A stretch of 64,000 nucleotides of DNA, taken from the NCBI GenBank assembly GCA_028715175.1, contig JAQUSJ010000002.1, forward strand, positions 22,285 through 86,284. The letters are read 5' to 3'. Below are positions 1 through 64,000 of this stretch, piece by piece. The position numbers and the translations under genes were made by a program. This DNA comes from Candidatus Daviesbacteria bacterium (GTDB taxonomy: Bacteria; Patescibacteriota; Microgenomatia; Daviesbacterales; UBA10151). How positions within the stretch are numbered: the first letter of the stretch is position 1; each line of letters opens with the position of its first letter. The notes below the pieces were generated by a model. That model ran no database searches and was not told where the DNA came from. It saw only the letters and a list, made by a program, of their open reading frames with translations.

Positions 1-2318
1 CTTTCTCCTTCATCTGAGCTTGCAACCCGGTAAGCTTTATTGTCACAATTTTTTGCAAATCCTCCGGAGAAAGCGGCTTAAATAAAACAACTTTATCAAA
101 ACGATTGATGAGCTCCGGCTTAAAAATTGTCAGCAATTCATTGTTAACTTGCTTATCGATTTCTTCCAAACTTTTTCCCAATTTCAAACCTTCTGCAATA
201 ATTAAACTACCGGCATTTGAGGTGGCAATAATAATGGTATTGGTAAAATCCACCGTCAGTCCGTTTGCATCAGTTAGCCTGCCATCCTCCAAAACTTGTA
301 AGAATAAAGTTAAAATTTTAGGATCTGCTTTTTCAAATTCATCCAAAAGCAACAAAGAATAGGGTCTTTGCCTTATAGCTTCTGTCAACTGCCCTTCCTC
401 TCCCGATCCGCCGATTAACCTGTTTACCGACTGCTGAGTTTGGTACTCCGACATATCAAACCGTACATATGCCCCCTCTGTTTTAAAATATATCCGGGCC
501 AAAGTTTTAGCCAATTCAGTTTTACCAACCCCGGTAGGGCCGACAAAAAGGAATGACCCGATTGGCCTGGCTTCTTCCCTAAGACCGGTAACAGACCGCC
601 TCAAAGTATCGGCTACAGCTTTAACTGCCGGCTCCTGGTCTATCATTCTTTCGTGAATTTCCTCTTCTAAATTCAACAACTTAGTCTTATCGGCATTGCC
701 AACTTCTGTCAAAGGCACTTTTACCCTTGAAGAAATAACCCTTCTGATAACTTCTTTTGTCACCCATTTATTAATAGATTGGGTCAGCGCCTCCTTTAAA
801 ACAGCAATAGCAGAATCAGGTAAAACCCGGTCATGAATTAATTTTTGGGAAAGCGCCACTGCAGTCTTAATGGCTATAAAAGTAACTTTCACTTTGTCTT
901 TTCTTTCAGCCTCTATAGCGCGGTATTCCAGAATGGCTAAAGTGTCTTGATCAGTGGCAGGAGAAAGTTCAATTTTTCTAAAAATCCTGGCAAAAGAACC
1001 ATTTTTTTCTAAAATCCGGCTGTAATTTCCCGCCTCTGTTGTACCGATAAACTGGAAAGTATCCGATTCCAAATATGGCTGCATCAGGGAATACAAATTT
1101 AAGACCCCGCCTGCCTCACCCATGCCCAATTCATGAATTTCTTCTATAGCAATAATGACATTTCCTGCAAATCCTACCTCTTCAAAAATCACTTTCACCC
1201 GGTCTGCCAAATCACCTTGCGACTTAATCCCTGATAAAAGTTTTGGGAGATCCAGCAAAACTATCCTTTTTGTGGCCAAAGCGCTTGGCGCATCTCCTAT
1301 GGCTATCTGTTTAGCTAAATGCCGAAGCGTTGTTGTTTTGCCGGAACCGGGAGCACCAACTAAGATAACATTCATGCCGCCGGTTTGTTGAGATAAAATA
1401 TTAACTATATCTTTCAGCGCGCCATTCTCCCGAATTAAATCAGGGAAAAATTTTGAAGCTGCCTGCTTTGTTAAATCCTCACCTACCAAATCCAAATTAG
1501 GCGTCGGCGCTCCTAACCATCCTCTGTTTATGCCTTTCAGATGATGAACAGTGAAATCTTCGTCCCAAATATATACCCGTCTCCAAATATTCTTTTTCTT
1601 TTCCAAATAGACCAGTGCCTTTATAAAATCATCGATCGTTAACTCTAACCTAGCTAAACTGGCATCGATATTGGGAATTTCCCCGAGGGTGGCTACAAAA
1701 AAATGGCGGGGGCCTAAATACAAACTTTCACTTTCTCTTCCGAGCTCATATGCTTTCTTTATTACCGTATTTATATCGGTTATTTCAAAAGAAGGCAGAC
1801 TATTAAATTGAATCTCCAGGTTCGACAGCAAATCTATAACTTCCCGGTCTGTAAGAAGCTTTTTAAAATTTAAGTCTTTCTTTTTTATTTTGGAAGCTTG
1901 CCAGAGATCTTCTTCCTGAACTTGCCAAATTTTCTTATGGGGGTGGGAAACTATATTTATCACAAAAAGCCCCAACCCGCTCAAAAATAAACATCTGCTT
2001 AAAATCTGCGGGGTATCAAAAACAGCCAACACAGGCAGGATCAACCAGTATCCGCCAATTGCAAGTAAAGCCATTGTGGCAATTAAAAAGGCAAACAGTC
2101 CAATCAAAATCCGCCCCACCCGAAAGATAAAACTCAAAATTCTACCAACAACTGATGTATCATGAAAAAGCGGGGTGAAGAGCAGTTTCCACATCAGCCC
2201 CACTGCTAAATCTTCTTCCAGAAGAAGTATTAAATTTTTCCATGTTCTAATAAAAAAAGCTATGCTTTCCGGATACCAGAATTTAAATATTTGGATTGGC
2301 GCTGATAAGTATTTCATA
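1..2318 (-). CDS. Clp-family AAA+ ATPase (ClpA/ClpC-like, two AAA+ modules) with an N-terminal transmembrane segment in place of a Clp_N domain. Partial: the C-terminus lies beyond the window start.
   Basis: Reverse-strand translation gives Walker A GAPGSGKTT and GPTGVGKTELAKT, plus the pre-AAA1 linker 'IVNILSQQTGGMNVILVGAP' that is typical of ClpA/B/C. Start is the ATG (cat) at 2316-2318. Not in the ORF track because no stop codon falls inside the window. Confidence 0.8.
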
Positions 2319-2320
2319 AT

Positions 2321-2390
2321 AGTCGTCAGCTTTCAGTCATCAGTCGTCAGACTTTTGTTTTAATCTGATAGCTGAAGACTAATAGCTATC
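2321..2390. repeat. heptamer-array hairpin element (TCAG family), copy 1
   Basis: 'agtcgtcagctttcagtcatcagtcgtcagact' - AT loop - 'ctgatagctgaagact...'. Confidence 0.8.
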
Positions 2391-2739
2391 TTACTCTTAC
2401 TAAATTCCCCTCCGTATCCAATTCAACAAAATGTTGAGCTTTACCCTCGATGTATGCGGGACACTGATTCTCCGGCAGATCGTCGATTGATAGTCTGGGG
2501 CTGTGAACAATGTCTACAATCCAACCGGGCATTAAAGCATTTGAAAGGCAAGGACCGGTTGAAAAATCTTCGCTCGATGCCCTTCTTTGACGATACAAAA
2601 AATTTGCTTGATTCACAGCGGTATCAATTTCGCTTTTAGGAGTCATTTTCTGTTCAAAACCGTTAAAGAAATAGATAGTCGCGAAACCTGTCAAAACTAT
2701 AACAATTAATACAGTAGCAAATAGAGTTAGCTTGGGCAT
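2386..2739 (-). CDS. hypothetical membrane-anchored protein (117 aa)
   Basis: ORF with an N-terminal TM helix, between dprA and the clp-like gene in the same orientation. Confidence 0.4.
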   Translation of the reverse strand: MPKLTLFATVLIVIVLTGFATIYFFNGFEQKMTPKSEIDTAVNQANFLYRQRRASSEDFSTGPCLSNALMPGWIVDIVHSPRLSIDDLPENQCPAYIEGKAQHFVELDTEGNLVRVR

Positions 2740-2741
2740 AG

Positions 2742-3848
2742 TTACTTCTTGCAGTATATCCCAGCACCCATGCTTTGAACAAGTCCCGAGATTTCCATTC
2801 TTAAAAGAAGTGCTGAAATTTTTGGCGAATCAAAATTTACTAATCTTCCAATTTCATCAATGTGCATTTCTTCGTTCTCCAAACATTCCAGAATTTTTTT
2901 CTCTTCTTCGGAAAGATTCTCGTTTTGCGCTCCCGCCCCGAGCGAAGCCGAGGAGTTGAACTTTGCACTTTGAACTTGATTAATCCCTAACTGTTCCAAA
3001 ACTTCATCTACGCTAAATACAGCCATAGCGCCATTTTTTATAAGCCCGATCGGGCCTTTGGATAGATTTGAGGTAACCGGACCAGGCACGGCGAAAACTT
3101 CCCGACCCTGCTCCAAAGCAGATCTCGCTGTAATAAGCGACCCTGAGTCTTCCGCTGCTTCAATCACCAAAACCCCCAGGGATAAACCGGAAATAATCCT
3201 GTTCCTGGCAGGAAAATTCCCCGGTAAAGACGGACTATCCGGAGGGAATTCCGAGATAACTGCCCCAAAGCCTCCGGCGATTTTCGCAGCCAGTCCTCTG
3301 TTTTCCGAAGGGAAGATATTATTTAACCCGCCTCCCAAAACCGCAATTGTCTGTCCGCCCTCAGAAATAGTAGTCAAATGCGCCTGGCTATCTACTCCCC
3401 GGGCCAACCCTGAGACAATGGTGAACCCTGCTTGAACCAACCCTCTGGTAAATTGTTCAGTCACTACCTTACCATAACCTGTTATTTTCCTAGTCCCTAC
3501 AACTCCAATAGCTTTTTCATCCAAATCCAGGTTTCCTTTATAATAAAGGACTATCGGCGGATCATAAATTTCCGCAAGTAGTTTGGGATAATTCTCATCA
3601 AAGACAGTAACCCATTTTATTCCACTTTCAGCTATTTTCTTTGCATAAGTTTCAGGCTCTAAATTCTTGCGGGTTTCTATCAAAAGGTTAACAGTATTTT
3701 TGTAGATGCCAAGTTTTAATAGCTCTTCTCCGTTTACCTCCCAGGCCAGTTTTGGATCTTTGAAATACTGCAAGATAGCCTTCAGTCTAATTGGCCCCAA
3801 ACCGTCTATGGAATGAAGAGCTAGTAAGTATGGATCATTTTGAACCAT
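2742..3848 (-). CDS. dprA: DNA processing protein DprA (Smf)
   Basis: Rossmann-like DprA core motifs 'GLARGVDSQAH', 'AVLGGGL', 'ISEFPP'. Confidence 0.85.
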   Translation of the reverse strand: MVQNDPYLLALHSIDGLGPIRLKAILQYFKDPKLAWEVNGEELLKLGIYKNTVNLLIETRKNLEPETYAKKIAESGIKWVTVFDENYPKLLAEIYDPPIVLYYKGNLDLDEKAIGVVGTRKITGYGKVVTEQFTRGLVQAGFTIVSGLARGVDSQAHLTTISEGGQTIAVLGGGLNNIFPSENRGLAAKIAGGFGAVISEFPPDSPSLPGNFPARNRIISGLSLGVLVIEAAEDSGSLITARSALEQGREVFAVPGPVTSNLSKGPIGLIKNGAMAVFSVDEVLEQLGINQVQSAKFNSSASLGAGAQNENLSEEEKKILECLENEEMHIDEIGRLVNFDSPKISALLLRMEISGLVQSMGAGIYCKK

Positions 3849-3850
3849 TT

Positions 3851-5710
3851 TTATTCCCCCAAAACCCTACCAGATTCTGTAGCAGAACCATAAACATCCT
3901 GGATTAGTTTATTTTTATCGGGGGAAAAATACCAGCGGTAAACCTCTTTGACTATTGGTGCGGCAACGCTCGATCCTTCCCCTCCGCCTTCCACCAAAAC
4001 AGTTAAAGCTATTTTGGGATCATCGACAGGGGCAAAAGAGGTATACCAGGCATGAGTTTTACCTTTTGGGTCGCCATATTCCGCTGTGCCGGTTTTACCT
4101 GCCGTCGGAATTGGGAAGCTAAAGAATGGCCAGGCTGTCCCGCCTGCTTGCGGGACCAGTTTCATTCCTTCTTTAACCTTCGCTACGTGTTCTTTTGATA
4201 ATAAATTGGAGGCTATAATTTTAGGCGAATCATTCAAGAGAAGCTCTGGTTTATAAAGTATACCCTCACCTGCAATATAGGAGGTAATCCCCAAAATTTG
4301 AAGCGGTGTAGCCAAAACAAACCCCTGGCCAATCGCCATATGCAAAGTATCTCCCGGATACCAGGGTTGCCTGAAATTATTTTGTTTCCATTCATTCGTA
4401 GGAATGAGCCCTGTCTCCTCGCCAGGTAAATCTATCCCCAGTTTTCCGCCCAGATTCAACTTCCCGGCCCAATCTACCAGGCTCCCCTCACCAACGATTT
4501 GCGCAATTTTATAAAAGTAAGTATCGTTTGACCGCTCAATAGCTTTTGTTAGATTTAAGAAACCTTCAGTCTTACCATATTGGTTAAAATACCAATTGGA
4601 AAATCGATACGACCCCAAATACATCACGCCGGTATCTTCAAAAACTGTATCCGGGCTGATTTTGCCGGAGGCAAGGGCAGCAAGAGCGGGAATAATCTTA
4701 AAAGTTGACCCGGGAGGATAAGTACCGCCTATAACCCTGTTTAGGATCGGAGAATCTGAGCGGGAAAGAATTTCACTGATAATCCCATCATTGTCGTTTT
4801 GCGAAAACACATTCGGATCAAAAGAAGGCAAAGATACCAACGCTAAGATCTTACCGCTTGTCGGATCTTCTGCTACTGCAGCGGCACAACAACTGCCGGA
4901 TTTAGATAGCGCTTCTTTCATTAACTCGAAAAGCTTTTCCTGCAAAGATGCATCAATCGAGAGGTAGATATTTTGTCCTGGAATCGGAGCCTGATGCCTT
5001 AAAGTCCGCAGTTTCCGACCTGTTGAATCAACTTCAATAATTTCTCCTCCGTCTGTTCCACGCAGTATTTTTTCATACTGCGCCTCTATCCCGATTTGAC
5101 CGATAACATCTCCCGGATGGTAATCCTTAAATTCTTGACTTTTAAGTTGATTTTCCGTAATCTCTCCCAAAAACCCCACAACATGTGCAAATTCGGCCCC
5201 TAGCGAGTAGGTTCTGACATTGTCAACTTCCAAATTAAGCACTCTGGGATCATTTTTCACTTCCCACTCCAATGCCTCTTCTCTTGTCACATACTTAGTT
5301 TTAAATTTATCTTCGGAGCTAAAATTCAACCGGAAAGCCGGGGAATTGGCAGCCAAAATTTTACCATTGCGATCAAAAATGACTCCGCGGGGAGCATGAA
5401 CCACCTTGACCTGGATACGATTACCGTCTGCAAGAGCTCTATTTGATTTACCCTCAACTATTTGGAGATGGAAAAGTCTTAAAAAGATAATAAAGAACAA
5501 CACCAAACACAAACTCAAAAAAAATACGATCCTCCATATTCTTATCTTCGGCAACTCCTGGTTTTCCGGATGAAAATTTGGCAAAAGGAAATCTGTCCAA
5601 CTGCTCTCTTCCCCTTTTTTGAGTCCGCCAGCCGGCGGACCAACTTTAGCGGTGGCTTTTGTTACCTCTTCCAAAAAACCTGGACCTAAATTACGTTTTT
5701 TTTGCGCCAT
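3851..5710 (-). CDS. mrdA: penicillin-binding protein 2 (elongation transpeptidase)
   Basis: N-terminal TM helix; transpeptidase motifs STFK, SND and KTGT; sits next to mreC/mreD. Confidence 0.85.
   Translation of the reverse strand: MAQKKRNLGPGFLEEVTKATAKVGPPAGGLKKGEESSWTDFLLPNFHPENQELPKIRIWRIVFFLSLCLVLFFIIFLRLFHLQIVEGKSNRALADGNRIQVKVVHAPRGVIFDRNGKILAANSPAFRLNFSSEDKFKTKYVTREEALEWEVKNDPRVLNLEVDNVRTYSLGAEFAHVVGFLGEITENQLKSQEFKDYHPGDVIGQIGIEAQYEKILRGTDGGEIIEVDSTGRKLRTLRHQAPIPGQNIYLSIDASLQEKLFELMKEALSKSGSCCAAAVAEDPTSGKILALVSLPSFDPNVFSQNDNDGIISEILSRSDSPILNRVIGGTYPPGSTFKIIPALAALASGKISPDTVFEDTGVMYLGSYRFSNWYFNQYGKTEGFLNLTKAIERSNDTYFYKIAQIVGEGSLVDWAGKLNLGGKLGIDLPGEETGLIPTNEWKQNNFRQPWYPGDTLHMAIGQGFVLATPLQILGITSYIAGEGILYKPELLLNDSPKIIASNLLSKEHVAKVKEGMKLVPQAGGTAWPFFSFPIPTAGKTGTAEYGDPKGKTHAWYTSFAPVDDPKIALTVLVEGGGEGSSVAAPIVKEVYRWYFSPDKNKLIQDVYGSATESGRVLGE
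5623..5640. repeat. palindrome GTCCGCCAGCCGGCGGAC (a variant of the 16-bp TCCGCCAGCTGGCGGA element) in-frame in mrdA
   Basis: Encodes 'GPPAGG' in the PBP2 cytoplasmic tail. Confidence 0.7.
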
Positions 5711-6154
5711 TTACATTTTTAACTTGATTTCTTTTTGAATAACGAATCTTTCTTCCCAAAGCCTTACTAAAAAAAGAATTGGCAAAGATAAGATGCAAGC
5801 AAGGATTACTTTTGAAAACTCAAAAGAACTGTGATCTAATATCGAATTAGCGAACTGACTGATAGTTATAAGGAAAAAGGTAAGCGGTACGATAAGCAAT
5901 GGGTTGCCGGCCAGCCGGAGCTTCGATAAGATTTCTGTTACCTCAACCAAACTTAAGTATATTAAACTCTGAAAACCAATACTCGCCAGATTTAAATGCG
6001 AAGTAAAGATGCCAAAGAAAAAAGCAAGATAAAGATTTGCTGAGTCGGATTTTATATATGACCTGCATATTAATATAAGCAGCACTAGATCTATTGGAAG
6101 GATAGTTGTCTGCATAAATGATGCAATAATTAAAATAATGATTAAAGTTTTCAT
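5711..6154 (-). CDS. mreD: rod shape-determining protein MreD-like polytopic membrane protein
   Basis: 147-aa multi-TM ORF between mreC and mrdA; assigned by position and hydrophobicity. Confidence 0.5.
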   Translation of the reverse strand: MKTLIIILIIASFMQTTILPIDLVLLILICRSYIKSDSANLYLAFFFGIFTSHLNLASIGFQSLIYLSLVEVTEILSKLRLAGNPLLIVPLTFFLITISQFANSILDHSSFEFSKVILACILSLPILFLVRLWEERFVIQKEIKLKM

Positions 6155-6160
6155 AACGAA

Positions 6161-6222
6161 TAGTCGTCAGCTGTCAGCTTTCAGTCGTCAGACTTTTTAT
6201 TTTCTAATCTGATAGCTACTCT
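6161..6222. repeat. heptamer-array hairpin element, copy 2 (between mreC and mreD)
   Basis: 'tagtcgtcagctgtcagctttcagtcgtcagac' - loop - 'tctgatagctact'. Confidence 0.8.
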
Positions 6223-7004
6223 TGAATCACAAACACAAGTTCCAAATCCCTAATATCAAAAATCGGAGAAACTTTTGCCTGCTTAAAAACTTCATTTTCC
6301 CGCTCCAGCACTTCTGTGACTTTCCCTAAAATCAGTCCCCTGGGTAAAAAACCCTCCAATCCTTCCGAATAAACCAAATTCCCCTGAGCGATTTTTTCCT
6401 CATGCAGAATTTTATCCATTAGAATTGCTGTGCCGAATTGCCCAACCAATACCCCTTTTGCCTGACCATCTTTGTTTTGTGAAAATGCAGCCACTTTTGA
6501 ATCGGGATCTGTCAGAAGCTCCACATTTGAGGCCGAAGGCGAAACCAAAACTATCTTGCCTATGAAGCTGTCTTCAAAAACTACCGGCTGACCCACTTTC
6601 ACTCCGGATGAGGAACCCTTATCAATTTTTAAGTATCTGGAAAGCCCGATCAATCTTGCCGGCAATAAATTATAAGTACCTGGATCAAGGTATTTTTCTT
6701 GAGAAAGCTGGGCAGTAATTTCTGCAATATTTTTGCGCAAGTTAGCATTCTCCGAGAGTAGCTGCCCCACCTGTTCTTTTAAAGCTTTGTTTTCCTGACC
6801 CGCTTTGCGGGCCAAGAAAAGAAAATAAAATTGTTTGCCTATGTTCCTATTTGTATTATAAATCCCAAAAGAGATGGGGTTGGTAATATAAAACGCCAAC
6901 TGCTTTGGTAAGTTTAACAGATTGATTTTGTCTAAGATAAAAATTGTTAGACTTAAAAATAGCAGTATTAATAAAATTTTCAAGTCAGGGATAACCTTAC
7001 TCAC
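6216..7004 (-). CDS. mreC: rod shape-determining protein MreC
   Basis: N-terminal TM helix, coiled coil, and the MreC beta-domain ('VVFEDSFIGKIV', 'LLTDPDS'). Confidence 0.8.
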   Translation of the reverse strand: MSKVIPDLKILLILLFLSLTIFILDKINLLNLPKQLAFYITNPISFGIYNTNRNIGKQFYFLFLARKAGQENKALKEQVGQLLSENANLRKNIAEITAQLSQEKYLDPGTYNLLPARLIGLSRYLKIDKGSSSGVKVGQPVVFEDSFIGKIVLVSPSASNVELLTDPDSKVAAFSQNKDGQAKGVLVGQFGTAILMDKILHEEKIAQGNLVYSEGLEGFLPRGLILGKVTEVLERENEVFKQAKVSPIFDIRDLELVFVIQE

Positions 7005-7066
7005 TTTGGATCAATATACCACAGCTTGCCAGCGCCTACAAACCTCTATATAATTATCCTAAAGTT

Positions 7067-7840
7067 ATGACAGACCAAACCTTTCTAGATAAACTTAAGA
7101 CTGGATGGAATGAGGGAAAATTTGTCTGCGTGGGTTTGGACAATGCAGATTTGCAGTTTAACAAAACTATTGTTGATCAGACTTTTGATCTGGTAGTTGC
7201 TTATAAACCGAATATTGCCTTTTATGAAGCTGCAGGGGCTAACGGCTTGCAGGCCTTAAAAGAAACAATTGATTATATAAAAGAAAAATCCCCTGATGTT
7301 CCGGTTATCCTGGATGCAAAACGGGGAGATATTGGCAACACTAATGAGGCATATACAAAAGCTATCTTTGATAACCTGCAAGCTGATGCAGTAACAGTTC
7401 ATCCATATTTGGGTAAAGAGTCTCTTGAACCGTTTTTAAAAAGAGTTGATAAAGGAATTTTTGTACTGCTCCGAACTTCTAATCCGGGTGCAGGTGAATT
7501 CCAGGACCTAGAAGTAGAATCCACCAAAGAGCCACTCTATCAAGTTGTAGCAGAACATGTGGCCAAAGATTGGAATACCAATGGAAATTGTGGTCTAGTA
7601 GTTGGAGCCACGTATCCTGAGGAATTAAAAAAGGTCAGGGAAATTGTAGGCGATATGCCAATTTTAGTTCCCGGCATTGGAGCGCAAGGCGGGGATTTAA
7701 AAGCTGTTTTGGAAAACGGTCTGGATTCCAACAATCAAGGACTAATCATAAGTTTATCCCGCAGCATCATTTTTGCCCCAGACCCAAGAGAAGCTACTTT
7801 AAAAATTCATCAAGAAATAGTAGACTTTCTAAAACCATGA
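7067..7840 (+). CDS. pyrF: orotidine 5'-phosphate decarboxylase
   Basis: 'DAKRGDIGNT' active-site region of the type-2 OMP decarboxylase. Confidence 0.85.
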   Translation: MTDQTFLDKLKTGWNEGKFVCVGLDNADLQFNKTIVDQTFDLVVAYKPNIAFYEAAGANGLQALKETIDYIKEKSPDVPVILDAKRGDIGNTNEAYTKAIFDNLQADAVTVHPYLGKESLEPFLKRVDKGIFVLLRTSNPGAGEFQDLEVESTKEPLYQVVAEHVAKDWNTNGNCGLVVGATYPEELKKVREIVGDMPILVPGIGAQGGDLKAVLENGLDSNNQGLIISLSRSIIFAPDPREATLKIHQEIVDFLKP

Positions 7841-8484
7841 ACCAAACTAGCCAAACTGTTGCTAAAATTCTACTGGAACTTAATGCAGTAACTTTAAATT
7901 CCAAAAAACCATTCCGTTATGTTTCCGGTATATTATCGCCGGTTTACACTGATTGTCGGGTACTGATGGCTTACCCGGATAAACGGCGTTTAATTCGAGA
8001 TCTTTATATTGAAACTATTAAAAAATCCAGTGTATCTTTCGATGTTGTGGCTGGAACAGCTACAGCAGGCATTCCCCATGCTGCTTGGATTGCAGATAGG
8101 TTAAGTTTACCCATGGTCTATGTCCGGGGCAAAGCCAAAGATCATGGCAAAGAAAACATGGTAGAAGGAATAATCAAAAAGGGGCAAAAAGCAATTGTAA
8201 TCGAAGATTTAATCTCTACCGGGGAAAGCGCCATTAATAGTGTTAATGCAGTCAGAGCAGCGGGCGGAAAAACATCATATGTCTTTGCTATTATCACTTA
8301 TGGTCTTAAAAAAGCTGAACAAAATTTTAGTCAAAACGGACTTAAATTAATCACTCTAACTACTTTTGAGGAGGTTGTGGAACAAGCCCAGAAGATGAAC
8401 TATATAAGCAAAGAGGAGGTACAGCTGATTCTAGATTGGACCAAAGACCCTATCTCTTGGGGCAAACAAATGGGTTTTGAATAA
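7837..8484 (+). CDS. pyrE: orotate phosphoribosyltransferase
   Basis: PRTase fold with the PRPP motif 'AIVIEDLISTGESA'; start overlaps the pyrF stop by 4 nt. Confidence 0.85.
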   Translation: MNQTSQTVAKILLELNAVTLNSKKPFRYVSGILSPVYTDCRVLMAYPDKRRLIRDLYIETIKKSSVSFDVVAGTATAGIPHAAWIADRLSLPMVYVRGKAKDHGKENMVEGIIKKGQKAIVIEDLISTGESAINSVNAVRAAGGKTSYVFAIITYGLKKAEQNFSQNGLKLITLTTFEEVVEQAQKMNYISKEEVQLILDWTKDPISWGKQMGFE

Positions 8485-8904
8485 GACAGCTAATTTATCT
8501 AGATTAGCTACTATATAATCTGGTTTCTGATTTGGATTCTCAGGCAGTTCATTTACAAATTTACCTTGTCTCACCCAAATGGTAACTGCTCCTAATTTTT
8601 TGCCGATTTCCAATTCTGACCTGACTCTGTCCCCAATCACCAAAACCTCTTGAGGATTTTTGATGAATTTTTGGAAAGTTTGAAGATCTTTTTCTTTATC
8701 GCTAAAAACAATTTCCTGAAAATACTTTGCCACACCCAGTCGCTTAACTTCCTGTTTCATATCCTGCCCGCCTTTACCAATTAAAATCATGGGGATATGT
8801 TTGCTTCTTAGAAATTTTAAAAGTTCCACGGCTCCAGGAAGTAAAACTTTTCTGTCAGGATCATACAAGGTCCTTTTCCAGTCAAAAATAATCATGTCAA
8901 ACAT
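8431..8904 (-). CDS. HAD-superfamily hydrolase (phosphatase)
   Basis: 'MIIFDWKRTL' HAD motif I and 'VIGDRV' motif IV; convergent 54-bp overlap with pyrE. Confidence 0.6.
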   Translation of the reverse strand: MFDMIIFDWKRTLYDPDRKVLLPGAVELLKFLRSKHIPMILIGKGGQDMKQEVKRLGVAKYFQEIVFSDKEKDLQTFQKFIKNPQEVLVIGDRVRSELEIGKKLGAVTIWVRQGKFVNELPENPNQKPDYIVANLDKLAVLFKTHLFAPRDRVFGPI

Positions 8905-9052
8905 AACTTAATATCCACTTTCCTATCTCCTGTTCACATTAATATCACGAATATCACAGCCATAACATTAATGTCAACGGAGAATCTATGAGGTAGTTGC
9001 AAGTGGAATAGCAATAATCTTTACCAACAGAAGTGTAAAATTAAGCTAATTT

Positions 9053-10657
9053 CTAAATTTGATCAGGATTTAAAAAAGTTCCGTCAACACAACTTCTGTA
9101 ACCCTTTGAACTTGTACAACTTCCGCACAAACCAACTCCACATTTGGTCATAAAATCTATTGAAGAATAAATTTTTTCTGACTTGATCTTTTTACTTTCT
9201 ATTTGGATAGCTTTTTTTATCATTGGCTCAGGACCACAATTTAAACAACAATCTGCTTTAATATTTTTAATCATCCTTCCTAAATTATCAGTGACTAATC
9301 CTTTTTGACCTACTTCTCCAGACTCTGTACTCAAATACACCTCTTTACAAACATTTCTAAATTTTTCATAAACCAAATGTTTTTTATCTCTTGCTCCCAA
9401 CAATGCTACTACCTTTTTATCTCTTTTGGCGAAAAGATAAAGAGAGGCTATACCTGTTCCACCTCCAACCAGTAATGTTTTTCCAGAAATTTTTGGTGAA
9501 TTTCCATAGGGCCCTTTAATATAAATCGTATCTCCTTTTTTTAATTTTGATAATTCACAAGTGAAACATCCTCTCTTTTGTATAAGTAAGCTCATTGGTT
9601 TATCATCAAATACAGAAAACGGCTTTTCACCTTTTTCCGGCAACCAGGCAAAAATAAACTGCCCTGGTTTTATTTTTATACCAGCGTCAAATTCCAGTAA
9701 AAACAAGTCGTCCGCCAGTTTCTTATTTTCTTTCACTTTATATTTCTTATAATCCATATTGACCTTTTCTTTTAGAATCTTTGCGGCATTGTTTGTATTT
9801 TTCTCCAGGTCTTTTGACAATTCATAAAAATATTTTTTTATTTCATCTGTTCTAAGACCAGTCAACGCTGAGCCAATCCCAAAATAATTTGAGCCAGCCT
9901 CTTTGAATCTTTTAATATCTTTGGCAGTTGATATTCCGCCACAAGCAATAATCGGTAAATCTGTCATTTGACGAATTTTCTTAACGCAATTTAGCCCTAA
10001 TTCTAAAATCGCTTTGCCGGATATTCCTCCCACTTTATTGGAAAGAACTGGATAACCATCATGTAAATAAGATACCGGACCTTTGGTATTTATGGGCACA
10101 AATCCAGCAGCTCCTCCCCGTAGCGCATATTCCACAGTTTTCTCTACATCAATATTTGGTGAAATTTTAACAAGTGTTGGTTTTCCCAATGAAACCACCC
10201 TCCTTGTTACCTTTTCCACAAGCTCGTTGTCTGCGCCGACAGATTGGCCATATTTACCGGAATGAGGACAGGAAATATTCAATTCAAAACCGTCTGCGAA
10301 GCTGACTAATTTTTTAGCCACTTCAAAAAATTCATCTTCATTGCTTCCAAAAATTGAGATTAAGAGGAACTTGTCATCTGGAATTTTTACTTTTGAGAGT
10401 TTCTTAACATATTCATCTACTCCCGGATTGGTCAGACCAACAGCATTAATAAATGAAGATTGAGCGTACTGAGCAACGATTGGTTCTTTGTATCCTGCCC
10501 GAGGTATAGGACCAATACTTTTTGTAGTTAGAATCCCGATTTCCGGAATTTCATTTCCGATTTTCTCAAGTACCTCTACCTCCGTGGTAACAATTCCCGC
10601 TGGAATAGTAAAAATTCCACTAATTCTCTTTCCAAATAATTCATATTTACTTTTCAT
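9053..10657 (-). CDS. pyrD: dihydroorotate dehydrogenase (class 1B catalytic domain) fused to a PyrK-like FAD / 2Fe-2S electron-transfer domain
   Basis: The N-terminal ~300 aa is a DHOD TIM barrel ('ISCPHS', 'IIACGGIST'). The C-terminal ~230 aa looks like a ferredoxin-NADP-reductase fold ending in 'CGVGLCGSC...C', the PyrK cluster motif. Confidence 0.8.
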   Translation of the reverse strand: MKSKYELFGKRISGIFTIPAGIVTTEVEVLEKIGNEIPEIGILTTKSIGPIPRAGYKEPIVAQYAQSSFINAVGLTNPGVDEYVKKLSKVKIPDDKFLLISIFGSNEDEFFEVAKKLVSFADGFELNISCPHSGKYGQSVGADNELVEKVTRRVVSLGKPTLVKISPNIDVEKTVEYALRGGAAGFVPINTKGPVSYLHDGYPVLSNKVGGISGKAILELGLNCVKKIRQMTDLPIIACGGISTAKDIKRFKEAGSNYFGIGSALTGLRTDEIKKYFYELSKDLEKNTNNAAKILKEKVNMDYKKYKVKENKKLADDLFLLEFDAGIKIKPGQFIFAWLPEKGEKPFSVFDDKPMSLLIQKRGCFTCELSKLKKGDTIYIKGPYGNSPKISGKTLLVGGGTGIASLYLFAKRDKKVVALLGARDKKHLVYEKFRNVCKEVYLSTESGEVGQKGLVTDNLGRMIKNIKADCCLNCGPEPMIKKAIQIESKKIKSEKIYSSIDFMTKCGVGLCGSCTSSKGYRSCVDGTFLNPDQI

Positions 10658-10715
10658 AAAATTTTATAGTGATATATTAGCATATTTAAATTAACCACAG
10701 TTTCTATACCGGGAA

Positions 10716-11780
10716 TTATTTGAGTCCTCCTGTAACTTTAACTTTTGAAAGTAAATCCAAATTGTCCAGAACCTCACCACAACCTCTTACCACTGCTGTT
10801 AAAGGATCATTAGTTACATAAACAGGCAGTTTTGTTTCTTCGGCTATTTTTTTATCCAGACCGCGAAGCAACGCTCCACCCCCTGCCAAAAAAATCCCCC
10901 GCTCTACTATATCTGTTAAAAGTTCCGGCGGTGTTTCTTCTAAGATATCCTGGATCGAAGAAATAATTTGTGAAATAACCGGGGTTAGCGCTTCTCTAAT
11001 TTCAGCTGCCGAGATTTTTATGGATTTTGGCAGTCCATTCGAGAGATCCCTGCCCCGGATTACAGTTGCGCCGTCATCTTTACTATCTGTAGGATATGCG
11101 GAACCGATTTCTATTTTTGCCTCTTCAGCAGTGCGTTCACCGATCAACATTCCATAACGCACCCGCATATAATTAACAATTTCCGCATCCATTTCATCGC
11201 CTGCCACACGCAGCGATTTATTAATCACCATTCCTCCCATAGATATAACTGCTATTTCGGCAGTACCACCGCCGATATCAATAATCATTACTCCTTCCGG
11301 ATCTTCAACCGGAAGCTTACTCCCAATTGCCGCTGCCATCGGCTCTTCAATTAGATATGCTTCCCTGGCTCCGGCAGAAAGACATGCATCCTGCACTGCC
11401 CGCCTCTCAACTGGAGTTACACCGGAGGGAATACCGACCACTATTCTGGGCCTTGGAATTTTTGGCAGCGAGAAAACACCTTTCCCGGGGGTTTCGTGAA
11501 CCTTACGAATAAAAAATTTAAGCATTGCTTCAGTGGTATCAAAATCAGAAATGACTCCGCCCCGGAGTGGTCTGACTGCTTCTATGGCAGCCGGAGTTCT
11601 ACCCAGCATTCTTTTGGCTTCGGTCCCTATTGCTAAAATCTGCCTGGTTTTTTTATGAAGTGCCACCACAGTTGGTTCACGGATCAGAACTCCTTTACCT
11701 TTAACTAAAACAAGAGTGTTAACAGTTCCTAAATCTATACCAATATCATAAGATAACAGTTGCCAGATACGACCAAACAT
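10716..11780 (-). CDS. mreB: rod shape-determining actin homolog MreB
   Basis: 'IGIDLGTVNTLV', 'IDIGGGTAEIAV', actin-fold ATPase motifs. Confidence 0.9.
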   Translation of the reverse strand: MFGRIWQLLSYDIGIDLGTVNTLVLVKGKGVLIREPTVVALHKKTRQILAIGTEAKRMLGRTPAAIEAVRPLRGGVISDFDTTEAMLKFFIRKVHETPGKGVFSLPKIPRPRIVVGIPSGVTPVERRAVQDACLSAGAREAYLIEEPMAAAIGSKLPVEDPEGVMIIDIGGGTAEIAVISMGGMVINKSLRVAGDEMDAEIVNYMRVRYGMLIGERTAEEAKIEIGSAYPTDSKDDGATVIRGRDLSNGLPKSIKISAAEIREALTPVISQIISSIQDILEETPPELLTDIVERGIFLAGGGALLRGLDKKIAEETKLPVYVTNDPLTAVVRGCGEVLDNLDLLSKVKVTGGLK

Positions 11781-11830
11781 GAGAGGAGTTTAACATATTG
11801 AATCTTTGGATAACAATAATGAAAGGGTTC

Positions 11831-12394
11831 TTAAACTTTTAAGAAATTACCTACTATCAAACCAACAATTGTTGCCATTCCTCCAATAAAGAGCATCTCA
11901 ATCGCGCTCCGGAGAGCCCTGCATTTCACAATTTTGCCCTTTAAATAGCCTATTGCAAAAAGAGCAAGGAGCGCCACGGAAATACTGATAATCCTGGCAG
12001 TTTCAGGAACAAAGAATAAAAATGGTGCAATTGGGATTAAGCCCGCCGCAAGATAAGCAAAAAACATTAAAATAGCCCCTATTATTAGGTCATCCCTATG
12101 CTTACCGGATTTACCCATCTGGTGGACTGCCTTTTCTGAAGAATATTGGCCTGCAGCCATGGAGGAAGCTTCTACCGATACTGTTACAAAAGAAGCCAAA
12201 ATAATAATTGCCTGATCGGAAACACCGGCAGAAATCCCTACCACCACACCGGTGGTAGAAACCAGCCCATCCTGCAACCCGAATATCACACTTCTGAAAT
12301 AATCCTCATTCAAAGCAATTTTCATCTGTAGTAGGCTTTTGTATTTAGATATATTATACCAAGAAAATAAAAGTTTTAATTTAAAAATCCTCAA
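11831..12394 (-). CDS. VIT1/CCC1-family (DUF125) membrane protein; a start at an internal Met near 12325 is likely
   Basis: 'GLQDGLVSTTGVVVG' signature of the VIT family. Confidence 0.55.
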   Translation of the reverse strand: MRIFKLKLLFSWYNISKYKSLLQMKIALNEDYFRSVIFGLQDGLVSTTGVVVGISAGVSDQAIIILASFVTVSVEASSMAAGQYSSEKAVHQMGKSGKHRDDLIIGAILMFFAYLAAGLIPIAPFLFFVPETARIISISVALLALFAIGYLKGKIVKCRALRSAIEMLFIGGMATIVGLIVGNFLKV

Positions 12395-12434
12395 TCTTGC
12401 CCTAAAAAGTTACTTCTGTTAGCATAATCTTGAA

Positions 12435-14498
12435 ATGTTGGATAAAGTTATCTCTTATTCCTTTTATCTGCTATTTTTTCTTACCCCTCTTTTTTGGACA
12501 TCTTTCAATTACGAGCTTTTTGAATACAACAAGATGCTTTTAGTTTATGGCTTTACTGTCATTATTGTTGGTGCATGGATCCTTAAAATGATCAACGATC
12601 AACGATTAACGATCAAACACACTCCCTTGGATATTCCCCTTCTTTTATTTTTAGGTGCAAATATTCTTTCCACCATCTTTTCCATAGATCCCCACACCTC
12701 CATTTGGGGTTATTATTCAAGATCTAATGGCGGCCTCTTATCTTTAATCTCATATCTTCTATTATATTGGGCATTTGTTTCCAACATGGATTCCTCCAAA
12801 GTCAAAACCGTCCTCAAGTTTGGACTGGCTTCAGGTCTGATCATTTCTCTGTGGGCCATTTCAGAGCATTTCGGAGCATCTCCTTCTTGTCTGATTTTAC
12901 GGGGAGAGCTTAATGATGCCTGCTGGATACAAGATGTCCAAGCCCGGGTTTTTGCCAGCTTAGGTCAACCAAACTGGCTGGCAGCATATCTTGCCATGCT
13001 AATTTTCCCTACCTTATATTTTTTCTTAACCGCTTCTTCCCGCATACTACATACTACATACTACATACTACTTGTGACATATTATTTGGCTTTTACTTTT
13101 ACCTATTCCAGAGGACCAACATTAGGGCTGATCGGAGGAATGATAGTATTTTTGATTTGCTACACTTTCTGTCATCCTGAGGGAGCAAAGCGACCGAAAG
13201 ATATAATAATTAGATTCTTCGCTTCGCTCAGAATGACAAAGCTGGCGGGTGTTCTTGCGTCTTTCCTACTAATCAACCTGCTTTTTGGATCAGCCTTAAC
13301 CAGCTTCAGGCTAGTTTCCAAATTTGCAGCACCGGCAAGACCCGAGATCTCCCTTCCAACAGCTCCCTCGGGTACCCAACTGGAAAACGGTGGCACCGAA
13401 TCAGGCCAAATCAGATTTATTGTATGGCGCGGGGCTTTGGATATTTTTTTAAATTATCCAATTTTTGGTTCAGGCCTGGAAACCTTTGCCTATTCCTATT
13501 ATAAGTATCGTCCCATCGAGCATAATCTCACCTCCGAATGGGATTTCTTATACAACAAGGCTCATAATGAGTATCTTAACTATTTAGCCACTACTGGAAT
13601 TGTTGGGTTTGGAACATATCTGTTGGTTATTGGTACGTTCGTTGTATTTTGTATTAAGTATTTTGTATTAAGTATAAAAAATTACAAGATACATAATACA
13701 GGATACATACTACTTACTACCTGCTTGCTTGCAAGCTACATCTCCTACCTCGTCTACAACTTTTTCCTCTTTTCTGTAGTCATAATTGCCGTCTTTTTCT
13801 ATCTTTTCCCGGCCCTTGTCTTTGTGATCACTGAATCTACCAAACCGCTTAAGATTCCTTCTGCCTTCCATTTTCTATCTTCCATCTTCCGGACTATTTA
13901 TCATCGGCCTTTGTATACAAAAATTACTAAAGGTATCGTGGTTGTCCTTACTGTATATTTCCTATATTCCATCTTCCAGCTCTGGTGGGCAGATACCCTT
14001 TTTGCTGAAGGTCAAAGAGTCTCTGAAGCAGGCAATCCCGGCAGGGCATACAACCTGCTTTCCAGTGCTTCACAGTTAAACAAAAATGAGCCTTTCTACA
14101 AATCTGAGCTTGGTTTTGCCGCAGCTCAAGCTGCAGTAGCTTTACAAGATATAGATGCCACTCTTTCTGCAGAGTTAAAAAACGAAGCTATACTACAAAC
14201 AGAAGAAGTTTTGCGATCAAGCCCTAAAAATGTTTCATTTCTTCGTGCGGCAGTCAGAACCTATTTCGAGCTTTCCAGTTTTAATCAGACCTATGCAGAT
14301 AAAACTCTGCAAACGCTGGATTCGGCAATTAAGTTGGCTCCAACCGACCCGAAACTCTATTACAATAAAGCTCTTGTTTTGGATACAATGGGGAGAAAAG
14401 ATGAAGAGATTAGTGCTTTACAAAAGGCTATACAATTAAAACCAAATTATCTGGAGGCCTTTGCCCAGCTAAAAGAAGCAACTGCTTCGGCAAAATAG
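12435..14498 (+). CDS. O-antigen ligase-like polytopic membrane protein with C-terminal TPR repeats
   Basis: About 12 TM helices followed by TPR-like 'ALxLxP' repeats; it contains an in-frame palindromic element and two heptamer arrays (listed under repeats). Confidence 0.55.
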   Translation: MLDKVISYSFYLLFFLTPLFWTSFNYELFEYNKMLLVYGFTVIIVGAWILKMINDQRLTIKHTPLDIPLLLFLGANILSTIFSIDPHTSIWGYYSRSNGGLLSLISYLLLYWAFVSNMDSSKVKTVLKFGLASGLIISLWAISEHFGASPSCLILRGELNDACWIQDVQARVFASLGQPNWLAAYLAMLIFPTLYFFLTASSRILHTTYYILLVTYYLAFTFTYSRGPTLGLIGGMIVFLICYTFCHPEGAKRPKDIIIRFFASLRMTKLAGVLASFLLINLLFGSALTSFRLVSKFAAPARPEISLPTAPSGTQLENGGTESGQIRFIVWRGALDIFLNYPIFGSGLETFAYSYYKYRPIEHNLTSEWDFLYNKAHNEYLNYLATTGIVGFGTYLLVIGTFVVFCIKYFVLSIKNYKIHNTGYILLTTCLLASYISYLVYNFFLFSVVIIAVFFYLFPALVFVITESTKPLKIPSAFHFLSSIFRTIYHRPLYTKITKGIVVVLTVYFLYSIFQLWWADTLFAEGQRVSEAGNPGRAYNLLSSASQLNKNEPFYKSELGFAAAQAAVALQDIDATLSAELKNEAILQTEEVLRSSPKNVSFLRAAVRTYFELSSFNQTYADKTLQTLDSAIKLAPTDPKLYYNKALVLDTMGRKDEEISALQKAIQLKPNYLEAFAQLKEATASAK
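12591..12618 (+). repeat. (ATCAACG)x4 heptanucleotide tandem array inside a CDS
   Basis: 'atcaacgatcaacgattaacgatcaaac'. Confidence 0.85.
13044..13071 (+). repeat. (ATACTAC)x4 heptanucleotide tandem array inside a CDS
   Basis: 'atactacatactacatactacatactac'. Confidence 0.9.
13170..13238. repeat. ~69-bp palindromic MITE-like element (GTCATCCTGAG...CTCAGAATGACA) inserted in-frame in the O-antigen-ligase-like gene
   Basis: Arms TGTCATCCTGAG / CTCAGAATGACA; the ORF continues through it ('CHPEGAKRPKDIIIRFFASLRMTK'). Confidence 0.7.
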
Positions 14499-14607
14499 CC
14501 TTCAGCTATCAGTCATCAGTCGTCAGATAATTGCAATTTAAGTCTGAAAGCTGACAGCTGAGAGCGAAGCCGCGCCAAAGGCGGGCGAAGCGATACTGAC
14601 GACTACT
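14498..14607. repeat. heptamer-array hairpin element, copy 3, with a nested GCGAAGC-type insert (14562-14595)
   Basis: 'ccttcagctatcagtcatcagtcgtcagat' ... 'agtctgaaagctgacagctga' + insert + 'ctgacgactactATG'. Confidence 0.8.
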
Positions 14608-14871
14608 ATGAAATCGATTGCCAAAGCCATTGCTGAAACAAAATTCAAGGACCGGCCAAAAAATATCTCCCGTGAATTCCAGATGTACGGAGTTTATCTG
14701 GCTGAAAGTTTAGGAGATACTAAACATTATTCGCTTTATATCAAACTGGCAAAAGAAATAGACCGCAAAATCCTGGAAGAAGCCTTAAATTTTACCAAAG
14801 ACTATTATGGTGCCAGATCCAAAGCTAAAATCTTCATGTGGAAATTACAACAGCATGACAAACTCGTCTAA
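14608..14871 (+). CDS. hypothetical protein (87 aa)
   Basis: ORF whose ATG directly follows the hairpin-element motif ...GACGACTACT. Confidence 0.35.
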   Translation: MKSIAKAIAETKFKDRPKNISREFQMYGVYLAESLGDTKHYSLYIKLAKEIDRKILEEALNFTKDYYGARSKAKIFMWKLQQHDKLV

Positions 14872-14950
14872 ACCCTGAACGCGAACGACAAGAATCCCAA
14901 GTTCTCTGTCAAATTTGGCAAGTTGGCTTAACTCTGATAGAATTCCTGGT

Positions 14951-15541
14951 ATGGAAGTAGTTAAAGCGCCGGATGCAAAACTCCGAGTCAAAACCAAACC
15001 TGTTAAAAAAGTAGATCAAGCATTAAAAAACACCTTAAAGGAGATGATCAAGCTGACCAAAACCTTTAAAGATCCTGAGGGGGTGGGGCTGGCTGCCACC
15101 CAGATTGGCAGGAACGAAAGTTACTTTGTGGGCAGACTGCACGATTCCAAAAAATCCGCCAGCTGGCGGACTCCTTCAAAGCCTGGTCAAAGAAAAGACA
15201 GATGGGCAGGCTATGATAAGGAATTTTCTGCAATTATTAACCCTAAAATTTTATCCTATGGGAAGCACACCAGAACCTATTTTGAAGGCTGCCTGTCTAT
15301 TCCTGATGTCTGGGGACAAGTTAAAAGGTATACCAACATTAAAATTTCCTACCAAAACAGTGATGGCGAGCAAGTGACAAGAACTCTAAAAGGAATACCG
15401 GCCTGGATATTCCAGCATGAAACAGATCATCTAAATGGAATTTTATTTTCCGACAGAGTTTTGGAACAAAAAGGCAAATTTTATCGTTTTACAGGTAAAG
15501 ATAAAACAGGCACAGATTTATTTGAGGAAATAACAATATAG
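14951..15541 (+). CDS. def: peptide deformylase; start placed at the Met before 'PDAKLR', whereas the ORF-track start is 14915
   Basis: 'GVGLAATQIG', 'EGCLSIPD', 'QHETDHLNG' (the three PDF motifs); it carries an inserted segment that includes a 16-bp palindrome. Confidence 0.8.
   Translation: MEVVKAPDAKLRVKTKPVKKVDQALKNTLKEMIKLTKTFKDPEGVGLAATQIGRNESYFVGRLHDSKKSASWRTPSKPGQRKDRWAGYDKEFSAIINPKILSYGKHTRTYFEGCLSIPDVWGQVKRYTNIKISYQNSDGEQVTRTLKGIPAWIFQHETDHLNGILFSDRVLEQKGKFYRFTGKDKTGTDLFEEITI
15155..15170. repeat. 16-bp perfect palindrome TCCGCCAGCTGGCGGA in-frame in def
   Basis: Encodes 'SASWRT' within an insertion relative to canonical PDF. Confidence 0.75.
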
Positions 15542-15622
15542 CTTTCAGCTATCAGTCATCAGTCGTCAGACTGATATAATTTAAAAGTCTGAAAGCTGAT
15601 GGCTGAAGACTGACGACTATTT
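15541..15622. repeat. heptamer-array hairpin element, copy 4 (between def and fmt)
   Basis: 'gctttcagctatcagtcatcagtcgtcagac' - 'tgatataatttaaa' - 'agtctgaaagctgatggctgaagactgacgactattt' then ATG. Confidence 0.85.
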
Positions 15623-16327
15623 ATGAAAATCGCATTTCTAGGTACTCCGGATTTTGTTAAGTCAATCAGAAATGTCCTTGCCAAACACTACACTCTGGTA
15701 GATTCATTAGATGAGGCAGATCTTGGGGTAGTGGCTGCCTATGGCAGAATCCTGACAAAAGATGAATTAAATACCCCAAAATATGGCTGTATAAATATCC
15801 ATCCATCGCTTTTGCCAAAACACAGAGGCCCTTCCCCTATCCAGGAAGCCATATTAAAAGGTGATCGAATTTCCGGAATAACGGTTATCAAAATGGATGA
15901 GGAAGTGGATCATGGACCGATAATTTATCAAGAGGAAGTGGAGCTTTCTGATATGGATAATTTTGATACATTGAGTAAAAAAATGTTTCATCGGGCTAGC
16001 GAAATTCTACCCAAAATTATTGAAGATTTTATATCGGGTAAGACAAAACCAAGGTTACAGGATAACGCTCGAGCGACTCATTGTAACCGATTGACCAGAA
16101 AAAGCGGCTATTTTGATATTAATCCGCCAGCTGGCGGACCTCCACCTCCTGAGATCCTAGACAGAATGATTCGGGCATATCATCCCTGGCCGGGAGTTTG
16201 GACTAAATGGAATGGCAAAATTGTTAAATTTTATCCTGGTGGAAGAATCCAAATGGAAGGGAAAAAAGTTATATCGCTACAGGATTTTCTAAACGGCTAC
16301 CCTGATTTTCCTTTAAAGAAGCTTTAA
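15623..16327 (+). CDS. fmt: methionyl-tRNA formyltransferase (short form)
   Basis: 'INIHPSLLPKHRGPSPIQ' formyltransferase core; immediately downstream of def. Confidence 0.8.
   Translation: MKIAFLGTPDFVKSIRNVLAKHYTLVDSLDEADLGVVAAYGRILTKDELNTPKYGCINIHPSLLPKHRGPSPIQEAILKGDRISGITVIKMDEEVDHGPIIYQEEVELSDMDNFDTLSKKMFHRASEILPKIIEDFISGKTKPRLQDNARATHCNRLTRKSGYFDINPPAGGPPPPEILDRMIRAYHPWPGVWTKWNGKIVKFYPGGRIQMEGKKVISLQDFLNGYPDFPLKKL
16123..16138. repeat. 16-bp perfect palindrome TCCGCCAGCTGGCGGA in-frame in fmt
   Basis: Encodes 'NPPAGGPPPP'. Confidence 0.75.
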
Positions 16328-16525
16328 CTGCCCGCAAACACTTTGTACAATATTTTTGACCCTTAAAAGCGTGCAGATTCGGCCTTTGTACTCTTTTGTG
16401 AATTGGCGCCCTAAGAGCCCAAGTGCCTCCGGCCCCTGAAGAACCCTTTTTATGCCGGGAAAAATTTAAAATATTGTTACCTTTGTCGCAACGTGAACAT
16501 ATTGACATGTGGTAAACTATAACAC

Positions 16526-17161
16526 ATGCCTGAATTTTTTGCATTATCTATCATTATCCTGTTATTTTCAGTAATCGTACATGAAGTGATGCATGGTTTG
16601 ATAGCCTTAAAATTTGGGGACCACACAGCTGAGCGGGCCGGCAGGCTCACCTTAAACCCTCTTCCCCATATTGATCTTTTTGGAACAATTCTTTTGCCCG
16701 GGATTCTAATCCTGACCGGTTCTCCGATTCTTTTTGGCTGGGCCAAACCAGTGCCTGTAAATCCTCTAAATTTTTCTAATTTAAAAAGAGGCGAATTTTT
16801 TGTTTCAGCGGCCGGAATCCTTGCCAATTTCGGATTAGCCATTGCCGCAGCTTTGATTTATCACTTTTTAAATGCCCTTCCTCAAACTTTTCCGGCCATG
16901 ATCGGAGTACTTCTTCGCTTTACTGTTACGATAAATTTGGTCTTAGGCATTTTTAATCTATTTCCTATCCCCCCTCTGGATGGATCCAGGATACTTATGT
17001 CCCAACTGCCTTATAAATTAGCGCGGTCATATGCCAGGGTCGAACCATATGGGATTTTAATTCTTTTGATCTTAATGATGATACCTTTTGGGGGCACTTC
17101 AATCATTCAAGCGATATTGGGATTTCTGGTAGAACTTTTTTCTTCAATCCTAAGATTTTGA
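16526..17161 (+). CDS. M50-family (site-2 protease-like) membrane metallopeptidase
   Basis: 'HEVMHG' HExxH within a TM helix, and the 'LNPLPHIDLFG' motif. Confidence 0.7.
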   Translation: MPEFFALSIIILLFSVIVHEVMHGLIALKFGDHTAERAGRLTLNPLPHIDLFGTILLPGILILTGSPILFGWAKPVPVNPLNFSNLKRGEFFVSAAGILANFGLAIAAALIYHFLNALPQTFPAMIGVLLRFTVTINLVLGIFNLFPIPPLDGSRILMSQLPYKLARSYARVEPYGILILLILMMIPFGGTSIIQAILGFLVELFSSILRF

Positions 17162-17596
17162 AGCCAAGCCAGGCACATACCATCTTGACAAATTTAGCTT
17201 TTAATACTACTATTAAATTATCCTAAAAGGACATTTAGTAGATGGCCTGAAGGACTGCCCAAAAGGCATCCCTACCTAGCACGTTTAAAGCCAATATATT
17301 TTTCTTCACTGATTTGATACTTTACGGGAGTTCAAAGTGTGCTCCATAGCCTTGTGCGACGGACACCAGAACACCCACCTTAGATTTTCTGAGGAGAAAA
17401 TTTGGCTGACGACTATAGTAGGGAGAAATTATTTTTGAGCATTAGCGAAAAAATAGTCTTCCGAAAGAAGTATATTTTTTTGTTTTGGACAAATTTCGAC
17501 ATACCTCTATTCGCAGATTCAATAATTCTGCGAATTTGTTCATTCTACCTTTCATCTCGTAATCAATATAAAAAATCGCTATAATATACTCGCATG

Positions 17597-17725
17597 CCGA
17601 GATAGCTCAGTGGGTTAAAGTCGTAAATCGACTTTAACGGGATAACTACAACCAAGCCCGCGATCAGCGGATATCTTAAAATAATAGTTATCCCAGGAAG
17701 AGCAGCGGTTTTGCTTATCTGCTAT
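17597..17725 (+). other. tRNA-like 5' fragment plus a structured region (two perfect hairpins), downstream of a TATAAT box; possible small RNA or tRNA remnant
   Basis: Begins 'GCCGAGATAGCTCAGTGGG' (tRNA acceptor and D-arm-like) but has no T-arm. Contains hairpins TTAAAGTCG-TAAAT-CGACTTTAA and GGGATAACTA...TAGTTATCCC. TATAAT lies at 17581-17586. Confidence 0.25.
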
Positions 17726-17800
17726 GCCAACGTAGTTCAGTGGCAGAACACTTGTTTTGTAAACAAGATGTCGTGGGTTCGATTCCCACCGTTGGCTCCA
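17726..17800 (+). tRNA. tRNA-Thr (anticodon TGT), CCA encoded
   Basis: Manual cloverleaf: acceptor GCCAACG/CGTTGGC, D GTTC/GAAC, anticodon stem CTTGT/ACAAG, loop TTTGTAA, T-arm GTGGG-TTCGATT-CCCAC. Confidence 0.8.
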
Positions 17801-17803
17801 ACA

Positions 17804-17877
17804 GCCGACATGGCTCAGTGGCAGAGCACGTTCTTGGTAAGAACGGGGTCGCGGGTTCAATTCCCGCTGTCGGCTCC
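17804..17877 (+). tRNA. tRNA-Thr (anticodon GGT)
   Basis: Acceptor GCCGACA/TGTCGGC, D GCTC/GAGC, anticodon stem CGTTC/GAACG, loop TTGGTAA, T-arm GCGGG-TTCAATT-CCCGC. Confidence 0.8.
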
Positions 17878-17897
17878 GAACGAAGTAAGGAGACAAA

Positions 17898-17955
17898 GCG
17901 GGAACAAGATCTTCGAGCGAAGCAAGAAGTAGACTTATTCCCGCTGTCGGCTCCA
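17898..17955 (+). repeat. partial duplicate of the tRNA-Thr(GGT) 3' end (T-stem plus acceptor 3' strand plus CCA) with a 39-nt insert in the T-loop position
   Basis: 'TTCCCGCTGTCGGCTCC' at 17865-17881 is repeated at 17938-17954, preceded by GCGGG...CCCGC. Confidence 0.6.
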
Positions 17956-17970
17956 ATAATCCCCAGGTTT

Positions 17971-18327
17971 TTAAATATACTGTTTAACTCTATCAACCAT
18001 CTCTACCAAAGTAACATCTGATTTAACCAGATAATCAACAACTCCTAATTTCTTGGCCTTTTCCACATCCTCTTTTTGGGAAAGATTAGAAGCTACAACT
18101 ACAGGAGTTTTAATCCCTAATTTATTAAGCTCTGATAAAACATAAAATCCGTCTTTTTTGGTCATCATTAAATCCAAAATAATGAGATCAAAATGTTCTT
18201 TAGAAACAGCGGCCAGGGCTTCTTCGCCACTAAAAACCGTGCTTGTTGAATACCCTGCGGAGTTTAATTTTAGACTCATTACCCGAGCTAGCGGTTTTTC
18301 ATCATCAACGATTAGTATCTTTTTCAT
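17971..18327 (-). CDS. response regulator receiver-domain protein (CheY-like, stand-alone)
   Basis: 'ILIVDDE', 'DLIILDLMM', a conserved Lys near the C-terminus. Confidence 0.8.
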   Translation of the reverse strand: MKKILIVDDEKPLARVMSLKLNSAGYSTSTVFSGEEALAAVSKEHFDLIILDLMMTKKDGFYVLSELNKLGIKTPVVVASNLSQKEDVEKAKKLGVVDYLVKSDVTLVEMVDRVKQYI

Positions 18328-18719
18328 TCTGAATTACCTCCTAGAAACTTTTTCATATCTGCAATAATTTGGTCTAATCTAAAATCTACTTTTGTATAAC
18401 ATTTCTGCACCCCTAATTTAAGATATGTTTGAACTTTATCCATAGATACTGTGTTGGAGACGACAAATACCGGCAAATTTTTCCATGATCTGTGTTTTTT
18501 TAAAGCCGTGACAAAATCTAAACCGTTATGTTTGCCAAATAAATAATGATCCAACCAAACAGCATCAACTTTAATACCCTCTTTCAGATAATCCAGGGCT
18601 TGATCTGCTGCTCTGGCAGTTACCACATTAAAACCTTCTGTCTCAAACTTATCTTTAATCACCTTAAGTAATGGTTTCTCATCTTCTAATACCAGGATTG
18701 TTTTAGCTATTTTTTTCAT
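18324..18719 (-). CDS. response regulator receiver-domain protein
   Basis: 'ILVLEDEKPL' receiver fold; a 4-nt overlap with the downstream receiver gene suggests an operon with the kinase. Confidence 0.7.
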   Translation of the reverse strand: MKKIAKTILVLEDEKPLLKVIKDKFETEGFNVVTARAADQALDYLKEGIKVDAVWLDHYLFGKHNGLDFVTALKKHRSWKNLPVFVVSNTVSMDKVQTYLKLGVQKCYTKVDFRLDQIIADMKKFLGGNSE

Positions 18720-18731
18720 ATTTATCCTAAA

Positions 18732-19853
18732 TTATTCTGCCACCTCCTTTCGCGGAATTGAAACATAAAATGTAGTTCCTTTATTCTCTTCCGATTCAAA
18801 CCAAATCTTGCTATTCATCTGATCAGCTATGGCTTTTAAAATATACAGGCCCAATCCTATACCTTCAGGTTCTTGCGCTTTAGCATTATCGGCCCTAAAA
18901 AATCTGTCAAAAATATTGGGCTGGGCGGCTTTAGGTATACCCATACCAGTATCTGCTACCACAATTAGCAGACGACCTTTTTGCTTTTTTATTTTCAGAG
19001 TAATTTTGTCACCTCTGTGGGTGTATTTTGTTGCATTAGAAAACAGGTTTTGAAAAACCATGCTTAGTTGCTTGGGGTCTATCTGGATTTTGGGAATGTT
19101 TTTATCATAAATTTTTCTCACTTTAAGCCCTTTCCTTTTAATCTCCGGTTGATTATCTTCTAATATAGTTAGGGCAAGTTTGACAACATCAGTCGGCTTC
19201 TTTTCAATTATAGTTGTCCCCATTTCGATTCTAGAAACACTAAGTAAAACATTGATAAGATTAACCATTCTTTTGCTGGCGCGGTATGCTTCTTCCAAAT
19301 ATTGTGTTTGTTTTTCATTCAACTTGCCGACATCTTTTGAGAGCAGCAGTTCAACATACCAATTTATGGTGGAAAACGGCGTACGCAGTTGATGGGAAAC
19401 TAGTGAGGCAAATTCTGTTTTGGCTTTGTCAACCTGATTTTCTTTACTAATGTCTCTGAAAGTTTCTACAGCTCCAACTATTTTTTTATTAAGGATAATT
19501 GGAGTTATCACGCTGGCAACCGGAAATTTGCTTTTATCCTTGCGAATATAATAAAAAGGCTCTGTCAAATCAGTCACAACTTTTTTTCCAGATAAAACTT
19601 TAGTCACAATCCTTTCTTTAAAAGGCACTGTCTTTCCATTTTTGTCTTCTCTGGGAAGCACATCAATGACAGGTTTGTTGCGTACTTCATCCAACTTCCA
19701 ACCTGTCATATCTTCGAATACCTTATTGACATAAACGATCTTGCCGCCCTTATTGACATCTACGATTACAATCAAACCGTCGCCAATTGATTGAAGGACA
19801 GCATCATCTCTGATGTTGTGCTCAATTAATTCCTGATATGTTTGTTTTGGCAT
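18732..19853 (-). CDS. PAS-domain sensor histidine kinase
   Basis: PAS-like N-terminus, H-box 'SHQLRTP', HATPase_c 'VADTGMGIP...GLGLYI'. Confidence 0.8.
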   Translation of the reverse strand: MPKQTYQELIEHNIRDDAVLQSIGDGLIVIVDVNKGGKIVYVNKVFEDMTGWKLDEVRNKPVIDVLPREDKNGKTVPFKERIVTKVLSGKKVVTDLTEPFYYIRKDKSKFPVASVITPIILNKKIVGAVETFRDISKENQVDKAKTEFASLVSHQLRTPFSTINWYVELLLSKDVGKLNEKQTQYLEEAYRASKRMVNLINVLLSVSRIEMGTTIIEKKPTDVVKLALTILEDNQPEIKRKGLKVRKIYDKNIPKIQIDPKQLSMVFQNLFSNATKYTHRGDKITLKIKKQKGRLLIVVADTGMGIPKAAQPNIFDRFFRADNAKAQEPEGIGLGLYILKAIADQMNSKIWFESEENKGTTFYVSIPRKEVAE

Positions 19854-19857
19854 AAGT

Positions 19858-20313
19858 TTATCTTGTAATACTAATGGTTGCTCCTTGTTCAGCAGAAGGA
19901 GCGCAAACAGTCACCCGACCGTTGGAGTTTTTGGCAATAAAATATCCTGTTCCGTTAGTTCCTGATCCGATTGGATCAGTTGGAATAGAAACCACATATT
20001 TTTCGCTGGTTGTCAAAACCGACAGGTCAACCAAACCAGTACAAGTACCACCGGTTTTGCAAATCTGATTTGTTGAAGGTGTTGAACAAGTTGCAGATGT
20101 CGAAATAGATGAAGGCAGCGTACCGCTATTATCGATTGAATACTGGTATGCAGCATTTAAAATAGTGTTGACATCAACTCTTCTCTGAGCATTTCTGGTA
20201 TCCCCCAGCTGTTTGTTGGGATTGATGGCGAGGATGACAATACCAGCAAGGATGGCCATGGCAGCCACCACCAGAAGAATTTCCAGGAGAGTGAAACCAC
20301 GTTCAGTTTTCAT
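19858..20313 (-). CDS. type IV pilin (prepilin with N-terminal cleavage/methylation motif); the ORF-track start at 20376 is probably too far upstream
   Basis: '[26 protein letters not shown]' class III signal peptide. Confidence 0.7.
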
Positions 20314-20440
20314 GAACGTGGTAGAACCCTTTTTAGAACACTTGTCACTAAAAAGAGATTTTAATAACTTGTCCATGAGCAGAATTTCTGTATAATTTTA
20401 TTGTTGATTGTCTGTAGTTAGTTGTCAAGTATTGCATCTT

Positions 20441-20875
20441 TTATAAGTCTGTCACTTCTTGCCAGGAGGTGATATTAATGCTTGGTCTGATTTTATCCAG
20501 AGTAATGCTTGCTTTCCTTATAATTGTTCCCACTGTGCCGCTGGCAGTGATAGTCCGGTTTTGTCCGGTAAGTTTGGTGACAGTATAGCTGCAGCTACCT
20601 TGACTCAACGTAAGACTGCCGGTACCCTCAAAAGGAATTGAATTGCTGATTTGCTGGAGGGCTTCTTCACTACAGGCATTGACCAAAGCTTTGGCCTGAT
20701 TGGATTGTTCAAGCGAAAAACTGGTTCTCGAAGAACCCAAACCCAAAAGCAAAAGTGAAACAGCAATAGCCACGCCAACAGCGCCGGCCACTAAAACCGT
20801 AATTAGAGCAATATAACCTCTTTGTCTATCGCAAGCTAGCTGTTCCATAAAATGTTTTACTAAAATCATATTCAT
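20441..20875 (-). CDS. minor pilin / pseudopilin-like protein
   Basis: Hydrophobic N-terminal helix 'RGYIALITVLVAGAVGV' inside the pilin gene cluster. Confidence 0.45.
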   Translation of the reverse strand: MNMILVKHFMEQLACDRQRGYIALITVLVAGAVGVAIAVSLLLLGLGSSRTSFSLEQSNQAKALVNACSEEALQQISNSIPFEGTGSLTLSQGSCSYTVTKLTGQNRTITASGTVGTIIRKASITLDKIRPSINITSWQEVTDL

Positions 20876-21320
20876 TTCTACCTGATGAATTGATGTGGGT
20901 TAGAGTAAATTGAATACGAATTATACCCGGAGTACCAGTGCGAGAGAGATTATGAAAGGTCAGACCGGAAGCGCTAATACGGGAGTTGGTAAGAGAAACA
21001 GCCGAGCCAGTCCCTTCTTTGATGCAAATCACACCATTATCAAGATCAAAAATGGTCGGGTCATTTGCGACCGTCACCACATCAAAGGTCAACGAGGCGG
21101 AACTGCTACCAACTGCGGGCAAGGTTATTGCTTGGGCATTACGGCCAGTTTGGGTAATAATTTGCATGACTTGAATTCCTTGCTGTTCTACTTCAGCGAT
21201 GGTTTGATTTTTCACCCGCGATTGCATCAGAATAAACAAAAAACCAGCAATAGAAAGAATAACTACCCCGATGATGCTGACATATAAGAGAAGTTCAATA
21301 AGAGTAAATCCTTTCTTCAT
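20826..21320 (-). CDS. type IV pilin-like protein (start at the internal Met of 'MKKGFTLIELL')
   Basis: Prepilin motif 'KKGFTLIELLLYV'. Confidence 0.7.
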   Translation of the reverse strand: MKKGFTLIELLLYVSIIGVVILSIAGFLFILMQSRVKNQTIAEVEQQGIQVMQIITQTGRNAQAITLPAVGSSSASLTFDVVTVANDPTIFDLDNGVICIKEGTGSAVSLTNSRISASGLTFHNLSRTGTPGIIRIQFTLTHINSSGRNEYDFSKTFYGTASLR

Positions 21321-21324
21321 ATTA

Positions 21325-21912
21325 TTATGGTTTACAACAGCAAGTATCTGCATTTTCTCCTCCTGTACAGTACACATCTCCGCCTGATTCGTACGTTTCG
21401 CTGTTATTTGTACATTGTTGGGGATTTTCTCGACAAGTGCCAGTAGCGTAACTACCCAGCGACTGACAATAAATATCGCAGGAACCGATTGGGGTTGATT
21501 TATTCCAGTCAGTAAAATAGGTCGTGAGAATAACTGCTCCCGAGCGCTGTGGGGTTTGAGACCAAGTCACATTTGAAATGACTTGTTTTCTATTGGCGTC
21601 AACTGAGGTAATAGTCAGGCTGCGGGTAAAAATATCTGTGGTGTCTGATGTTCCGGACAGCGTCCACTGGTTACCGGAAATAGCTAATCCGTGCGGGCCG
21701 TCGGTAAGATTACTAAAGCCGGCATCACGGATATTGCGCACTGCTTCCAAACCTTCATCGGCCAGCATCGTTGCCCGGGATCTTGCTCCGGAGAGTACCG
21801 TACTTTCTTGCCCATAGATAAGGCTGCCAACTAAAGCTATAACAATTAGGCCAAGGACCGAAACGGCCAAAAGAACTTCAACTAAACTAAAACCCGATTG
21901 TACCTTTTTCAT
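21325..21912 (-). CDS. type IV pilin-like protein with a Cys-rich C-terminal tail (start at 'MKKVQSGFSLVEV')
   Basis: Prepilin motif 'SGFSLVEVLLAV'; C-terminus 'CDIYCQ...TCREN..CTNN...YCTGG...TCCCKP'. Confidence 0.6.
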   Translation of the reverse strand: MKKVQSGFSLVEVLLAVSVLGLIVIALVGSLIYGQESTVLSGARSRATMLADEGLEAVRNIRDAGFSNLTDGPHGLAISGNQWTLSGTSDTTDIFTRSLTITSVDANRKQVISNVTWSQTPQRSGAVILTTYFTDWNKSTPIGSCDIYCQSLGSYATGTCRENPQQCTNNSETYESGGDVYCTGGENADTCCCKP

Positions 21913-22321
21913 TGATGGAAACCGATCTGCTATCGTTTTCAGTTGACAAATTAATCGTTCCGGTTGCTTGCGGTAAACCGGTGAATTTGGAGAAAACATA
22001 TTCGGTGGTGCCACTGACGCCAATAGTTGTTGCCATATCAAATGTTTCATCAAAATTGCTGTCACGGCTTATAAAACTGGTTCCCTTAAAAAGGACGATA
22101 CTACCACTTTGAACTTGCAGTCCCCAGGAAGTATCCCCATCTACTGCCTGGGATAGCAGTTGTGCCCTGCGCAAAGTTTGAGCAACAGTAGTGGTGGCTA
22201 TATCAAGGTCATTTTTTGTTAGCATGATTCTAAATACCGGAATAGAAAGACCGGATAAAATAGCAACTACGCTAATTGCTAATAGAACCTCAAGCAAGGT
22301 AAAACCACTCTTGTCATTCAC
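21887..22321 (-). CDS. type IV pilin
   Basis: 'MNDKSGFTLLEVLLAISVVAIL' prepilin motif. Confidence 0.7.
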   Translation of the reverse strand: MNDKSGFTLLEVLLAISVVAILSGLSIPVFRIMLTKNDLDIATTTVAQTLRRAQLLSQAVDGDTSWGLQVQSGSIVLFKGTSFISRDSNFDETFDMATTIGVSGTTEYVFSKFTGLPQATGTINLSTENDSRSVSINEKGTIGF

Positions 22322-23367
22322 TTATTCAACCCCCCAATTAAACTATAAATTGGCAAAATTACTGCCAGGGCCACAAATAATACTCCTAACCAGATAGTAA
22401 TTAAAAAAACCGGTTCCAGCATAACTACCAGATTCTTAGTGCTAGTTTGTAACTTATCTTCATAAGTTTGATTCAGGCTTAAAAGTACTTCCGGGAGCCT
22501 ACCTGATCTTTCTGAAGTGATAATGATTTGCTGAATAGGCAAAGGTAAAAGTTTGTTGGTGTCTTTATATAATTTGAAGCTGCTTTCAAAAGAATTGCCT
22601 TGTTCAATACTTTTTTCCAGGCTTAAATATAATTTTTGATAAGCCATAGTGGTGGTTGAAGATGCCAGCGAACTTAGCGCATCAGTCACTGTCAACCCTG
22701 CCTTAAGAAGTGTTCCCAAAAGAAAACCAAGCCTGGCAAGTTCGGTCTCCATTATAATCTTGCTGATTCCGGGAAATCGCATCAATAAAACCTCGCCTGT
22801 ATATTTTGTTTTTCGGCAGAAAAAGAGGAAATAAACAGCTAAACAAATCAAAAAAATTAACAGCGGTATCACCACAATCCCAAATTCTCCCAGGAATTTC
22901 CCCAGAGAAATTAAAATCTTAGTGATCAGAGGAAGTTCCATTCTAAGCTGGGAAAAAACCAGGCTTAATCTGGGCAAAATAAACCAGGCTATGCCAATCC
23001 CGGTGATTAAAGTTAAGGAAAATACAATCACCGGATAGATCATGGCGGATTGGAGTTTGGAGGCAAATTCTCTTATCTTTTGCTGCTGGGTAACGACCAG
23101 TTTTAAATTCTCCGTGAGGTTTCCAGACTCCTCCCCCAGTCTTATTAAAGATATAAAATAATCCGGCAATAACTTAATCTTTTGAAGAGCCACCCAAAGA
23201 GCAGAGCCGGAATCAATTTCCGCTTCCACTAACCCTAAAGCTTTAAACATCTTCCGGGAGCGGGTTTCAGCTTTGATAGAAGTAATGGCCGAGGATACAT
23301 CAATGCCCGAGGCAATCATTATGGCAAGATTTTCTAAAAAATAGTCTTTTTCCGCGTCTCCGAACAT
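22318..23367 (-). CDS. pilC: type IV pilus assembly platform protein PilC (GspF family)
   Basis: Two T2SSF-like repeats, polytopic membrane topology, adjacent to pilB. Confidence 0.8.
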   Translation of the reverse strand: MFGDAEKDYFLENLAIMIASGIDVSSAITSIKAETRSRKMFKALGLVEAEIDSGSALWVALQKIKLLPDYFISLIRLGEESGNLTENLKLVVTQQQKIREFASKLQSAMIYPVIVFSLTLITGIGIAWFILPRLSLVFSQLRMELPLITKILISLGKFLGEFGIVVIPLLIFLICLAVYFLFFCRKTKYTGEVLLMRFPGISKIIMETELARLGFLLGTLLKAGLTVTDALSSLASSTTTMAYQKLYLSLEKSIEQGNSFESSFKLYKDTNKLLPLPIQQIIITSERSGRLPEVLLSLNQTYEDKLQTSTKNLVVMLEPVFLITIWLGVLFVALAVILPIYSLIGGLNK

Positions 23368-23372
23368 TTTTG

Positions 23373-25016
23373 TCAGCGGGGGGAAGCTACCCGCAATACC
23401 TCCTCAAGTGTTGTTATACCTACCTTTACTTTTTCCATACCGTCTTCAAATAAATCTTTAGAACCCTCAGATTTGGCAAGTTGCCAGATTTGATCAACAG
23501 AAGGTTTTTGCAATATCAACTCACGCATTTCCTTCCCGACTGCGATAAACTCAAAAATTGCGCTCCTGCCTTTATAACCTGTCCCGTGACAAACTGTACA
23601 ACCTTTACCTCTATATAAAGTTGTGGAATCATCAAGAAAATGATTTTTTAAATTAGGGAAGTAATTATGTATATAATTTTTAGGGTAAAACTGGCTCATT
23701 TTGCATGATTGGCAAATTGTACGTACTAATCTTTGAGCAACAATCAGCTCCAAAGTCGAAGCCATCAAAAACGGTTCAACTCCTACATCCAACAGCCTGG
23801 GGATAGCAGTTGCTGCATCATTAGCATGAAAAGTGGTCAGCAGAAGGTGACCGGTTAAGGCAGCATTGACAGCGATTTCTGCAGTCTCAGGGTCTCTAAT
23901 CTCTCCTACCAGAATAATGTTTGGATCCTGTCTGATAATAGAACGCAGTCCTTTGGCAAAAGTAAGATTTGTGGCAGGATTAACCTGAATTTGATTAACA
24001 CCGATAATTCTATACTCTATTGGATCCTCAATGGTGGTGATATTCACCTCCGGCCTGTTTAAAAGCTTTATCAAAGCATAAAGAGTAGTAGTTTTACCTG
24101 AACCTGTTGGGCCGGTACAAATAATCATCCCAAAAGGTTTTCTGATGGCAGCTAAAGTCAGCTGCTGGTTAGCTTGTGACAAACCAATATCAGACAGGCT
24201 ATAGTCACGAAGATAGGCAGAAAGTATCCTGATGGCAGTTTTTTCTCCATCCATGGTAGGGACGACTGAAATACGAAGGTCGATAAGTTTGCCATTTACT
24301 GTCATTCTCATGGCACCATCTTGAGGCACCTTATGCTCATCAATCCTAAGTCTGGATTTAACTTTAATCCTGTTTAAAATATTTTCATATAGCGGTTTTG
24401 GGATATTGCCATGTGTTTGCAACACACCATCAATCCTAAAGCGAATAATTACAGCATTTTCTTGTGGTTCGAAATGAATATCCGAAACTTTATTAATTGC
24501 TGCTTCTTCAAAAAGTTCTTCCAGGATTTTTGGGGCAAAACCAGGCGTATCTTTTAAGGCACTACTTAGTCTTGCCACCAATGGCTGCCTATAGTTTACA
24601 AATAAGCTTTCAATATCTTTAGGGAAGCTGTAGACCAAATCAACTATTTTTCCGGAAAAGAGTTTTTGCAGCAATTCTTTAAGATTTTCTTGATTAGGAT
24701 TGGCTGTAGCTATGGTAACCTTTAGGGGTTCTTCTTCTGCCAAAACTATGTAATATTGTAGCGCTATATCTTTTGGGATTTTTAGAATTTGTTCTTGTTG
24801 GGGAGGATTAGCAGTTAAATTAAAAAATGGCACTTTAAAAGCTTCTGCAACAGCTTGTCCAAGCAAACTTCTATTTATTAAACCAGATGTAAAAAGATAA
24901 TCAACAATAGAGCTGTTATGCTCTTTAGCATATTCTTCTGCCTTTAAAATATCATCAGGCGTAACATAACTTTGATGCAAAAGAATCTCTTTAACGATTT
25001 GATCATTTGTATTCAT
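23373..25016 (-). CDS. pilB: type IV pilus assembly ATPase PilB (GspE family)
   Basis: Walker A 'GPTGSGKTTTLYA', Asp/His boxes, and a C-terminal CxxC...CxxC tetracysteine. Confidence 0.85.
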   Translation of the reverse strand: MNTNDQIVKEILLHQSYVTPDDILKAEEYAKEHNSSIVDYLFTSGLINRSLLGQAVAEAFKVPFFNLTANPPQQEQILKIPKDIALQYYIVLAEEEPLKVTIATANPNQENLKELLQKLFSGKIVDLVYSFPKDIESLFVNYRQPLVARLSSALKDTPGFAPKILEELFEEAAINKVSDIHFEPQENAVIIRFRIDGVLQTHGNIPKPLYENILNRIKVKSRLRIDEHKVPQDGAMRMTVNGKLIDLRISVVPTMDGEKTAIRILSAYLRDYSLSDIGLSQANQQLTLAAIRKPFGMIICTGPTGSGKTTTLYALIKLLNRPEVNITTIEDPIEYRIIGVNQIQVNPATNLTFAKGLRSIIRQDPNIILVGEIRDPETAEIAVNAALTGHLLLTTFHANDAATAIPRLLDVGVEPFLMASTLELIVAQRLVRTICQSCKMSQFYPKNYIHNYFPNLKNHFLDDSTTLYRGKGCTVCHGTGYKGRSAIFEFIAVGKEMRELILQKPSVDQIWQLAKSEGSKDLFEDGMEKVKVGITTLEEVLRVASPR

Positions 25017-25251
25017 GGGCAGAGAAGTTACTACTTAAATCATATACCAACTATTAAAATCTTTCCATTGACTGTTTTTTGGGATTAAACTCAGAAAGGT
25101 TAATCAGTTTTACCAGTTAAGAATACACTAATCCCCAATATCAACTATCGGCTCACATTCCCAAGAAGATAACTGTCTAATCCCCTATTTTTGAGTAATT
25201 TTTGTGTAGAGATTTTTAAATAATCTATTATGATATATACTTATATATTAT

Positions 25252-25761
25252 ATGACTCGGCAAGACTTTGAAGAAGTAGTAAAAATTATCGGTGATGACC
25301 CGAAGTATCGCCATTTTATTGACAGAATAAAAAAAGATTTTGATGACAGTGAACATAAAGGCATTCCGGTTGCCATGCATGCTTATTTCATAAAAGAAGG
25401 GAAAGAAAGTATTGGTTTTTGTATTTTATCGCTATCCCCTCTTAAGATGAGGCGATGGGAAAAAACATTTATAGAAGAAGATTGGAAAACGCAAAATTTT
25501 CAGATTGATATTTCATCTTTTGAACTAATGTATCTGTACATTAAACCTGAATTTAGAAGAAAAGGAAAAGCTACCCAGTTATTTAATAAAGTTATCAAAC
25601 GTTCCAAAGTTTTGGGCATTAAATCAATTTATGCTTATGTAAGCGATACAGACAATGCGGCGCTGGAATTCTACCGCAAGAGCGGAGCAAAAATTATCCA
25701 TGATTTTTCCGATGAAACAGAAGGAATAAGCGCAGCTTTTATGGTATGGAAGTTGGAATAA
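25252..25761 (+). CDS. GNAT-family N-acetyltransferase
   Basis: 'RRKGKATQLFNKVI' acetyl-CoA-binding motif A region. Confidence 0.65.
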   Translation: MTRQDFEEVVKIIGDDPKYRHFIDRIKKDFDDSEHKGIPVAMHAYFIKEGKESIGFCILSLSPLKMRRWEKTFIEEDWKTQNFQIDISSFELMYLYIKPEFRRKGKATQLFNKVIKRSKVLGIKSIYAYVSDTDNAALEFYRKSGAKIIHDFSDETEGISAAFMVWKLE

Positions 25762-25776
25762 AGGGGTTGAACCCCT
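25762..25776. repeat. 15-bp palindrome AGGGGTTGAACCCCT (REP-like), copy 1
   Basis: Exact match, located between convergent genes. Confidence 0.8.
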
Positions 25777-25782
25777 AAAACG

Positions 25783-26292
25783 CTACTTTAAGGAGGCCAA
25801 GGTAGCCCTAGTTTTGATATCTTTGAGGGTTTTACCAACAGATCCAGTTGTAGCATGATCAGCGATAGGTTCGTCCCAGACCCCGCCGGCAATATTTGCT
25901 ATATCGGTAGCAGAAATAGCCACTCCAGCAGTTAAAGAGCTAGAAGAAACGATAGATTTTATAGTAACTTGATAATCCCCCAAAACACTTGTGAAAGGGC
26001 TTGTCTCATCGTCAGTGATGAGATTTCCGGCCACTGTCAAAGTATGATCAGCCTCCTGTGGCCTGATCTTCCAGCCGTATCTCAACACGATATAAGGAGA
26101 GATGACCTGTCCGCCTCCAATTGCCTGTCCGCCAATGGCCATTATAGGAAACCTAAATTTATTCATTAAAGGATCTGATAACCAATCTTCTTTGGCGTCC
26201 GAATATAAATCCACCACCACATCAAAGGAAGTTACCCCAGTGTTTAGGATAAATAACTTATTATTGGTATCATAAGTCATTTTTTGAGCCAT
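25783..26292 (-). CDS. hypothetical protein (169 aa); its N-terminal domain is paralogous to that of the 26871-28460 protein
   Basis: Shared motif 'YS..KE(D/E)W..D....NKF(R/K)FPI'; no signal peptide. Confidence 0.5.
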   Translation of the reverse strand: MAQKMTYDTNNKLFILNTGVTSFDVVVDLYSDAKEDWLSDPLMNKFRFPIMAIGGQAIGGGQVISPYIVLRYGWKIRPQEADHTLTVAGNLITDDETSPFTSVLGDYQVTIKSIVSSSSLTAGVAISATDIANIAGGVWDEPIADHATTGSVGKTLKDIKTRATLASLK

Positions 26293-26371
26293 TTGCTGTA
26301 ATTTTTAGCAGAAAAAAATCAATTAATCAACCGATAAAAAGAAAGTCTAAAAATATCAAACTATTCCTAAG

Positions 26372-26899
26372 TTATTTCAACCTGTCCCAAAAGCTTACTT
26401 TTTTGGATTGTTTCCTATTTTCCTGGACTTCTTCTTGTAAATCATTTTTAACCTGTTTGGTTTCGGCTGGAACCGGTACTTCCTCTTGAGGCGGGATTTC
26501 TTCCGGAGCCGCTTGCTGTTTTTTCTTTGCCTCCTGTACTTTCTCTGACAGCTTATTAGTTAAAAATTTCTTTTCTTTAGGAAGTTCTTTAGCCTCTTCT
26601 TTTAAGATTTTGTTCCAGTCGCTGTAAATGCTGGAGGTTCTTTTAACTACTACTAGAGGCGATTTTTCGTCTACATCCCACGTCTTGGCAAACATATTCC
26701 ATCCGCCAAAGTCCTCCTGTTGTTCCATATGTTCCTTGATTCTGTCGACGAAACTCATCAGGCCGGTTTCTTCCCTTGTGGCTTTATTGCCTCCTTCTAT
26801 CTCGGTTTGGAGTCGGAAGCAGAGGTAGCGGATTTGGCGTCTGGTGAGGTCCTCGTTTTTAGTCATTTTTTTAGGTTGGATTAGAGTAGTTCCTTTCAT
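26372..26899 (-). CDS. hypothetical charged protein (175 aa)
   Basis: ORF only; Lys/Glu-rich C-terminus. Confidence 0.4.
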   Translation of the reverse strand: MKGTTLIQPKKMTKNEDLTRRQIRYLCFRLQTEIEGGNKATREETGLMSFVDRIKEHMEQQEDFGGWNMFAKTWDVDEKSPLVVVKRTSSIYSDWNKILKEEAKELPKEKKFLTNKLSEKVQEAKKKQQAAPEEIPPQEEVPVPAETKQVKNDLQEEVQENRKQSKKVSFWDRLK

Positions 26900-28460
26900 C
26901 GTCAGCGTTGACCGTAATTGTCTGTCCGGTAGCGCGGGTAATGGTGTAAGTGGCCATCACCCAGGTAGCTCCGTTCAAGCCCTGCGCCACAATAGTTACA
27001 CCCGCATCGGTTCCTGCCGTGCGGCCACCCTGCACATTGTTGTCATAGTCGAAATCAAAGGCGATACTTGAAGCCGTAATCTGTCCGGTAATATCCGCAG
27101 AGGAGTTGTTCTTCACAATAATGGCAGAAGATGAATCAAAGTTACCGCCGGGATTAGTGGTAAAGTACATAGTGTATTTTGTATCAGCATCCGGTTCTGA
27201 AACTAAGTTAGAGCTAAAGTTCATATTACCAGCTGCAACGAACGGAAATGCCCGTTCTGTTGAAGTAACAGGAAGTCCGGTATTTGCATTTACTCCGCCT
27301 CCATCTACTGTAATATCACGGAATTTTATTGAGTTGGTCGAGTTGGTATTGAAACCGCTGATGTATAGTCCGCCTTTTGTCTTTAACGTATCACCAACGT
27401 ATTCCAGCAAAAGTTCAGCGACATTACCTTTCTCAACTAATCCACTTCGTTGATTAACTGTCGTTGAATCGTTAGCATTTATATCAGTAGTTTTACGAAG
27501 TTGTCTTTGTGCCCAGTTATAAATTTGTGTGTCTGTTCCATTATTAGCAGTAAGCAAACGGTTAAAAGCGTAATAGTTAGAACCAATTTGAACTTCTCCG
27601 TCGTAAGCTACCCAATCAGTTACACCAATATCCGTTGCTCGAGTTGCGCCGTTTGATGTTCCTCCGGCTGCTGTAAAGAACCAACGTCCGGTGTCATCTT
27701 TTACTACCGAAGCGGCGGGATAAACTGTGCTGTTTGCATAAGTAGTGAAACCCTTACCCTTTAGATAGTTTATCTTCATGCCGTTATAGGGTGGTGAGGC
27801 AGCGTCAAGGGTAGCATCGGCAATTGTAATTTTTAAATCGGTTGAGTTGGATAGAGGTAATTTGTAAAGAACTGGCTCTAAAGCTGAAATAGATTGTTCT
27901 GTTAATAGATTATATTCCGCATATAATTTACCTGTGCCGGAACCTGAAGCAATACGCAGAAACAGCTTTAAGTAGCCTGTGTAGTCTACCGGGCCGGTGG
28001 CGTTATAGATCATGATGGCCTCGTTTAGGTTTCCGGTTTTATTAAAGTTAGTGACACTTTGGTTATAGCCGATGATATTTTGGTAGGTGGCTTGGTCAGT
28101 GGAGGCGTCAAAGTTCCCTAGGGAAACGATACCGGCGTATTTATCTCCGGTGATTTCTTCCCAGCCGGCATCCCTGATGACATTTCTGGTAGTGGCGTCT
28201 GTCCAATCCCAACCATTAATCAGAATGCCATCAGTTTTGGTAAACATCTTGATTGGGAACTTGAACTTATTGAGGGCAGCATCAGTTTTCCACTCTTCCT
28301 TCAGGAAGGAGTAAACTGCCTGGAGGGTAACACCGGAAGTTGAACCTGGGGAGGCGTTACTTACATTACCGGTAGTAATGATCTGGATTTTTTTTGTCGT
28401 CGTATTAATAACGACATCAGTAGTTTGGGCTAGTCCGTCTGGGTCAACAATTTTTGCCAT
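26871..28460 (-). CDS. hypothetical large Gly/Thr/Asn-rich beta-structure protein (529 aa), no signal peptide; fibre / tailspike-like
   Basis: N-terminal domain paralogous to the 25783 protein; C-terminal motif '...NYSNPT' shared with the next gene. Confidence 0.5.
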   Translation of the reverse strand: MAKIVDPDGLAQTTDVVINTTTKKIQIITTGNVSNASPGSTSGVTLQAVYSFLKEEWKTDAALNKFKFPIKMFTKTDGILINGWDWTDATTRNVIRDAGWEEITGDKYAGIVSLGNFDASTDQATYQNIIGYNQSVTNFNKTGNLNEAIMIYNATGPVDYTGYLKLFLRIASGSGTGKLYAEYNLLTEQSISALEPVLYKLPLSNSTDLKITIADATLDAASPPYNGMKINYLKGKGFTTYANSTVYPAASVVKDDTGRWFFTAAGGTSNGATRATDIGVTDWVAYDGEVQIGSNYYAFNRLLTANNGTDTQIYNWAQRQLRKTTDINANDSTTVNQRSGLVEKGNVAELLLEYVGDTLKTKGGLYISGFNTNSTNSIKFRDITVDGGGVNANTGLPVTSTERAFPFVAAGNMNFSSNLVSEPDADTKYTMYFTTNPGGNFDSSSAIIVKNNSSADITGQITASSIAFDFDYDNNVQGGRTAGTDAGVTIVAQGLNGATWVMATYTITRATGQTITVNADDERNYSNPT

Positions 28461-28521
28461 AATTTCTCTTTATATTAATAATTGTCATAATTTAAACAAC
28501 TAGTCAATATATCAAATTTTT

Positions 28522-28567
28522 AGGGGTTGAACCCCTAAAGCCTTTAAAAACCTTTAGGGGTTTGAGT
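28522..28567. repeat. AGGGGTTGAACCCCT palindrome (copy 2) joined to a second hairpin CCCCTAAAG-N-CTTTAGGGG
   Basis: Sequence 'taggggttgaacccctaaagcctttaaaaacctttaggggtttgag'. Confidence 0.75.
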
Positions 28568-30137
28568 AGAAGGGATCAGTATCCAGCTGGACAGTTAAGG
28601 TGGTGTTTGAACTTGGGAGGGCGTAGTTATTAACTGTTTTAGATTGATAACCAGTAACATTATGAATATTGATATAAGTAGTAGTTCCTGCGCCGGAAGA
28701 ATAAGAATAAGTAGTAGAACCGTCGGTGATATTGTCTTCTGTAAAAAGAACTGATTCATCAGACGCTTTCACCACAGTCACCTCACAGTTTGCAGTTACT
28801 GCATTTCCATCGGCATCAACAATATTAATGATTAAATTTACCGAACTGGCCACCGTGGTAGTTGCCCCTGTTCCGTTACGATAAGAAATTACTCCACTCC
28901 CGCCTGAATAGTTAATAATAACCTCTCCGCTGGAATTATTATAGATAACCTCATTGCCGGTTGAACCATTGGAGGCGGCGTAACCAGTAAAGGTGTTGCC
29001 GGAGAATGAATATGTTCCGGCAGTATTTATCTCTATGGCATGATTTGAACCATCAGAAACAAAAGTGCAATTGGAAATATTGGTCAGGTTATTAGATAAG
29101 ATTGAAGCTGATGCTGTTGAATTTTCAAACCTGCAACCAGTGAATACCGCTCCGCCTTGAGTAACTAAGCCGCACCTGCGAAAAATAGTTGTGAGGATTG
29201 TTGAGTTAGACTGGAATACAAAAGTGTCCATATCGCTAAAGGTGCAGGTATCGAAGTTAACATCGGCATTATCGGTAACAGTAAGTTTGCCCTTGGAAGT
29301 CGTTCCTAAAGCGGTGATTTGGATATTTGTCCAATCAATCCTGCTGCTGGCATTTCTAATTTCAAACTCATTAAATCCCGATGTGACTCTGATGGTATCT
29401 TGAATAGTGATGGTCCTATTTGAATCCCTAAAATCAACTGCTGTTCCTGAAGTTCCCATTAAAAATAAACCTTGCTGAAGATATCCGCCAGCAATGACTT
29501 GGAAAAGTCCCCATCGATTATAGCCGTCCGTGGCATCATTGGCATCGTTTTTAGTTGCTGCTCCGGCAAAAGTAGCATAATTACTTGTTTCTCCACCTGT
29601 GACTTGTAAAAGTCTACCAAAGCGGATAGCATCAGTTCCAAATGGATTTCCTTTAGAAATAGTCACTAAGGTTTTAGCAACAGTGCCGAAATATTGTAAC
29701 GTTGAAGTAGGCGAGCCTTGAGTTGCCTGACTGGATACTGAAGGGTCAACAGCAACACAGAACCAGCCACCATAAGTATATGTATTGCTACCTTTGACAT
29801 ACCAAGCATTATAATTGCTTGAATCACTTCCCACGATAACACGAAGTCCTCCGTTTGCCTGCGAATCCAGAGTATTGGGACAGGCAAAAAATATCCAGAC
29901 AAAAACTGCAGCCGGGCTGGTAATTGTTTGTGGCGAGGCGGCAAGCGTTCCCATTCCGCCGATACCTCCGCCAGCAATAGCCATTGTTTTAGAAAAGCAA
30001 TATGACTTTTGAATAAAATAATCAGTTTCTGCCGAAGGCACACCTCCTCCTGTTGCTCCAGCAGGCTCACCCCAGGTTTCACCGCTTTCAGCCTCGACAA
30101 TATTTGTTAAATCTGTAGTATAACTAGGTGTTGCCAT
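28554..30137 (-). CDS. right-handed beta-helix repeat protein (527 aa), no signal peptide; tailspike / adhesin-like
   Basis: Repeated 'N(C/T)TF..G' and 'GNTFTG' beta-helix rungs; C-terminal '...FYSNP'. Confidence 0.5.
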   Translation of the reverse strand: MATPSYTTDLTNIVEAESGETWGEPAGATGGGVPSAETDYFIQKSYCFSKTMAIAGGGIGGMGTLAASPQTITSPAAVFVWIFFACPNTLDSQANGGLRVIVGSDSSNYNAWYVKGSNTYTYGGWFCVAVDPSVSSQATQGSPTSTLQYFGTVAKTLVTISKGNPFGTDAIRFGRLLQVTGGETSNYATFAGAATKNDANDATDGYNRWGLFQVIAGGYLQQGLFLMGTSGTAVDFRDSNRTITIQDTIRVTSGFNEFEIRNASSRIDWTNIQITALGTTSKGKLTVTDNADVNFDTCTFSDMDTFVFQSNSTILTTIFRRCGLVTQGGAVFTGCRFENSTASASILSNNLTNISNCTFVSDGSNHAIEINTAGTYSFSGNTFTGYAASNGSTGNEVIYNNSSGEVIINYSGGSGVISYRNGTGATTTVASSVNLIINIVDADGNAVTANCEVTVVKASDESVLFTEDNITDGSTTYSYSSGAGTTTYINIHNVTGYQSKTVNNYALPSSNTTLTVQLDTDPFYSNP

Positions 30138-30143
30138 AATTTT

Positions 30144-30167
30144 AGGGATTCAATTCAACCCCTAATG
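30144..30167. repeat. degenerate copy of the GGGG...CCCC palindrome (TTAGGGATTCAATTCAACCCCTAA)
   Basis: TTAGGG / CCCTAA arms immediately downstream of the RAYT-like gene. Confidence 0.5.
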
Positions 30168-30812
30168 TTCGATAATTACATTTTTAATTTTATGCAATTC
30201 TTTTGCATAATCTATCTGGTCTTCATGAAATGATTTCATTGCCTCCTGTGAAGGAAAATAGGATAATATCTCATTTTTGGAACAGCTAAATTCTGTATCT
30301 TTTCCTAGATAATCAGGATAACTTGACCAGGAATAATTATCCGGATTTTGAGTAAGTTCGGAAGAAACAGGATTTAAGTGAATATATCTGACAAGATGAA
30401 CAAATAAATTATCCGAAATCACAGAAACAGCTTTAAATCTACCCTGCATTAGCCCTCCAACTCTTTTATATTTTTGATTAAAAAAAAGAGTATAAGCATT
30501 GGTGATTTGCTTCATAAGTTTGGATATACCATTCTTGGTTTTTTGCTTAAGTAACAGGTGAAAGTGATTCGGCATGAGGCAGTATGCTATTAACTCTACT
30601 TCTTCAGATAAATTTTTGCTATATAGGCGCAAAGGTAAATCTGGATATTTTTTTAATACTTCTTTAAGAGGCCGGAGGTAAATAAAAAGGTATGCTTGGA
30701 AGAAATGATAATCTTTATCATCCAAAAAAATATCCCTTTTTTCTACGCCCCTGTTAAAAACATGATAATAAGAGTCTTCTGTGAAGCTTCTCACAACATA
30801 CTTGGATGGCAT
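30162..30812 (-). CDS. HuH-Y1 transposase of the IS200/IS605 TnpA superfamily, REP-associated tyrosine transposase (RAYT)-like
   Basis: HuH motif 'NHFHLL' and catalytic-Tyr motif 'YIHLNPV' (compare E. coli RayT 'HMHCIW' and 'YIYINPV'); flanked on both sides by the GGGGTTGAACCCC palindrome. Confidence 0.7.
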   Translation of the reverse strand: MPSKYVVRSFTEDSYYHVFNRGVEKRDIFLDDKDYHFFQAYLFIYLRPLKEVLKKYPDLPLRLYSKNLSEEVELIAYCLMPNHFHLLLKQKTKNGISKLMKQITNAYTLFFNQKYKRVGGLMQGRFKAVSVISDNLFVHLVRYIHLNPVSSELTQNPDNYSWSSYPDYLGKDTEFSCSKNEILSYFPSQEAMKSFHEDQIDYAKELHKIKNVIIEH

Positions 30813-30846
30813 AGAAACAGCTTATCATACTTTATCGAAGAAATAA

Positions 30847-30861
30847 AGGGGTTGAACCCCT
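30847..30861. repeat. AGGGGTTGAACCCCT palindrome, copy 4 (extended palindrome AAATAAAGGGG-TTGAA-CCCCTTTTATTT)
   Basis: Exact match, immediately upstream of the RAYT-like gene. Confidence 0.8.
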
Positions 30862-30869
30862 TTTATTTA

Positions 30870-31337
30870 TTATAAATCGTCGTTATCTTCTTTAGTAAAA
30901 GCATCATAGGGACCTTCTGTAAGGCTTTTATGAGCTTTCTTGGTAAACCCGATTAGTATATAAATAATTGCCGGAATAAGCAGTATCGCTCCGGTAAGAG
31001 CAAGCGAAATGGACCACTCAAGCGGAATTACTCTGGAATTTGAGGCCACATCCTGCAGGGCATAAAGTTGAATTAATGCTGCCAGAACAAAAAGAATTGC
31101 TCCTTTTGTCAATTTGCTAAGGTGTAAAAATGATAAAAACCAAAGCGGGGCCATAATCAGAGCAATACTTTTAATAATGATAGAGGTGGTGGTAAAAGTG
31201 TATTTTGATAAGATGTCGGGATCAAAAAAGTGGTATGGGGTTGCAAGCCTAAGCTTTAAAGGATTAACCACGGCATCAAGTACATAGGCAAAAATCAAAA
31301 GCCCTATTATGATAACCAGAATATATTCCTGTTTCAT
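30870..31337 (-). CDS. hypothetical polytopic membrane protein (155 aa)
   Basis: Four predicted TM helices. Confidence 0.45.
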   Translation of the reverse strand: MKQEYILVIIIGLLIFAYVLDAVVNPLKLRLATPYHFFDPDILSKYTFTTTSIIIKSIALIMAPLWFLSFLHLSKLTKGAILFVLAALIQLYALQDVASNSRVIPLEWSISLALTGAILLIPAIIYILIGFTKKAHKSLTEGPYDAFTKEDNDDL

Positions 31338-31340
31338 CGT

Positions 31341-32180
31341 TTAATCAAAGATAGCATCGAAGTAGCCATAAGTCAAATCTTTACGTTTTGGCCAGCCAGT
31401 ATCCGCATCAGTAAAGCCTGATGCCCCTTTTTTATATCTATAGTTTCCAGAACCGTCATCCTTCATGATAAACCAGGCCCCATCTTTATTAAGATAGCCA
31501 AAGTAAGTGTTGGGAGCATCGGAAGTTTCATCCATCTGGGTAATTTTGTAACCGTCGGTAGGTTGTTTCTGTGCAGGATTAATTTGTACACCACTAATAT
31601 CTTTTAAGGCAACAGTTCCCGGTCCTGGCACACTGCCAAAAAAGGCTGCCTGGGCTTTTTTGGCAAATATGGAAAATAAGAATAAAGATAATCCAGCCGC
31701 ACTGATAAGTTTAAGAAACTGTCTTCTGTCAACATCTATCCTTGGAAGCTTTGTTGGTTCATCTTCATGTTTAACTTTTCTTTTAAGTTGTTTTAGTTTC
31801 TTTGGTTCAAGTATGATAGCGGGAATATTAATAGCCTGTCTTTTCTTAGGCAGTACTTGTAGAATAAAGTAGCCCGCAAGAGGTAAAAAGATAATACCAC
31901 TTATCATCTGGGAGATATTTTTGGCTCCAACCAGACCGCTGATAGTCATAATTGCTACAACAATAAAGCCATAGTAAAGATCCAAAGTGCTTAATGGTTT
32001 TTGAAATGGAAATGAAAAACGGTAACCATTTATCTTTCCCAAGAATAAACTAAGAAAATAAACAGTTATTGGAAGGAAAAGTACCAAGGGAATAACCGAG
32101 GCTGTTTGGGCGCTGAATGCTGCGCCAAGTGTGAGTAAAATAACCAGCAATAGACAGTAATAAAAAAGCAGATTTTTCAT
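31341..32180 (-). CDS. hypothetical membrane protein with an internal twin-arginine-like motif (DRRQFLKLISAAG...AQA) and a C-terminal extracytoplasmic domain
   Basis: N-terminal TM bundle, then an 'RRQFLK' h-region ending 'AQAA', then a ~100-aa domain. Confidence 0.45.
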   Translation of the reverse strand: MKNLLFYYCLLLVILLTLGAAFSAQTASVIPLVLFLPITVYFLSLFLGKINGYRFSFPFQKPLSTLDLYYGFIVVAIMTISGLVGAKNISQMISGIIFLPLAGYFILQVLPKKRQAINIPAIILEPKKLKQLKRKVKHEDEPTKLPRIDVDRRQFLKLISAAGLSLFLFSIFAKKAQAAFFGSVPGPGTVALKDISGVQINPAQKQPTDGYKITQMDETSDAPNTYFGYLNKDGAWFIMKDDGSGNYRYKKGASGFTDADTGWPKRKDLTYGYFDAIFD

Positions 32181-32692
32181 TCTTTAGGCCCGCTATCCGC
32201 TACTTCCTTCAGAAACCTTCCAGCTACCCATCCGTTGGTTTCTGTTTTTGGTAAAACAATTTGATACCAACTCCCCTCTTTTTTAAGATAGCGGTAAACT
32301 TTATCAAATTCGATTTTACCGATTACTTTGGAAGAATAAGAATTGCTTTCATAAACATCTACACTTTGCCATTTTTTATCATTGATGGTAACAAAGCCGG
32401 ATAGAATTTTGGAGCTGTCTGATGCCTCTTTGCTGCTGCCCAACACCTTTGTGCCTACAGTGTTAGTCGTTTCCGGTTTTAAACTATCCACTTTTTGGTC
32501 GGTTTCTTTTTGCGACTGCTGATAGGCTGCGATTTTTCCCAATTCCTGTTTCAAATTGTTAATAGCGCTTTCGGCTTTTTTATTTTGTTCCGCAGTACCC
32601 CTTATCGATGTAAAGGTAATAATGAGCAGAATTGTTGTTACCGAAGCTGTATATATTATTAGTAATCTAATTAGCTTTTGCATAAGTATCAA
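32177..32692 (-). CDS. membrane-anchored protein with a C-terminal bacterial SH3-like domain
   Basis: N-terminal TM helix; coiled coil; 'GWVAGRFL' SH3b-like C-terminus. Confidence 0.45.
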   Translation of the reverse strand: MILMQKLIRLLIIYTASVTTILLIITFTSIRGTAEQNKKAESAINNLKQELGKIAAYQQSQKETDQKVDSLKPETTNTVGTKVLGSSKEASDSSKILSGFVTINDKKWQSVDVYESNSYSSKVIGKIEFDKVYRYLKKEGSWYQIVLPKTETNGWVAGRFLKEVADSGPKE

Positions 32693-32701
32693 AATATTAT
32701 A

Positions 32702-33124
32702 TCAGACAATATTGCTGACGAATGTTCCAAAAAGGTTATGCCAGTAGCTAAAACTTAATATTTGTATAATACCCTTTTTTTGCATTAAAGTAGCGTTCAT
32801 CGCCTCCCTTAGGGCGATTTGACGGTCCCTGTTTACCCTGAGCATCCTATGAATAGTAATCAAATCAGCCTTTTGAGGCAGAAGAATTTCTATATCCGAT
32901 TGAAGGCTAGCCTGCAGGAAATCCAAAGCCACGGATTGACCAATTTCTCTGCTAAGTGCTACATAGGTTTCAACTACATTCTGATAGCTTGTATAAAGCT
33001 GATAACCTAACCTGGCCAGATTCTCCATGGATTGAACTGCCTTTTGATGGTTTGTATCGGACCGGTCAATAAAACTTACCAGAACCGAAGAATCAATAAA
33101 AATTTTTCTGCTTTGAATAGCCAT
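32702..33124 (-). CDS. PIN-domain protein (VapC-like toxin)
   Basis: 'IFIDSSVLV' N-terminal PIN motif with conserved acidic residues. Confidence 0.65.
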   Translation of the reverse strand: MAIQSRKIFIDSSVLVSFIDRSDTNHQKAVQSMENLARLGYQLYTSYQNVVETYVALSREIGQSVALDFLQASLQSDIEILLPQKADLITIHRMLRVNRDRQIALREAMNATLMQKKGIIQILSFSYWHNLFGTFVSNIV

Positions 33125-33213
33125 AATTAGTTATTAGTACGCTCGCTTCGCTCGCTGGTAGTTCATAGTTCATAGTATTTTCTACGAGCTACCAACTCAT
33201 AACTACGAGCTCA

Positions 33214-33495
33214 TTACGAACTTTCTAGCTTGCTCATATTCATTCCTATTCCTTTAAGCCTTAAAAGTGGATCGTTAAAATTAAATGTTTTGGTTTGGAT
33301 TGCAGTTTGAACTCTAACTTGTTTGGTATGTGGAATAAAATCCTGGGTAAAAGCTCGTAGATCATTTAGAGCTATTCTGACATTTCCACCTACCCGGACG
33401 GCTTTTAACTTACCTTCTTTGATGTAGCGCCTTACTGTTAAAGGATGTACTTTTAATGCTATAGCTGCCTGATTAACAGTATAAAATTCTTCCAT
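33214..33495 (-). CDS. excisionase-family / MerR-like HTH DNA-binding protein (putative antitoxin partner of the PIN protein)
   Basis: 'LKVHPLTVRRYIKEGKLKAVRVGGNVRI' HTH_17-type motif. Confidence 0.6.
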   Translation of the reverse strand: MEEFYTVNQAAIALKVHPLTVRRYIKEGKLKAVRVGGNVRIALNDLRAFTQDFIPHTKQVRVQTAIQTKTFNFNDPLLRLKGIGMNMSKLESS

Positions 33496-33590
33496 AGTCT
33501 ATTATGTAATCTTATACAAGTATATACATAGATATACATAACTTGTCAAGTGTTGACATTATATGAAATATTGTAGAACAATGAATTCAT

Positions 33591-33626
33591 ACTAGTTTTT
33601 AGAAATATTTGTCTGCTAAAACTAGT
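33591..33626. promoter_or_regulatory. inverted repeat ACTAGTTTTTAG-N13-CTAAAACTAGT in the tatA 5' region
   Basis: Hairpin / operator-like structure 25 nt upstream of the tatA ATG. Confidence 0.3.
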
Positions 33627-33650
33627 CAGAAGGAAGGGGGGTGATTTTGC

Positions 33651-33797
33651 ATGTTAAGTGGCATAGGCACAACTGAAATTGTTGTCGTAGGCCTGATCTT
33701 ATTGGTCTTATTCGGCGGCAAGAAACTACCCGAACTCGCAAGAGGTATGGGAAGCTCTATAAAAGAATTCCGAAAAGCAGCCAATGAGGATGCTTAA
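33651..33797 (+). CDS. tatA: twin-arginine translocase subunit TatA (48 aa; below the ORF-track size cut-off)
   Basis: '[43 protein letters not shown]'; SD-like 'aggaagggggg' upstream. Confidence 0.75.
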   Translation: MLSGIGTTEIVVVGLILLVLFGGKKLPELARGMGSSIKEFRKAANEDA

Positions 33798-33802
33798 ATC
33801 TT

Positions 33803-36800
33803 ATGGTAACTGCCCAATTTGCAAAAAAGGCATATTTGGCAATTATTCTAACTGTTGCAGCCTTAGTGTTTGTCAAAAGCACTGAGGCTGCTTCAGGTAA
33901 TACCCAAGTATGCAGTCCAGGTAGTAGCTGCAGTGTTGGAGAGTTCCTTTATGATGATTCTTATTCCCCAATTACTACTGCAACATGTACTATCACCAGC
34001 CGTTATCCTGACGAAACTCTATTTTTGGACTCGGTAGCAATGACCTCATCGACGAAAAATGACGGTTGGTACTCTAAAGATTTTACAGCACCTGCTACTA
34101 CCGGAATATATAGAACCCAAGTCTGCTGTACTCCTCTCGGCGGTGATAAACTTTGCCTGGATAAGACTTTTGAAGTCAAAACAGAGTCAACTTTAACTTC
34201 CGGTGACGTAACAAGTGCTGTTTGGGATACCACCAGAAGTGCCCATATTTCTTCCGGCAGTTTTGGTGAAGCACTTGTAAACGCGGTGCCTTCGGTCAAT
34301 GATGTTGCCGGTGCTGTTTGGGGATATTCCGGCAGAACCCTGAGCACCTTTGGCAGTTTAATTACCGATATCTGGACTAACCCAACCAGAACATTGAGCG
34401 GTTTTGGCACTTTAGTTGCCGATGTCTGGGCAAACGCCACCAGGACTTTAACAGGAGCTACCCTTTCAAGTGGATCTTTAGCCACCAAAAGCAATGTTGA
34501 TTCGGTTGCATCCGATGTCAGTAGTACCAAATCTGATGTCACTACTGTCAAAAGCGACGTCAGCACTATCAAATCCGATGTATCCGATCTTAAAACAGAT
34601 ATTTCCAGTCTCAAGAGTACATCAAGCACAACCAACATTACCAATATCCAAAACACTACCAACACAACCAATAATTTACTTGAACAGCTTATTAACAGGC
34701 CAATTATTGAGAATGAATTAGAAGAAAGTAATGTTACCACTACGGAATTGCAAACCAAACTTGAAAAATCCGACAGCCTGGCAAACCAGCTATTGACTTC
34801 CAGCGGATATGTCAAAAGCAAAACCAGTTTACTCAAAGCCAGGTGGAATAGCTTGGGGGAAGATGAGATTACAAAATCTTTGGGCCAGCTTGAGGCTGTA
34901 GTAGGCAAAGAAGATGAAACATCAGAGGCAAATTCTATATTCGGCCAATTAAATTGGATTACCGGGCAATGGGATTTACCCATCTCCTCTAAATTGTATG
35001 TTCAAAATAAAAAAATTGCCTTATCGCTCAAGAAAGTAAATTCGGCTCAACAGCTTAAGGTTTTGTCATCAGATTTGGATAATTTTATTAAATTGGTGGG
35101 TACTCAAAGCGATAGCCCAAAATCAAACACTTTGTTTGGTGCTCTAAAAGGTCAAAAAGAGCTTTTGTCCTTTCTTGATAGAAATTATACGGATGCAACT
35201 ACGTTGCTGTCAGATCTTACAAAAAATTCCAAGCCCCAAACAGACCTGGTAGGACAAATAAACAGCTTAAGCAAACAGGTTGCAACAGTAAACCAGTTGC
35301 CAAAGATGAATAAAACCATTTTAGCGGAGGCGGCTAATACTAAAATGGATCAAAAACAGCTTAAAAACAAAGCCCTTAGTTTAAGAGGGGTCGTTCAAGC
35401 AAACAGGCAATTACTTGCTCAAGGTCCAAATCAGCCTTTAAGCAGTCTGTGGCTGGAAGAAGGAAGCATTGTTTTTAAAACTCTAATCAGTAATCCTTCC
35501 AAATCAATCAGCCAAAAGATTCCACTTAAATATTATCTGCCAAAAGAAGTGACAAAAGAGAATATTACCAAAACGGACGAAGGATTAACTGTAAACTATG
35601 ATATGGAAAAAGACCAATATTTTGTCAGTGGAAATTTCACCATTGATCCAGGAGAAACCAAAACTCTTGCTGTAACTGTTGATGATTCTGCATTTTACAT
35701 AAATGATGCTGAAATCGCCACCATGCGCAAACAAGTAGAAGAATTATCAAAACCTCTTAATAATACTGCCTATTTTGCCCAGGGGGTAACTCTCAAAACC
35801 GATATAGATGCTTCTTTGGATAAAGTGGACAGTTTGCAAAAAAATAATACTACACCTGAGGCAAGAATCCGAAGCTACAGGGAAGCTCAAATTGAGTATA
35901 AGGTAGCCAAGGAAAAGCTGGAAAAATTAAAAGAGTTGGCTACCAGCGCCGGTTCTGTGGGCACATTATTTGGTTTTGTAGGTGGAGCGCAAACTTTGGC
36001 AGTTTGGGGATTAATCATTATCATGACAGCCGGATTTGTATTTTTAGCCTTATATATGCGCACTTTAAAGACAAACGAGCTTTACTTGGACCAAAGAAAC
36101 CAAAAACTTACTCCGATTGTAGACAGTTTTGAAAATTATGAAGAAACTCTAAATGAGGAAAAACCTCAACCTCTCCTCCACCCTAAAAAAAGATTTTATT
36201 TGGGCAAGCCAGTTCATTTAGCAGTAGTTATCATAGCAGTATGTATTATAGGAGGCGGCAGTGTATATGCCCTTGGGACTCTACGACAGAGACAAGTAAG
36301 GCATGAGATTGCACAAACAACTCCTCAAGGAGTGCTGGGAAGTTCTAACGAAAATATTGCTTCGGATTCATCCCGATTAGATCAGGATTCATACAGAGAG
36401 GTAACTATTCTGGTGCCGGATGACAGCACAGTAACTATACAATCCCAACCTTCCATAAACTCGCCTGTTTTAACCTCTTTAAAGGCCTCAAAAAAGGCAA
36501 AAGAGATCAAGCGAGAGGATATCTGGGTAAAAGTAGCTTTGCAAGATTCTGAAGCTAAATTTATTGAAGGCTGGGTAGATGGGGATTTTGTGGAAGAGGT
36601 TGAAAAGAAACAAAGCTTAGATTCTGATGAAGAACAAAAACCGCAAGGCGGTTTATTAGAAAACCAAAAAATAGTGGTTATAAATAATACTCCCACTGGA
36701 TTTTTAAGAGTCAGGAAGACGCCCGAGGGTGAAGAAATTACCAAGATAAGTCCGGGAGAACAGTATAATTTAGTTAAAGAAACGATAGGATGGGTGCAGA

Positions 36801-36856
36801 TTGTTTTGGAAGACGGTACTTCGGGCTGGGTATCCAAACAATATATCAGCTTCTAG
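33803..36856 (+). CDS. large secreted / membrane-anchored surface protein (1017 aa) with a Sec signal peptide, tandem peptide repeats, coiled coils, two C-proximal TM helices and two C-terminal SH3b-like domains
   Basis: Signal peptide 'AILTVAALVFVKSTEA'; ~16-aa 'TRTLSGFGTLV' repeats; 8-aa 'SDVSxxKS' repeats (24-bp DNA tandems at ~34497-34620); 'GWVQIVLEDGTSGWV' SH3b. Confidence 0.7.
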   Translation: MVTAQFAKKAYLAIILTVAALVFVKSTEAASGNTQVCSPGSSCSVGEFLYDDSYSPITTATCTITSRYPDETLFLDSVAMTSSTKNDGWYSKDFTAPATTGIYRTQVCCTPLGGDKLCLDKTFEVKTESTLTSGDVTSAVWDTTRSAHISSGSFGEALVNAVPSVNDVAGAVWGYSGRTLSTFGSLITDIWTNPTRTLSGFGTLVADVWANATRTLTGATLSSGSLATKSNVDSVASDVSSTKSDVTTVKSDVSTIKSDVSDLKTDISSLKSTSSTTNITNIQNTTNTTNNLLEQLINRPIIENELEESNVTTTELQTKLEKSDSLANQLLTSSGYVKSKTSLLKARWNSLGEDEITKSLGQLEAVVGKEDETSEANSIFGQLNWITGQWDLPISSKLYVQNKKIALSLKKVNSAQQLKVLSSDLDNFIKLVGTQSDSPKSNTLFGALKGQKELLSFLDRNYTDATTLLSDLTKNSKPQTDLVGQINSLSKQVATVNQLPKMNKTILAEAANTKMDQKQLKNKALSLRGVVQANRQLLAQGPNQPLSSLWLEEGSIVFKTLISNPSKSISQKIPLKYYLPKEVTKENITKTDEGLTVNYDMEKDQYFVSGNFTIDPGETKTLAVTVDDSAFYINDAEIATMRKQVEELSKPLNNTAYFAQGVTLKTDIDASLDKVDSLQKNNTTPEARIRSYREAQIEYKVAKEKLEKLKELATSAGSVGTLFGFVGGAQTLAVWGLIIIMTAGFVFLALYMRTLKTNELYLDQRNQKLTPIVDSFENYEETLNEEKPQPLLHPKKRFYLGKPVHLAVVIIAVCIIGGGSVYALGTLRQRQVRHEIAQTTPQGVLGSSNENIASDSSRLDQDSYREVTILVPDDSTVTIQSQPSINSPVLTSLKASKKAKEIKREDIWVKVALQDSEAKFIEGWVDGDFVEEVEKKQSLDSDEEQKPQGGLLENQKIVVINNTPTGFLRVRKTPEGEEITKISPGEQYNLVKETIGWVQIVLEDGTSGWVSKQYISF

Positions 36857-36859
36857 CTT

Positions 36860-36874
36860 AGGGGTTCAACCCCT
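36860..36874. repeat. AGGGGTTCAACCCCT palindrome, copy 5 (opposite orientation of the centre base)
   Basis: Exact match 4 nt after the stop of the 1017-aa gene. Confidence 0.8.
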
Positions 36875-37262
36875 AAATGAATGTGTTGTAAAAGTAATGT
36901 ATCGACATTGCCACAACCACTCCAATCAACAGAAACCACTTATGCTTAAAGGTAGAAATAAGCATTATAAACATAGTCAGACTATGTAAAATACTAGTCA
37001 GAATAAATCTTGTAAGTAAAGTTGAAAGATCTCCTACCAAGGCTATATTTAAGGTGTAAAGAACGGTTTCGGAAAAGGTAAATAGTAAAGCGGCTGCCAA
37101 AACAACTTTGACTTGTATATTCCTCCTGGCACAATCTATAGCAAAAAATACCAAAAAGCCTTTCACTATTTCCTCAATAATATAAGGATAAGGCAGCAAA
37201 AGCTCGATAGGCCAGATAATAAACGGAGTAATAGCAGCTACTAACGGAATCAAAAAAGACAT
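36873..37262 (-). CDS. small polytopic membrane protein, possibly CPBP-family (CAAX protease-like)
   Basis: 'EEIVKG', '...LHS', 'HYFYN' are spaced like CPBP motifs 1-3; a weak call. Confidence 0.35.
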   Translation of the reverse strand: MSFLIPLVAAITPFIIWPIELLLPYPYIIEEIVKGFLVFFAIDCARRNIQVKVVLAAALLFTFSETVLYTLNIALVGDLSTLLTRFILTSILHSLTMFIMLISTFKHKWFLLIGVVVAMSIHYFYNTFI

Positions 37263-37420
37263 TACTCTTTAGAATCGTCTTTACCTTGCAAGGCTTTTCT
37301 TAGTTCTCTGATCGCTTCTCCTAAACCTTTAGCAAATTCGGGAAGTTTTTTCCCGCCAAAAATAAGCAGTATAACAGCAGCAATAATTAATATTTCTGTT
37401 AATCCGATACCTCTAAACAT
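37262..37420 (-). CDS. tatA: twin-arginine translocase subunit TatA paralog (52 aa; not in the ORF track)
   Basis: Reverse translation '[52 protein letters not shown]'; SD 'aaggaggctgct' precedes the ATG. Confidence 0.7.
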
Positions 37421-37440
37421 AGCAGCCTCCTTTCTTTAAG

Positions 37441-38190
37441 TTACAACAAATGAGACTTCAAAACGTATCTATTTAATAATAGGGTAAGTTCAAAAAGAAG
37501 TGCAAGTGGCAAAAACAACAGCACCAAAGATAAAAGATCGGTTGGGGGTAAAAGCGCTGCAAAAATTAAAGATAATATGTAAACGAGAAGACGTTTTTTT
37601 ACAATAGCATGATATTTAAGAATTTTCAGTTTCATTAAAATTGTTAAGACAACTGGAAATTCAAATGCCAGTCCCATTAACAAAGCGGTAGTCAAAATTT
37701 GGGAAAGCAGTTTGCTGATATCCAGCAAATTGCCAATATTAAGTTCAACCGATTTCTGGAAGAAAATAATTACCACATATTTCATAATTAATACTCCAAA
37801 AATGAATCCGGATATAAAAAGAAGGAGGGTAATTGGCAACAGGGCCAATACGGCTTTATATTCGGATCTACGAAGGGCTGGTTTTAAAAAGCTTAAAATT
37901 TGAAAAATAACAATGGGTAAAATGGCAATAAATCCAACCAGTAAAGCCGAGTCAACAGCCAGAGTGAAGAATTGAAAAGGAGAAGTAAAAACTATGTTTA
38001 CGCCTTTAAGGTCGAAAATTCTCAAAACGAAACGGATTATGTTTTCATAATATATAAAACCAACTACGGCACAGATTATAAAAACTGATAAAGTAAAAAT
38101 TAGCCTTTTTCTAATCTCTGAAAAAAAGGGTGAATATTTAATGATTGTGGAGTCTAAATCTCCTGTTATCGAAGCTTCAGATGCCATCAT
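37441..38190 (-). CDS. tatC: twin-arginine translocase subunit TatC (start taken at 'MMASE...'; the ORF-track start is 38244)
   Basis: 'FSEIRKRLIF' N-terminal TatC motif and six TM helices. Confidence 0.8.
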   Translation of the reverse strand: MMASEASITGDLDSTIIKYSPFFSEIRKRLIFTLSVFIICAVVGFIYYENIIRFVLRIFDLKGVNIVFTSPFQFFTLAVDSALLVGFIAILPIVIFQILSFLKPALRRSEYKAVLALLPITLLLFISGFIFGVLIMKYVVIIFFQKSVELNIGNLLDISKLLSQILTTALLMGLAFEFPVVLTILMKLKILKYHAIVKKRLLVYILSLIFAALLPPTDLLSLVLLFLPLALLFELTLLLNRYVLKSHLL

Positions 38191-38449
38191 CTTCTGCCTT
38201 CTTCTCGATATCAAAAGTTCTTTTAATATTTTTATTGGTTTCATCCGTTGCGCTTATAATTTCCTTCTTGGCTTTCTCTAATTCTTTATCTGTTTCATCG
38301 ATTGCATTGCTGAACTCTTTTTTTGCCTTTTTCAATTCTCTCCCCGCTTCCCCAAGTCCCTTAGCCCATTCGGTCAGCTTTTTACTGCCAAAAAGGAAAA
38401 GTATAATCAGAGCGATGATTAGTATTTCTTTAGATCCTAAGTTAAACAT
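38177..38449 (-). CDS. tatB: TatA/TatB-family protein (90 aa)
   Basis: 'FNLGSKEILIIALIILFLFGSKKLTEWAKGLGEAGRELKKA' followed by a charged tail. Confidence 0.7.
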   Translation of the reverse strand: MFNLGSKEILIIALIILFLFGSKKLTEWAKGLGEAGRELKKAKKEFSNAIDETDKELEKAKKEIISATDETNKNIKRTFDIEKKAEDDGI

Positions 38450-38532
38450 TGTTATTTAATCTTATATTAGATCAATATCTTTTAGAAATGCAAGCTAGAT
38501 TTTTGTATGAATTCAGTTTTCCCCGGCGGATT

Positions 38533-38600
38533 TGTCATTCTGAGGCTGAAAGCCGAAGAATATAACTGAAATTATATCCTTCGCTACGCTCAGGATGACA
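38533..38600. repeat. ~68-bp palindromic MITE-like element (family 'TGTCATYCTGAG...GCGAAG.../...CTTCGC...CTCAGRATGACA'), intergenic copy
   Basis: Arms TGTCATTCTGAGG / GCTCAGGATGACA, inner arms GCCGAAGAATATA / TATATCCTTCGC. Confidence 0.7.
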
Positions 38601-39112
38601 GTTTACTGGAAAATACTGAATAGTTACAGATTTTTTTGGTAAGCTCCATCCAGACAAAAAAGACCGTGGTGCGATAAAAAATAGTAAAAAAAGTAATACT
38701 TTTTTATATATAGATATCTTAAGTTATACTTTGATATATTATCCTTCAACAATAATTTCAGGTACAATTCCAGCTCTTGCAGTTTAGCTACAATCTAAGA
38801 TATAATCCATAAATCGCCTTTGTCAAAAACTGTCATTTAGACACTTTTTGCAAGCGATCTCGCGCCAGAAGAAAGGAGGGCGCTCCGATTGGCCAAAAAG
38901 GGTAATCGAAATTTATTCATATTTCAATGTTCTTCCTGTAAAAACAGAAATTACACTGCTACCAGAAATACGGTAAACATTAAGGAAAAGCTCGCTTTAA
39001 ACAAATTTTGTAAACATTGCCGGAAAACCACTCCCCACAACGAAGTCAAGCTTTAACTTCTTTTCTGCTTATTGACTTTTAATTATCGAACCTACTACTA
39101 TAATCATATAAC

Positions 39113-39778
39113 ATGCCCTACCCAATCGATATAAAAGAAAAAGCTTTTATTCTTCGAAAACAAGGATATTCAATAAAAGAAGTCGCAGCTAAACTTAGCA
39201 TTGCACAGAGCACCTCTTCGGTATGGTTATCACAGATCATTCTTTCTGCTTCAGCTCAGAAGCGTTTAGAAAAGCGGAAAATCCTTGGTCAATACAAAAG
39301 TATCTTTATTAGAAAAACTGCTCGAGAAAAGCATAGGGCAATTTTAGAAAAAACAGCTACCGAGATGTTATCTACCATTCCTCTATCTCAAACTCTTGCT
39401 AAGCTTTGCTGTGCTTTAATTTGGTGGTGCGAGGGAAATAAAAATACAACTTCAGTAAAATTTACAAGTTCTGACCCCACTCTTATAAGAAACTTTCTTT
39501 ATCTTTTTAGGGCTGGTTTCAAGATAGATGAGTCTAAATTCCGGGCTTTAGTGCATTTACATGAATATCACAATAATAAAACTCAAAAACAATTTTGGAG
39601 TAATATAGCGAGTATTCCTCTAACGCAATTTCATAGAAGTTATTTGAAACCAAACACTGGAAAAAGAATTAAGGAAAATTATCCGGGCTGCCTTGCTTTA
39701 GTATATTATGACGCTAGCATTGCTAAGGAACTTGAGGCAATATATAATGTTTTCAGCAAATCTAGGGGCGTCGGTTAA
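39113..39778 (+). CDS. HTH-domain protein, possibly homing-endonuclease-like; its 3' end overlaps tRNA-Trp
   Basis: N-terminal 'LRKQGYSIKEVAAKLSIAQSTS' HTH; the remainder is unassigned ('LCCALIWWCEGNK' is weakly LAGLIDADG-like). Confidence 0.35.
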   Translation: MPYPIDIKEKAFILRKQGYSIKEVAAKLSIAQSTSSVWLSQIILSASAQKRLEKRKILGQYKSIFIRKTAREKHRAILEKTATEMLSTIPLSQTLAKLCCALIWWCEGNKNTTSVKFTSSDPTLIRNFLYLFRAGFKIDESKFRALVHLHEYHNNKTQKQFWSNIASIPLTQFHRSYLKPNTGKRIKENYPGCLALVYYDASIAKELEAIYNVFSKSRGVG

Positions 39779-39834
39779 CGGTAAACCAATGGACTCCAAA
39801 TCCATGACTGAGGGTTCAATTCCTTCCGCCCCTG
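39764..39834 (+). tRNA. tRNA-Trp (anticodon CCA)
   Basis: Acceptor AGGGGCG/CGCCCCT, D GGTT/AACC, anticodon stem ATGGA/TCCAT, loop CTCCAAA, T-arm GAGGG-TTCAATT-CCTTC, discriminator G. Confidence 0.7.
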
Positions 39835-39925
39835 CAAATTGGACAATAATCCGATATAATCAATTCATGAGCACTATTCCGTATTCTCCCAGCGCAACAA
39901 CATGATTGCTTATAAAGACTAACCC

Positions 39926-40114
39926 CTATCTGCCAAAAATTCCCAATCCCAAAAGGCCTATTATAATAAGATAAAATGCCACAAAATAATTCAAAAAACT
40001 GGGAAATATCAAAATTAAAATTCCAAATAATAATGCCGACAAGGCTGACATATTACCTAGCGTAATAAGATTCATTTTTCTCACCTCCTTAATATAAAAA
40101 TTAGGGCGGCTCAT
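39926..40114 (-). CDS. small hydrophobic protein (two TM helices)
   Basis: ORF only. Confidence 0.3.
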   Translation of the reverse strand: MSRPNFYIKEVRKMNLITLGNMSALSALLFGILILIFPSFLNYFVAFYLIIIGLLGLGIFGR

Positions 40115-40156
40115 GTTGCACCGAAGTCAACCCAAGCCACCCTTAATTCAGGAAAC

Positions 40157-40456
40157 CTACATACCGCCATATGAAAGCCTATTCGCGCTTTCCTCCTTCT
40201 TTTCTCCTTCCTCTTCCGTGCCTTTAGTTCTTGTCCCCTCTTCTCCTTCTTCTTGTTTCATTCCTTCTTTTTCCTCAGATTCCTTACCTTCTCCTTTATC
40301 ATCATTTCCTTTGTCTGTTGGCATAATTTTCACCCCCTTTCTAATATACTGATGGAGACTTAGCGTCTTTTGATCTAGCTTCTGAAAGTCCAATTGCGAT
40401 TGCCTGCTTTCTGCTCTTAACAGTTTTACCAGATCTATCTGATTTAAGAGATCCAC
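40157..40456 (-). CDS. hypothetical Glu/Lys/Gly-rich low-complexity protein
   Basis: ORF only; compositionally biased. Confidence 0.25.
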   Translation of the reverse strand: MDLLNQIDLVKLLRAESRQSQLDFQKLDQKTLSLHQYIRKGVKIMPTDKGNDDKGEGKESEEKEGMKQEEGEEGTRTKGTEEEGEKKEESANRLSYGGM

Positions 40457-40620
40457 TTTTCATTTTGTGCATTGCCTCTTTCACCCTTTTTGTGCTCCTC
40501 TGCTATATCTAGCCATTATTTTCATCTCTTCCAAAAATTTATACCATGACCACTCCATTAAATCAGTGATAGTTATTACATCTGTAAAGATGGGGAACAA
40601 TTTGTATGAAGAAACGGATC

Positions 40621-41367
40621 CTAAAAATTTACCTTAATCCTGGCTGATTGGACAAACAAAATCTTTGCCTCAGAACTCTTAACCTGAATAGTATATGTTT
40701 TTTGACCGCTAGCTAACTTAAAAGTCCCTGAAGTTTTTACACCAAAGTTGGTTGAAGTAGTATCCAGCTGTGATGATACTGAACTCCCATCCGTCACATT
40801 ATACAACCTTATAGACCCTGTACCGGATGGCTCTGATAATCTGAAATTTGCTTCCAACTGCATGCTGGAATAACCCTCGTAATTATCGGGATTTATTACT
40901 GCCTGATATTCATTTAATGTAGTCCAAGCCTGATCAATCCAAGGTCCACCTCCTGCGCCAAGAGGTATATATAATGGAGATTTAGAAGTTGAACCGGCAG
41001 TCGGGCTTGATTTTTCTAAGGCGCTGACCCGGGCTTTCAACTCTGTAGCAGATGCTTCCAAATCTGAAATCCTTGAATCCGAAGAAGTTGAATTGGCGGT
41101 TTGAGAAGTTTGAGATTTTAAAGAATTTAGCTGGGTAGCAAGTTTAGTTACCAGATCCTCCAAAGCCTTAACTCTATCTTCCAGGCTTGCTCCTGGCAAA
41201 GTGCTTGGCACCTCTATTGGTGTCTGATCCTGTTGACTTGTCTCAGAAGTGGTTAAACTTGCTTTGGTGGAAACATACCGCCAATAGCCTAACCCCCCTA
41301 AAATCAAGACAGGTATTAATATAAAGGGCAGAAACCTAATCACAATTACATCATACCATAACCCCAA
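40621..41367 (-). CDS. membrane-anchored coiled-coil protein with a C-terminal beta domain
   Basis: N-terminal TM helix; heptad-like 'LEDRVKALEDLVTKLATQLNSLK'. Confidence 0.4.
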   Translation of the reverse strand: MGLWYDVIVIRFLPFILIPVLILGGLGYWRYVSTKASLTTSETSQQDQTPIEVPSTLPGASLEDRVKALEDLVTKLATQLNSLKSQTSQTANSTSSDSRISDLEASATELKARVSALEKSSPTAGSTSKSPLYIPLGAGGGPWIDQAWTTLNEYQAVINPDNYEGYSSMQLEANFRLSEPSGTGSIRLYNVTDGSSVSSQLDTTSTNFGVKTSGTFKLASGQKTYTIQVKSSEAKILFVQSARIKVNF

Positions 41368-41409
41368 TAGCTTGACTTTAGGCTCATAGTATGCTAAACT
41401 ACACAGCTT

Positions 41410-42081
41410 ATGATAAAAAAGCCTTTTCAGGCTCTAGCTATTCTCCCTTTTGCTTTTGGTTCACTCTTAGGGGATGGCAGCAGTCAACAATTTGTCAGTC
41501 CTTTCACAGGCCAGTATTTGCTGGCTCAAAAAGAGATGTCTCTTACTAACCGCTATGCAGATAAGTTTGTCAACAATGTTTTTAAAGACAATATCCTGTT
41601 AAATTTGGCCTACCTTGGCGATAAGGTAACTTCTTCTAAAGATATTAAATGGGATGAGATTGCCAAGCCGTTTCAATACGAGTTTAAGCTGGAACCAAAG
41701 AAAACTTTTGCTTTTCATAGCGATGTCCAGGCTAAATTCCAAAATAGTTTAGTCAAAACCACCAATGCTCATTTTAATGCTCAAGAGGGCTTTAAAACAG
41801 ACGGGTATTTATTCGGGGACGGAGTTTGTCATTTGGCATCTTTAATTAACTGGGCAGCCAGGGAAGCAGGGTTAGAAGTAGAGGCCCCGACCAACCACAA
41901 TTTTGCCAATATTCCTGATGTTCCAAAAGAATACGGAGTTTCTATTTATTCAAACCCGTGGTCCCGAGGTTCAAATGCGCTTCAAAACCTTTATATTACT
42001 AATAACAAAACTAAACCAGTAGCTTTTAGGTTTGCATACCAGGATAATAAAGTTAAAGTATCTGTAGTTGAGTTAAATTAA
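41410..42081 (+). CDS. VanW-like domain protein (secreted)
   Basis: Signal peptide; 'GDGVCHLASLINWAAREAGL' resembles the VanW 'GGGVCQVSSTLYNA' motif. Confidence 0.45.
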   Translation: MIKKPFQALAILPFAFGSLLGDGSSQQFVSPFTGQYLLAQKEMSLTNRYADKFVNNVFKDNILLNLAYLGDKVTSSKDIKWDEIAKPFQYEFKLEPKKTFAFHSDVQAKFQNSLVKTTNAHFNAQEGFKTDGYLFGDGVCHLASLINWAAREAGLEVEAPTNHNFANIPDVPKEYGVSIYSNPWSRGSNALQNLYITNNKTKPVAFRFAYQDNKVKVSVVELN

Positions 42082-42119
42082 GCTTTACAAATACATATCC
42101 CCTATCTTAATATGAGATT

Positions 42120-43466
42120 ATGTCTCAAGATGAAGCTGTGCCACAGGAACACCCCAAAGAACATCACGATCATGCAATTTTAAAATTCCCGGAAGGATTT
42201 TTGTGGGGCACAGCCACTTCTGCTCATCAGGTAGAGGGAAATAATATTCACAGCGACTGGTGGGAGTGGGAACAAACTCATCAACCGCCCCATTTGCGCT
42301 CAGGAAAGAGTTGTGACCAGTACCATTTATATGAACAGGATTTTGAACTGGCCAAAGAGTTAAATCATAATGCTCACCGCTTATCTATTGAATGGTCCAG
42401 GATTGAGCCTATTGAAGGGCAATTTGATACAGCTGAAATTGAACACTACAAAAAAGTCTTAAAGGCTTTAAAAGACCGCAAACTAACAGTCATGTTAACT
42501 CTCTGGCACTGGACTTTACCGAAGTGGGTGGCTGATAAAGGCGGTTGGGAAAATGGGGCAACTGTTAAATATTTTGAAAGGTTTGTCAGAAGAATCGTTC
42601 CCGAGATCTCGGAATTCGTTGATTTATGGGTAACCTTGAATGAACCTGGAGTGTATATTTATGAAACATACATTGAAAGGATTTGGCCTCACTCAAAAAA
42701 AAGCTGGGTTGGACAAGTCAAAGCTTATTTAAACCTGGTTTCTGCTCACAAAAGAGTCTACAAATACCTGCACTCAAGCTTCCCGGCCGGTAAACCGGTT
42801 GGCGTTGCCAATAATATACTTTCTTTTGAAGTCTATCATAAACATTCCATCGTCGAACAAATGGCAGTTGCTTTAAACGATCTTTTTGTTAACCATTTGT
42901 TTTATTTCTTAACCCGGGGCAGCCATGATTTCCTGGGAATTAATTACTATTTTAATATCCGTCTCAAAGGCAATAATTTGATATCTCAGAATGTGGGTCT
43001 GACACAGCAAACTCATGAAGTCTCTGATTTAGGTTGGGAGATTCATCCCGAAGGCATCTTTGAAGTTTTAACCGACCTGTCTGATGATTTACCTATCTAC
43101 ATTACCGAGTGTGGAATTGCTTCCACCAATGACGACAGAAGAAATCGCTTTTTAATTTCTTATTTGCAAGAAGTAGCCAGAGCCATTAAAGCCGGAGTTA
43201 ATGTCAGAGGATTCTTTTACTGGTCGCTGCTGGATAATTTTGAATGGCATTTGGGCTTTGAACCCAGGTTTGGGCTGGTGGAAATAGATTATACCAACTT
43301 AGAGCGCCATATCCGACCTTCAGCGCTGGTTTATACGGACATTATTCAACACAACGGCATTCCCCACTCCCTCCTCCGGTTCATCGGGCACACAGTCCAG
43401 GCAGAAGAAGTTTTGGAAAAAAGACAAAAAGAGATAGAAAAGGAGATAGAAAAGAAAAACAAATAG
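42120..43466 (+). CDS. glycoside hydrolase family 1 beta-glucosidase
   Basis: 'FLWGTATSAHQVEG' GH1 N-terminal signature; 'TLNEP' acid/base and 'YITECG' nucleophile. Confidence 0.85.
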   Translation: MSQDEAVPQEHPKEHHDHAILKFPEGFLWGTATSAHQVEGNNIHSDWWEWEQTHQPPHLRSGKSCDQYHLYEQDFELAKELNHNAHRLSIEWSRIEPIEGQFDTAEIEHYKKVLKALKDRKLTVMLTLWHWTLPKWVADKGGWENGATVKYFERFVRRIVPEISEFVDLWVTLNEPGVYIYETYIERIWPHSKKSWVGQVKAYLNLVSAHKRVYKYLHSSFPAGKPVGVANNILSFEVYHKHSIVEQMAVALNDLFVNHLFYFLTRGSHDFLGINYYFNIRLKGNNLISQNVGLTQQTHEVSDLGWEIHPEGIFEVLTDLSDDLPIYITECGIASTNDDRRNRFLISYLQEVARAIKAGVNVRGFFYWSLLDNFEWHLGFEPRFGLVEIDYTNLERHIRPSALVYTDIIQHNGIPHSLLRFIGHTVQAEEVLEKRQKEIEKEIEKKNK

Positions 43467-43530
43467 CTTTCAGTCGTCAGTCGTCAGATTTTAAGTCTGA
43501 CAGCTGAAAGCTGATAGCTGACGACTATTT
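43467..43530. repeat. heptamer-array hairpin element, copy 5
   Basis: 'ctttcagtcgtcagtcgtcagat' - 'tttaa' - 'gtctgacagctgaaagctgatagctgacgactattt' then ATG. Confidence 0.85.
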
Positions 43531-44433
43531 ATGTCCCACATACCCTTTACCATAACAGCCTATTTTTTCAATGCCTTGGCAGTTTTAGCCAACAAATTTT
43601 TGCTTAATAAAACCATTCCAGATCCTTTAATTTACATCTTTTATATTAGCCTGATCTCTTTACTGGCAATTCTAGCTTTACCTTTTACCCATATTCCTAA
43701 TTTAGAAGCTTTTACCCAGGCTTCAGTGTCCACCATTCTTTGGACCGCTGGAGCGTATTTTATGTTTAAAGCCCTAAAAATCGGCCAGGTTTCCCGGGTC
43801 ATCCCAATTATCGGCACGCTTATTCCCCTGATCCTTTTGATCTTTGCCTCGCAAACTTATGCCATCTCACAGACCCAAACCTGGGCGGTTTTGATCCTGA
43901 CAGCAGGCATGATTTTTTTAACTATGCAGGATATTTTACAAGGAAGCTTAAATAAACGGGAAATTGTCTTTGAAGTTTTATCTGCTGTCAGCTTTGCCAT
44001 ATCCTACATTATTCTAAGACAGGCATATCTTCAGCTAGACTTTTTTTCTGTGTTGGTTTGGTCAAGATTAATCCTGCTTCCATTTATTCTCATAGTGCTT
44101 CTGATCCCGACTTTACGCAGAAAAATTATCACCCCTGCCGGCTTACAAATCAATTTTTTCTCTAAAGAAGGCCTGGTATTTTTGGGAGGGCAAGCCAGCG
44201 GGGCCATTTCGGAATTTTTGATTCTTTTCTCAATTTCTCTGGCAAATCCGGCTTTGGTAAATTCCTTGCAAGGTACTCAGTATGTATTTTTGTTTATCCT
44301 GGCCATATTTTTATCCAAAAAATACCCCGCTATTTTTCAGGAAAAATATAATATTCTGAATGTATCTTCTAAAGTTGTAGGGATAGGTTTAATAGGAATC
44401 GGCCTCTACTTACTGACATTATCCGGAAGTTAA
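43531..44433 (+). CDS. EamA/DMT-family transporter (10 TM)
   Basis: Two five-TM repeats with Gly-rich helices. Confidence 0.6.
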   Translation: MSHIPFTITAYFFNALAVLANKFLLNKTIPDPLIYIFYISLISLLAILALPFTHIPNLEAFTQASVSTILWTAGAYFMFKALKIGQVSRVIPIIGTLIPLILLIFASQTYAISQTQTWAVLILTAGMIFLTMQDILQGSLNKREIVFEVLSAVSFAISYIILRQAYLQLDFFSVLVWSRLILLPFILIVLLIPTLRRKIITPAGLQINFFSKEGLVFLGGQASGAISEFLILFSISLANPALVNSLQGTQYVFLFILAIFLSKKYPAIFQEKYNILNVSSKVVGIGLIGIGLYLLTLSGS

Positions 44434-44451
44434 TTATTTATTACTCAGAAA

Positions 44452-45036
44452 TTACTTAGAAGAGCTTAGTAAGTAATTTGCATCAATCGCACAAACTTGA
44501 TCAGGTTTTGGAGTTTTACCATTTTCCCACATTGCACCTGTGGCGTCAGCACAGTTAAAAACTCCCCATAAATCTTTTTCCTGATAGCCAGACCTTTCTA
44601 CATTTGTCAAAATAACATTATTAACTATACCATCTTGAATAATTTGACCAATAACTCTACCTGTAGGTTCGCTTGAAACTCCTCCTGTAGGATGATCTCG
44701 GATATCAACAAGAGTTCCTTTATCCTTCATTTCATATTGTCCCCTTAAATCTGCTCCTGCAGCCACAATTCTCACTTCAGAATAATATTTCTCACCAGGA
44801 AGCATGCTACTAGGGTCGTTTAATTTTTCTCTCATTGTTGCAGCCCAACTGGAAACCTGTTGATTTCTTTGATGTTCGTGCAATGCAAGAATTCCGCAAT
44901 ATGCTAAACCACCAAGAACAACAACTGCTAAAATCTCCCGCAAGTGAGCGGCAAATTCATGACCAATTCCAGATCTACTTCCAGATCTTCTAATTTCTGG
45001 TAGATATCTAGCTCTTTCCATAATGGGTATAATCAT
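44452..45036 (-). CDS. hypothetical membrane-anchored protein (194 aa)
   Basis: ORF with one TM helix. Confidence 0.35.
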   Translation of the reverse strand: MIIPIMERARYLPEIRRSGSRSGIGHEFAAHLREILAVVVLGGLAYCGILALHEHQRNQQVSSWAATMREKLNDPSSMLPGEKYYSEVRIVAAGADLRGQYEMKDKGTLVDIRDHPTGGVSSEPTGRVIGQIIQDGIVNNVILTNVERSGYQEKDLWGVFNCADATGAMWENGKTPKPDQVCAIDANYLLSSSK

Positions 45037-45100
45037 ACACTATGGGATTTAATTTGTCAAGTAAACTTCCCTCTTGTGAGAATCAAGTAAATCTTTTAGA

Positions 45101-47389
45101 ATGCGGCTAAATATCTATAATTTTCTGTCCCAAAAGCAAAAAAATATGCCCACAGGGCCAAAGAAAAAGAATCATTTAAAGCCTTCCCCAAAAAATCTTA
45201 CTCTCCTTTTGGTCAAAATTATCCTGATTAAAATAGGTGATATGCCGCTTCGCTTGCTTCAATGTACAATGTACAATGTACAATGTACAATTCGAATCTT
45301 TCCAAAAATTATACATTCTACATTTTCAATTCTGCATTTTGCGCGGCTTCACCGCGCAAGAGGCCGGCCTAAGAAACTACGCTTCTCCAAAAAATCCAAA
45401 ATCATATTTGTTTTTTCAGTCTTTGTGGTCTTTATTATTTCGTATACTATCTTTCTCTTGACCGCAGCTTACCAGCTCCCGACACCTACCAGGCTTATCT
45501 ATTCTAACGAACCTCTCACCACTGAATTTTATGACAGGAACGGTAGTTTGCTTTACAGACTCTATGAGGGCAAAAACCGCACTCTGATTAAACTTCCGGA
45601 AGTCCCGAAAAATTTAATCCAAGCCACCATTGCTATTGAAGATCAAAATTTCTATCACCACATCGGTATTGACCCGTTAGCCATTATCCGTGCCTTTTAT
45701 CAAAATCTCAAAAATGGTAGCTACGAGGGAGCCTCCACCATTACCCAACAACTTATCAAAAATTCCCTGCTCACTCCTGAGCGAACCTATACCCGTAAAT
45801 TGCGCGAGATTATTTTGGCTTTATGGACCGAGAGAATCTATTCAAAAGATCAAATTTTACAAATGTATTTTAATGAAGCCCCATACGGAGGAACTAATAT
45901 CGGAATTGCAGCAGCTGCTCAGACTTATTTTGGCAAATCCCCATCTGATCTTAATTTGGCAGAAAGCGCTTTCTTGGCCGGACTGCCTGCATCTCCCACC
46001 CAGTTTTCTCCTTATGGATCAGCGCCTGAGTTGGCTAAACTCCGGCAAAAAGAGGTTTTAGGCAGGATGGTTAAAGAGAAATATATCACGGAAGAAGAGT
46101 CAGCAGCAGCTTTTGCAGAAAATCTCAATCTCAAACCCCTCAGCAACGATATCCATGCTCCACATTTTGTAATGTATGTGCGGGATTTACTCTCCCAAAA
46201 GTATGGCCAGAGAGTTGTCTCTCAGGGAGGTCTTAAAATTTATACCACCCTAGATCTTGATTTACAAGAAAAGGTGGAACAAATTGTCAAGGAAGAGGTG
46301 GAAAAATTAGCTTCTTTGAATGTCCAAAATGGAGCAGCCATGATTACTGATGTGGGAACTAACCAGATTTTGGCTATGGTTGGCTCAAAAGATTACCATG
46401 AGCCCAAATACGGCAATTTTAATGTAACACTCTCAGCACGCCAACCAGGCTCCTCCATCAAAGTCATCACTTATGCTACGGCTTTTAAAAAAGGTTTCAG
46501 TCCGGGAAATACTATTTTAGACGCTCCTGTCACATTCAAAGACGGCCCTAGAAGCTATTCTCCCATCAACTATGACAATGCATTTCACGGACCGGTTTCT
46601 ATCCGTACAGCAATTGGGTCATCTTACAATGTACCTGCAGTTAAAATGCTCTCCACTGTGGGTGTAGATGAAATGATCAAAACTGCCAAAGATTTAGGAA
46701 TTACCACCTTCAATGATCCTGCTAGATTCGGCCTGTCTTTAACTTTGGGCGGCGGAGAAATTAAAATGATTGATATGATGTCTGTTTACGATTCTTTGGC
46801 AAATTTGGGAATTAGAAAATCTCCGACTCCGTTTTTGAAAGTAACTGATTCAAGCGGCAATGTTTTGGAAGAATATAACAATTCAGGAAAAAGGGTCTTA
46901 CAATCGGAAATTGCCTATCTTCTCACTGACATTTTAAAGGATAACAAAGCCAGAACCCCTGCCTTCGGACCTTCCTCCCTTCTTCAAATTCCAGGTTTTG
47001 AGGTGGCGGTTAAAACCGGCACTTCTGACAATAAAAGGGATAATTGGACGTTTGGCTACACCCCGAAATTTGTGGTAGGTGTGTGGGTGGGTAATCCTGA
47101 TAATTCGCCTATGAATCCTGCCTTAACTTCCGGCATCACGGGCGCCGCTCCAATTTGGAATAAGATAATGCATACGCTTTTGGATGAAACTCAACCTCTT
47201 GCATTCCAAAAACCAGCTGGATTACTCGAGGCCACCATTGATGGAAGAAAAGATTTAACTCTGGCAGGATTAATCCCCAAAGCCATGGTGAGGGTAACCA
47301 GAAATGAAGATAAAATTACTTTTTCTGACAGCTTCTCATCCTATGCTACATCTTCTGCCCAGGCTAATCCAACACAACCCAACCTCTAA
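45101..47389 (+). CDS. class A penicillin-binding protein (bifunctional GT51 transglycosylase / transpeptidase); the true start is probably at 45242 or 45269 rather than 45101
   Basis: 'EDQNFYHHIGID', 'TITQQLIKN' (GT51); 'SSIK', 'SYN', 'KTGTS' (transpeptidase). Basic cytoplasmic tail plus a TM helix follows the (AATGTAC)4 array. Confidence 0.8.
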   Translation: MRLNIYNFLSQKQKNMPTGPKKKNHLKPSPKNLTLLLVKIILIKIGDMPLRLLQCTMYNVQCTIRIFPKIIHSTFSILHFARLHRARGRPKKLRFSKKSKIIFVFSVFVVFIISYTIFLLTAAYQLPTPTRLIYSNEPLTTEFYDRNGSLLYRLYEGKNRTLIKLPEVPKNLIQATIAIEDQNFYHHIGIDPLAIIRAFYQNLKNGSYEGASTITQQLIKNSLLTPERTYTRKLREIILALWTERIYSKDQILQMYFNEAPYGGTNIGIAAAAQTYFGKSPSDLNLAESAFLAGLPASPTQFSPYGSAPELAKLRQKEVLGRMVKEKYITEEESAAAFAENLNLKPLSNDIHAPHFVMYVRDLLSQKYGQRVVSQGGLKIYTTLDLDLQEKVEQIVKEEVEKLASLNVQNGAAMITDVGTNQILAMVGSKDYHEPKYGNFNVTLSARQPGSSIKVITYATAFKKGFSPGNTILDAPVTFKDGPRSYSPINYDNAFHGPVSIRTAIGSSYNVPAVKMLSTVGVDEMIKTAKDLGITTFNDPARFGLSLTLGGGEIKMIDMMSVYDSLANLGIRKSPTPFLKVTDSSGNVLEEYNNSGKRVLQSEIAYLLTDILKDNKARTPAFGPSSLLQIPGFEVAVKTGTSDNKRDNWTFGYTPKFVVGVWVGNPDNSPMNPALTSGITGAAPIWNKIMHTLLDETQPLAFQKPAGLLEATIDGRKDLTLAGLIPKAMVRVTRNEDKITFSDSFSSYATSSAQANPTQPNL
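45261..45290 (+). repeat. (AATGTAC)x4.3 heptanucleotide tandem array at the 5' end of the class A PBP gene; each unit carries an ATG
   Basis: 'aatgtacaatgtacaatgtacaatgtacaa'. Confidence 0.9.
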
Positions 47390-47756
47390 GATCTTTTTTG
47401 GGAAATTTGACCGGGGATGTAATGAAACGGGAAGAATCCCCTATAAAAATTAGAGTTCCATATTTACTATTTGTCTTATTGGTCCAATAGGCCTTGTCTG
47501 CTGCCAGGTCTTTCTCGTACTCTTTTTGAATCCCGGCCATATCTTCCGGAGAAATACCGTCAAAAAAAATCACTTTTTTGACCCGAAATTCACCAATTAT
47601 TTCTTTGCCGGAAGGTTTTATATAAACCAAATCCCCGCTTGAAATCATCCCAAATGGCACTGTTTTAACCTTTGAAAAACGGGATTCGACCCTTTTTTGC
47701 CCGGAAAGTATCAACTCCCCTGCTTTCCCTTTAAAAATAGCCAAATGCTTTTTCAT
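47364..47756 (-). CDS. ASCH-domain protein
   Basis: 'GQKRVESR' matches the ASCH GxKxxExR motif. Confidence 0.5.
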   Translation of the reverse strand: MKKHLAIFKGKAGELILSGQKRVESRFSKVKTVPFGMISSGDLVYIKPSGKEIIGEFRVKKVIFFDGISPEDMAGIQKEYEKDLAADKAYWTNKTNSKYGTLIFIGDSSRFITSPVKFPKKDLRGWVVLD

Positions 47757-47789
47757 TGTTGCAATTATATCACCGTCTTTGTTATACTT

Positions 47790-47816
47790 GATACGTTAAG
47801 CTACCATTAACGTATC
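47790..47816. promoter_or_regulatory. perfect 10-bp inverted repeat GATACGTTAA-N7-TTAACGTATC, directly followed by TTGACA, upstream of secE
   Basis: Read directly from the divergent intergenic region between the ASCH gene and secE. Confidence 0.35.
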
Positions 47817-47835
47817 TTGACAAAGTTCCTCCAAA

Positions 47836-48048
47836 ATGGAGGATTTTTTAAACCTAAAATGTATGCCTAATATCTTTAATTTTCTGAGGGAGGTCAAAGA
47901 GGAATTAGTAAAAGTTACCTGGCCCAGTCAGGAACAAACTATCCGGTATACTGTTTTAGTTATACTTGTAGCTGCAGTAGTGGGACTGTTCTTGGGAGGT
48001 TTGGATTATATTTTAACTGCTATTACAGCTTTTCTATTAAATAAATAA
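47836..48048 (+). CDS. secE: preprotein translocase subunit SecE
   Basis: Single C-terminal TM helix 'YTVLVILVAAVVGLFLGGLDYIL'; directly precedes nusG. Confidence 0.6.
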   Translation: MEDFLNLKCMPNIFNFLREVKEELVKVTWPSQEQTIRYTVLVILVAAVVGLFLGGLDYILTAITAFLLNK

Positions 48049-48050
48049 TT

Positions 48051-48743
48051 ATGGACGATAATAAGCAGAAAACTAAACCTACTAAGACGATAGATAATGG
48101 AAAGATGGAAGATAGTACTTTGAAGATGGAGGGTGGAAAATCAGAACAAGACGATCAATCCTCTACCATCAAAGTTCAATCTTCTACTGTCGATCTTCCA
48201 TCGTCAAAAAATGATAACCCTGATGCCCGCTGGTATGTTGTTCACACCTATTCCGGTCATGAGAACAAGGTTGCCTTGACCTTGAAACAGCGGGTTGAAT
48301 CAGAGCATCTGGAAGAGAAAATTTTAGATGTTTTGGTGCCTACGCAGGAAAAAATTGAGATCAAAAGCGGCAAAAAGGTCAATGTCAAAGAGAAAATTTT
48401 CCCTGGTTACATCTTAGTAAAAATGGTGTTGGATGATGCTTCCTGGCTGGCGGTCCGGACTACCCAGGGCGTAACCAGCTTTGTAGGTATGGGCAATAAA
48501 CCAACCCCGATCTCTGATAGTGAAGTTGCAACCATCGTCAAATTTACTCAAACAGAAGCTCCGATGTATAAACAGGTTTTTGCAGTTTCCGATGCGGTCA
48601 AGATTGTGGATGGACCTTTTGCCGACTTTATCGGTAAAATTGACTCTGTTGACGGCGAAAAAGGCAAAGTGAGAGTTTTGGTGTCCATATTCGGGCGCGA
48701 AACTCCGGTGGAACTGGACTTTTTACAAATAAAGAAAATATAA
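48051..48743 (+). CDS. nusG: transcription termination / antitermination factor NusG with a ~60-aa N-terminal extension
   Basis: NGN '[15 protein letters not shown]', KOW '[15 protein letters not shown]'. Confidence 0.85.
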
Positions 48744-48747
48744 ATCT

Positions 48748-49173
48748 ATGGCTAAAAAGATTAAAACATTGATAAAACTAAATATCCCTGCAGGAGAAGC
48801 TACTCCTGCTCCTCCGGTTGGCCCGGCCTTGGGTCAGCATGGTTTGCCTATTATGGAGTTTGTCAAAGCTTTTAATGATAGAACCCAGGATAAAAAAGGC
48901 AATATCTTGCCGGTTGTTATTACGGTTTACGAAGACCGCACTTTTTCTTTTATTACTAAAGAACCGCCGGTTGCGGAAATGATTAAAAAGACGCTGGGTT
49001 TGGAAAAGGGATCCGGAACTGCGCTTAAAGCTCCTGTAGGCTCACTAACGACAGCTCAAATAAAAGCTATTGCCGAAGCTAAATTGCCTGATCTAAATAC
49101 TAAAAATGTGGAAGCTGCGGAAAAAATAGTTGAAGGAACTGCCAAAAGCATGGGGGTGAAAATCGGTGGGTAG
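48748..49173 (+). CDS. rplK: 50S ribosomal protein L11
   Basis: '[23 protein letters not shown]'. Confidence 0.9.
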
Positions 49174-50107
49174 ACCAAGAATTAAAACAATTGATGATTC
49201 GGCTCCAGAAGTTGAAGAAAAAAAGCAAAAAACTAAACCCGGTAAGGCGGAGCGAGCGAAGGTTGAAACTGACAAAGCAAGTGGCGAAGTTGAAACCACA
49301 GAATCTGTCATTGCGAGCGAAGCCGAAGGCGAAGCGCGGCAATCTTCCGTGGATGAAAAAGATCGCCACGTCGTCCCACAAAGCGGGACTCCTCGCGATG
49401 ACGAAAAAAAAGAAACAAAGAAATCACAAAAACCAGGAAAAGCCAAACCAAGAAGCAAGAAATACCAGGAAGCAGTCAAAAATCTGGACAGAACCAAAAC
49501 ATATCCACTTCCAGAAGCAGTTGACATGGTCAAAAAAATGTCTTATTCTAAAATTAATGCCACCTTAGAAGCGCATATAAACACCGCGCAAACGGGTATT
49601 CGTGGTTACGTCTCCTTACCCTATGCGAAAGGTCGTCAGTTACGCATCTTATGTTTTGGGCCCTCGACCGCCTCGCAACTTGAGGGAGTAGTTTTTGGTA
49701 CCGATTCCACTATTGAAGAGATTAATAAGCAGAGCTTGTCAGTTAAGGCTGGTAAAGGCAAAATTGATTTTGATCTGATTATTAGCACACCTGATTGGAT
49801 GCCTAAACTTGCCAAAGTGGCAAGAATTTTAGGGCCAAGAAGCTTAATGCCCAATCCAAAAAACGGCACAATCACCAATGATATAAAAAAAGCAGTAGAG
49901 AGTTTTCAGACAGGAAAAACAGAGTATAAAACCGAAGCCAAAGCTCCTGTTATCCATATAGCAATGGGCAAATTGGATCAGCCTAACGAGGAACTGGTAG
50001 CTAATATTAAAACTTTGCTGCAGACTTTAGGTAAAACCAGAATTAAAAAGATCACCCTTTCCCCCACCATGGGGCCAGGGGTTAAAATAGATCTAGCTTC
50101 TGTTTAA
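49166..50107 (+). CDS. rplA: 50S ribosomal protein L1 with a ~95-aa charged N-terminal extension
   Basis: L1 core from 'KKYQEAVK...'; the extension contains a fragment of the GTCATTGCGAGCGAAGC element. Confidence 0.85.
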
Positions 50108-51076
50108 TACTTTTTTCAAAAGAACTCTGACCTCAATTTTTAAACTATAAACAGAAATCAATCCAAAAATTAACACAAAAATGGCTGAAAGTATATGAAA
50201 CAACACTATCATAGCTGAGGCTAGATTTGGCAGAATTCCAAAAACCCCTGAAAGTATTAAAAGCCCAGACGCTTCAGCCGAGCCCACATACCCGGGAGCT
50301 GCAGGTACAAGATAAGTCAGGGCAGACAGTAGTTGACCCAAATACATCTTAAAATAATCCTGGTTTGCTCCCAGGGCAATGAAAGTAAAATACCAAATCG
50401 CTGCATCTGCCCCATATGCCAGAATTGTTATACCGGTCATAAGACATAAATCTTTTGGATGCCTGTCCAGGATCGAAAAGGATTCTAAAATGAATGCACT
50501 AAACTTATCAAAATATATCTTAATACGATTAACTATTAAAATATATCGCAAAATTTTAAACAATTTCTTGGTAAAATCTATTCTAAATACTGCAAGATAA
50601 GTAAAAAACAGGGCTGCGATTAGTATAATCGTTATAATAATTACAAAAGTTATATTAAGAGCGGTCGGAACAAGAAAAAACAAGACTGAAGCCAAAAGCA
50701 ATACTGCCAAAAAATCTACAAACCTGTCAATAAATATCCAGATTACAGATTTCCCAAGGGGTAATTTACAGTGAGTATTAAGATAAATACCTTTAACAAT
50801 CTCCCCTGCTCTAACAGGTATAAAAAAATTAAGCATCATCGCTACTCCATTCAAATAAATTAAATCTGATACTTTAAGTTTCATTATTTCCGATAAGAAT
50901 ACTTTAAGCCTAATCGCGCGCAATACAGGGGAAGCCAGCATAAAAAAAAGGATTGGCGCCAGATAGGCTAAATTTACCCCTGAAATCACGGAGAAAACCT
51001 GGCCTATATCAACAAAACGGGACCAGATAAAAATTAAGATTATGCCTAAAATGGTGTTAAAAAGAATTTTAAACAT
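50093..51076 (-). CDS. UPF0104 / lysylphosphatidylglycerol-synthase-TM-like (flippase-like) membrane protein
   Basis: 8-TM protein with 'FFIPVRAGEIVKGIYL'. Confidence 0.5.
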   Translation of the reverse strand: MFKILFNTILGIILIFIWSRFVDIGQVFSVISGVNLAYLAPILFFMLASPVLRAIRLKVFLSEIMKLKVSDLIYLNGVAMMLNFFIPVRAGEIVKGIYLNTHCKLPLGKSVIWIFIDRFVDFLAVLLLASVLFFLVPTALNITFVIIITIILIAALFFTYLAVFRIDFTKKLFKILRYILIVNRIKIYFDKFSAFILESFSILDRHPKDLCLMTGITILAYGADAAIWYFTFIALGANQDYFKMYLGQLLSALTYLVPAAPGYVGSAEASGLLILSGVFGILPNLASAMIVLFHILSAIFVLIFGLISVYSLKIEVRVLLKKVLNRS

Positions 51077-51110
51077 CGCTTGCCAACTTACTATTATAAA
51101 TATACACTAA

Positions 51111-51203
51111 TAGTAGCTATCAGTCATCAGCTCTCAGCTGTCAGACTTAATATCTGATGACTGATGACTGATGACTGATGACTGATGACTGATGACTGAT
51201 AAA
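51111..51203. repeat. heptamer-array hairpin element, copy 6; its right arm is expanded into a (CTGATGA)x6.4 tandem array
   Basis: 'tagtagctatcagtcatcagctctcagctgtcagac' - 'ttaatat' - 'ctgatgactgatgactgatgactgatgactgatgactgat'. Confidence 0.8.
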
Positions 51204-52073
51204 ATGTTTTCAACTTTTAAACAAAAATTATTTTTAGGAATATATATTTTTCTTCTGCTAACGATCCCTGTCGGATCATATCTTGTTTCACAATACCAAA
51301 CTATTCAAAGCAGCGCAAAGGAGCAAAAAAACACCAAATCAATAGCCAGGGTCACACCAAAACCTACAACTTCACCCTCCAAAGAACTGCTAAGCGCTTC
51401 TCAAACCAGCGTCTCTCAGGGCGATTCCGCCTCGCCTGCCCCGTCTCCCACCGCTGATCCGACAATAGCCACCTCGTACGGCCCTACGCTATCTTTCAAA
51501 GCGACTTTGGAAGGCAGTCCCAAAGATAATCAAACAACCAGGATGTTTATAGGGATTGCGGAAGGAGCGCTCTCATCAAACCCCAAGTTCCTGCTTAGTT
51601 TTAGCGTGAATTTACCTGCTTCCGGGGAATACGGCAATATCTCCCTGGCCGGTTTGAATTCCGGAACACAATATACGGCACTCTTAAAGGGCGCTTCCCA
51701 GATTGCCGTCTCTTCTGTATTTACTATGTCACCTTCGGTTTCTACCTTAAACAACAATGAGCCTTTAAACCTAATCAGCGGAGATTTAAATGATGATAAT
51801 GTTATAAACAGCGCTGATTATTCTATTGCTCAAAAAGCGCTTGGTTCAACCTCAAAATCTTCCAACTGGAATGCCAATATCGATTTAAATAAAGATGGAG
51901 TAATAAATGCTTTTGATTTAGGCTTTATTACCAAAAACATGGGCCAAACCGGCGCTTCAGGCGCCTGGACCTCCCCTTTGCCTCAAGGCGCAACACCTTC
52001 TGCAAATCTTACTTCCCCTTCTATTGGTGGACCAGAAAGCTCCGGTGGCTATTGGATCTGGGTACCAAAGTAA
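51204..52073 (+). CDS. secreted dockerin-repeat protein (the ORF-track start at 51192 lies inside the heptamer array)
   Basis: Signal/TM 'LFLGIYIFLLLTIPVGS'; dockerin repeats 'DLNDDNVINSAD' and 'DLNKDGVINAFD'. Confidence 0.6.
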   Translation: MFSTFKQKLFLGIYIFLLLTIPVGSYLVSQYQTIQSSAKEQKNTKSIARVTPKPTTSPSKELLSASQTSVSQGDSASPAPSPTADPTIATSYGPTLSFKATLEGSPKDNQTTRMFIGIAEGALSSNPKFLLSFSVNLPASGEYGNISLAGLNSGTQYTALLKGASQIAVSSVFTMSPSVSTLNNNEPLNLISGDLNDDNVINSADYSIAQKALGSTSKSSNWNANIDLNKDGVINAFDLGFITKNMGQTGASGAWTSPLPQGATPSANLTSPSIGGPESSGGYWIWVPK

Positions 52074-52074
52074 T

Positions 52075-52413
52075 TTAAGCCAGTTTGGCTCGGTGTTGTA
52101 AGATATTAGCCCAAGTTAGAATCCGCTCTGCCCAGTATAATTTTTCTTTTTCATTCTTTACTTCATTTCTGAATTTTTTAAAATCCGCCTGAAACTTTAT
52201 CAAAGTGGGTTTGAAATCTTCTGAAATATTTTGATCTGATAAATCGTCTAAATAATTTTCTGTTTGTTTGATAAATATATCGATGAGTGATTTATGGCTA
52301 ATATACGAATCTGCAATCCATTCACTAAGCCTTGCCATATTAACAGAAACGTTTAGTATTTGTTTATCTAAAGGCAAATCTGTTTGATGAGAAAAATGAG
52401 GACTATGTTTCAC
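52075..52413 (-). CDS. hypothetical protein (112 aa)
   Basis: ORF only. Confidence 0.3.
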   Translation of the reverse strand: MKHSPHFSHQTDLPLDKQILNVSVNMARLSEWIADSYISHKSLIDIFIKQTENYLDDLSDQNISEDFKPTLIKFQADFKKFRNEVKNEKEKLYWAERILTWANILQHRAKLA

Positions 52414-52757
52414 AGTAGTAGTTTCTCCACCACAACCTTAAATTTATCTCTGATTTCCTGCGACAGAATATCTCTGCTTGAATTTTCTTGATTAGGTCTA
52501 ACGTTAATCATGGAATTGTAATCTATTGTACCAGTTGCAAAATCTATACCGCCGCCCCACAAATTTTCCTGTTTGCATCCATATTCTAAGAGTACCTGTT
52601 CCTCGTCGTAATGCATTGCTGCTCCGCCTGCCAATATGCCTTTTTCAACATCCACCACAACTTTAGTATAGTTACCAAACTCATAACACATTTTTTCTAC
52701 TTGCTCTTCTGTAGCCTTTCTGGTCAAAACTATTGTCATTGACAAACATAATACCAT
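52410..52757 (-). CDS. hypothetical protein (115 aa)
   Basis: ORF only; 4-nt overlap with the downstream ORF. Confidence 0.3.
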   Translation of the reverse strand: MVLCLSMTIVLTRKATEEQVEKMCYEFGNYTKVVVDVEKGILAGGAAMHYDEEQVLLEYGCKQENLWGGGIDFATGTIDYNSMINVRPNQENSSRDILSQEIRDKFKVVVEKLLL

Positions 52758-52822
52758 AAGATAAAATACTTTTTGCTTAAGACAGTGAGCATATACATAA
52801 GACTCACCGAGGCGAATTAAAT

Positions 52823-52899
52823 TAGCTATCAGTCTTCAGCTATCAGCTTTCAGACCTAAAAATTGTCTGACGACTGATGACTGACAGCTGACGACTATT
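52823..52899. repeat. heptamer-array hairpin element, copy 7 (upstream of rplJ); followed at 52900-52923 by the small hairpin CCTCG-TTTAA-CGAGG and a T-run
   Basis: 'tagctatcagtcttcagctatcagctttcagac' - loop - 'tctgacgactgatgactgacagctgacgactatt'. Confidence 0.8.
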
Positions 52900-52923
52900 C
52901 CTCGTTTAAGCGAGGATTTTTTT

Positions 52924-53448
52924 ATGGCTAAAACAAGACAACAAAAAGAAGATTCAGTTGCAAAATTATCAGAACAGCTAAGCAAGGCCAAGTCTGTAGT
53001 TTTTGCAGACTATAAAGGTTTGAGCATGAAACAATTATCCAATCTTCGGGATCAACTTCGTGAAGTAAACGGCGAATTTACTATTACCAAAAATACTCTA
53101 CTTCAACGCGCCCTACCAACTACCAACTACCAACTACCAACTGAATTAGAGGGTCCAACAGCCACACTTTTTGCATATGATGACGAAATTTCTCCTATCA
53201 AAATATTAGTCAAGACCTTAAAAGATGTTGCTTTGGGCAAAATAAAAAGCGGTTTCTTTGGAGGTACTGCATTAGATGAAGGAAAAATACTTCAACTTGC
53301 CGCTCTCCCTACAAAGTTAGAACTAAAAGGCCAGATCGTCGGAATCCTGGCTGCTCCTTTGCAAGGCATGGTTTCTGTACTTAATGGAAATTTACGTAAT
53401 CTAGTTTATGCATTAAATCAAATCAAAATATCGAAGGGAGGTGAATAA
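52924..53448 (+). CDS. rplJ: 50S ribosomal protein L10
   Basis: 'KSVVFADYKGLSMKQLSNLR'; contains the (CTACCAA)4 array. Confidence 0.85.
   Translation: MAKTRQQKEDSVAKLSEQLSKAKSVVFADYKGLSMKQLSNLRDQLREVNGEFTITKNTLLQRALPTTNYQLPTELEGPTATLFAYDDEISPIKILVKTLKDVALGKIKSGFFGGTALDEGKILQLAALPTKLELKGQIVGILAAPLQGMVSVLNGNLRNLVYALNQIKISKGGE
53113..53140 (+). repeat. (CTACCAA)x4 heptanucleotide tandem array inside rplJ
   Basis: 'ctaccaactaccaactaccaactaccaa' encoding 'PTTNYQLPT'. Confidence 0.9.
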
Positions 53449-53449
53449 A

Positions 53450-53521
53450 TAGCTATCAGTCATCAGCTTTCAGCTATCAGACTTAAAAATCTGAAGACTG
53501 ACGACTGAAGACTGAAAGCTT
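53450..53521. repeat. heptamer-array hairpin element, copy 8 (between rplJ and rplL)
   Basis: 'atagctatcagtcatcagctttcagctatcagac' - 'ttaaaaat' - 'ctgaagactgacgactgaagactgaaagct'. Confidence 0.85.
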
Positions 53522-53527
53522 ATTAAT

Positions 53528-54109
53528 ATGGCAGATGATCAAAAACAAGATCAAGTAGTAGAAGAGACAGCGAAGTCTGAAACTGATAAAACCACCCCGG
53601 ACGGTGGTAGCGTGAGCGAAGCGAAGGCTGACTCCTCCGAGGTGAATGCAGCAGAAGCTCCAAAAGAGGCTGAACCTGTAAAAGAGCCAAAAGTAGAAGA
53701 GTCTAAAAAAGCTTCTAAACCAGTTTCAGCTAATCTGGAAAAAATCATAGAACAGATTGAAAAACTGTCTGTTTTAGAGTTGGCTGATTTAGTTCATGCG
53801 CTGGAAGACAGATTTGGTGTTTCGGCTTCAGCTCCGGTAGCAGCTGCAGCCGCAGGCGCAGGTCCAGCAGCAACAGGTGAGCCGGCAGAGGAAAAAACAA
53901 CATTTAATGTTGTCCTCTCGGGTGCAGGAGCAAATAAAATTGCAGTTATTAAAGCTGTCAGAGAACTCGTCCAAACTTTGGGCCTTAAAGAAGCCAAAGA
54001 TTTGGTAGAAGCAGCTCCAAAACCTGTTTTGGAAGGAGTTAATAAAGCCACAGCTGAAGAAGCTAAAACTAAATTAACAGCCGCAGGAGCAACAGTTGAA
54101 TTACAATAA
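53528..54109 (+). CDS. rplL: 50S ribosomal protein L7/L12 with an unusual ~60-aa N-terminal extension
   Basis: '[19 protein letters not shown]' and the CTD '[25 protein letters not shown]'. Confidence 0.85.
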
Positions 54110-54116
54110 TCTTTCT

Positions 54117-54264
54117 AAGAGCGGCGAAGTCGCAAGTAGTCAAAAAATGTTGTTAGTTTTGCGTAACTAACTTCGATGATTCGAGATCATTAGTAGACGC
54201 AAAACTAACACAAGTAAGCAAGTCTCTACCGTGCGAGCGGTTTTTTGCACTGCGACGAACCGCT
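54117..54264. mobile_element. ~148-bp MITE-like element with imperfect TIRs (GTCGCAAGTAGTCAAAAAATG / CGGTTTTTTGCACTGCGAC) and an internal 13-bp perfect hairpin, intergenic copy
   Basis: Its termini are nearly identical to those of the copy at 56428-56576, while the middle differs. Confidence 0.65.
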
Positions 54265-54317
54265 CAAATACCACCCCTTGACACTCTCTGTTTTGTTATG
54301 ATATACAAAGAGTTAGT

Positions 54318-54554
54318 ATGGCAGACAAATTATCACTTGAGAATTTACCCGATCTTTTAACCGTCAGAGAAGTTGCAGAAGTCTTACGCGTTTCCGCCTT
54401 AACTATCAAACGCTGGGGTAAAAGAGGAAAACTACCTGCAATAAGGATAAATAGCCGGGGTGACCGCAGGTATAAGAAAGAAGCCGTCCTCTGGTTATTG
54501 GGCATCACTCAGAAAAGTAACCCTGCTGATTCTCCTTCTTCTAGTTCATACTAA
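54318..54554 (+). CDS. excisionase-family HTH DNA-binding protein
   Basis: 'LTVREVAEVLRVSALTIKRWGKRGKLPAIRI'. Confidence 0.5.
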   Translation: MADKLSLENLPDLLTVREVAEVLRVSALTIKRWGKRGKLPAIRINSRGDRRYKKEAVLWLLGITQKSNPADSPSSSSY

Positions 54555-54629
54555 CTTCCTTTTATTTAGCACTCTACTTACAATTTTTGCTAATTGGGGA
54601 TGAATATGTTGTTGGAATAGTAAAAAGTA

Positions 54630-55136
54630 TCACTCAGTCGTGATTTGGGGGTGGACACGATAGTAAGGGTTTGGTTCAAAGGCAATTTCCCCTCTTTTAT
54701 CAACTACATAATATGCAAATCCTCTTTTATCCGATATCGACTTTGGAACTTTGTATTTCTCGTCTAGATAGCTATTCTTCAAAACTATCAAAAAACTATT
54801 TCCTGTATTAACCAGGCAAACAAACCAGCTTGCCGGAACATTAACTTGTCTGTACGGATTTAATCTAACCATCTTAAATTCCTTCGCTTCTTCAGATTCA
54901 TCATTCCTCTGCATTAGTAAAATTCCAGAGCCGTAAAGACATTGGTATGTTTGTACGCCGGGGAAATTGTTAAAATAGCCTGAAGTTTTGTTAAATTCTC
55001 CTCCATTAAACCCCTGGGAAATTACAAATATCACCTGATCATTATCCGCTAATATATAATACGGTGTTTTAACACCATTATTTACTTTCTCCATCAAGAC
55101 AGGTCGTAAGTCCTTATGTGTTTTAAGTTTGATCAT
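54630..55136 (-). CDS. hypothetical protein, possibly a cupin-fold sugar-modifying enzyme
   Basis: Beta-rich 168-aa ORF next to glycosyltransferases; no firm motif. Confidence 0.3.
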   Translation of the reverse strand: MIKLKTHKDLRPVLMEKVNNGVKTPYYILADNDQVIFVISQGFNGGEFNKTSGYFNNFPGVQTYQCLYGSGILLMQRNDESEEAKEFKMVRLNPYRQVNVPASWFVCLVNTGNSFLIVLKNSYLDEKYKVPKSISDKRGFAYYVVDKRGEIAFEPNPYYRVHPQITTE

Positions 55137-55986
55137 AAAATAATATTAACCTTAAATACTTAAATAATACCAGCTGTCTTTTAATCCTCCATGGCTGAAT
55201 GACTAATCTAAACAGCCATTCAAACCCTGATTTTCTTACCATCTTAGGTGCCCTGCGTACTCTACCGGAGAGATAATCGAATGCTCCCCCAACCCCCATG
55301 GCAACACGCACAGGAATCTTATCTAAATTTTTGGCAATCCATTTTTCCTGTTTTATATGTCCAAAAGCCACAAAAAGAATATCAGTAGGAGGTATTATGT
55401 ATTTTGTATTACGCGAAGACATATCTTTTCCTGCTTTCTCCCTTGCTACATAATACTTACTACTTACTACTTCTTGAGGGTTACCATCCTTATCAATTAT
55501 TCCTCCAGAAGAAACATAACTAACCTTAAGGTTTGGGTATTTCCGCAATAAGCGCTCTGCAGTTTCCTTTGCTACCCCACCATTGCCTCCTAAAAAGCCT
55601 GTTGTAAAGCCTTTTTCGGCTGACAGCTTACAAAGCGCTTCCATAAAATCTGTTCCAGTCACTACATCAAACTGCATCATAGGTTTTACTGGAAAAAAGA
55701 ACAGCGGCCAAAGCAGTAATCTTTCCAACCTGCTTTTTCTAAGTAACCAATCAGACAAACCAAGGCTGGAACTATCTGGAATAGCCAAATCTGCCTTATT
55801 TAGAATCCCCCTGAATTCTTTATCTTTTTGGGCTGCCAAAATAAATTCCAAATTAGGAGTCACAATGTAATGTTTACCAGTCCGACAGGCGGACTTGTTC
55901 CGGATCCACTTTTCCGCAACAACAAGAGCCTCTGTTAAATTAACCTTGTCAATTTTGACTCCTAAAATATCTATTTTCATAATCAT
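55123..55986 (-). CDS. WecB/TagA/CpsF-family glycosyltransferase (GT26)
   Basis: 'IDILGVKID', 'FVAFGHIKQEKWI', 'GVGGAFD' family motifs. Confidence 0.7.
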   Translation of the reverse strand: MIMKIDILGVKIDKVNLTEALVVAEKWIRNKSACRTGKHYIVTPNLEFILAAQKDKEFRGILNKADLAIPDSSSLGLSDWLLRKSRLERLLLWPLFFFPVKPMMQFDVVTGTDFMEALCKLSAEKGFTTGFLGGNGGVAKETAERLLRKYPNLKVSYVSSGGIIDKDGNPQEVVSSKYYVAREKAGKDMSSRNTKYIIPPTDILFVAFGHIKQEKWIAKNLDKIPVRVAMGVGGAFDYLSGRVRRAPKMVRKSGFEWLFRLVIQPWRIKRQLVLFKYLRLILFYDQT

Positions 55987-57237
55987 TCAAAGCGCTTCCA
56001 GTACTTTAAGTGTTCCCCTGGCACACCTCTCCCACGAAAATCTCTTAATATTTAAAAATCCTGCCTCAATTATTCTTCTCTTCATATCTTTGTTCATAAT
56101 TTCTACCATCCCCTTTACTATATCACTAGTAGAATACGGGTCTACAAAAATTGCACCTCCGCCATCTGACAAACCTGCAACTTCCGGCATAGATGATATA
56201 TTAGAGGTTAAAACCGGACATCCGCAGGCTTGAGCTTCCAAGATCGGCAAACCAAATCCTTCAAAAAGCGAAGGAAAGGTTAAAGCTATTGCTCCGGAGT
56301 ACAAAGCAGGTAAATCTTTCACAGGCACATACCCCAAAAACTTAACCCTGTCTTCAATCCCCAGTTGCTTTGGCAGAGCATAAATTTTTTCACTCATCCA
56401 ACCTTTTCCGCCTACAATGATAAGTTTCAGCGCAGCGAAGTCACAAGTAGTCAAAAAATGTTGAGGATTTTGTGCTGATTTTCTTAATGATTGAGGATAA
56501 CGGTCTTCCACAAAATTCTCACAAGCGAGCAAGTCTCTACCGTACGAGCGGTTTTTTGCACTGCGACGAGCTGCGAATTTTGCAAATGCTTTTATTAACC
56601 TTTCCAGATTTTTCCTTGGCTGTACTGTGCCTACAAACAAAAAGTATTTTCCGGGTTTTAACCCATAATGGCTCAAACTATTAACTAATAGATCAAATTT
56701 AACTGGCCTAAACAGATTTTGATCATACCCCTCATAAATCACTTCTATTCTCCTCTGATCTATTCCTGTCTTTTTAACAAGATTATTCTTTGTAGCCTTT
56801 GATACGGCAATTATTTTGGTGGCGGTTTTAAGTTGATATCTTTGCATGAAGCCCAAATAGATTCTTTGTTTAATCTGATGCATTGAAGACAGGTATTCGG
56901 AACCCAAATCATGTACCGTTACCACAGTTTTTAATCCGGGATATCTAATTACCGGTAAGGTATGCGCCGGCACAAACAATACATCCAGATTATCCCTGAA
57001 TGTTTGTATTGCCAATCCACCCTGAGTCCAAAGTCTTAACCAATTAATAGTTCTAAATCGGAAATTATCTGGCCAGCCTTGCAAGGGGACGCCTTGCGTG
57101 CCTAACGGACGTAAATACACAATGTATTGATTGATTCGATCAATTTTGGCTAGATTTTTTAATAGCTGATAGGAGTAATTTTCTGTTCCTGTCCGCTGAC
57201 CTGTAAATGCCCTTGACCCATCAAAACCAATAACCAT
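55987..57237 (-). CDS. GT4-family glycosyltransferase carrying a ~49-aa in-frame insertion encoded by the MITE-like element
   Basis: C-terminal 'EGFGLPILEAQACGCPVL' (EX7E); inserted linker 'AARRSAKNRSYGRDLLACENF...'. Confidence 0.7.
   Translation of the reverse strand: MVIGFDGSRAFTGQRTGTENYSYQLLKNLAKIDRINQYIVYLRPLGTQGVPLQGWPDNFRFRTINWLRLWTQGGLAIQTFRDNLDVLFVPAHTLPVIRYPGLKTVVTVHDLGSEYLSSMHQIKQRIYLGFMQRYQLKTATKIIAVSKATKNNLVKKTGIDQRRIEVIYEGYDQNLFRPVKFDLLVNSLSHYGLKPGKYFLFVGTVQPRKNLERLIKAFAKFAARRSAKNRSYGRDLLACENFVEDRYPQSLRKSAQNPQHFLTTCDFAALKLIIVGGKGWMSEKIYALPKQLGIEDRVKFLGYVPVKDLPALYSGAIALTFPSLFEGFGLPILEAQACGCPVLTSNISSMPEVAGLSDGGGAIFVDPYSTSDIVKGMVEIMNKDMKRRIIEAGFLNIKRFSWERCARGTLKVLEAL
56428..56576. 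mobile_element. second copy of the ~148-bp MITE-like element, inserted in-frame inside the GT4 glycosyltransferase gene
   Basis: 'cagcgaagtcacaagtagtcaaaaaatgttg...caagcaagtctctaccgtacgagcggttttttgcactgcgacga'. Confidence 0.65.
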
Positions 57238-57244
57238 GAGCTAA

Positions 57245-58294
57245 TTATCTTTTAGATACCGATCTTTTGTAAAGATCAAGGTTTTCCAAAGCCAATCCTG
57301 TTCCAAGAGCCACGCAAAGGAGCGGGTTTTCTGCCAGAGCTGCCGGCACACCCAAAGATTCGGTTAAAAGCTTGTCCAGATTCCGCAAGAGCGATGTTCC
57401 TCCGGACATCACGATGCCTTTGTCAATAATATCCGATGCAAGCTCCGGCGGGATTTGTTCCAATACGCCTTTTGCCGCTATAATAATCTTGTGGGTAATA
57501 TCTGAGATAGCTTCTGTCACCTCATCGGATGTAATCTCAATAGTCTTGGGTAAGCCTGAAAAAGCATCCCTGCCCCTGACCTCCATCTTTTGCGCCTCGG
57601 AAGACTTCAACTTGGTTGCAGAACCTATTTTAATCTTAACTTCTTCCGCCATCCTTTCTCCAATAATTAAATTGTGCTTTTTGCGCACATAGCTTTGAAT
57701 TGCTTCATCAATCTTGTTACCGCCAACCCGCACAGACGAATGAACTACCACTCCTCCCAGACAAACAACTGCCGCTTCTGTTGTTCCCCCGCCAATATCA
57801 ATAATCATGTTACCGGAAGGATTAGCAATAGGAATTTTGGCTCCAATGGCTGCGGCTAATGGCTCATCGATTAGAAAAGCCGTCCTTGCTCCGGCAGAAA
57901 TAGTTGCGTCCAGAATTGCCCTTTTCTCAACAGAAGTCACTCCGGCAGGCGCACACACCATAACTTCCGGCTTAAAAAGCCTGCTCGAACCGCAAACTCT
58001 ATCCAGAAAATAACGGATCATCGCTTCGGTAATCACATAATCTGCGATTACCCCGTCTTTCATGGGACGCGAAGCAACAATATTCCCCGGAGTTCTCCCC
58101 AGCATTTCTTTGGCTTCATTACCAACTGCCAAAACACGGTAGTCATCGGTTGTGACTGCAACCACAGTCGGCTCGTTTAAAACAATACCAGCCCCTGCAA
58201 GATAAACCAGAGAGTTGGCAGTGCCCAGATCTATTCCGATCCTTTTGGAAAAATTAAACATAAGCTGATAATTGATTGTGATTCTACCAGCCAA
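57245..58294 (-). CDS. MreB-like actin homolog (second paralog)
   Basis: 'IGIDLGTANSLVY', 'IIDIGGGTTEAAV'. Confidence 0.8.
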   Translation of the reverse strand: MAGRITINYQLMFNFSKRIGIDLGTANSLVYLAGAGIVLNEPTVVAVTTDDYRVLAVGNEAKEMLGRTPGNIVASRPMKDGVIADYVITEAMIRYFLDRVCGSSRLFKPEVMVCAPAGVTSVEKRAILDATISAGARTAFLIDEPLAAAIGAKIPIANPSGNMIIDIGGGTTEAAVVCLGGVVVHSSVRVGGNKIDEAIQSYVRKKHNLIIGERMAEEVKIKIGSATKLKSSEAQKMEVRGRDAFSGLPKTIEITSDEVTEAISDITHKIIIAAKGVLEQIPPELASDIIDKGIVMSGGTSLLRNLDKLLTESLGVPAALAENPLLCVALGTGLALENLDLYKRSVSKR

Positions 58295-58339
58295 AAAACC
58301 TGATCACAAGATACACTAAATGGATCAATAGCTATCAGT

Positions 58340-59509
58340 TCACTTAAGGTTTACACCAAACAGGTTTGGTTCCGAGGCGGTCGGGGTTGGAAAAGAACTA
58401 ATAATCACCAGCCTTGATGAATCAAGCCACGGAAAAACAAAATCATCCTGGAAACTACCGGCATAAATAACAGCTTTATTTGTCCCGTCAAAATCCGCAA
58501 TTGATATTATCCCTTCTTCAATCAAGATAATATGCATTGAATTGGGCAACCAAATATGAGCTCTAGCCGCAGGTAGTGAGTATTCTTTTCCATCTTCCAA
58601 GTTATAAACCTTGAGGTCTGCTTCGGTCTTACCGGCCATAAATTTGGTTTCATCCGGAGACCAGCGCACGATAGCTGCGGAAGAGGCAATTTGACGGAAA
58701 GTTGTATTTTTAATTGCCAGTACCCTTGCCTCGTTTTTTAAACGGGTGTCTTCTTCCCAGGATTTTAAGGTAACTTGCAGCAGGGGTGTAATATCGCGGG
58801 GATCGGAATTTAATCTGTCGGATTCCAAAAGGTAATTGTTATCCCCTACTGTTGCCAAAATTTGCTTGGAGTCGGCAGACCAACGCAATGCAGCTTTCGA
58901 AAAATCTATACTTGTGCTTTGAACAATCTGATGAGGCTCGCTGGAGCGGGCAAAAGAAATAGGTTGATTGCGGGTTTGTGTCCAAACCCAAACTCCCCCC
59001 TTTTTATTAGCAACACCGACAGGTGTTGATGACGGCACGATGTAGGCAAGCTTACTTCCGTCAGGGCTCAAAGTCGGATTTTCCACCCCATTAAAAGTCA
59101 GCGGATAAATAGTGGGGATGGCAGGAAAAAGAGTTACCTTGACAGCTGTCACCAACCCTTCTTTGACGCTCACTTGCTTCTCCCAGGGAATAAATCCTTC
59201 CTTGACGATCCTGACAGAGTAATTTTTGGGAGAAAGCGAAGAAACTGTGGTATTTGTAGCGGTAGTAAGGTGACCATCTATAAAAACCGAGGCTGCATCA
59301 GGTTCCGAAGTTATAGTAATAATTCCGGTTCCAACAATCCTCTTTTCTTTTGGTGAAAAGGTATAACCTTTTGCCAAAAAAATTGCAATAGCGGCAATAA
59401 CACCAATTGCTATTAAGGTTGCAATAGAAATAACAAATTTTTTAGACAATCGGAGTGCGCCCCCTTTCCTAGCGCGCGAGATCGCTTGCAAAAATTGTCT
59501 AAATGACAA
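58340..59509 (-). CDS. membrane-anchored PEGA-domain plus TolB-like beta-propeller protein
   Basis: N-terminal TM helix; PEGA-like 'ITSEPDAASVFIDG'; WD40/TolB-like repeats 'WSADSKQILAT', 'RWSPDETKFMAG'. Confidence 0.45.
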   Translation of the reverse strand: MSFRQFLQAISRARKGGALRLSKKFVISIATLIAIGVIAAIAIFLAKGYTFSPKEKRIVGTGIITITSEPDAASVFIDGHLTTATNTTVSSLSPKNYSVRIVKEGFIPWEKQVSVKEGLVTAVKVTLFPAIPTIYPLTFNGVENPTLSPDGSKLAYIVPSSTPVGVANKKGGVWVWTQTRNQPISFARSSEPHQIVQSTSIDFSKAALRWSADSKQILATVGDNNYLLESDRLNSDPRDITPLLQVTLKSWEEDTRLKNEARVLAIKNTTFRQIASSAAIVRWSPDETKFMAGKTEADLKVYNLEDGKEYSLPAARAHIWLPNSMHIILIEEGIISIADFDGTNKAVIYAGSFQDDFVFPWLDSSRLVIISSFPTPTASEPNLFGVNLK

Positions 59510-59554
59510 TTTTTGACAAGGGCAATCTTTGATATCTATAGTGTACTTCTTTTA

Positions 59555-60259
59555 TTAGCTATTTACCAGCCTTGCCCTCACAATTAACCTGTTAAGCAGT
59601 GTTCCCGGAGGATCACAAGTCTGCAGAGTTACAACCGGAGCATCGTACCTGTTTGTTAAAAAGGAAATATCGTCCGGACTGGCAATAGTTTTATCAAACA
59701 CCACATAATCATACCTCCTATTCTTGTAAAAGATAATTATTGTATCCCCGGGTTCAAGTTCTTTCAATAAATAAAATACGGCATTGTAGCGGATAATATT
59801 CCAGGGGGCATCTGTTGAATGGGAAAAAAGGTATAAATTCCCTGGCACTCCCGGAGGCGTTGAGCCTAATGCTTCTGCAACTCCCTGAGTCAACATCTGC
59901 ACATATTGCTCCTCATCCCCTGGATTCACATTTGGAATAATCCTGGCGTTAGCATTGATTTTTTCAATAACTACTCCGTATTCTGTTGATACCGGAATAA
60001 TGCTGTTACCCCCGGAGCTAACATTGCTGAAGTCCAAAGGCCCGCCTGCACCGCTTTCTGTTGCTTCTGTTTGTGCAAACTGCTCAAAGGAGGTAATAAC
60101 CGGCACAGTTTTCTTAACACCCAAAATCCTGGAAATCCTGTAGCCGGCTTCTACCTGTACAACAGGACCCAACATAAAAGTTAAACCCGTAAGTCCGGCA
60201 AAAAATAAAAAGTAGCCGGCAAACCGGACAAATAAAATAATTTTAAAACGTTTAGACAT
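59555..60259 (-). CDS. sortase-family transpeptidase
   Basis: N-terminal TM helix; 'LFSHS' His and the 'VVTLQTCDP' TLxTC catalytic motif. Confidence 0.65.
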   Translation of the reverse strand: MSKRFKIILFVRFAGYFLFFAGLTGLTFMLGPVVQVEAGYRISRILGVKKTVPVITSFEQFAQTEATESGAGGPLDFSNVSSGGNSIIPVSTEYGVVIEKINANARIIPNVNPGDEEQYVQMLTQGVAEALGSTPPGVPGNLYLFSHSTDAPWNIIRYNAVFYLLKELEPGDTIIIFYKNRRYDYVVFDKTIASPDDISFLTNRYDAPVVTLQTCDPPGTLLNRLIVRARLVNS

Positions 60260-60287
60260 AGTACGCTAACAAGCTATTCCCTGTATG

Positions 60288-60360
60288 CGGCCCTGGAGGG
60301 AATCGAACCCCCTACATCAGACTTAGGACGTCCGCGTTCTATCCGGTGAACTACAGGGCC
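60288..60360 (-). tRNA. tRNA-Arg (anticodon CCT)
   Basis: Reverse complement folds with acceptor GGCCCTG/CAGGGCC, D GTTC/GAAC, anticodon stem CGGAC/GTCTG, loop GTCCTAA, T-arm GGGGG-TTCGATT-CCCTC. Confidence 0.75.
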
Positions 60361-60425
60361 AACTTAGGTTACTTACATTTTAACACCAGGAGGGGTAAAA
60401 TACTAAGGAAGAATGCTTCGGATTT

Positions 60426-60497
60426 CGGGGTGTAGTGAATCGGTATCACGCTGCGTTCGGGTCGCAGAGACACTGGGTTCAATTCCCAGCACCCCGA
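60426..60497 (+). tRNA. tRNA-Pro (anticodon CGG)
   Basis: Acceptor CGGGGTG/CACCCCG, D GTGA/TCAC, anticodon stem CTGCG/CGCAG, loop TTCGGGT with G37, T-arm CTGGG-TTCAATT-CCCAG. Confidence 0.75.
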
Positions 60498-60498
60498 C

Positions 60499-61002
60499 TT
60501 AAACTCCAAACCAAAGCTTGATTTCTTTTTTGGCTTCCTCAGGAGAAGCGGAGGCGTGAATTAGATTCCAAACCGGTCTTTCTTCCTGATTAGCTTTTAA
60601 AATATTATCTGTTCCCAAATCTCCTCTGATGGTGCCTTTTTCAGCTGTAGCCGGATCTGTAAAGCCTGTCACCTTCCGGGCAACACTTACCGCATTTTTC
60701 CCTTCTAAAACCATGGCCACAATCGGACCGGAGGTAATAAACTTTCTAAGCCAGGTTACTACTTTTCTTCCCTGATCTTCTGCGCTTTTGACTTTTTGAC
60801 CTGCAGCAATAGTTTTTTCCCCAATCAAACGAAGATAATCCGGTTCCATCGGATAGTGTTTCTCTACTATTGACAGCGGCGCCATCATATCTTTTCTTTT
60901 AACCACTTTCAGTCCTGCAGTTTGATAACGCCTAATAATTTCCTCAGTCAGCCCTCGGCTAACCCCATCAGGCTTAATAATGATTAAAGTCTGCTGTAAC
61001 AT
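60499..61002 (-). CDS. ndk: nucleoside diphosphate kinase
   Basis: 'TLIIIKPDGV', 'NLIHASAS' active-site His. Confidence 0.85.
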   Translation of the reverse strand: MLQQTLIIIKPDGVSRGLTEEIIRRYQTAGLKVVKRKDMMAPLSIVEKHYPMEPDYLRLIGEKTIAAGQKVKSAEDQGRKVVTWLRKFITSGPIVAMVLEGKNAVSVARKVTGFTDPATAEKGTIRGDLGTDNILKANQEERPVWNLIHASASPEEAKKEIKLWFGV

Positions 61003-61005
61003 AGA

Positions 61006-62019
61006 TCAATGTATTATAACATCCTCCACTTTCGTTGAACCATCATTAAATACTGATACAACCGCGAACCTGGGAGCTTGTGGGTTTCTTTCAATCGTGA
61101 CAGCTCCGATTGTAACCAGGGACAAATTTGTTTTAGGTTCACTGTACTCTGAAAAGAAATGAATATCTCCAGCAAAAATCTTTGTTGCTCCCGCTTCTTT
61201 TAGTTGAAAAATCAACCCGCCTGCCTGTAATTTCAAGCTTTTCTCCACCCACCCCATAACATGATCGGAAGAAGGATGATAAAGCGGTTCATGCATAAAT
61301 ACAAAAAGTCCTTTTGCTCCGATTTTCTTAGGTTTCTCCAATTCCGTCGCAATCCATGCAGTCTGTTTAGTATCGAAACCAGTGTAGTTATCGCTATTAT
61401 CCAGAAGCAAGAATTCAAAATTTTCAAGTTCAAAAGATTGATACGACGGACCAAAAACCTGACTGAAACAAGAACTTGGCAATAAAGACCTGTTCCGAGA
61501 GTCCCAAAGATCATGATCGCCCGGTATTAGAAAGTAGCGCAGAGAAGAGTTATCAAATTCTTTTTTTGCATTTTCCAACTCTGCAATTGTCCCGACTTCG
61601 GTGTAATCTCCCAAACCAATGATGAATTTTAGATCCGGATACTTATGCCTGCCTTGTTTAATAGCCTTCCCCAAATCAGCATTATCGTTGTGAGAATCTG
61701 CGACAATCAAAAATCGAAAAGCCAAATTTGAATTTAGCGGCTTAGAAGTTTCCGCAGGCACACTGGATTGATTAACTAATACTTTTTGACTTAAGTTAAG
61801 TTTAGATAGAGCTGCAGATATTTGTTTCGGCGTTCTTGATACAACAACATTATTAAAAATTGCTTGAGGATCGATCTTTAGCGGATCTAAACCGGAAAAA
61901 TGCTTATAGGCTGTGTACGTGCCGAGTAGTAAAACCGTAAACATCACCAAACTCAAAACCAGTCTGAAGAAAACAAGTATTACATTTGAGGATCTTTTTT
62001 TATAATGTCTTTTGAACAT
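61006..62019 (-). CDS. calcineurin-like metallophosphoesterase
   Basis: 'VADSHND', 'GLGDYTE', 'IPGDHDLW', 'FMHEP' MPP motifs; N-terminal TM helix. Confidence 0.65.
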   Translation of the reverse strand: MFKRHYKKRSSNVILVFFRLVLSLVMFTVLLLGTYTAYKHFSGLDPLKIDPQAIFNNVVVSRTPKQISAALSKLNLSQKVLVNQSSVPAETSKPLNSNLAFRFLIVADSHNDNADLGKAIKQGRHKYPDLKFIIGLGDYTEVGTIAELENAKKEFDNSSLRYFLIPGDHDLWDSRNRSLLPSSCFSQVFGPSYQSFELENFEFLLLDNSDNYTGFDTKQTAWIATELEKPKKIGAKGLFVFMHEPLYHPSSDHVMGWVEKSLKLQAGGLIFQLKEAGATKIFAGDIHFFSEYSEPKTNLSLVTIGAVTIERNPQAPRFAVVSVFNDGSTKVEDVIIH

Positions 62020-62022
62020 AAA

Positions 62023-62090
62023 ATAGCTTTCAGTCTTCAGCTATCAGCTTTCAGACTTTTAATAAGACCTGAAAGCATTGCGCTGATCTG
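62023..62090. repeat. heptamer-array hairpin element, copy 9 (its left arm supplies the stop codon of the IVS-protein gene)
   Basis: 'atagctttcagtcttcagctatcagctttcagac' - loop - 'cctgaaagcattgcgctgatctgg'. Confidence 0.7.
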
Positions 62091-62402
62091 GTCAACCTCG
62101 CTAATAACTGCATTAATCGTTTTCTCGTCTGCCATCTCAAGACTTATTGCAATTTCTAGTCCGGCAATTACTTCATATGCTGATCTTTGTGCCATTCTCA
62201 AAAATCTCATAAATTCTGGGTCTGATCCGGAACCCGATCCTTCTGCGATATTCAAACAAATACTCACTGCCGCTCTTCTTATTTGGTCTACCAGACCATA
62301 TTTCTCTTCTTGCGGAAACTTAGAAGTAATTTTGTAAACAAGCGATACAAACTGAATTGATCGCTGCCACACTGTAAGTTTTCTGAATTTATGTGTATTC
62401 AT
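62037..62402 (-). CDS. four-helix-bundle protein (23S rRNA-IVS-protein family)
   Basis: 'LTVWQRSIQFVSLVYKITSKFPQEEKYGLVDQIRRAAVSICLNIAEG' family signature; both gene ends lie inside heptamer-hairpin repeat arms. Confidence 0.7.
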   Translation of the reverse strand: MNTHKFRKLTVWQRSIQFVSLVYKITSKFPQEEKYGLVDQIRRAAVSICLNIAEGSGSGSDPEFMRFLRMAQRSAYEVIAGLEIAISLEMADEKTINAVISEVDQISAMLSGLIKSLKADS

Positions 62403-62434
62403 GTCTGACGACTGATGACTGATGACTATTAAAC
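62403..62434. repeat. single arm of the heptamer-array element (AGTCATCAGTCATCAGTCGTCAGAC) between argS and the IVS-protein gene
   Basis: Reverse complement of 'gtctgacgactgatgactgatgact'. Confidence 0.7.
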
Positions 62435-64000
62435 TTACATTCTCTCCGGCGCTTCTATCCCTAACAGATTCAAACCTTTCTTTAAAACCTTACTTACTTC
62501 CAAAGATAACTTTAATCTAAAATCTTGCTTTTCTGATTCCAAAATTCTGCATTCCTGGTAAAAAAGATTGTAGAGCCTGGAGAGCTCAACCAGATACGAG
62601 GCTATGAGGTTTGGATGTCCTAATTTCAACGCTTCTTCCACAGTTTCAGAAAAATAAAGAAGCTGTCTTAATAGCGCTCTCTCCTGTTTGTCTAACGCAA
62701 CACTCTCCATTGGTATTTTCGGAAGTTTGCTGGAATTTCGGAGAACCGATTGGATCCTGGCAAACGTATATTGGACATAAGGCCCGCTATCCCCATCCAG
62801 TGAAACTGATTGCGCAAGATCAAATATCATATTTGGCCTTGGGGAGAATTTTAGATAAGAAAATTTGATTGCGCCCAAAGCTACAATCCGGACAACTTCC
62901 TGATCAATTCCCAGACTACTCTTTTTCATTACTTCCCTGACTTTTTCAGATACTACATGATACAAATCATCAACAGTTACCACATTGCCGGTCCGTGATG
63001 ACATTTTACCTTCACTCAAATCAACAACACCATAAGACAAATGGTATTTTTTCTGCTTTAGATACGGGAAAATGAGCTCTATTGCCTTAATCACAACCTG
63101 AAAATAACCCTCCTGCTCGCTTGCAACAACATGGATTGATTTCTCGTAATTAAAAGCATCATATTCCGCTTCTGCCAAACCGATTTCTTTACCCTCATAT
63201 GTCGGATTACCGGCTGAAGTAACAAAAACACGGTTATGCAAACCGTATTTTTCTCCAGGAAAAATAATTGCCCCATCGCTTTCCTCAAAAACTTTGCCCA
63301 GGTTTTTAAGTACTATTTGCTTTCCTCTCTCAAAAACTTCACTTTCAAAAAAACACCGGTCGTATTTGATTCCCAGGAGCCGGTAAATAGGTTCAAAGTA
63401 TTCTAAACTCCAGGACCTGGTCAATTGATAGATTTCTTGAAATTCTTTTCTTTTTTGATAAAGACCGATGTTAATTTTGTCTATTTCTTCCTTAAAAACG
63501 GAATCTTCTTCGTACGATTTATTACCTTCAGCATATGCCCTGCCTAAAAAATCGGCCTTTTCTTCCAAACTTAACTCCTTTGAGGGCAAACCAAGCTTTT
63601 CTATCCCCCAAATAGCCTTGGCAATATGCAAGCCAATATCACCCTGATAATTAGCTCTAAATACGGTGTGACCTTGTGACTGATAAATTCTGCAAAGACT
63701 CTCTCCCAAAATAAAAGTCCGGAGATGTCCGACGTGTACTTCTTTCAAAGGATTAACATGACCATATTCAATAAGCACTTTTGAGGTTTCGGTCGATTTT
63801 TGCAACAGATCCAAGTCGCTGGCATTTTTGACAAGTTCGGAGTCTTTAATGAAAAAATTAATAAAACCCCCGCCGGCTACTTCTATTTTCTCCAGATAGT
63901 CCACTTTTCCAAATTTCTCTAAAATTTCATTAGCAACTTCTGTTGGGGACTGCTTACCTTTAGGCGATTCTAGTTTAGCAAGCTGTAAGGCTATATTCGA
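62435..64000 (-). CDS. argS: arginyl-tRNA synthetase (partial; the N-terminus lies beyond the window end)
   Basis: 'HVGHLRTFILGE' HIGH region, 'YQGDIGLH'; the reading frame continues to position 64000 without a start. Confidence 0.8.
   Translation of the reverse strand, partial: SNIALQLAKLESPKGKQSPTEVANEILEKFGKVDYLEKIEVAGGGFINFFIKDSELVKNASDLDLLQKSTETSKVLIEYGHVNPLKEVHVGHLRTFILGESLCRIYQSQGHTVFRANYQGDIGLHIAKAIWGIEKLGLPSKELSLEEKADFLGRAYAEGNKSYEEDSVFKEEIDKINIGLYQKRKEFQEIYQLTRSWSLEYFEPIYRLLGIKYDRCFFESEVFERGKQIVLKNLGKVFEESDGAIIFPGEKYGLHNRVFVTSAGNPTYEGKEIGLAEAEYDAFNYEKSIHVVASEQEGYFQVVIKAIELIFPYLKQKKYHLSYGVVDLSEGKMSSRTGNVVTVDDLYHVVSEKVREVMKKSSLGIDQEVVRIVALGAIKFSYLKFSPRPNMIFDLAQSVSLDGDSGPYVQYTFARIQSVLRNSSKLPKIPMESVALDKQERALLRQLLYFSETVEEALKLGHPNLIASYLVELSRLYNLFYQECRILESEKQDFRLKLSLEVSKVLKKGLNLLGIEAPERM

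Follow-up and report, generated by a model that had tools for sequence, protein, structure and literature searches.

When a short palindrome gathers around a gene for a Y1 HUH transposase-like protein, the question arises of what ties the two together: a REP-RAYT pair, as the original prediction had proposed for this locus, a mobile insertion sequence, an array of recombining gene units, or a hairpin of the host. The DNA analysed here is a 64-kb stretch of a Daviesbacteria genome, hereafter the window.

Copies of the palindrome in the window

The palindrome AGGGGTTSAACCCCT, termed P below, is present in four exact copies, with G as the centre base at 25762, 28522 and 30847 and C at 36860, just as originally predicted. 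None would be expected by chance, since 100 dinucleotide-preserving shuffles contain 0 matches, and the window holds no extra copy of the 13-nt core with two or fewer mismatches allowed. The full complement of four exact and two degenerate copies spans 11 kb around the ORF 30162-30812, and the other 53 kb is free of P; by our own calculation, the clustering of four sites inside 11.1 kb has p ~0.02 under random placement in 64 kb. Every copy is intergenic and lies at a gene 3' end, with a stop codon 0-17 nt away. P is a perfect palindrome of 15-19 nt except for its centre base, so that only a single loop nucleotide distinguishes the two strands.

Two copies flank the Y1 gene. The exact copy on its 5' side (30847-30861) lies 35 nt before the Y1 ATG and 8 nt past the stop of a 155-aa gene; A/T flanks lengthen its stem, and as single-stranded DNA it folds at -8.5 and -7.8 kcal/mol on the two strands. 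On the 3' side, the degenerate copy that had been placed near 30144 is real: P' (TTAGGGATTCAATTCAACCCCTAA, 30142-30165) overlaps the Y1 TAG stop and differs from P by one G>A substitution and the duplication of 5 nt (TTCAA). The three other exact copies are solo. The one at 28522-28536 lies between the 3' end of a 527-aa gene and the 5' end of a 529-aa gene, and the second hairpin said to be fused to it is also confirmed, with CCCCTAAAG (28532-28540) pairing with CTTTAGGGG (28551-28559). CTTTAGGGG itself begins a truncated second copy of P, CTTTAGGGGTTTGA (AGGGGTTtGAg, 28551-28564), which overlaps the 527-aa gene at its stop codon; the left arm of this copy pairs over 9-11 bp, around an 11-nt loop, with the right arm and flank of the 28522 copy, and this alternative pairing is the one adopted in the minus-strand minimum free energy structure (-11.6 kcal/mol). 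The copy at 25762-25776 separates a GNAT gene (25252-25761, plus strand) from a convergent 169-aa gene (25783-26292, minus strand), while that at 36860-36874 lies between a convergent pair, an SH3-domain 1017-aa gene and a PrsW-like gene, and overlaps the stop codon of the latter.

Directly behind stop codons, P might be an element of the host unrelated to the Y1 gene, such as a terminator, an mRNA 3' hairpin or a transcription-factor operator, reused in an operon cluster. The 30847 copy and the 25762 copy on its minus strand precede T-rich tracts and are, or resemble, matches of the terminator scan; the perfect 7-1-7 palindrome is typical for dimeric DNA-binding proteins, and an HTH_17 gene lies near the P region. 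However, terminator-like sites are no commoner in the window than in shuffled sequence, no T tract accompanies the copies at 28522 and 36860, and the gene ends of the P-free 53 kb carry a different hairpin family (with a 7-nt unit) or nothing, which argues against the generic terminator that the original prediction had weighed. Together with the conservation of the 13-mer and the co-variation of P with the Y1 gene described below, this makes a host element hardly probable.

The Y1 protein

The gene at 30162-30812 (minus strand) encodes a Y1 HUH tyrosine transposase-like protein of 216 aa, as assigned by translation, Pfam, NCBIfam and AF2 fold. Both motifs claimed for it, NHFHLL and YIHLNPV, are present in the translation; the HuH motif is NHFH at residues 82-85, Tyr143 within YIHLNP is the predicted catalytic residue, and WSSY occupies residues 162-165. 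HuH, Tyr and WSSY are kept across 27 homologues. The Pfam search that had been proposed gives a Y1_Tnp (PF01797) match at 3.4e-10. The proposed comparison with RAYT profiles turns out in part as expected: the NCBIfam RAYT model NF047646 scores 55.8 bits, below its curated cutoff of 80, while the IS200 model reaches 15.7 bits against a cutoff of 55. A Y1 profile search finds both ISDra2 TnpA and 4ER8, and the AF2 model (pLDDT 89.8) has as its closest PDB fold 4er8_A (E 1.8e-6), the E. coli REP-associated transposase/REP complex. A C-terminal HTH-like (Bac_DnaA_C/HTH) domain, as described for TnpAY1 subclass 2.1, is not detected in the 216 aa. These results support a Y1 HUH enzyme on the RAYT side of the family rather than a canonical IS200 transposase.

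A lone Y1 gene with a hairpin at each end is nevertheless the layout of IS200, and the unit of about 0.75 kb could be read as an autonomous IS200-like insertion sequence still transposing, with the solo palindromes as remnants of old insertions. Y1 relatives are also found on plasmids, a decayed copy beside an intact one at locus L006 suggests local movement or duplication at least, and Group 1, where we file the protein below, is rated the most IS-like RAYT group bar Group 6 (itself within the IS200 family; Bertels et al. 2017, PMC5581495). Against this, the window contains no second Y1 gene and no tnpB, database clusters mostly stand for one contig apiece, and the same chromosomal neighbourhood is occupied where the Y1 proteins differ by 24-30%. 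The protein has Y---NP, not the Y---Q of IS200, and is 216 aa long vs about 150 (PMC6006769); the RAYT score exceeds that of IS200. The canonical IS200/IS605 TnpA that the original prediction had named as one alternative is thus not what is found, and we regard a mobile insertion sequence as quite improbable.

The same locus in other Daviesbacteria

At loci L002 and L006 of other Daviesbacteria, Y1 orthologues of 70-76% protein identity lie in the retained gene order SH3-279-155-Y1-...-529-175-169. Both carry the 13-mer of P unchanged 26 nt upstream of the Y1 ATG and an intact or 1-mismatch P 9-12 nt downstream of the stop; the position of the 5' copy is also conserved in L171, L177, L179, L180 and L111. 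While the 13-mer is exact at 70% protein identity, the intergenic DNA has otherwise diverged. Compared with these relatives, the window has a degenerate 3' copy and a 5' copy of different spacing and centre base. The solo sites are partly shared: P precedes the 529/536/525-aa orthologue in L002 and L006 as at 28522, and follows the last 169-aa gene in L002 as at 25762, while the 36860 copy has no counterpart at the same junction in either. The L002 lineage has Ser in place of the first HuH histidine (NSFH), and five near-perfect copies of P are still there, which suggests that P may be conserved independently of catalysis. The upstream P of most close relatives has its centre (TTGAAC) 17 nt before a TAnnnT box, with 6 nt more to the Y1 ATG; by this spacing, P is probably also the -35 element of a leaderless Y1 promoter, and the gene could then be autoregulated.

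The units between palindromes vary. In the window they are Y1, the 527-aa gene (28554-30137, minus strand, bounded by P' and P) and the block of 529, 175 and 169 aa (25783-28460, minus strand, with P at both ends). In L002 the order is Y1 / NYN-645 / Fic / 536-169-169, in L006 decayed Y1 / 545 / Y1 / 525-162-169, and in L179 ...338 / ...789-69-107 / truncated Y1. The 527-aa gene, which has no Pfam or PHROG match and no assigned function, has relatives (26-46% identity by tblastn) elsewhere in the P-delimited arrays of L002, L006 and L179. The palindromes may thus mark out a variable array of genes, with the Y1 gene in different places from one species to the next. One reading of this lead takes the copies of P as recombination sites at which the Y1 enzyme would cut out gene units and insert them again by way of single-stranded intermediates, in an integron-type array of gene-plus-hairpin cassettes downstream of the conserved SH3-279-155, the Y1 gene itself being one cassette. 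In all four species each P lies 4-17 nt past a stop codon, and the units between differ in content and order; the Fic unit has an exact P on either side, in L006 a decayed P-Y1-P remnant (aa 1 to about 40) lies upstream of the intact P-Y1-P by one unit, and solo copies occur within a few kb at about 8 of 44 other loci. Folded hairpin sites 3' of each promoterless-looking unit, co-orientation and content differing among relatives also recall integron attC arrays, although there a tyrosine recombinase acts in place of the HUH Y1 nuclease and the attC sites are variable, unlike the identical 15-mers here; the likeness is a functional analogy only. Yet the comparison covers four related genomes, and ordinary indels, duplication or homologous recombination between repeats would look no different. 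In 20 kb, most family members have no copies beyond the two flanking ones, one HuH histidine is missing from the L002 enzyme, neither excision junctions nor circular forms were observed, and the 529-175-169 block is stable, its order unchanged in L002 and L006 at 60-76% identity. An excising array is therefore rather unlikely in our view.

Association of the palindrome with Y1 genes across the family

Among the matches listed, the same palindrome adjoins Y1 homologues of 31-59% identity in MAGs of Patescibacteria, Saccharibacteria, Paceibacterota and Parcubacteria. At 44 of 66 metagenomic homologous loci, an identical palindrome (arms of at least 5 bp) is found on both sides of the Y1 gene, within 100 nt on the upstream and 90 nt on the downstream side, while the same holds for 4 of 370 other genes at these loci; three of the four are second Y1 paralogues, without which the control is 1 of 367, a P-flanked Fic gene. 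The inner arm is common to 27 of 28 protein pairs with at least 60% identity and to 8 of 854 pairs below 50%. Where a genome has several Y1 paralogues, each has its own palindrome. The two flanking copies have the same loop orientation about as frequently as the inverted one. Gene and palindrome thus stay together across syntenic Daviesbacteria species and far more distant relatives, and the sequence comparison supports P as the cognate flanking element of the Y1 gene, co-varying with its protein.

Relation to known systems and possible mode of action

The proposed REP-RAYT pair stands in one half, a RAYT-side Y1 gene with a cognate palindrome, and falls in the other. As in the REP/REPIN-RAYT systems (E. 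coli YafM/TnpA-REP, 4ER8; Pseudomonas Groups 2 and 3), the Y1 HUH gene is single-copy and vertically inherited, its own palindromes flank it and lie just 3' of genes, protein and repeat co-evolve, paralogues each have their own palindrome, and the E. coli protein 4ER8 is the best structural match. Classical REPs are rejected, however: the GTAG-type tetranucleotide (GT[AG]G) suggested for the feet of the palindromes is absent at P, which is perfect and 15-19 nt long vs imperfect REPs of 20-40 nt, and the handful of copies is local (4+2 within 11 kb) vs tens to hundreds dispersed; the protein also stays under the RAYT cutoff. IS200/IS605 elements (IS200, IS608, ISDra2) share the Y1 HUH core, a transposase gene with hairpins at both its ends and, presumably, the single-strand 'peel and paste' chemistry, but differ from the present unit, which has Y---NP, a longer protein, no tnpB, a single copy in a conserved neighbourhood, and identical, perfect end palindromes of no fixed relative orientation.

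Most probably, judging from sequence comparison, P serves as the terminal hairpin (inverted repeat) cognate to a Y1 gene that is single-copy and vertically inherited and belongs to the Group 1 RAYT / TnpAY1 subclass 2.1 / TIRYT type, which would make P-Y1-P a 'TIRtron'. If it acts like E. coli TnpA-REP and IS608/ISDra2 TnpA, the protein would bind P as a single-stranded hairpin (6-9 bp, 3-nt loop), for example at the replication fork, and cut and rejoin the DNA beside it through Tyr143 and an HUH-bound metal. The near strand-symmetry of P and the mixed orientation of its flanking copies, unlike IS200/IS605 ends, fit double-stranded recognition by a dimer equally well. Solo copies 4-17 nt past neighbouring stops may be products of Y1 activity or of recombination between copies, and possibly persist because they double as 3'-end hairpins.

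This filing is better than the REP one. TIRYTs and TIRtrons (Di Nocera et al. 2013, PMC3733652) account for the bulk of TnpAY1 subclass 2.1 (Quentin et al. 2018, PMC6006769) and correspond to Group 1 RAYT (Bertels et al. 2017, PMC5581495); Quentin et al. report that they found no REP-like structures for the subclass. The NH[YF]H and Y[IV]HLNP signature of the subclass (PMC6006769), a RAYT-like Y1 protein exceeding 200 aa and low gene copy number are all shared here. So are flanking inverted repeats that bear no relation to GTAG REPs and in many cases begin with the shared GGGGWSAS (PMC3733652), some of them self-complementary and sometimes forming a small family of single, dimeric or grouped copies. 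Plasmid relatives have the same layout, with GGGGTCAGACCCC flanking that of Rhodospirillum rubrum and 20-nt TIRs containing GGGGACAG that of P. aeruginosa, both matching the consensus. The design is hence already known in other bacteria, and the find is less surprising than first assumed; what is new is such a gene-palindrome unit in the CPR, a group absent by name from the three surveys (PMC3733652, PMC6006769, PMC5581495). The unit also differs in its protein of 216 aa with no detectable C-terminal domain of the above kind, and in its repeat, a minimal perfect palindrome (GGGGTTSAACCCC) agreeing at 7/8 consensus positions, which is identical across several CPR classes and whose solo copies delimit neighbouring genes.

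Palindrome P and its distribution in the window

The 15-bp palindrome near the Y1 gene, here called P, is found in the window as four exact copies, three with centre base G (AGGGGTTSAACCCCT, at 25762, 28522 and 30847) and one with centre base C (at 36860), versus none in 100 dinucleotide-preserving shuffles. Two degenerate copies accompany them. One of these, P' (TTAGGGATTCAATTCAACCCCTAA, 30142-30165), differs from P by a 5-nt duplication and a single substitution and overlaps the stop codon at the 3' end of the Y1 gene. The other is truncated (28551-28564) and pairs with the 28522 copy, left arm to right arm. All six lie inside 11 kb and the remaining 53 kb have none; searching the 64 kb for further copies of the 13-nt core gave none, even at two mismatches. 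The original prediction is thus borne out in the positions of the palindromes, in their clustering, and in the second hairpin it described at 28522. In form, P is a perfect 7-1-7 palindrome of 15 nt, or 19-21 nt at most if its A/T flanks are counted, which follow the pattern WWA/TWW (TTA, AAA ... TAA, TTT). Folded as a single strand it gives a stem of 6-9 bp closed by a 3-nt loop, with energies of -5 to -8.5 kcal/mol.

A stop codon lies 0-17 nt from every copy, and a general terminator is the reading that such positions bring to the fore. This reading is rejected, since P is absent from the other 53 kb of the window, outside 25.7-36.9 kb, where many intergenic gaps hold long hairpins of a quite different family, built from 7-nt units. 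T-rich tails are seen only at 30847 (on both strands) and at 25762 (on the minus strand), so that two of the four exact copies have no T tract, and terminator-like sites are no commoner in the window than in shuffles. A known RNA family is likewise rejected, as Rfam gives tRNAs only.

The two genes adjoining the 28522 copy, of 527 aa (28554-30137) and 529 aa (26871-28460), are unrelated and of unknown function. Both end in YSNP-stop, and in the 527-aa gene the NP-stop codons belong to the truncated P copy. Paralogy of the two is not supported (BLASTP E 0.39, with the C-terminal YSNP alone in common). A prophage or tail-fibre origin of the cargo genes is rejected, as they have no PHROG or Pfam match. 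Our impression is that the 527-aa protein may have beta-helix repeats.

The Y1 protein

The Y1 gene (30162-30812, minus strand), present once in the window, is flanked by the exact copy at 30847 and by the degenerate one at 30142-30165. Its 216-aa product has the HuH motif NHFHLL and the tyrosine motif YIHLNPV, as predicted, and an identical protein is recorded for a Candidatus Daviesbacteria MAG. The protein matches Pfam Y1_Tnp at 3.4e-10, and its best NCBIfam model is that of the REP-associated transposases (REP_Tyr_transpos, NF047646) with 55.8 bits, well ahead of the 15.7 bits of the IS200 model (NF033573), although both scores stay below the respective cutoffs of 80 and 55. The profile check proposed for this protein therefore agrees on the Y1 family and on RAYT over IS200, but not at the RAYT cutoff. 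A profile built from 27 homologues also finds ISDra2 TnpA (E 1.2e-3) and the E. coli TnpA-REP of 4ER8, the RAYT-REP complex (E 0.063). For the AlphaFold model (pLDDT 89.8, pTM 0.88), the top Foldseek match is 4er8_A, the RAYT bound to its REP hairpin (E 1.8e-6), followed by IS608 and ISDra2 TnpA. Conservation among the homologues extends to the HuH histidines, Tyr143, the NP after this tyrosine and a WSSY motif. The C-terminus of the model (165-212) is a short helical region, and no HTH-like domain (Bac_DnaA_C, HTH_23, HTH_28) is found there, Pfam to E 0.1 giving Y1_Tnp alone.

The family is large, with more than 7,800 close matches and 25,368, 11,376 and 313 representatives of 50%-identity clusters at E 1e-3, 1e-10 and 1e-30, respectively. 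The top matches belong to CPR lineages wherever the source names an organism. In CPR the family is strongly conserved and annotated merely as 'transposase'. Our literature search found no paper describing it in CPR, and a Tn-seq paper on Saccharibacteria leaves the Y1 gene unmentioned.

Two kinds of variant proteins were observed. In P0021, the Y1 protein of the Daviesbacteria loci L002-L005 (14 contigs, several samples), NSFH replaces NHFH, with loss of the first HuH histidine (His83), and K replaces N in the NP motif; its locus still has five near-perfect palindromes. In several lineages (L179 10001-10513, L180, L080, L114, L123), the Y1 frame contains a palindrome some 500-560 nt from its start, near codons 165-175, and the protein is either truncated after WSSY or the palindrome is translated in frame. 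The last ~50 of the 216 residues therefore look dispensable or variable.

Conservation and co-variation of palindrome and protein

Three further Daviesbacteria species (loci L002-L005, L006-L008 and L179) were compared with the window, their Y1 proteins being 70-77% identical to that of the window. The shared neighbourhood consists of the SH3, 279-aa and 155-aa genes, then the 529/175/169-aa block and the Tat genes; in L179 the mapping reached the upstream SH3-279-155 genes only. In these relatives an identical 13-mer lies 26 nt 5' of the ATG of Y1 and a second copy 9-12 nt past its stop codon, and the intergenic DNA around the 13-mers has diverged. In L006 the palindromes are intact on both sides of Y1.

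A search with WAGGGGTTSAACCCCTW over genomes, one per species, returned at least 119 tiles with matches, of which about 20 are labelled CPR. About 22 more among the matches listed are low-GC MAGs carrying the label 'uncultured Gammaproteobacteria'. Ten tiles from these two groups have a Y1 homologue of 31-59% identity, either beside the palindrome or no more than a few kb away. Rough ORF calls put many of the CPR matches within coding sequence, a classification that we regard as unreliable and disregard. In MAGs of Saccharibacteria, Paceibacterota and Parcubacteria, one copy lies just 5' of Y1 and another about 500-560 nt inside it, at around codon 165-175.

Many of the non-CPR matches listed were set aside as unrelated, namely a ~65-nt Desulfovibrio repeat, a coding motif (...KKGLNPF...) and the apexes of Bacillaceae terminator hairpins, and the 43 matches in viral contigs, single and unclustered, were treated as background. 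The first of these is a true high-copy element: Desulfovibrio sp. EPI_MAG_00104 carries the same 17-mer core within its repeat (...GGGGTTTCCAAAGGGGTTCAACCCCTTTGGCCGCCGGAGGCAATACTACTCT) on at least 21 tiles (L055, L065, L075-L077, L089, L093, L097, L098, L101, L106, L113, L122, L126, L131, L136, L139, L143, L160, L169 and L170), tiles that gave no Y1 homologue. Several unrelated phyla show the palindrome in the similar context ...CATCAAGAAGGGGTTGAACCCCTTTATTT... (L081, L082, L088, L090, L094, L100; as reverse complement in L061, L078, L083 and L147). This context looks like a conserved coding motif (about ...IKKGLNPF...) and not a hairpin element, and adds background to any search for this palindrome.

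We then consider 80 homologous metagenomic loci, 66 of them with sufficient flanking sequence. A gene was scored positive when the same palindrome, its arms 5 bp or longer, occurred both within 100 nt upstream and within 90 nt downstream. By this test the Y1 gene is positive in 44 of the 66 loci, as against 4 of the 370 other genes that encode 150 aa or more at these loci, and the four are three second Y1 paralogues with palindromes of their own and one Fic gene flanked by the Daviesbacteria palindrome. The palindromes are lineage-specific (GGGGTCAGACCCC, GAGGTTCAACCTC, AAGGTCAGACCTT, CCACCTTCGAGGTGG, CACCCTTGGGGTG, CCTGCAGGGCCAGGCCCTGCAGG and others): an inner arm is common to 27 of 28 Y1 pairs at 60% identity or more, compared with 8 of 854 pairs below 50%. 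At the level of sequence, this co-variation together with the flanking position is the pattern expected of an enzyme and its recognition hairpin, and it offers a set of putative cognate enzyme-substrate pairs for biochemistry. For the annotation of CPR genomes, short palindromes at gene ends near these Y1 genes should not be read as ordinary terminators.

Several loci show more than one palindrome type or copy. L205, L222, L231, L233, L238 and L249 have two divergent Y1 paralogues within 3-10 kb (44-70% identity to the nearest query), and where the flanks are readable each has a distinct palindrome, e.g. CACCTTAAAGGTG and CACCTGGAAGGTG in L238. In a Curtissbacteria MAG two related types adjoin, GGGGTCCGACCCC beside GGGGTTGAACCCC. 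Palindrome doublets, tandem or inverted and 0-25 nt apart, are found at L064 5089-5124, L069 7234-7267, L133 4475-4506 and L171 4922-4959, and both up- and downstream of Y1 in L174; such doublets recall REP dimers.

Relation to known classes

The original prediction took the palindrome and the ORF for a REP-RAYT pair. The RAYT side of it holds, with the HuH and Y---NP motifs, a RAYT-like fold, a gene flanked by a repeated and evidently cognate palindrome, and a Y1 gene that is single-copy in the window and, lying in the same neighbourhood in three more Daviesbacteria species, probably vertically inherited. The REP side does not. The GTAG-type tetranucleotide expected next to the palindromes is missing: neither GTAG nor GTGG stands beside any of the copies, whether in the window or at the orthologous loci. 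Moreover, classical REP palindromes are imperfect and of 20-40 nt, with tens to hundreds of dispersed extragenic copies, whereas P is perfect, of 15 nt, and its copies in the window are few and local; among the matches listed there are at most three tiles per CPR genome, versus at least 21 for the Desulfovibrio MAG with its high-copy repeat. A classical REP is therefore rejected, there being no GT[AG]G foot and only a short, perfect, low-copy and local palindrome.

A canonical IS200/IS605 element, the other reading raised for the protein, shares with our locus the subterminal hairpins at both ends. It is nevertheless rejected, as the tyrosine motif is Y---NP and not Y---Q, the protein has 216 and not ~150 aa, the IS200 model failed, and the gene is single-copy in the window and syntenic in the relatives, with no tnpB-like gene among its neighbours. 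Y1 genes of this family in CPR are probably not active insertion sequences, which their annotation should reflect.

A closer likeness is found in the TnpAY1 subclass 2.1 of Quentin et al. (PMC6006769), whose members have a median of 238 aa, the HuH motif NHVH/NH[YF]H and the Y motif YIELNP/Y[IV]HLNP. It is equated there with the Group 1 RAYTs of Bertels et al. (PMC5581495) and most TIRYTs of Di Nocera et al. (PMC3733652), i.e. Y1 genes flanked by terminal inverted repeats. The window protein has NHFH and YIHLNP in 216 aa, and its gene is flanked by terminal inverted repeats unlike the GTAG REPs. It differs in that the C-terminal HTH-like domain, described as heterogeneous in 2.1.2 (PMC6006769), is undetected. 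According to PMC3733652, the TIRYT repeats are unrelated to GTAG REPs, often (in many cases, not all) contain GGGGWSAS, and are sometimes self-complementary and sometimes form small repeat families, the TIRtrons. The window sequences GGGGTTGA/GGGGTTCA (GGGGTTSA...) agree with this consensus at 7 of 8 positions, with T for S at position 6, and GGGGTCAG, present in L173 (a 56%-identical homologue) and in a Rhodospirillum rubrum plasmid relative, matches it exactly. This plasmid relative, flanked by TTAAAAGGGGTCAGACCCC and GGGGTCTGACCCCTTTTAA, and another on a P. aeruginosa plasmid, with 20-nt inverted repeats starting AGGGGACAG, are both about 30% identical to the window protein, bear the signature YIELNPV and have WSSY in common with it. 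Judged by its motifs, its repeats and the ~30% identity to the plasmid relatives, the system is best classed as a cognate hairpin-Y1 pair of the TIRtron type, and not as a classical REP-RAYT. Since signature and flanking repeats are as in subclass 2.1 and the TIRYTs, the same design would now be placed in a new host group, the candidate phyla radiation. The systematic survey of PMC6006769 reported no REP-like structures for subclass 2.1, and the co-variation reported here therefore adds to what is known.

Possible working of the pair and the array of units

By analogy with E. coli TnpA-REP and with the TnpA proteins of IS608 and ISDra2, the Y1 protein would bind P as a hairpin on single-stranded DNA and would cut and rejoin the DNA beside it via Tyr143, and the solo P copies would be by-products of these reactions. 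Three features point in another direction: the two strands of P differ from each other by one base only, the two flanking copies have no fixed relative orientation, and the L002 protein has Ser for the first HuH histidine. P may therefore be recognised as double-stranded DNA, or Y1 may have a role without catalysis. A further function is suggested by the start of the gene. In L002, L006, L177, L179, L180 and L111, 17 nt separate the TTGAAC of the palindrome centre from a TAnnnT box (TATAAT in L177), and 6 nt lie between this box and the ATG, a spacing which suggests that the palindrome doubles as the -35 box of a leaderless promoter, in which case Y1 could repress itself. The window is an exception: its palindrome has centre C and stands 35 nt from the ATG, with TATGAT 11 nt ahead of this start codon.

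Downstream of the conserved 155-aa gene, all four Daviesbacteria species have co-oriented units marked off by the palindromes, with content and order varying between species. With genes named by aa length or domain, the units are Y1 / 527 / 529-175-169 in the window, Y1 / NYN-645 / Fic / 536-169-169 in L002, decayed Y1 stub / 545 / Y1 / 525-162-169 in L006, and other genes / truncated Y1 in L179. Two palindrome positions are conserved, one preceding the 529-aa gene and one following the last of the 169-aa genes. Such an array might reflect a cassette exchange of units at the hairpins, which we consider improbable; ordinary duplication, deletion and recombination between repeats fit the array equally well. 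In its furthest-reaching form, likewise improbable, this cassette-exchange reading has a conserved and chromosomally fixed Y1 HUH enzyme of Patescibacteria using a short hairpin as recombination site, so that 'gene + hairpin' units are added, lost and reordered through single-stranded intermediates. If so, the system would be an HUH-based functional analogue of the integron, diversifying a block of genes of unknown function next to type II secretion/pilin-type genes. If the palindromes do mediate exchange of neighbouring units, very small genomes would have a new way of varying their gene content locally.

The Y1 stub of L006 (2483-2695) is a decayed module, consisting of a 1-mismatch palindrome, 26 nt and the first ~40 Y1 codons (79% identical over the first 34 aa), and closing with the variant palindrome GGGGGTTGGACCCC; GTATCG follows both palindromes. 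A single gene, of 545 aa, separates it from the intact P-Y1-P further downstream, and it keeps its palindromes in slightly decayed form.

Other repeats in the window

A second and denser intergenic repeat family consists of long imperfect hairpins (-30 to -45 kcal/mol as RNA) with arms of 7-nt units, CAGYYNT versus ANRRCTG, one locus adding a (CTGATGA)n tandem run. Its ten loci in the 64 kb are 2310-2393, 6151-6226, 14491-14561, 15536-15625, 43461-43533, 51111-51204, 52820-52903, 53447-53529, 62021-62064 and 62383-62441, with none between 17 and 43 kb, and L002 and L006, the orthologous loci, have no member of the family. No enzyme could be associated with it. It is this hairpin family, and not the GGGG palindrome, that is the REP-like high-density repeat of the source genome. 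A third palindrome, AATCCGCCAGCTGGCGGAC, has two exact copies and one at 89% (5622-5640, 15153-15171, 16121-16139), all three inside predicted ORFs. In addition, a 72-nt inverted repeat (38808-38879 and 59460-59531) is 85% complementary with its arms 20.6 kb apart, which protein-level paralogy of the 58340-59509 gene fails to explain. Finally, the last 18 nt of tRNA-Thr(GGT) (ATTCCCGCTGTCGGCTCC, 17860-17877) are repeated exactly at 17937-17954, 60 nt past the tRNA, a duplicate of the kind that a mobile element leaves on integrating into a tRNA gene.

Follow-up and report, generated by a model that had tools for sequence, protein, structure and literature searches.

Introduction

What is a row of large, fibre-like proteins, none of them carrying an export signal, doing in the chromosome of a bacterium – is it the trace of a phage, a surface structure of the cell, or one turned into the other? 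The question is raised by a gene block in the window, by which we mean the whole stretch of 64,000 nucleotides of DNA from Candidatus Daviesbacteria, a member of the candidate phyla radiation (CPR), analysed here. A preliminary description, made from the letters alone, had read the block as a set of paralogous beta-helix proteins resembling phage tail fibres or tailspikes, or the components of a secretion-independent surface or injection structure.

The block and its four genes

The three open reading frames named in that description, encoding proteins of 169, 529 and 527 aa, are exact in their coordinates and all lie on the minus strand (Table 1); its account of the flanks holds as well, PilB/PilC lying to one side of the block and a Y1_Tnp gene to the other. 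The list of genes was incomplete, since a conserved fourth one, encoding 175 aa, had been overlooked; its true start is likely to be M12, at position 26866. As had been claimed, neither a Sec nor a Tat signal is present: none of the four proteins has a hydrophobic N-terminal or transmembrane segment.

How far are these proteins related to one another? The N-terminal motif said to be common to the 169-aa and 529-aa proteins is real (15 of 32 residues identical by BLASTP, E 1e-6), and the domain-level match is seen again in homologues from other loci, although the similarity is confined to about 32–120 aa. Real, too, and not due to chance is the YSNP ending of both the 529-aa and the 527-aa proteins, as [DE]RxYxNP is kept at the extreme C-terminus in both the gp53-like and the gp54-like families introduced below (LERNYSNP in gp53 and LDRQYNNPV in gp54 of phage Syn5, with the motif also found in Rctr197k_178/179). 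These tails are conserved and yet predicted by AF2 to be disordered. To call the proteins paralogous was nonetheless too strong, because the sharing is limited to one domain and one motif: the 527-aa and 529-aa proteins have nothing but the C-terminal ending in common (E 0.42).

Table 1. Positions in the window of the block, its sequence motifs and its neighbours
Feature	Position	Strand	Remark
169-aa protein gene, Syn5 gp55-like	25783..26292	−	tblastn match to gp55
169-aa: fibre repeat 'VWD..H..GS.G..L', one copy of ~35 aa	25813-25920	−	
169-aa: motif of the N-terminal anchor-type domain (~120 aa)	26143-26238	−	
175-aa small partner protein gene	26372..26899	−	homologues in CPR and viral loci
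175-aa: C-terminal amphipathic tail KKVSFWDRLK	26375-26404	−	
529-aa protein gene, putative core/shaft	26871..28460	−	ORF call; Syn5 gp53 match
529-aa: C-terminal tail ERNYSNPT	26874-26897	−	predicted disordered
529-aa: N-terminal shared-domain motif	28251-28346	−	
527-aa protein gene, putative 'tip'	28554..30137	−	ORF call
527-aa: C-terminal DPFYSNP	28557-28577	−	
Palindrome AATAAAGGGGTTGAACCCCT, REP/terminator-like	25757..25776	.	after stop of 169-aa gene
Same palindrome	28517..28536	.	after stop of 527-aa gene
Identical 20-nt palindrome	30842..30861	.	between 155-aa membrane protein gene and Y1_Tnp
Y1_Tnp (IS200/RAYT-like) gene	30162..30812	−	Pfam PF01797, E 3e-10
155-aa membrane protein gene, ~4 predicted TM, charged C-terminus	30870..31337	−	conserved cellular neighbour
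279-aa membrane protein gene, 2-4 TM, Tat signal, ~100-aa exported domain	31341..32180	−	
279-aa: twin-arginine signal DxDRRQFLK...AQA	31647-31736	−	
171-aa protein gene, N-terminal TM and SH3_3	32177..32692	−	Pfam E 7e-8; synteny
tatC	37441-38244	−	Pfam TatC E 6e-41
tatA-like ORF	within 38177-38449	−	near tatC

A phage head appendage module

The 529-aa protein matches gp53, a 'structural protein' of Syn5, over its full length (32% identity, 100% coverage, residues 1-528; E 4e-53 by tblastn and 5e-65 by blastp against the gp53 ORF), and its gene adjoins gp54-like and gp55-like genes. Both the N-terminal motif of the gp53 family and its extreme C-terminal ERNYSNP are near-invariant columns in the alignment of homologues. 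The AF2 model has a pLDDT of 89, with the tail below 50, and finds no fold match in the PDB or BFVD. The 169-aa protein, in turn, corresponds to the N-terminal part of Syn5 gp55 (39% over 116 aa; E 2e-5 by tblastn, 8e-14 by blastp) and belongs to a large family with 2131 cluster representatives, in which a matched N-terminal domain is likewise N-terminal in the target, whatever its length (84-1276 aa), while the C-terminal unit occurs as up to 18 repeats in the long ones. For the 527-aa protein, the likeness to gp54 is limited to the last ~86 aa, where the C-terminal Ig-like domain and the DRxYxNP ending recur (hhalign probability 95%, E 2e-8); tblastn with this protein gave no Syn5 match, and homology to gp54 over the whole protein was not found.

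The proteins gp53 and gp54 are reportedly the 'horn' proteins of cyanophage Syn5. Gp55 was assigned to the capsid 'knob' solely from density and secondary structure (Gipson et al. 2014, PMC4102127). The correspondence with Syn5 – which extends to the genes lying next to one another – is nevertheless incomplete. The gene order is 53-54-55 in Syn5 but 54-53-x-55 here, a homologue of the 175-aa protein was not detected in Syn5, and the body of gp54 is unrelated to that of the 527-aa protein. Furthermore, the window encodes no virion, being without capsid, tail and packaging genes; the block is chromosomal, lies beside membrane and Tat genes, and its small subunit bears a tail resembling a membrane-targeting sequence.

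In phages, all four genes are found together, mostly ordered as here. Of the 28 loci from IMG/VR, 24 have the module complete, and its gp53-like, small-partner and gp55-like members, where they occur, are arranged as in the window; prophages have this gene order as well. Homologues of the 175-aa gene follow the gp53-like gene in 15/16 CPR loci and 24/28 viral loci. Genes for TerL, portal, MCP, protease, tape-measure, sheath and a T4 gp13-like protein lie near the module in viral loci, where it precedes the genes for the T4 gp13-like neck protein and the sheath; the order in a Multivoradales prophage is TerL, portal, module and head-tail adaptor. Virus Rctr197k has three adjacent homologues of the block's genes. 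With gp53, gp55 and the C-terminus of gp54 matched, and the four genes together in bona fide phages, the earlier idea of a phage virion appendage is borne out, and these comparisons of sequence and gene order argue firmly that the four genes constitute one head/neck-associated appendage module of phage origin, of the Syn5 gp53/gp54/gp55 type. The more specific suggestions of that description fare worse: neither sheath, tube nor baseplate genes were detected in the 64-kb window (a search that bears on tailocins, eCIS and T6SS), and there is therefore no sign of an injection structure.

A variable 527-aa protein and the tail-fibre reading

In the 527-aa protein, which has more than 1000 homologues in CPR, a jelly-roll/CBM-like domain at the N-terminus is followed by a beta-helix-like middle part and then by an Ig/CnaB-like domain at the C-terminus. 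Across the family, the C-terminal 180-240 aa are conserved, and the N-terminal part is swapped between genomes. The right-handed beta-helix proposed at first sight is plausible for the middle of the protein: the AF2 model contains only beta structure (pLDDT 92), its short repeated strands forming rungs at residues 230-420, and a phage relative has a weak Pfam Beta_helix match. However, superposition on the best Foldseek match, a GH87 beta-helix enzyme (E 1e-4), is poor globally (TM 0.17). Other Foldseek matches are weak and include a Klebsiella phage tail fibre (Kp9 gp42, probability 0.33) and Sulfolobus SlaB.

These matches, together with an architecture like that of a receptor-binding protein, are what would speak for genuine phage tail fibres or tailspikes, or else for an S-layer or housekeeping surface protein. 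There are also broader resemblances to tail fibres – a conserved part for attachment joined to a distal part that varies, a tip resembling a beta-helix and, downstream, a small partner gene reminiscent of a fibre-assembly protein gene. The attachment part is N-terminal in the gp55-like protein but C-terminal in the 527-aa protein, whose anchor polarity is thus reversed relative to tail fibres, and no sequence or profile match to tail-fibre families exists: there is no Pfam or PHROG tail-fibre match and no PDB sequence match, nor any signal peptide or SLH, S-layer or other anchoring Pfam domain. The module's place in phages and prophages is between the portal/head genes and those of the head-tail adaptor or neck, and the annotated tail fibre of Syn5 is a separate gene, gp46. 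Given also its sporadic distribution (see below), this reading is largely refuted, and we consider it barely credible.

A membrane-targeting-like tail on the small partner

The 175-aa protein has a conserved core of ~90 aa (LTRRxIRYxCFR...GW..F...WD), followed by a linker rich in Lys, Glu and Pro and by the amphipathic tail. MinD and FtsA carry a C-terminal amphipathic membrane-targeting sequence, to which the tail is similar in being short, basic-hydrophobic, at the very C-terminus and preceded by a flexible linker; the MinD tail KGFLKRLFGG is resembled by the family tails KKVSFWDRLK, KGFLGKLLS and KKGFWKILS. The protein that bears it here differs in being small, unrelated to MinD and FtsA and of phage origin, and its membrane binding is a prediction from sequence.

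All copies in chromosomal context (8 distinct loci plus the window) end in such a motif, whereas no copy in an independently confirmed phage context ends in it, although in L019 and L022/L053 a similar motif lies ~10 aa before the end of the 175-aa homologue. As a terminal extension specific to chromosomes, the tail may be taken as a derived, host-side adaptation.

A cassette in a conserved envelope locus

The Pfam families around the block (considering the best 25 of 61) are of housekeeping and envelope kinds and include MreB, PBPs, FtsA, L1/L11, NusG and ArgRS. The earlier observation that capsid, terminase, portal and integrase genes are missing nearby stands, with none among these same 25 best families and no PHROG match, and a search within +/-10 kb of the module detected no capsid, portal or terminase in any chromosomal locus. 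Pfam and PHROG scans of the surrounding genes likewise gave no tail or lysis genes. There are no att-like repeats – the only repeats being short palindromes – and no integrase match, and the tRNA genes closest to the block lie at distances of 8 and 7 kb, none of them adjoining.

What does adjoin the block is a conserved cellular triad. Its first gene encodes the 171-aa SH3 protein, its second the 279-aa Tat-signal membrane protein and its third the 155-aa four-TM protein, which has no Pfam or PHROG match and whose gene is syntenic in the examined loci that carry the 279-aa family. That family has 593 homologues, all in Microgenomates, and none was found in IMG/VR viral contigs; its Tat signal is invariant as DRRxFLK...AxA in 12 aligned homologues, even though its position after 2-4 TM segments is unusual. 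In another Daviesbacteria locus (L011), the order is 171-aa, 279-aa and 155-aa proteins, (Y1), 527-, 529-, 175- and 169-aa proteins, TatA, TatC, PrsW and a giant SH3 protein, and Woesebacteria – including the complete chromosome CP066686.1 – have the same order without the internal Y1. The cassette usually adjoins tatA/tatC, which lie directly downstream of it in relatives (L003/5/8/11/13/18) and in Zambryskibacteria (L071/72), the latter having a 279-aa-like gene, a cassette and TatC/TatA together. A second phage-type cassette (type B) occupies the same site in other genomes; Tat adjacency was not seen at the type B loci L050, L052 and L056.

In the window, in Woesebacteria and in other Daviesbacteria, the cassette stands alone in a housekeeping chromosome, always after the triad, and BLAST comparison of syntenic loci (among them the complete Woesebacteria chromosome) with the window's genes revealed housekeeping and envelope genes only. 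The position is thus conserved in Daviesbacteria and Woesebacteria with no phage-like neighbours – the outcome that the preliminary description had named as counting against its reading – and the block is therefore not a prophage but a resident, selected, phage-derived cassette. That it is stand-alone, under purifying selection (see below) and set in a conserved CPR envelope locus – comprising the SH3 protein, the Tat-signal membrane protein, the 4-TM protein, tatA/tatC, a PrsW-like protease and the giant SH3 protein – is well supported.

Could the cassette instead be the remote locus of a GTA-like or defective-phage particle, supplying head fibres for capsids encoded elsewhere in the genome? 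The GTA of Rhodobacter offers a parallel, its head-spike genes lying away from the main cluster. A module that is head-associated in phages would need a capsid to attach to, and its lack of export signals is consistent with release by lysis. Against this stand the capsid, portal and terminase searches, negative in the 64-kb window as well as around the chromosomal loci, and the membrane-targeting tail and membrane-protein neighbours, which such a particle would leave unexplained. We regard this possibility as very unlikely.

Palindromes, selection and descent

The preliminary description had the block bounded by palindromes, and indeed identical 20-mers enclose the Y1_Tnp gene together with the four genes. 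The window has 4 copies of the palindrome AGGGGTTGAACCCCT where 0.01 would be expected; after the copy behind the 527-aa gene comes a site that resembles a promoter of the 529-175-169 unit. A Y1_Tnp gene with identical GC-rich palindromes nearby is what REP/RAYT systems have, and in one related locus (L009) the palindromes directly flank the Y1_Tnp gene, whose position differs among L003/5, L008, L009, L011 and L012. As distinct from such systems, the palindromes here also lie at the 3' ends of transcription units, resemble bidirectional terminators, number 4 copies per 64 kb and show no sign of moving the cassette.

That RAYT and REP-like palindromes enclose the cassette in Daviesbacteria would fit a prophage remnant or moron devoid of host function and re-introduced by phage recombination at a hot spot near conserved genes. 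The family belongs primarily to viruses, its gene trees disagree with the neighbouring genes, and a scan over 185,579 species-representative genomes, limited by its pattern, returned only 14 loci, so that the type A cassette looks sporadic in CPR. In the gene tree, the chromosomal copies are polyphyletic among phage copies, and this interleaving indicates exchange of the cassette; repeated re-seeding by phages fits the polyphyly just as well as exaptation does. On the other hand, no fewer than 10 genomes, from two orders, have the whole set of four ORFs intact; no other phage gene lies alongside in any of them, and dN/dS is 0.08-0.16 where measurable. The base composition of the cassette is near that of the host, and the C-terminal extension of the 175-aa protein is chromosome-specific. 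A functionless remnant is, on these grounds, improbable.

Another rival starts from the company the locus keeps. It also gathers AbiE, Fic, PIN/HTH and AAA_14/DUF4143 genes, with AbiE pairs inserted between the cassette genes in L003-5 and L051, and may simply be variable, or a defence island beside conserved anchor genes. The cassette might then serve anti-phage interference, membrane-tethered host copies binding or poisoning the maturing capsids of CPR phages, or excluding them. Phages with 60-70% identical copies do exist (L001, L054, L055 and L022), their copies interleaving with the chromosomal ones as described above, and the proteins lack export signals, with prediction placing the small subunit on the membrane's inner face. 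Between Daviesbacteria and Woesebacteria, however, the 529-aa and 169-aa proteins are very highly conserved (78-80%) and synteny is stable, which is atypical of defence genes, and an intracellular decoy needs no diversifying ligand-binding tip, yet all four genes are kept. No match to a known defence family was obtained in the databases searched. Interference with phages thus seems to us an unlikely role.

A possible fibre of the cell envelope

Taken as a whole, the block is best explained as a phage horn-type module exapted as an envelope-associated fibre, an explanation to which we would give about even chances. The cellular function – fibre or adhesin – is its least certain part, and the lack of an export signal in all four proteins counts against it.

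If such a fibre exists, its two docking interfaces would be the N-terminal LYSxxKExW..D..LxKFxFP domain (~100-120 aa) of the 529-aa and 169-aa proteins and the disordered [DE]RxYxNP peptide that follows the Ig-like domain in the 529-aa and 527-aa proteins. The 529-aa protein would form the fibre core and the 527-aa protein, with its jelly-roll and beta-helix, an exchangeable ligand-binding tip; the 169-aa protein might be a second anchor or branch subunit and the 175-aa protein an assembly or tether factor. Through its MinD-like amphipathic helix, the chromosomal 175-aa protein could bring the signal-less subunits to the membrane, where the neighbouring membrane triad and the Tat system would serve as their anchor or their way out – the subunits possibly 'hitch-hiking' with the 279-aa Tat substrate, although for a fibre this is speculation. 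The swappable tip would set the binding specificity.

Known domesticated phage structures include tailocins (R- and F-pyocins), eCIS/PVC, T6SS and gene transfer agents with separately encoded head spikes. The cassette resembles them in that purifying selection maintains phage structural genes in a chromosome where no complete phage is present, and in that the receptor-binding part is exchanged with phages. It differs in what has been kept: those systems go back to tails or to whole particles and retain sheath/tube/baseplate or capsid genes, whereas here there are head/neck fibre appendage proteins only, and no lysis cassette is evident.

The findings suggest that the bacterium has adopted part of a virus's architecture for purposes of its own. 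A wider proposal – that CPR (Microgenomates, with a variant form in Parcubacteria) exapted horn-type cassettes as cell-surface fibres, brought to the membrane by the tailed small partner and anchored or exported through the adjacent envelope module of Tat-signal, 4-TM and SH3 proteins and TatAC, possibly by Tat hitch-hiking, with tips swapped with phages – is tentative and, in our judgement, rather doubtful. If true, it would for the first time place a head appendage among the domesticated phage structures and would reveal a new route of fibre export, and the exchange of tips with phage genes would retune what the episymbiont adheres to.

Gene content and cellular setting

The cassette comprises four genes, for proteins of 527, 529, 175 and 169 aa, and the database records of these exact proteins, in a Candidatus Daviesbacteria MAG, annotate them as hypothetical. 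Searches of Pfam and PHROGs returned zero matches for all four, and sequence profile searches of the PDB found no relative. No hydrophobic N-terminal or transmembrane segment was found in any of them, in agreement with the preliminary description, which had reported a block of signal-less proteins. That description largely stands; it was one gene short, and the paralogy it proposed for the 527- and 529-aa proteins is ruled out, as their likeness is confined to the last residues (pairwise E 0.42). The 169- and 529-aa proteins do have a short N-terminal stretch in common (15/32 identical, E 1e-6).

Two details concern the 175-aa gene. As listed, it shares 29 nt with the end of the 529-aa gene, and alignment of homologues suggests an internal Met as the real start, with which the overlap disappears. 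Its 'TRRQIRY' is twin-arginine-like but was discounted as a Tat signal, there being no hydrophobic stretch behind it.

Coordinates of the features discussed (positions in the window)
Feature	Position	Strand	Remark
169-aa ORF	25783-26292	minus	consecutive with the other three
175-aa ORF	26372-26899	minus	absent from the list of the preliminary description
529-aa ORF	26871-28460	minus	consecutive with the other three
527-aa ORF	28554-30137	minus	consecutive with the other three
Overlap of 175-aa ORF with 529-aa gene end	26871-26899		
Suggested start of 175-aa gene	~26866		internal Met
Repeat unit in 169-aa C-terminus	25813-25920		
Repeats in 1017-aa SH3 protein	~34175-34280		residues ~125-158
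Y1_Tnp gene	30162-30812		IS200/RAYT-like
279-aa protein	31341-32180		
Twin-arginine signal of 279-aa protein	~31647-31736		
PIN/HTH_17 pair	32702-33495		adjoins the triad
Swapped gene blocks	25783-38449		
GC-rich palindrome AGGGGTT(G/C)AACCCCT	25762-25776		after 169-aa gene
Same palindrome	28522-28536		after 527-aa gene
Same palindrome	30847-30861		between 155-aa gene and Y1_Tnp
Same palindrome	36860-36874		

The surrounding genes are those of a cell. The best 25 of their 61 Pfam families include MreB, PBPs, FtsA, MreC, PilB/PilC, DprA, ArgRS, L1, L11, NusG, def/fmt and pyrimidine genes, and further flanking matches are to TatC, a PrsW-like protease, SH3 proteins, a PIN/HTH pair and a GH1 enzyme. 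Capsid, portal, terminase and integrase families are, as had been stated, missing from the Pfam matches listed for these genes. Integration of the tRNA/att type is ruled out (no adjacent tRNA, no att-like repeat), and so, by composition, is recent foreign DNA: GC and GC3 of the cassette lie ~1 SD above the window mean (GC3 up to 2 SD), close to the host's. The cassette here belongs to no prophage. A link to the type IV pilus cluster was rejected as well, because the adjacency is not conserved – relatives carry tat genes there. One rival reading would make the cassette an outlying locus that serves a GTA-like particle; the phage contexts of its relatives, in which the same genes sit beside those for head and neck, speak for it, and the absence of such families among the listed neighbours speaks against it.

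Homology to Syn5 appendage proteins

In a tblastn search of GenBank phages, the 529-aa protein matched gp53 of Synechococcus phage Syn5, a 'structural protein', end to end (32% identity, E 4e-53), with further matches in S-TIP28, Maribacter phage Panino and Virus Rctr197k. The 169-aa protein matched Syn5 gp55 (39% across 116 aa), and in Virus Rctr197k the 529-, 527- and 169-aa proteins are each matched by one of three adjacent genes. A profile of the 527-aa family (47 homologues) matched gp54 in its last 86 residues only, which hold an Ig-like domain and the terminal motif (probability 95%, E 2e-8). The '...YSNP' ending singled out in the preliminary description proved to be a genuine family signature, recurring as LERNYSNP in gp53 and in Rctr178, LDRQYNNPV in gp54 and FDRNYANP in Rctr179 (both Rctr proteins being from Virus Rctr197k). 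It follows from these matches that the 529-aa protein is gp53-like, the 169-aa protein gp55-like, and the 527-aa protein like gp54 at its attachment end only. The two horn proteins of Syn5 are said, in work of 2014 by Raytcheva, to be gp53 and gp54. A capsid knob of Syn5 has been assigned to gp55 from density and secondary structure (Gipson et al., PMC4102127).

The gp55-like family is large, with 2131 representatives at 50% identity, and its ~120-aa domain, where matched, is N-terminal in proteins of 84-1276 aa. At the C-terminus of the 169-aa protein, ~35 aa correspond to a unit that occurs up to 18 times in long family members, for which a Pfam search was empty; this 'VWD..H..GS.G..L' unit recurs as a repeat in numerous long proteins that are uncharacterised. 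In the 1017-aa SH3 neighbour, which bears a signal peptide, AVWDTTRSAHISSGSFGEAL and the subsequent 'VW...RTL' repeats are weakly like the unit of the 169-aa protein; the similarity of the two proteins was set aside as evidence (E 0.011 only).

The module in phages

A search of IMG/VR with the 529-family profile yielded 28 viral loci, 24 of which have all four gene types, and the gp53-like, small-partner (175-aa type) and gp55-like genes follow the window's order in every locus that has them. Among the ORFs of six of these loci are members of families for the terminase large subunit, the portal, the major head protein, the head protease and the tape measure. In one myovirus a T4 gp13-like neck gene and the sheath gene come right after the module; in a Multivoradales prophage, found at two places in the genome, the order is TerL, portal, module, head-tail adaptor. 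(The two near-identical prophage copies, L016/L017, are on contigs of 2.1 and 4.5 Mb, ~12-47 kb away from a contig end, possibly as an assembly-breaking repeat.) Carriers include podo-, sipho-, myo- and jumbo-type phages of many hosts; the module is therefore found with every tail type, among head and neck genes. What the four genes encode is a phage module for a head/neck appendage, of the type represented by Syn5 gp53/54/55. The phage-like reading first offered was right as to kind, and its tail-fibre version gives way, on this gene context, to a head or neck appendage, which fits better.

Several carrier contigs of 142-165 kb encode phage virion protein, DnaB, Pol III alpha and thymidylate synthase. 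Those in this size range named L001, L054, L055 and L022/L053, with phage or phage-like content, have 529-aa copies 60-70% identical to the window's, next to intein-containing Pol III alpha, LAGLIDADG and RtcB genes, or sheath and T4 gp13-like genes. Another 529-aa copy lies in a 37-kb collagen/HNH contig. All of these are candidate CPR phages.

Predicted structures and the variable tip

AF2 models of the 529- and 527-aa proteins, built from 47-sequence alignments, are confident (pLDDT 89 and 92). The 529-aa model is a row of beta-rich domains with the conserved last residues predicted to be disordered, and found no convincing fold match in the PDB or BFVD. As for the beta-helix and phage-fibre character that had been suggested for the 527-aa protein, its middle part gives weak structure matches to a GH87 beta-helix enzyme and a Klebsiella phage fibre; its N-terminus gives domain-level matches to jelly-roll/CBM-like modules and its C-terminus matches to CnaB/Ig-like domains. 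Relatives retain the C-terminal 180-240 aa of this family, the N-terminal part being unrelated and often longer sequence.

A conserved chromosomal locus

Synteny comparison showed the block to be conserved beside the membrane triad and Tat genes, and not in a prophage, in Woesebacteria and other Daviesbacteria. In Woesebacteria – three metagenomic contigs and the complete chromosome CP066686.1 – the order is SH3 (171 aa), Tat-signal membrane protein (279 aa), 4-TM protein (155 aa), 527, 529, 175, 169, TatA, TatC, PrsW-like, giant SH3; other Daviesbacteria have this order too, plus a Y1_Tnp gene inside the block. In the window, two blocks have changed places, one of eight genes that begins with SH3 and ends with the 169-aa gene, the other tatA-tatC-PrsW-giant SH3-HTH-PIN: the arrangement is Y-X, vs X-Y in Daviesbacteria L011 and the Woesebacteria loci, with palindromes near the junctions. 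Four MAGs titled 'uncultured Gammaproteobacteria bacterium' (L008, L009, L012, L018) have triad, cassette and Tat genes in this Microgenomates-specific order, with 44-78% identity to the window, and are evidently mislabelled CPR genomes.

None of the cassette's cellular neighbours is present in the viral loci of the IMG/VR scan, the 279-aa family was not found in IMG/VR, and PHROGs gave no match for the triad or the type B proteins described below. The 279-aa protein has an invariant DxxRRxFLK...AxA twin-arginine signal behind 2-4 N-terminal TM segments, a topology unusual among Tat substrates. Its family (593 homologues) is apparently confined to Microgenomates. A distant relative exists in Zambryskibacteria (Parcubacteria), where a Tat-signal protein of this kind, a type B-like set and TatC/TatA occur together in a housekeeping context. 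A species-genome scan recovered 14 cassette loci (pattern-limited), and this sporadic recovery calls for caution against taking the cassette as a general CPR feature.

In relatives (L003-L005, L051, L056, L052), the cassette of Woesebacteria is interrupted by AbiEii/AbiEi pairs, of which L051 has three, and Fic and AAA_14/DUF4143 genes are close by; in the window a PIN/HTH_17 pair adjoins the triad. In this respect the locus resembles a variable or defence island. That AbiE, Fic, PIN and AAA_14/DUF4143 genes gather here speaks for a rival explanation in which the cassette would serve anti-phage interference.

Palindromes

The window has four copies of AGGGGTTGAACCCCT vs 0.01 expected, all within 11 kb, nowhere else in the 64 kb and always at gene 3' ends. 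The sites score as bidirectional terminators and lie near the RAYT-like Y1_Tnp gene; they fit REP/RAYT elements. Among the relatives compared, the palindrome occurs at matching gene ends only in the Daviesbacteria-like loci (L009-L012), and in L009 directly on both sides of Y1. Identical 20-mers flank Y1 plus cassette, and there is no sign, in the window or the loci compared, of palindromes moving the cassette.

Signs of exchange with phages, selection and host-side change

For the 529-aa protein of the window, identity is 78% with Woesebacteria copies vs 66-69% with those of other Daviesbacteria; the opposite pattern holds for the 279-aa and Y1 proteins, the cassette's identities being discordant with those of its neighbours. 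In an NJ tree the chromosomal copies form three groups interleaved with phage copies. In other genomes the same triad has a different, distantly similar (type B) cassette at the same site (L050-L052, L056, L071/72). One of its proteins has a 527-type N-terminal domain and a different C-terminus, a second (~810-977 aa) has an N-terminus resembling the shared domain, and a small one ends KKKSFWNKLTS; L056 has a 3159-aa repeat protein in place of this cassette. The ~810-aa protein also occurs in 13 IMG/VR contigs (L058-L070; 49-54% identity), some of 350-450 kb, its gene adjoining a 527-type gene in 12 of them.

Such traffic is what one would look to if the cassette were a functionless remnant re-seeded by phages. 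On the other side, dN/dS of the cassette genes is 0.08-0.16 where synonymous divergence is unsaturated, a value computable for four of ten gene pairs because dS is saturated in most. Moreover, all 175-aa copies in chromosomal context (8 distinct loci plus the window) have an extra K/E/P-rich linker and then a C-terminal tail ending in KKxSFWDKLK, KKGFWKILS or KGFLGKLLS, an ending found in no copy from an independently confirmed phage context; the small-partner copies of L019 and L022/L053 have a similar motif ~10 aa ahead of the end. This tail resembles the amphipathic membrane-targeting sequences of MinD and FtsA. The cassette is intact, selected and syntenic across orders, with a chromosome-specific modification.

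Interpretation and significance

In the domesticated-appendage reading, the N-terminal domain that two of the proteins share and the peptide at the C-terminus, conserved and predicted to be disordered, would be the docking interfaces of a fibre in which the 529-aa protein may form the core, the 527-aa protein an exchangeable tip, the 169-aa protein a second anchor or branch, and the 175-aa protein an assembly or tether factor. The product would be used at the cell envelope, aided by the adjacent membrane triad and perhaps by Tat. Standing alone, linked to the envelope and modified in its host, the cassette adds a new form to the known domestications of phage parts; the literature searches turned up nothing that ties Syn5-type proteins to Patescibacteria.

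To our knowledge, the Syn5 'horn' proteins have so far been regarded as peculiar to one cyanophage; here they appear as one case of a widespread, strongly conserved four-gene head/neck-appendage module, whose two recognisable putative docking elements make its assembly testable. The contigs with 60-70% identical copies offer candidates for CPR phages, a group hard to identify, and domesticated phage parts – tails and whole particles – would now include head appendages. CPR bacteria rely on attachment to other cells, and their surface structures are mostly unknown. Placed beside a Tat/envelope locus, with a host-specific addition predicted to target membranes and an exchangeable tip, the cassette is a concrete candidate for such a structure or, alternatively, may represent a new kind of phage-host interface.

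Follow-up and report, generated by a model that had tools for sequence, protein, structure and literature searches.

Palindromic repeats that are read in frame are known from textbooks as a peculiarity of Rickettsia. IS200/IS605-derived PATEs, and REP/BIME sequences with RAYT transposases, are recognized through a folded hairpin instead of terminal inverted repeats (TIRs). Rickettsia palindromic elements (RPEs) are in-frame repeats in unrelated genes (Ogata et al. 2000, cited after the MITE review PMC10969869). Correia/NEMIS, ERIC, RUP and BOX MITEs are frequently found at gene 3' ends, with occasional intragenic in-frame fusions, and the SPRITE terminator-like repeats are listed in the same source (PMC10969869).

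The window analysed here is a 64-kb stretch of Ca. Daviesbacteria DNA, and it was the whole view of the source genome. It was found to contain two full copies of an element without an ORF of its own, and about 17 more copies were found in relatives (Ca. Daviesbacteria, CPR/Microgenomates). The pair probably belongs to a non-autonomous, palindromic family of 147–155 bp that is specific to Ca. Daviesbacteria and would be the functional counterpart of RPEs in the CPR. Like RPEs, these are ∼150-bp palindromic repeats of a small reduced genome, located in spacers and, to an uncommon degree, in frame inside unrelated housekeeping genes, where the added peptide segment is compatible with the host fold. 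They differ from RPEs in the unrelated phylum of the host, a far lower copy number per genome, strongly covarying arms and a strand-specific orientation. Because the host is a CPR bacterium, the relation is proposed as a functional analogy by description, and membership in the RPE sequence family is not claimed. To our knowledge, RPE-like palindromic elements have not been described before in the CPR radiation. RPE-like behaviour in this second lineage of small, reduced genomes suggests that it arises generally where genomes are compact and spacer DNA is scarce.

Copies of the element in the window

The initial annotation had placed a MITE-like element after rplL and inside a GT4 glycosyltransferase gene, and both positions were confirmed. 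The two copies lie on the same (+) strand with a spacing of 2311 bp, and their limits below are the outermost base pairs. The features of the region are as follows.

49249–49303, + strand: third copy, incomplete, corresponding to the left half of an AAAGCA/TGCTTT-subfamily element, translated in the N-terminal extension of rplA (L1)
53528–54109, + strand: rplL (L7/L12), 193 aa with an N-terminal extension, assigned by synteny and by Pfam in the related locus L005; precedes copy 1
54119–54265, + strand: copy 1, intergenic, beginning 9 nt past the rplL stop codon TAA (54107–54109)
54119–54147, + strand: outer helix of copy 1, left arm, with GAGCGG, the conserved CGAAGTC box, a variable stem and the A6 box (54142–54147)
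54152–54209, + strand: central hairpin of copy 1, with a 12-bp stem (54152–54163 with 54198–54209)
54228–54246, + strand: small terminator-like hairpin of copy 1, ACCGTGCGAGCGGT, then T6 (54241–54246)
54241–54265, + strand: outer helix of copy 1, right arm, with T6, GCACTGCGAC, GAA and CCGCTC
55987–57237, − strand: GT4-family glycosyltransferase gene, 416 aa, Pfam Glyco_transf_4 and Glycos_transf_1
56430–56575, + strand: copy 2, in frame and antisense within the GT4 gene
56453–56458, 56463–56474 with 56509–56520, and 56552–56557, + strand: A6 box, central stem and T6 box of copy 2

The left termini of the two copies matched over 29 nt and the right termini over 42 nt, each with 1 mismatch. With up to 3 mismatches allowed, termini of 24–29 nt matched nothing in the window but the two copy sites, compared with 0 matches expected from 100 shuffles. 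The sequence of copy 2 was also found, identical, on an independent Logan contig (L004). Copy 1 is located upstream of a conserved TTGACA promoter-like box belonging to the HTH_17 gene. The partial copy in rplA had a weak nhmmer score (E of 0.15), and it shares an exact 25-nt match, CTGACAAAGCAAGTGGCGAAGTTGA, with the copy in the rplL N-terminal extension of L006.

Pairing, covariation and folding

Members of the family have an outer stem of variable sequence and conserved boxes, which read (A)GCGAAGTC on the left and GACGAGCT on the right. They also share a covarying stem, the pairing of an A6 box with a T6 box (AAAGCA/TGCTTT in a sister subfamily), and a central hairpin whose loop bears a conserved AATGAT-like motif; this motif was present in the loop of the copy 1 central hairpin. 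RNAalifold assigned 24 pairs to the outer helix of the family, 17 of which showed compensatory (double-sided) changes. Paired cells made up 90.8% of the helix compared with 76.6% in shuffles, with 0 of 500 shuffles reaching the observed value, and the pairing dropped to about 40% when the partner was slid. The outermost 4–7 pairs varied among the copies yet stayed complementary, so that pairing of the 24-bp termini was kept, and the conserved boxes CGAAGTC and GACGAGCT were subterminal. With outermost pairs that differ between copies but remain complementary (17/24 double-sided), the 'TIRs' appear to be helix arms rather than conserved recognition ends. The 12-bp central stem was GTTAGTTTTGCG/CGCAAAACTAAC in copy 1 versus GAGGATTTTGTG/CACAAAATTCTC in copy 2, so that five pairs differ. 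The differing centres thus keep the stem by compensatory changes, which supports the earlier remark that the structure is kept while the sequence varies.

RNA folding, which had been proposed as a check for both copies, gave a strong result for copy 1 and a weaker one for copy 2. The + strand of copy 1 folded with −56.7 kcal/mol (z of −5.9) and its − strand with a z of −6.0; in the full fold, T6 of the small hairpin pairs with the A6 box too. For copy 2, −48.2 kcal/mol (z of −3.6) was obtained on the + strand and a z of just −1.5 on the − strand. When folded as DNA, copy 2 had a z of −1.2 to −1.35, barely beyond the shuffles. The worse folding of copy 2 compared with copy 1 fits a copy that is decaying or is constrained by the protein.

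A functional RNA or DNA structure would be expected to show strong covariation and a conserved loop motif, and this speaks against a purely mobile family; thus selection rather than selfish spread could maintain these copies. The element might then be a structured module, such as a bidirectional terminator, a 3'-end stabiliser, a protein-binding hairpin or a small RNA, with the genic copies as by-products. This would agree with the many copies that begin a few bases after a stop codon, and with a terminator scan that flagged, on the + strand of both window copies, a 5-bp hairpin followed by T6. The ortholog of copy 1 in L005 was 98% identical, versus 87–95% over the alignable syntenic region, and the flanks of this rplL-downstream copy were 87–94% identical. 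Copy 1 follows rplL in the terminator orientation, and from its sequence the + strand may supply the rplJL transcript with a terminator or a hairpin at its 3' end. The placement of a hairpin plus T-run directly after stop codons resembles SPRITE, from which the present family differs in having in-frame copies in four protein families and A6/T6 pairing within a longer helix.

Nevertheless, in most copies it is the other strand that corresponds to the local mRNA, and in at least 4 different proteins the in-frame copies are oriented with the long hairpin and U6 inside the mRNA. An efficient terminator within these genic copies would truncate essential transcripts, which argues against the terminator reading. 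The rplL site was empty in L006 and held unrelated palindromes in L023, and genic copy 2 is without most of its folding advantage. A search of Rfam 15 over the window returned tRNAs only and left the element unmatched; at E values up to 10, the element hit only generic miRNA-hairpin models, far below threshold. The non-Watson–Crick cells of the helix, read on the + strand, comprised 16 A·C versus 4 G·U. Such wobble asymmetry could suggest an RNA that acts from the − strand, but in the rplL copies it departs from the strand that is transcribed, and mutational bias explains it equally well, so these counts were discarded as an assignment of the RNA strand. A selection-kept functional module was considered unlikely.

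Dispersal, orientation and flanks of the family

Family copies were located by nhmmer and regular expressions. They were present at no fewer than 8 unrelated loci in at least 6 other assemblies, with 1–4 copies per contig, and an exact scan for the left end in 185,579 genomes gave 1–3 copies per species genome. Intergenic copies were found downstream of rplL (window and L005), groEL (L008) and efp (L022), in the rpsB/thyA/dcd spacers of L020 (3 copies within 4 kb), and in PRTase and other spacers (L009, L010 and L013). The Metallophos–NDK spacer holds a full copy in L005 and a 41-nt deletion derivative in L006 and L011. In-frame copies were found in GT4 (window, L006 and L007, and by peptide P0043, P0011, P0014, P0028 and P0119), in WecG (L006 and P0122), in a ∼285-aa uncharacterised protein (L019/P0131–P0135, P0142, P0145, P0175 and P0230), and in the N-termini of rplL and rplA; the rplL N-terminal extension of L006 contains a full copy. 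Peptide remnants of an internally deleted element were seen in P0142 and P0014.

The nearest relative of copy 2 was the copy of L019, which lies in a different gene (88% identity), followed by the copy of L008 (82%), whereas the GT4 copies in L006 and L007 were just 52–53% identical to copy 2. Judged by these identities, the relationships among copies depart from the host phylogeny. With only two full copies in the 64-kb window, the pair might have been taken for a one-off copying over 2.3 kb by local duplication or gene conversion, not a repeat family. This explanation is practically excluded, as it was refuted by the many loci occupied in relatives' genomes and by the nearest relative of copy 2 being in a different gene of another genome. 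The search of the termini among relatives thus yielded a dispersed palindromic family, not a chance pair. The initial annotation had conceded that it would be wrong if no other copies existed and the GT4 linker was conserved in orthologs; further copies were found, and the linker was not conserved. The exact 20-mer GCGGTTTTTTGCACTGCGAC had no match in genome_contigs or viral_contigs and three chance matches in metagenome_contigs, the closest relative differing inside this 20-mer.

In each of the 10 loci spanning 8 kb or more, the + strand of the element coincided with the C-rich strand, and copies within each contig were co-oriented (two full and one partial in the window, 2 in L005, 4 in L006 and 3 in L020). 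In this orientation replication and dominant transcription are confounded, the discriminating copies being only those of rplL and rplA. Such strict single orientation is unlike a symmetric TIR element.

The filled rplL site of the window reads TAA/TCTTTCTAAGAGCGG...CCGCTC/AAATACC, and the empty rplL–HTH site of L006 reads TAA/AAATGACACC (also given as TAA/AAATGAC), where slashes mark the junctions. Target-site duplications, which the initial annotation had suggested looking for, were absent at this filled/empty pair, and no direct repeats were found at 13 other flank pairs. Nor was a conserved target motif observed beside the ends; the flanks were A/T-rich, with no fixed 4–5-nt motif. None of the loci examined contained a transposase with matching ends, no IS sharing the element ends was present in ∼250 kb of related loci, and the Pfam annotations of the related loci included no Y1/HUH transposase. 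No transposase, HUH or other recombinase gene was linked to any copy.

These observations bear on whether the element is a classical MITE, that is, an IS deletion derivative with terminal inverted repeats which is moved in trans by a DDE transposase and generates target-site duplications. The MITE-like label given at first holds in so far as the element is small, non-coding, without a transposase gene, dispersed and bounded by inverted termini, and internally deleted 'mini' derivatives exist (L006/L011 and the remnants P0142 and P0014). It does not hold for target-site duplications; a cognate IS was likewise lacking in the loci read, and the copies seen there were few. Variable yet complementary outermost pairs are also unexpected for TIRs bound by a transposase, as is the strict orientation bias. 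Correia/NEMIS, ERIC, RUP and BOX elements are likewise small and non-coding, with inverted termini and hairpin transcripts, and the Daviesbacteria family differs from them in these same respects, i.e. no target-site duplication, no cognate IS in the loci examined, few copies, variable complementary outermost pairs and strict strand bias. A classical MITE was therefore regarded as quite improbable.

The orientation tied to one DNA strand and the absence of target-site duplication are shared with PATEs and REP/BIME. The present family differs from them in that no Y1/HUH gene lies near the copies and no conserved 4–5-nt target is found at the left end, and the element is much larger than REP. Taken together, one orientation relative to strand composition, the lack of target-site duplication and the covarying arms suggest that the element acts, or is selected, as a folded single strand, in the manner of hairpin-dependent ssDNA elements, and not through a cut-and-paste DDE transposase working on TIRs. 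A strand-specific hairpin is probably what is mobilised or favoured by selection, and not a classical TIR/TSD MITE. Copies would spread or be exchanged among loci and would persist only where tolerated, namely directly after stop codons, or in surface loops and termini of proteins where a single stop-free frame is available. Against the reading as an RPE-like palindromic family stand the small number of copies per genome, the missing conserved target motif at the ends, and the fact that a transposition event was not seen directly. Strand bias, covarying arms, lack of target duplication and recurrent use of sites make a hairpin-dependent mechanism, possibly a new one, open to concrete tests.

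The GT4 insert and turnover at permissive sites

The GT4 ORF is open through copy 2, the − strand of which corresponds to residues 222–270 (AARRSAKNRS...CDFAALK), and only one of the six frames of copy 2 is stop-free. The predicted insert peptides of GT4 include DLLACENFVEDR, YPQSLR and SAQNPQHFLTTCDFAALK. The segment LERLIKAF..GW comprises 70 aa in the window GT4 versus 24–26 aa in the shortest orthologs, and the in-frame insertion of ∼49 residues described earlier was borne out by orthologs in which the insert is absent or different. Its assignment to the inter-domain linker had to be corrected. In the AlphaFold (AF2) model (pTM of 0.83), the insert lies in a loop that connects the first helix (209–231) of the C-terminal Rossmann domain to its second strand (271–275), a surface position that the GT4 fold can accommodate, and the insert residues 232–263 have pLDDT below 50. 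The open frame and the structure model suggest that the insert would be translated as a disordered surface loop of ∼49 residues. The frame was open in all 120 GT4 orthologs despite inserts of very different lengths, which requires selection only if the inserts are translated.

The variable position among orthologs and the strong hairpin might also suggest an intervening sequence, either intron-like RNA or intein-like peptide, that is removed to leave a mature GT4 without the insert. But no ribozyme or intron family was matched, the peptide resembles inteins neither in length nor in motifs, none of the 120 orthologs has lost the open frame across its insert, and the same element occurs in non-coding spacers. 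Removal of the insert was thus held to be highly improbable.

Protein searches with an insert-peptide profile gave 1 match among 90 candidates in a word-indexed database, where the prefilter was too strict for a 51-residue profile. An exhaustive search of representative proteins gave 10 matches, with insert-bearing members hidden by the 50%-identity clusters. P0127, P0128 and P0130 were rejected as insert carriers, being low-complexity false positives.

In L005, the rplL copy was retained, and the GT4 site carried an unrelated GC-rich palindrome in place of copy 2. This insert was regarded as a repeat from its palindromic ends and a related insert in P0052 only, and no second copy of it was found in any related locus searched. 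The GT4 loop (alpha1–beta2) is a hot spot, with dozens of different palindrome-derived peptides among 120 orthologs, and the same loop of a second host protein likewise carried dozens of differing palindrome-derived peptides among 120 orthologs. Palindromes were also found in a loop of WecG, in a loop of the ∼285-aa protein, and at the N-termini of L1, L7/L12 and NusG. We know of no described RPE property by which one protein loop is occupied by many unrelated palindrome families across species.

It is tentatively suggested, as a possibility that we regard as rather doubtful, that diverse strand-specific hairpin elements of Microgenomates overwrite, time and again, a small set of permissive sites within conserved proteins. 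If so, the change of site occupant even at ∼90% DNA identity would imply insertion or replacement by a hairpin-targeted single-strand mechanism lacking any known enzyme, and a large share of the variation in protein length across the CPR would stem from palindromic repeats. For annotation, length differences, low-complexity 'linkers' and N-terminal extensions of CPR proteins may be repeat-derived and not functional domains, and such segments may include parts of ribosomal proteins and NusG. The inserts, which differ between genomes of ∼90% identity, are fast-turnover markers.

Two copies of the palindromic element and their covarying structure

It had been proposed that the window carries two copies of an element with matching inverted ends, whose centres differ while the hairpin is kept. 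Such a pair was found, with the two copies 2311 bp apart on the same strand.

Element copies and the GT4 host gene in the window
54119-54265, + strand: copy 1, starting 9 nt past the rplL stop codon
55987-57237, - strand: GT4 glycosyltransferase gene (416 aa), hosting copy 2 in frame
56430-56575, + strand: copy 2, antisense within the GT4 gene, whose frame is uninterrupted

The left ends (GCGAAGTCRCAAGTAGTCAAAAAATGTTG) were near-identical between the copies, as were the right ends (AGCAAGTCTCTACCGTRCGAGCGGTTTTTTGCACTGCGACGA), and each end occurred at only two sites in the window (at most 3 mismatches; chance expectation 0). The central ~60 nt were divergent, yet a 12-bp stem was kept through five compensatory pair changes. 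Both copies fold as a long hairpin, in which the A6 box pairs with the T6 box and the outermost bases are paired. Copy 1 was much more stable than shuffled sequence on both strands (z near -5.9 for RNA and DNA alike); folding of copy 2 was weaker (z of -3.6 for the + strand RNA, -1.5 for the - strand RNA and about -1.3 for DNA).

An alignment of 15 full element copies yielded an outer helix of 24 pairs. Double-sided compensatory changes were observed at 17 of these, which, together with the kept central stem, upheld the earlier view that structure is conserved while sequence varies. Paired cells of this helix amounted to 90.8%, compared with 76.6% when the 3' partners were shuffled (0 of 500 shuffles reached the observed value), and fell to ~40% once the partners were slid by 1-3 columns. 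The outermost 4-7 pairs varied by copy and stayed complementary (GGGCAGC/GCTGCCC, AAACAGC/GCTGTTT, GAGCGG/CCGCTC), a sister subfamily had AAAGCA/TGCTTT in place of the A6/T6 pairing, and an AATGAT-like motif was kept in the central loop. The window also holds a partial third copy (49249-49303), the left half of a copy of this subfamily, which is translated as part of the N-terminal extension of rplA. Read on the + strand, the non-Watson-Crick cells of the helix comprised 16 A.C against 4 G.U; this asymmetry could be weak evidence of strand specificity, with mutation bias as an alternative cause. An Rfam search of the element gave no family match.

A dispersed family and the GT4 insertion

The family was searched in the DNA around orthologs and with a single gapped pattern, GAAGTCN{4,12}GTCAAAAAATGTTG, scanned against 185,579 species genomes. 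About 17 further copies were found in relatives, all on Daviesbacteria-type contigs, one of them labelled Gammaproteobacteria. The window element genuinely belongs to a family of palindromic repeats in Daviesbacteria.

Element copies in relatives (L, contigs; P, proteins)
L005, downstream of rplL: spacer copy, 98% identical to copy 1
L005, between a metallophosphatase gene and ndk: spacer copy
L006 and L011, same metallophosphatase-ndk site: derivative with a 41-nt internal deletion
L008, downstream of groEL: spacer copy
L020, after rpsB and between thyA and two dcd-like genes: three spacer copies in 4 kb
L022, after efp: spacer copy
L009, after a phosphoribosyltransferase gene: spacer copy
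L010 and L013: further spacer copies
L006 and L007, GT4: in-frame copies
P0043, P0011, P0014, P0028 and P0119, GT4: in-frame copies by peptide similarity
L006 and P0122, WecG: in-frame copies
L019, ~285-aa uncharacterised protein: in-frame copy
L006, rplL N-terminal extension: in-frame copy

An exhaustive peptide-profile search also returned several ORFs of 51-89 aa, which are evidently gene calls over spacer copies. L020 (CAZAZW010000004.1) was deposited as an uncultured Gammaproteobacteria MAG; as it holds three Daviesbacteria element copies in a 4-kb stretch, misbinning or mislabelling of a CPR contig is the probable explanation.

The GT4 protein was identical to the annotated one on a 164,722-bp contig of an NCBI MAG of Candidatus Daviesbacteria (CPR, Microgenomates). 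Because the protein and its insert recur on an independent Logan contig (run SRR22315506), an assembly artefact was excluded. The segment flanked by the conserved LERLIKAF and (L)VIAGSKGW is 70 aa long in this protein, compared with 24-26 aa in the shortest of 120 orthologs, and of the six frames of copy 2 the one used by GT4 alone is stop-free; the in-frame insertion proposed in the initial annotation was thereby confirmed. Its placement in the inter-domain linker did not strictly hold. In an AlphaFold2 model (58 orthologs), the GT-B fold was confident (pTM 0.83), and in the C-terminal Rossmann domain the insert followed helix 209-231 and preceded strand 271-275, with pLDDT below 50 at residues 232-263. 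From this position and low pLDDT, the insert is predicted to be a disordered surface loop.

Turnover, orientation and nature of the element

The syntenic region of L005 (GCA_028712705.1) shares 87-95% DNA identity with the window; its GT4 gene holds, at the codon position of copy 2, a GC-rich palindrome (TGGCTCGGGGT...ACCCCTCGCCA) that is wholly different. Copy 2 shared 88% identity with the copy in L019, located in the gene of the ~285-aa protein in the same genome as L005, and 82% with the groEL-downstream copy of L008; its identity to the GT4 copies of L006 and L007 was just 52-53%. The copies thus do not track the host gene. Either the GT4 site was filled more than once, or copies were homogenised within genomes.

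The designation as MITE-like stood only in part, namely as a dispersed palindromic repeat family. In L006, the spacer between rplL and the HTH gene is unoccupied (TAA followed by AAATGACACC), and comparison of this empty site with the filled site of the window showed ~156 nt inserted with no duplicated flank. The flanks of the other copies had no direct repeats and no fixed target motif, no transposase was found beside any copy in the fetched loci, and copy number was low. Orientation was strand-specific: copies were co-oriented within each contig despite opposite host strands (rplL and rplA versus GT4, WecG and ndk), and the element + sequence lay on the C-rich strand in all 10 of the loci that spanned 8 kb or more (GC skew -0.06 to -0.21).

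A purely functional module, a terminator or RNA module, may apply to the copies in spacers; in copy 1, for example, the + strand gives a hairpin and then T6 right after rplL. However, this explanation is weakened by the in-frame copies inside proteins, by orthologous sites that are empty or filled differently and by the degraded folding of the genic copy 2. Most likely, the repeat is a non-autonomous element, which would persist only at tolerated places and be translated where it had landed in frame in a surface loop. On account of the strand bias, the covariation of the arms and the absence of duplicated flanks, we infer the folded single strand as its putative active or selected form, and likewise a putative enzyme. 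Its behaviour is like that of the Rickettsia palindromic elements as described in a MITE review (PMC10969869); a literature search found no description of such palindromic elements in CPR bacteria.

Sites shared by different palindromes

The GT4 loop exceeded the minimum length by at least 10 aa in 69 of the 120 orthologs, with inserts of many unrelated peptide families. The same diversity was observed between FKFLPNW and LExLAKWFQ in the ~285-aa protein (L019 110-1090; orthologs P0131-P0250), a conserved Microgenomates protein with no Pfam family, a few orthologs of which are tagged DUF5457; nearly every ortholog bears its own palindrome-derived peptide in this loop. Insert families common to both hosts include the present one, FGRQPRSLARQRKRP.., ARGPASS.SRRASS.. 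and others. Where DNA was read, the other families were also palindromes with spacer copies; L023 has a GTCATTGCGAG...CTCGCAATGAC element in its GT4 loop as well as in the spacers downstream of rplL and upstream of mreB.

Similar inserts were found in other window genes. The L1 protein encoded by rplA (49166-50107) has 313 aa, and its N-terminal extension holds a translated palindrome of the L023 family (GTCATTGCGAG...CTCGCGATGAC, 49307-49403), directly 3' of the partial element copy. NusG (48051-48743) has a ~55-aa N-terminal extension over palindromic DNA (GACGATAGATAATGG...CCATCGTC, about 48085-48215), and the encoded peptide is similar to inserts that other species carry in the GT4 loop (P0062: 44% across 43 aa, with E 0.003 against a small database). 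The wecG gene (55123-55986, - strand) carries a 70-nt in-frame insert at 55412-55482 that is missing from L005 WecG; its peptide VVSSKYYVAREKAGKDMSSRNTKYII matches inserts in the ~285-aa protein of other species (P0171, P0199), and it has TACTTACTAC-type repeats in common with 13034-13729.

Long inverted repeats of (TCAGNNN)n heptamers with T-runs were also observed in many window spacers, for example flanking rplJ on both sides. They resemble the standard terminator hairpins of this genome; in other species, the heptamers also occur within the GT4 loop, where they encode SRQLSAFR..

Heptamer inverted repeats in the window
2310-2393
6151-6226
14491-14561
15534-15625
43452-43533
51111-51204
52818-52903
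53445-53529
62018-62064
62377-62441

The segment 59451-59551 is absent from L005. A 72-nt repeat (38808-38879 and 59460-59531; 85% identity, inverted orientation) holds the promoter/operator-like TTGTCAAAAAYTGTCATTTAGACA. Two small - strand ORFs (52075-52413 and 52410-52757) at 52094-52761 have no counterpart in the L005 syntenic region, and an ORF pair with DUF5674 lies in a similar place in L024.
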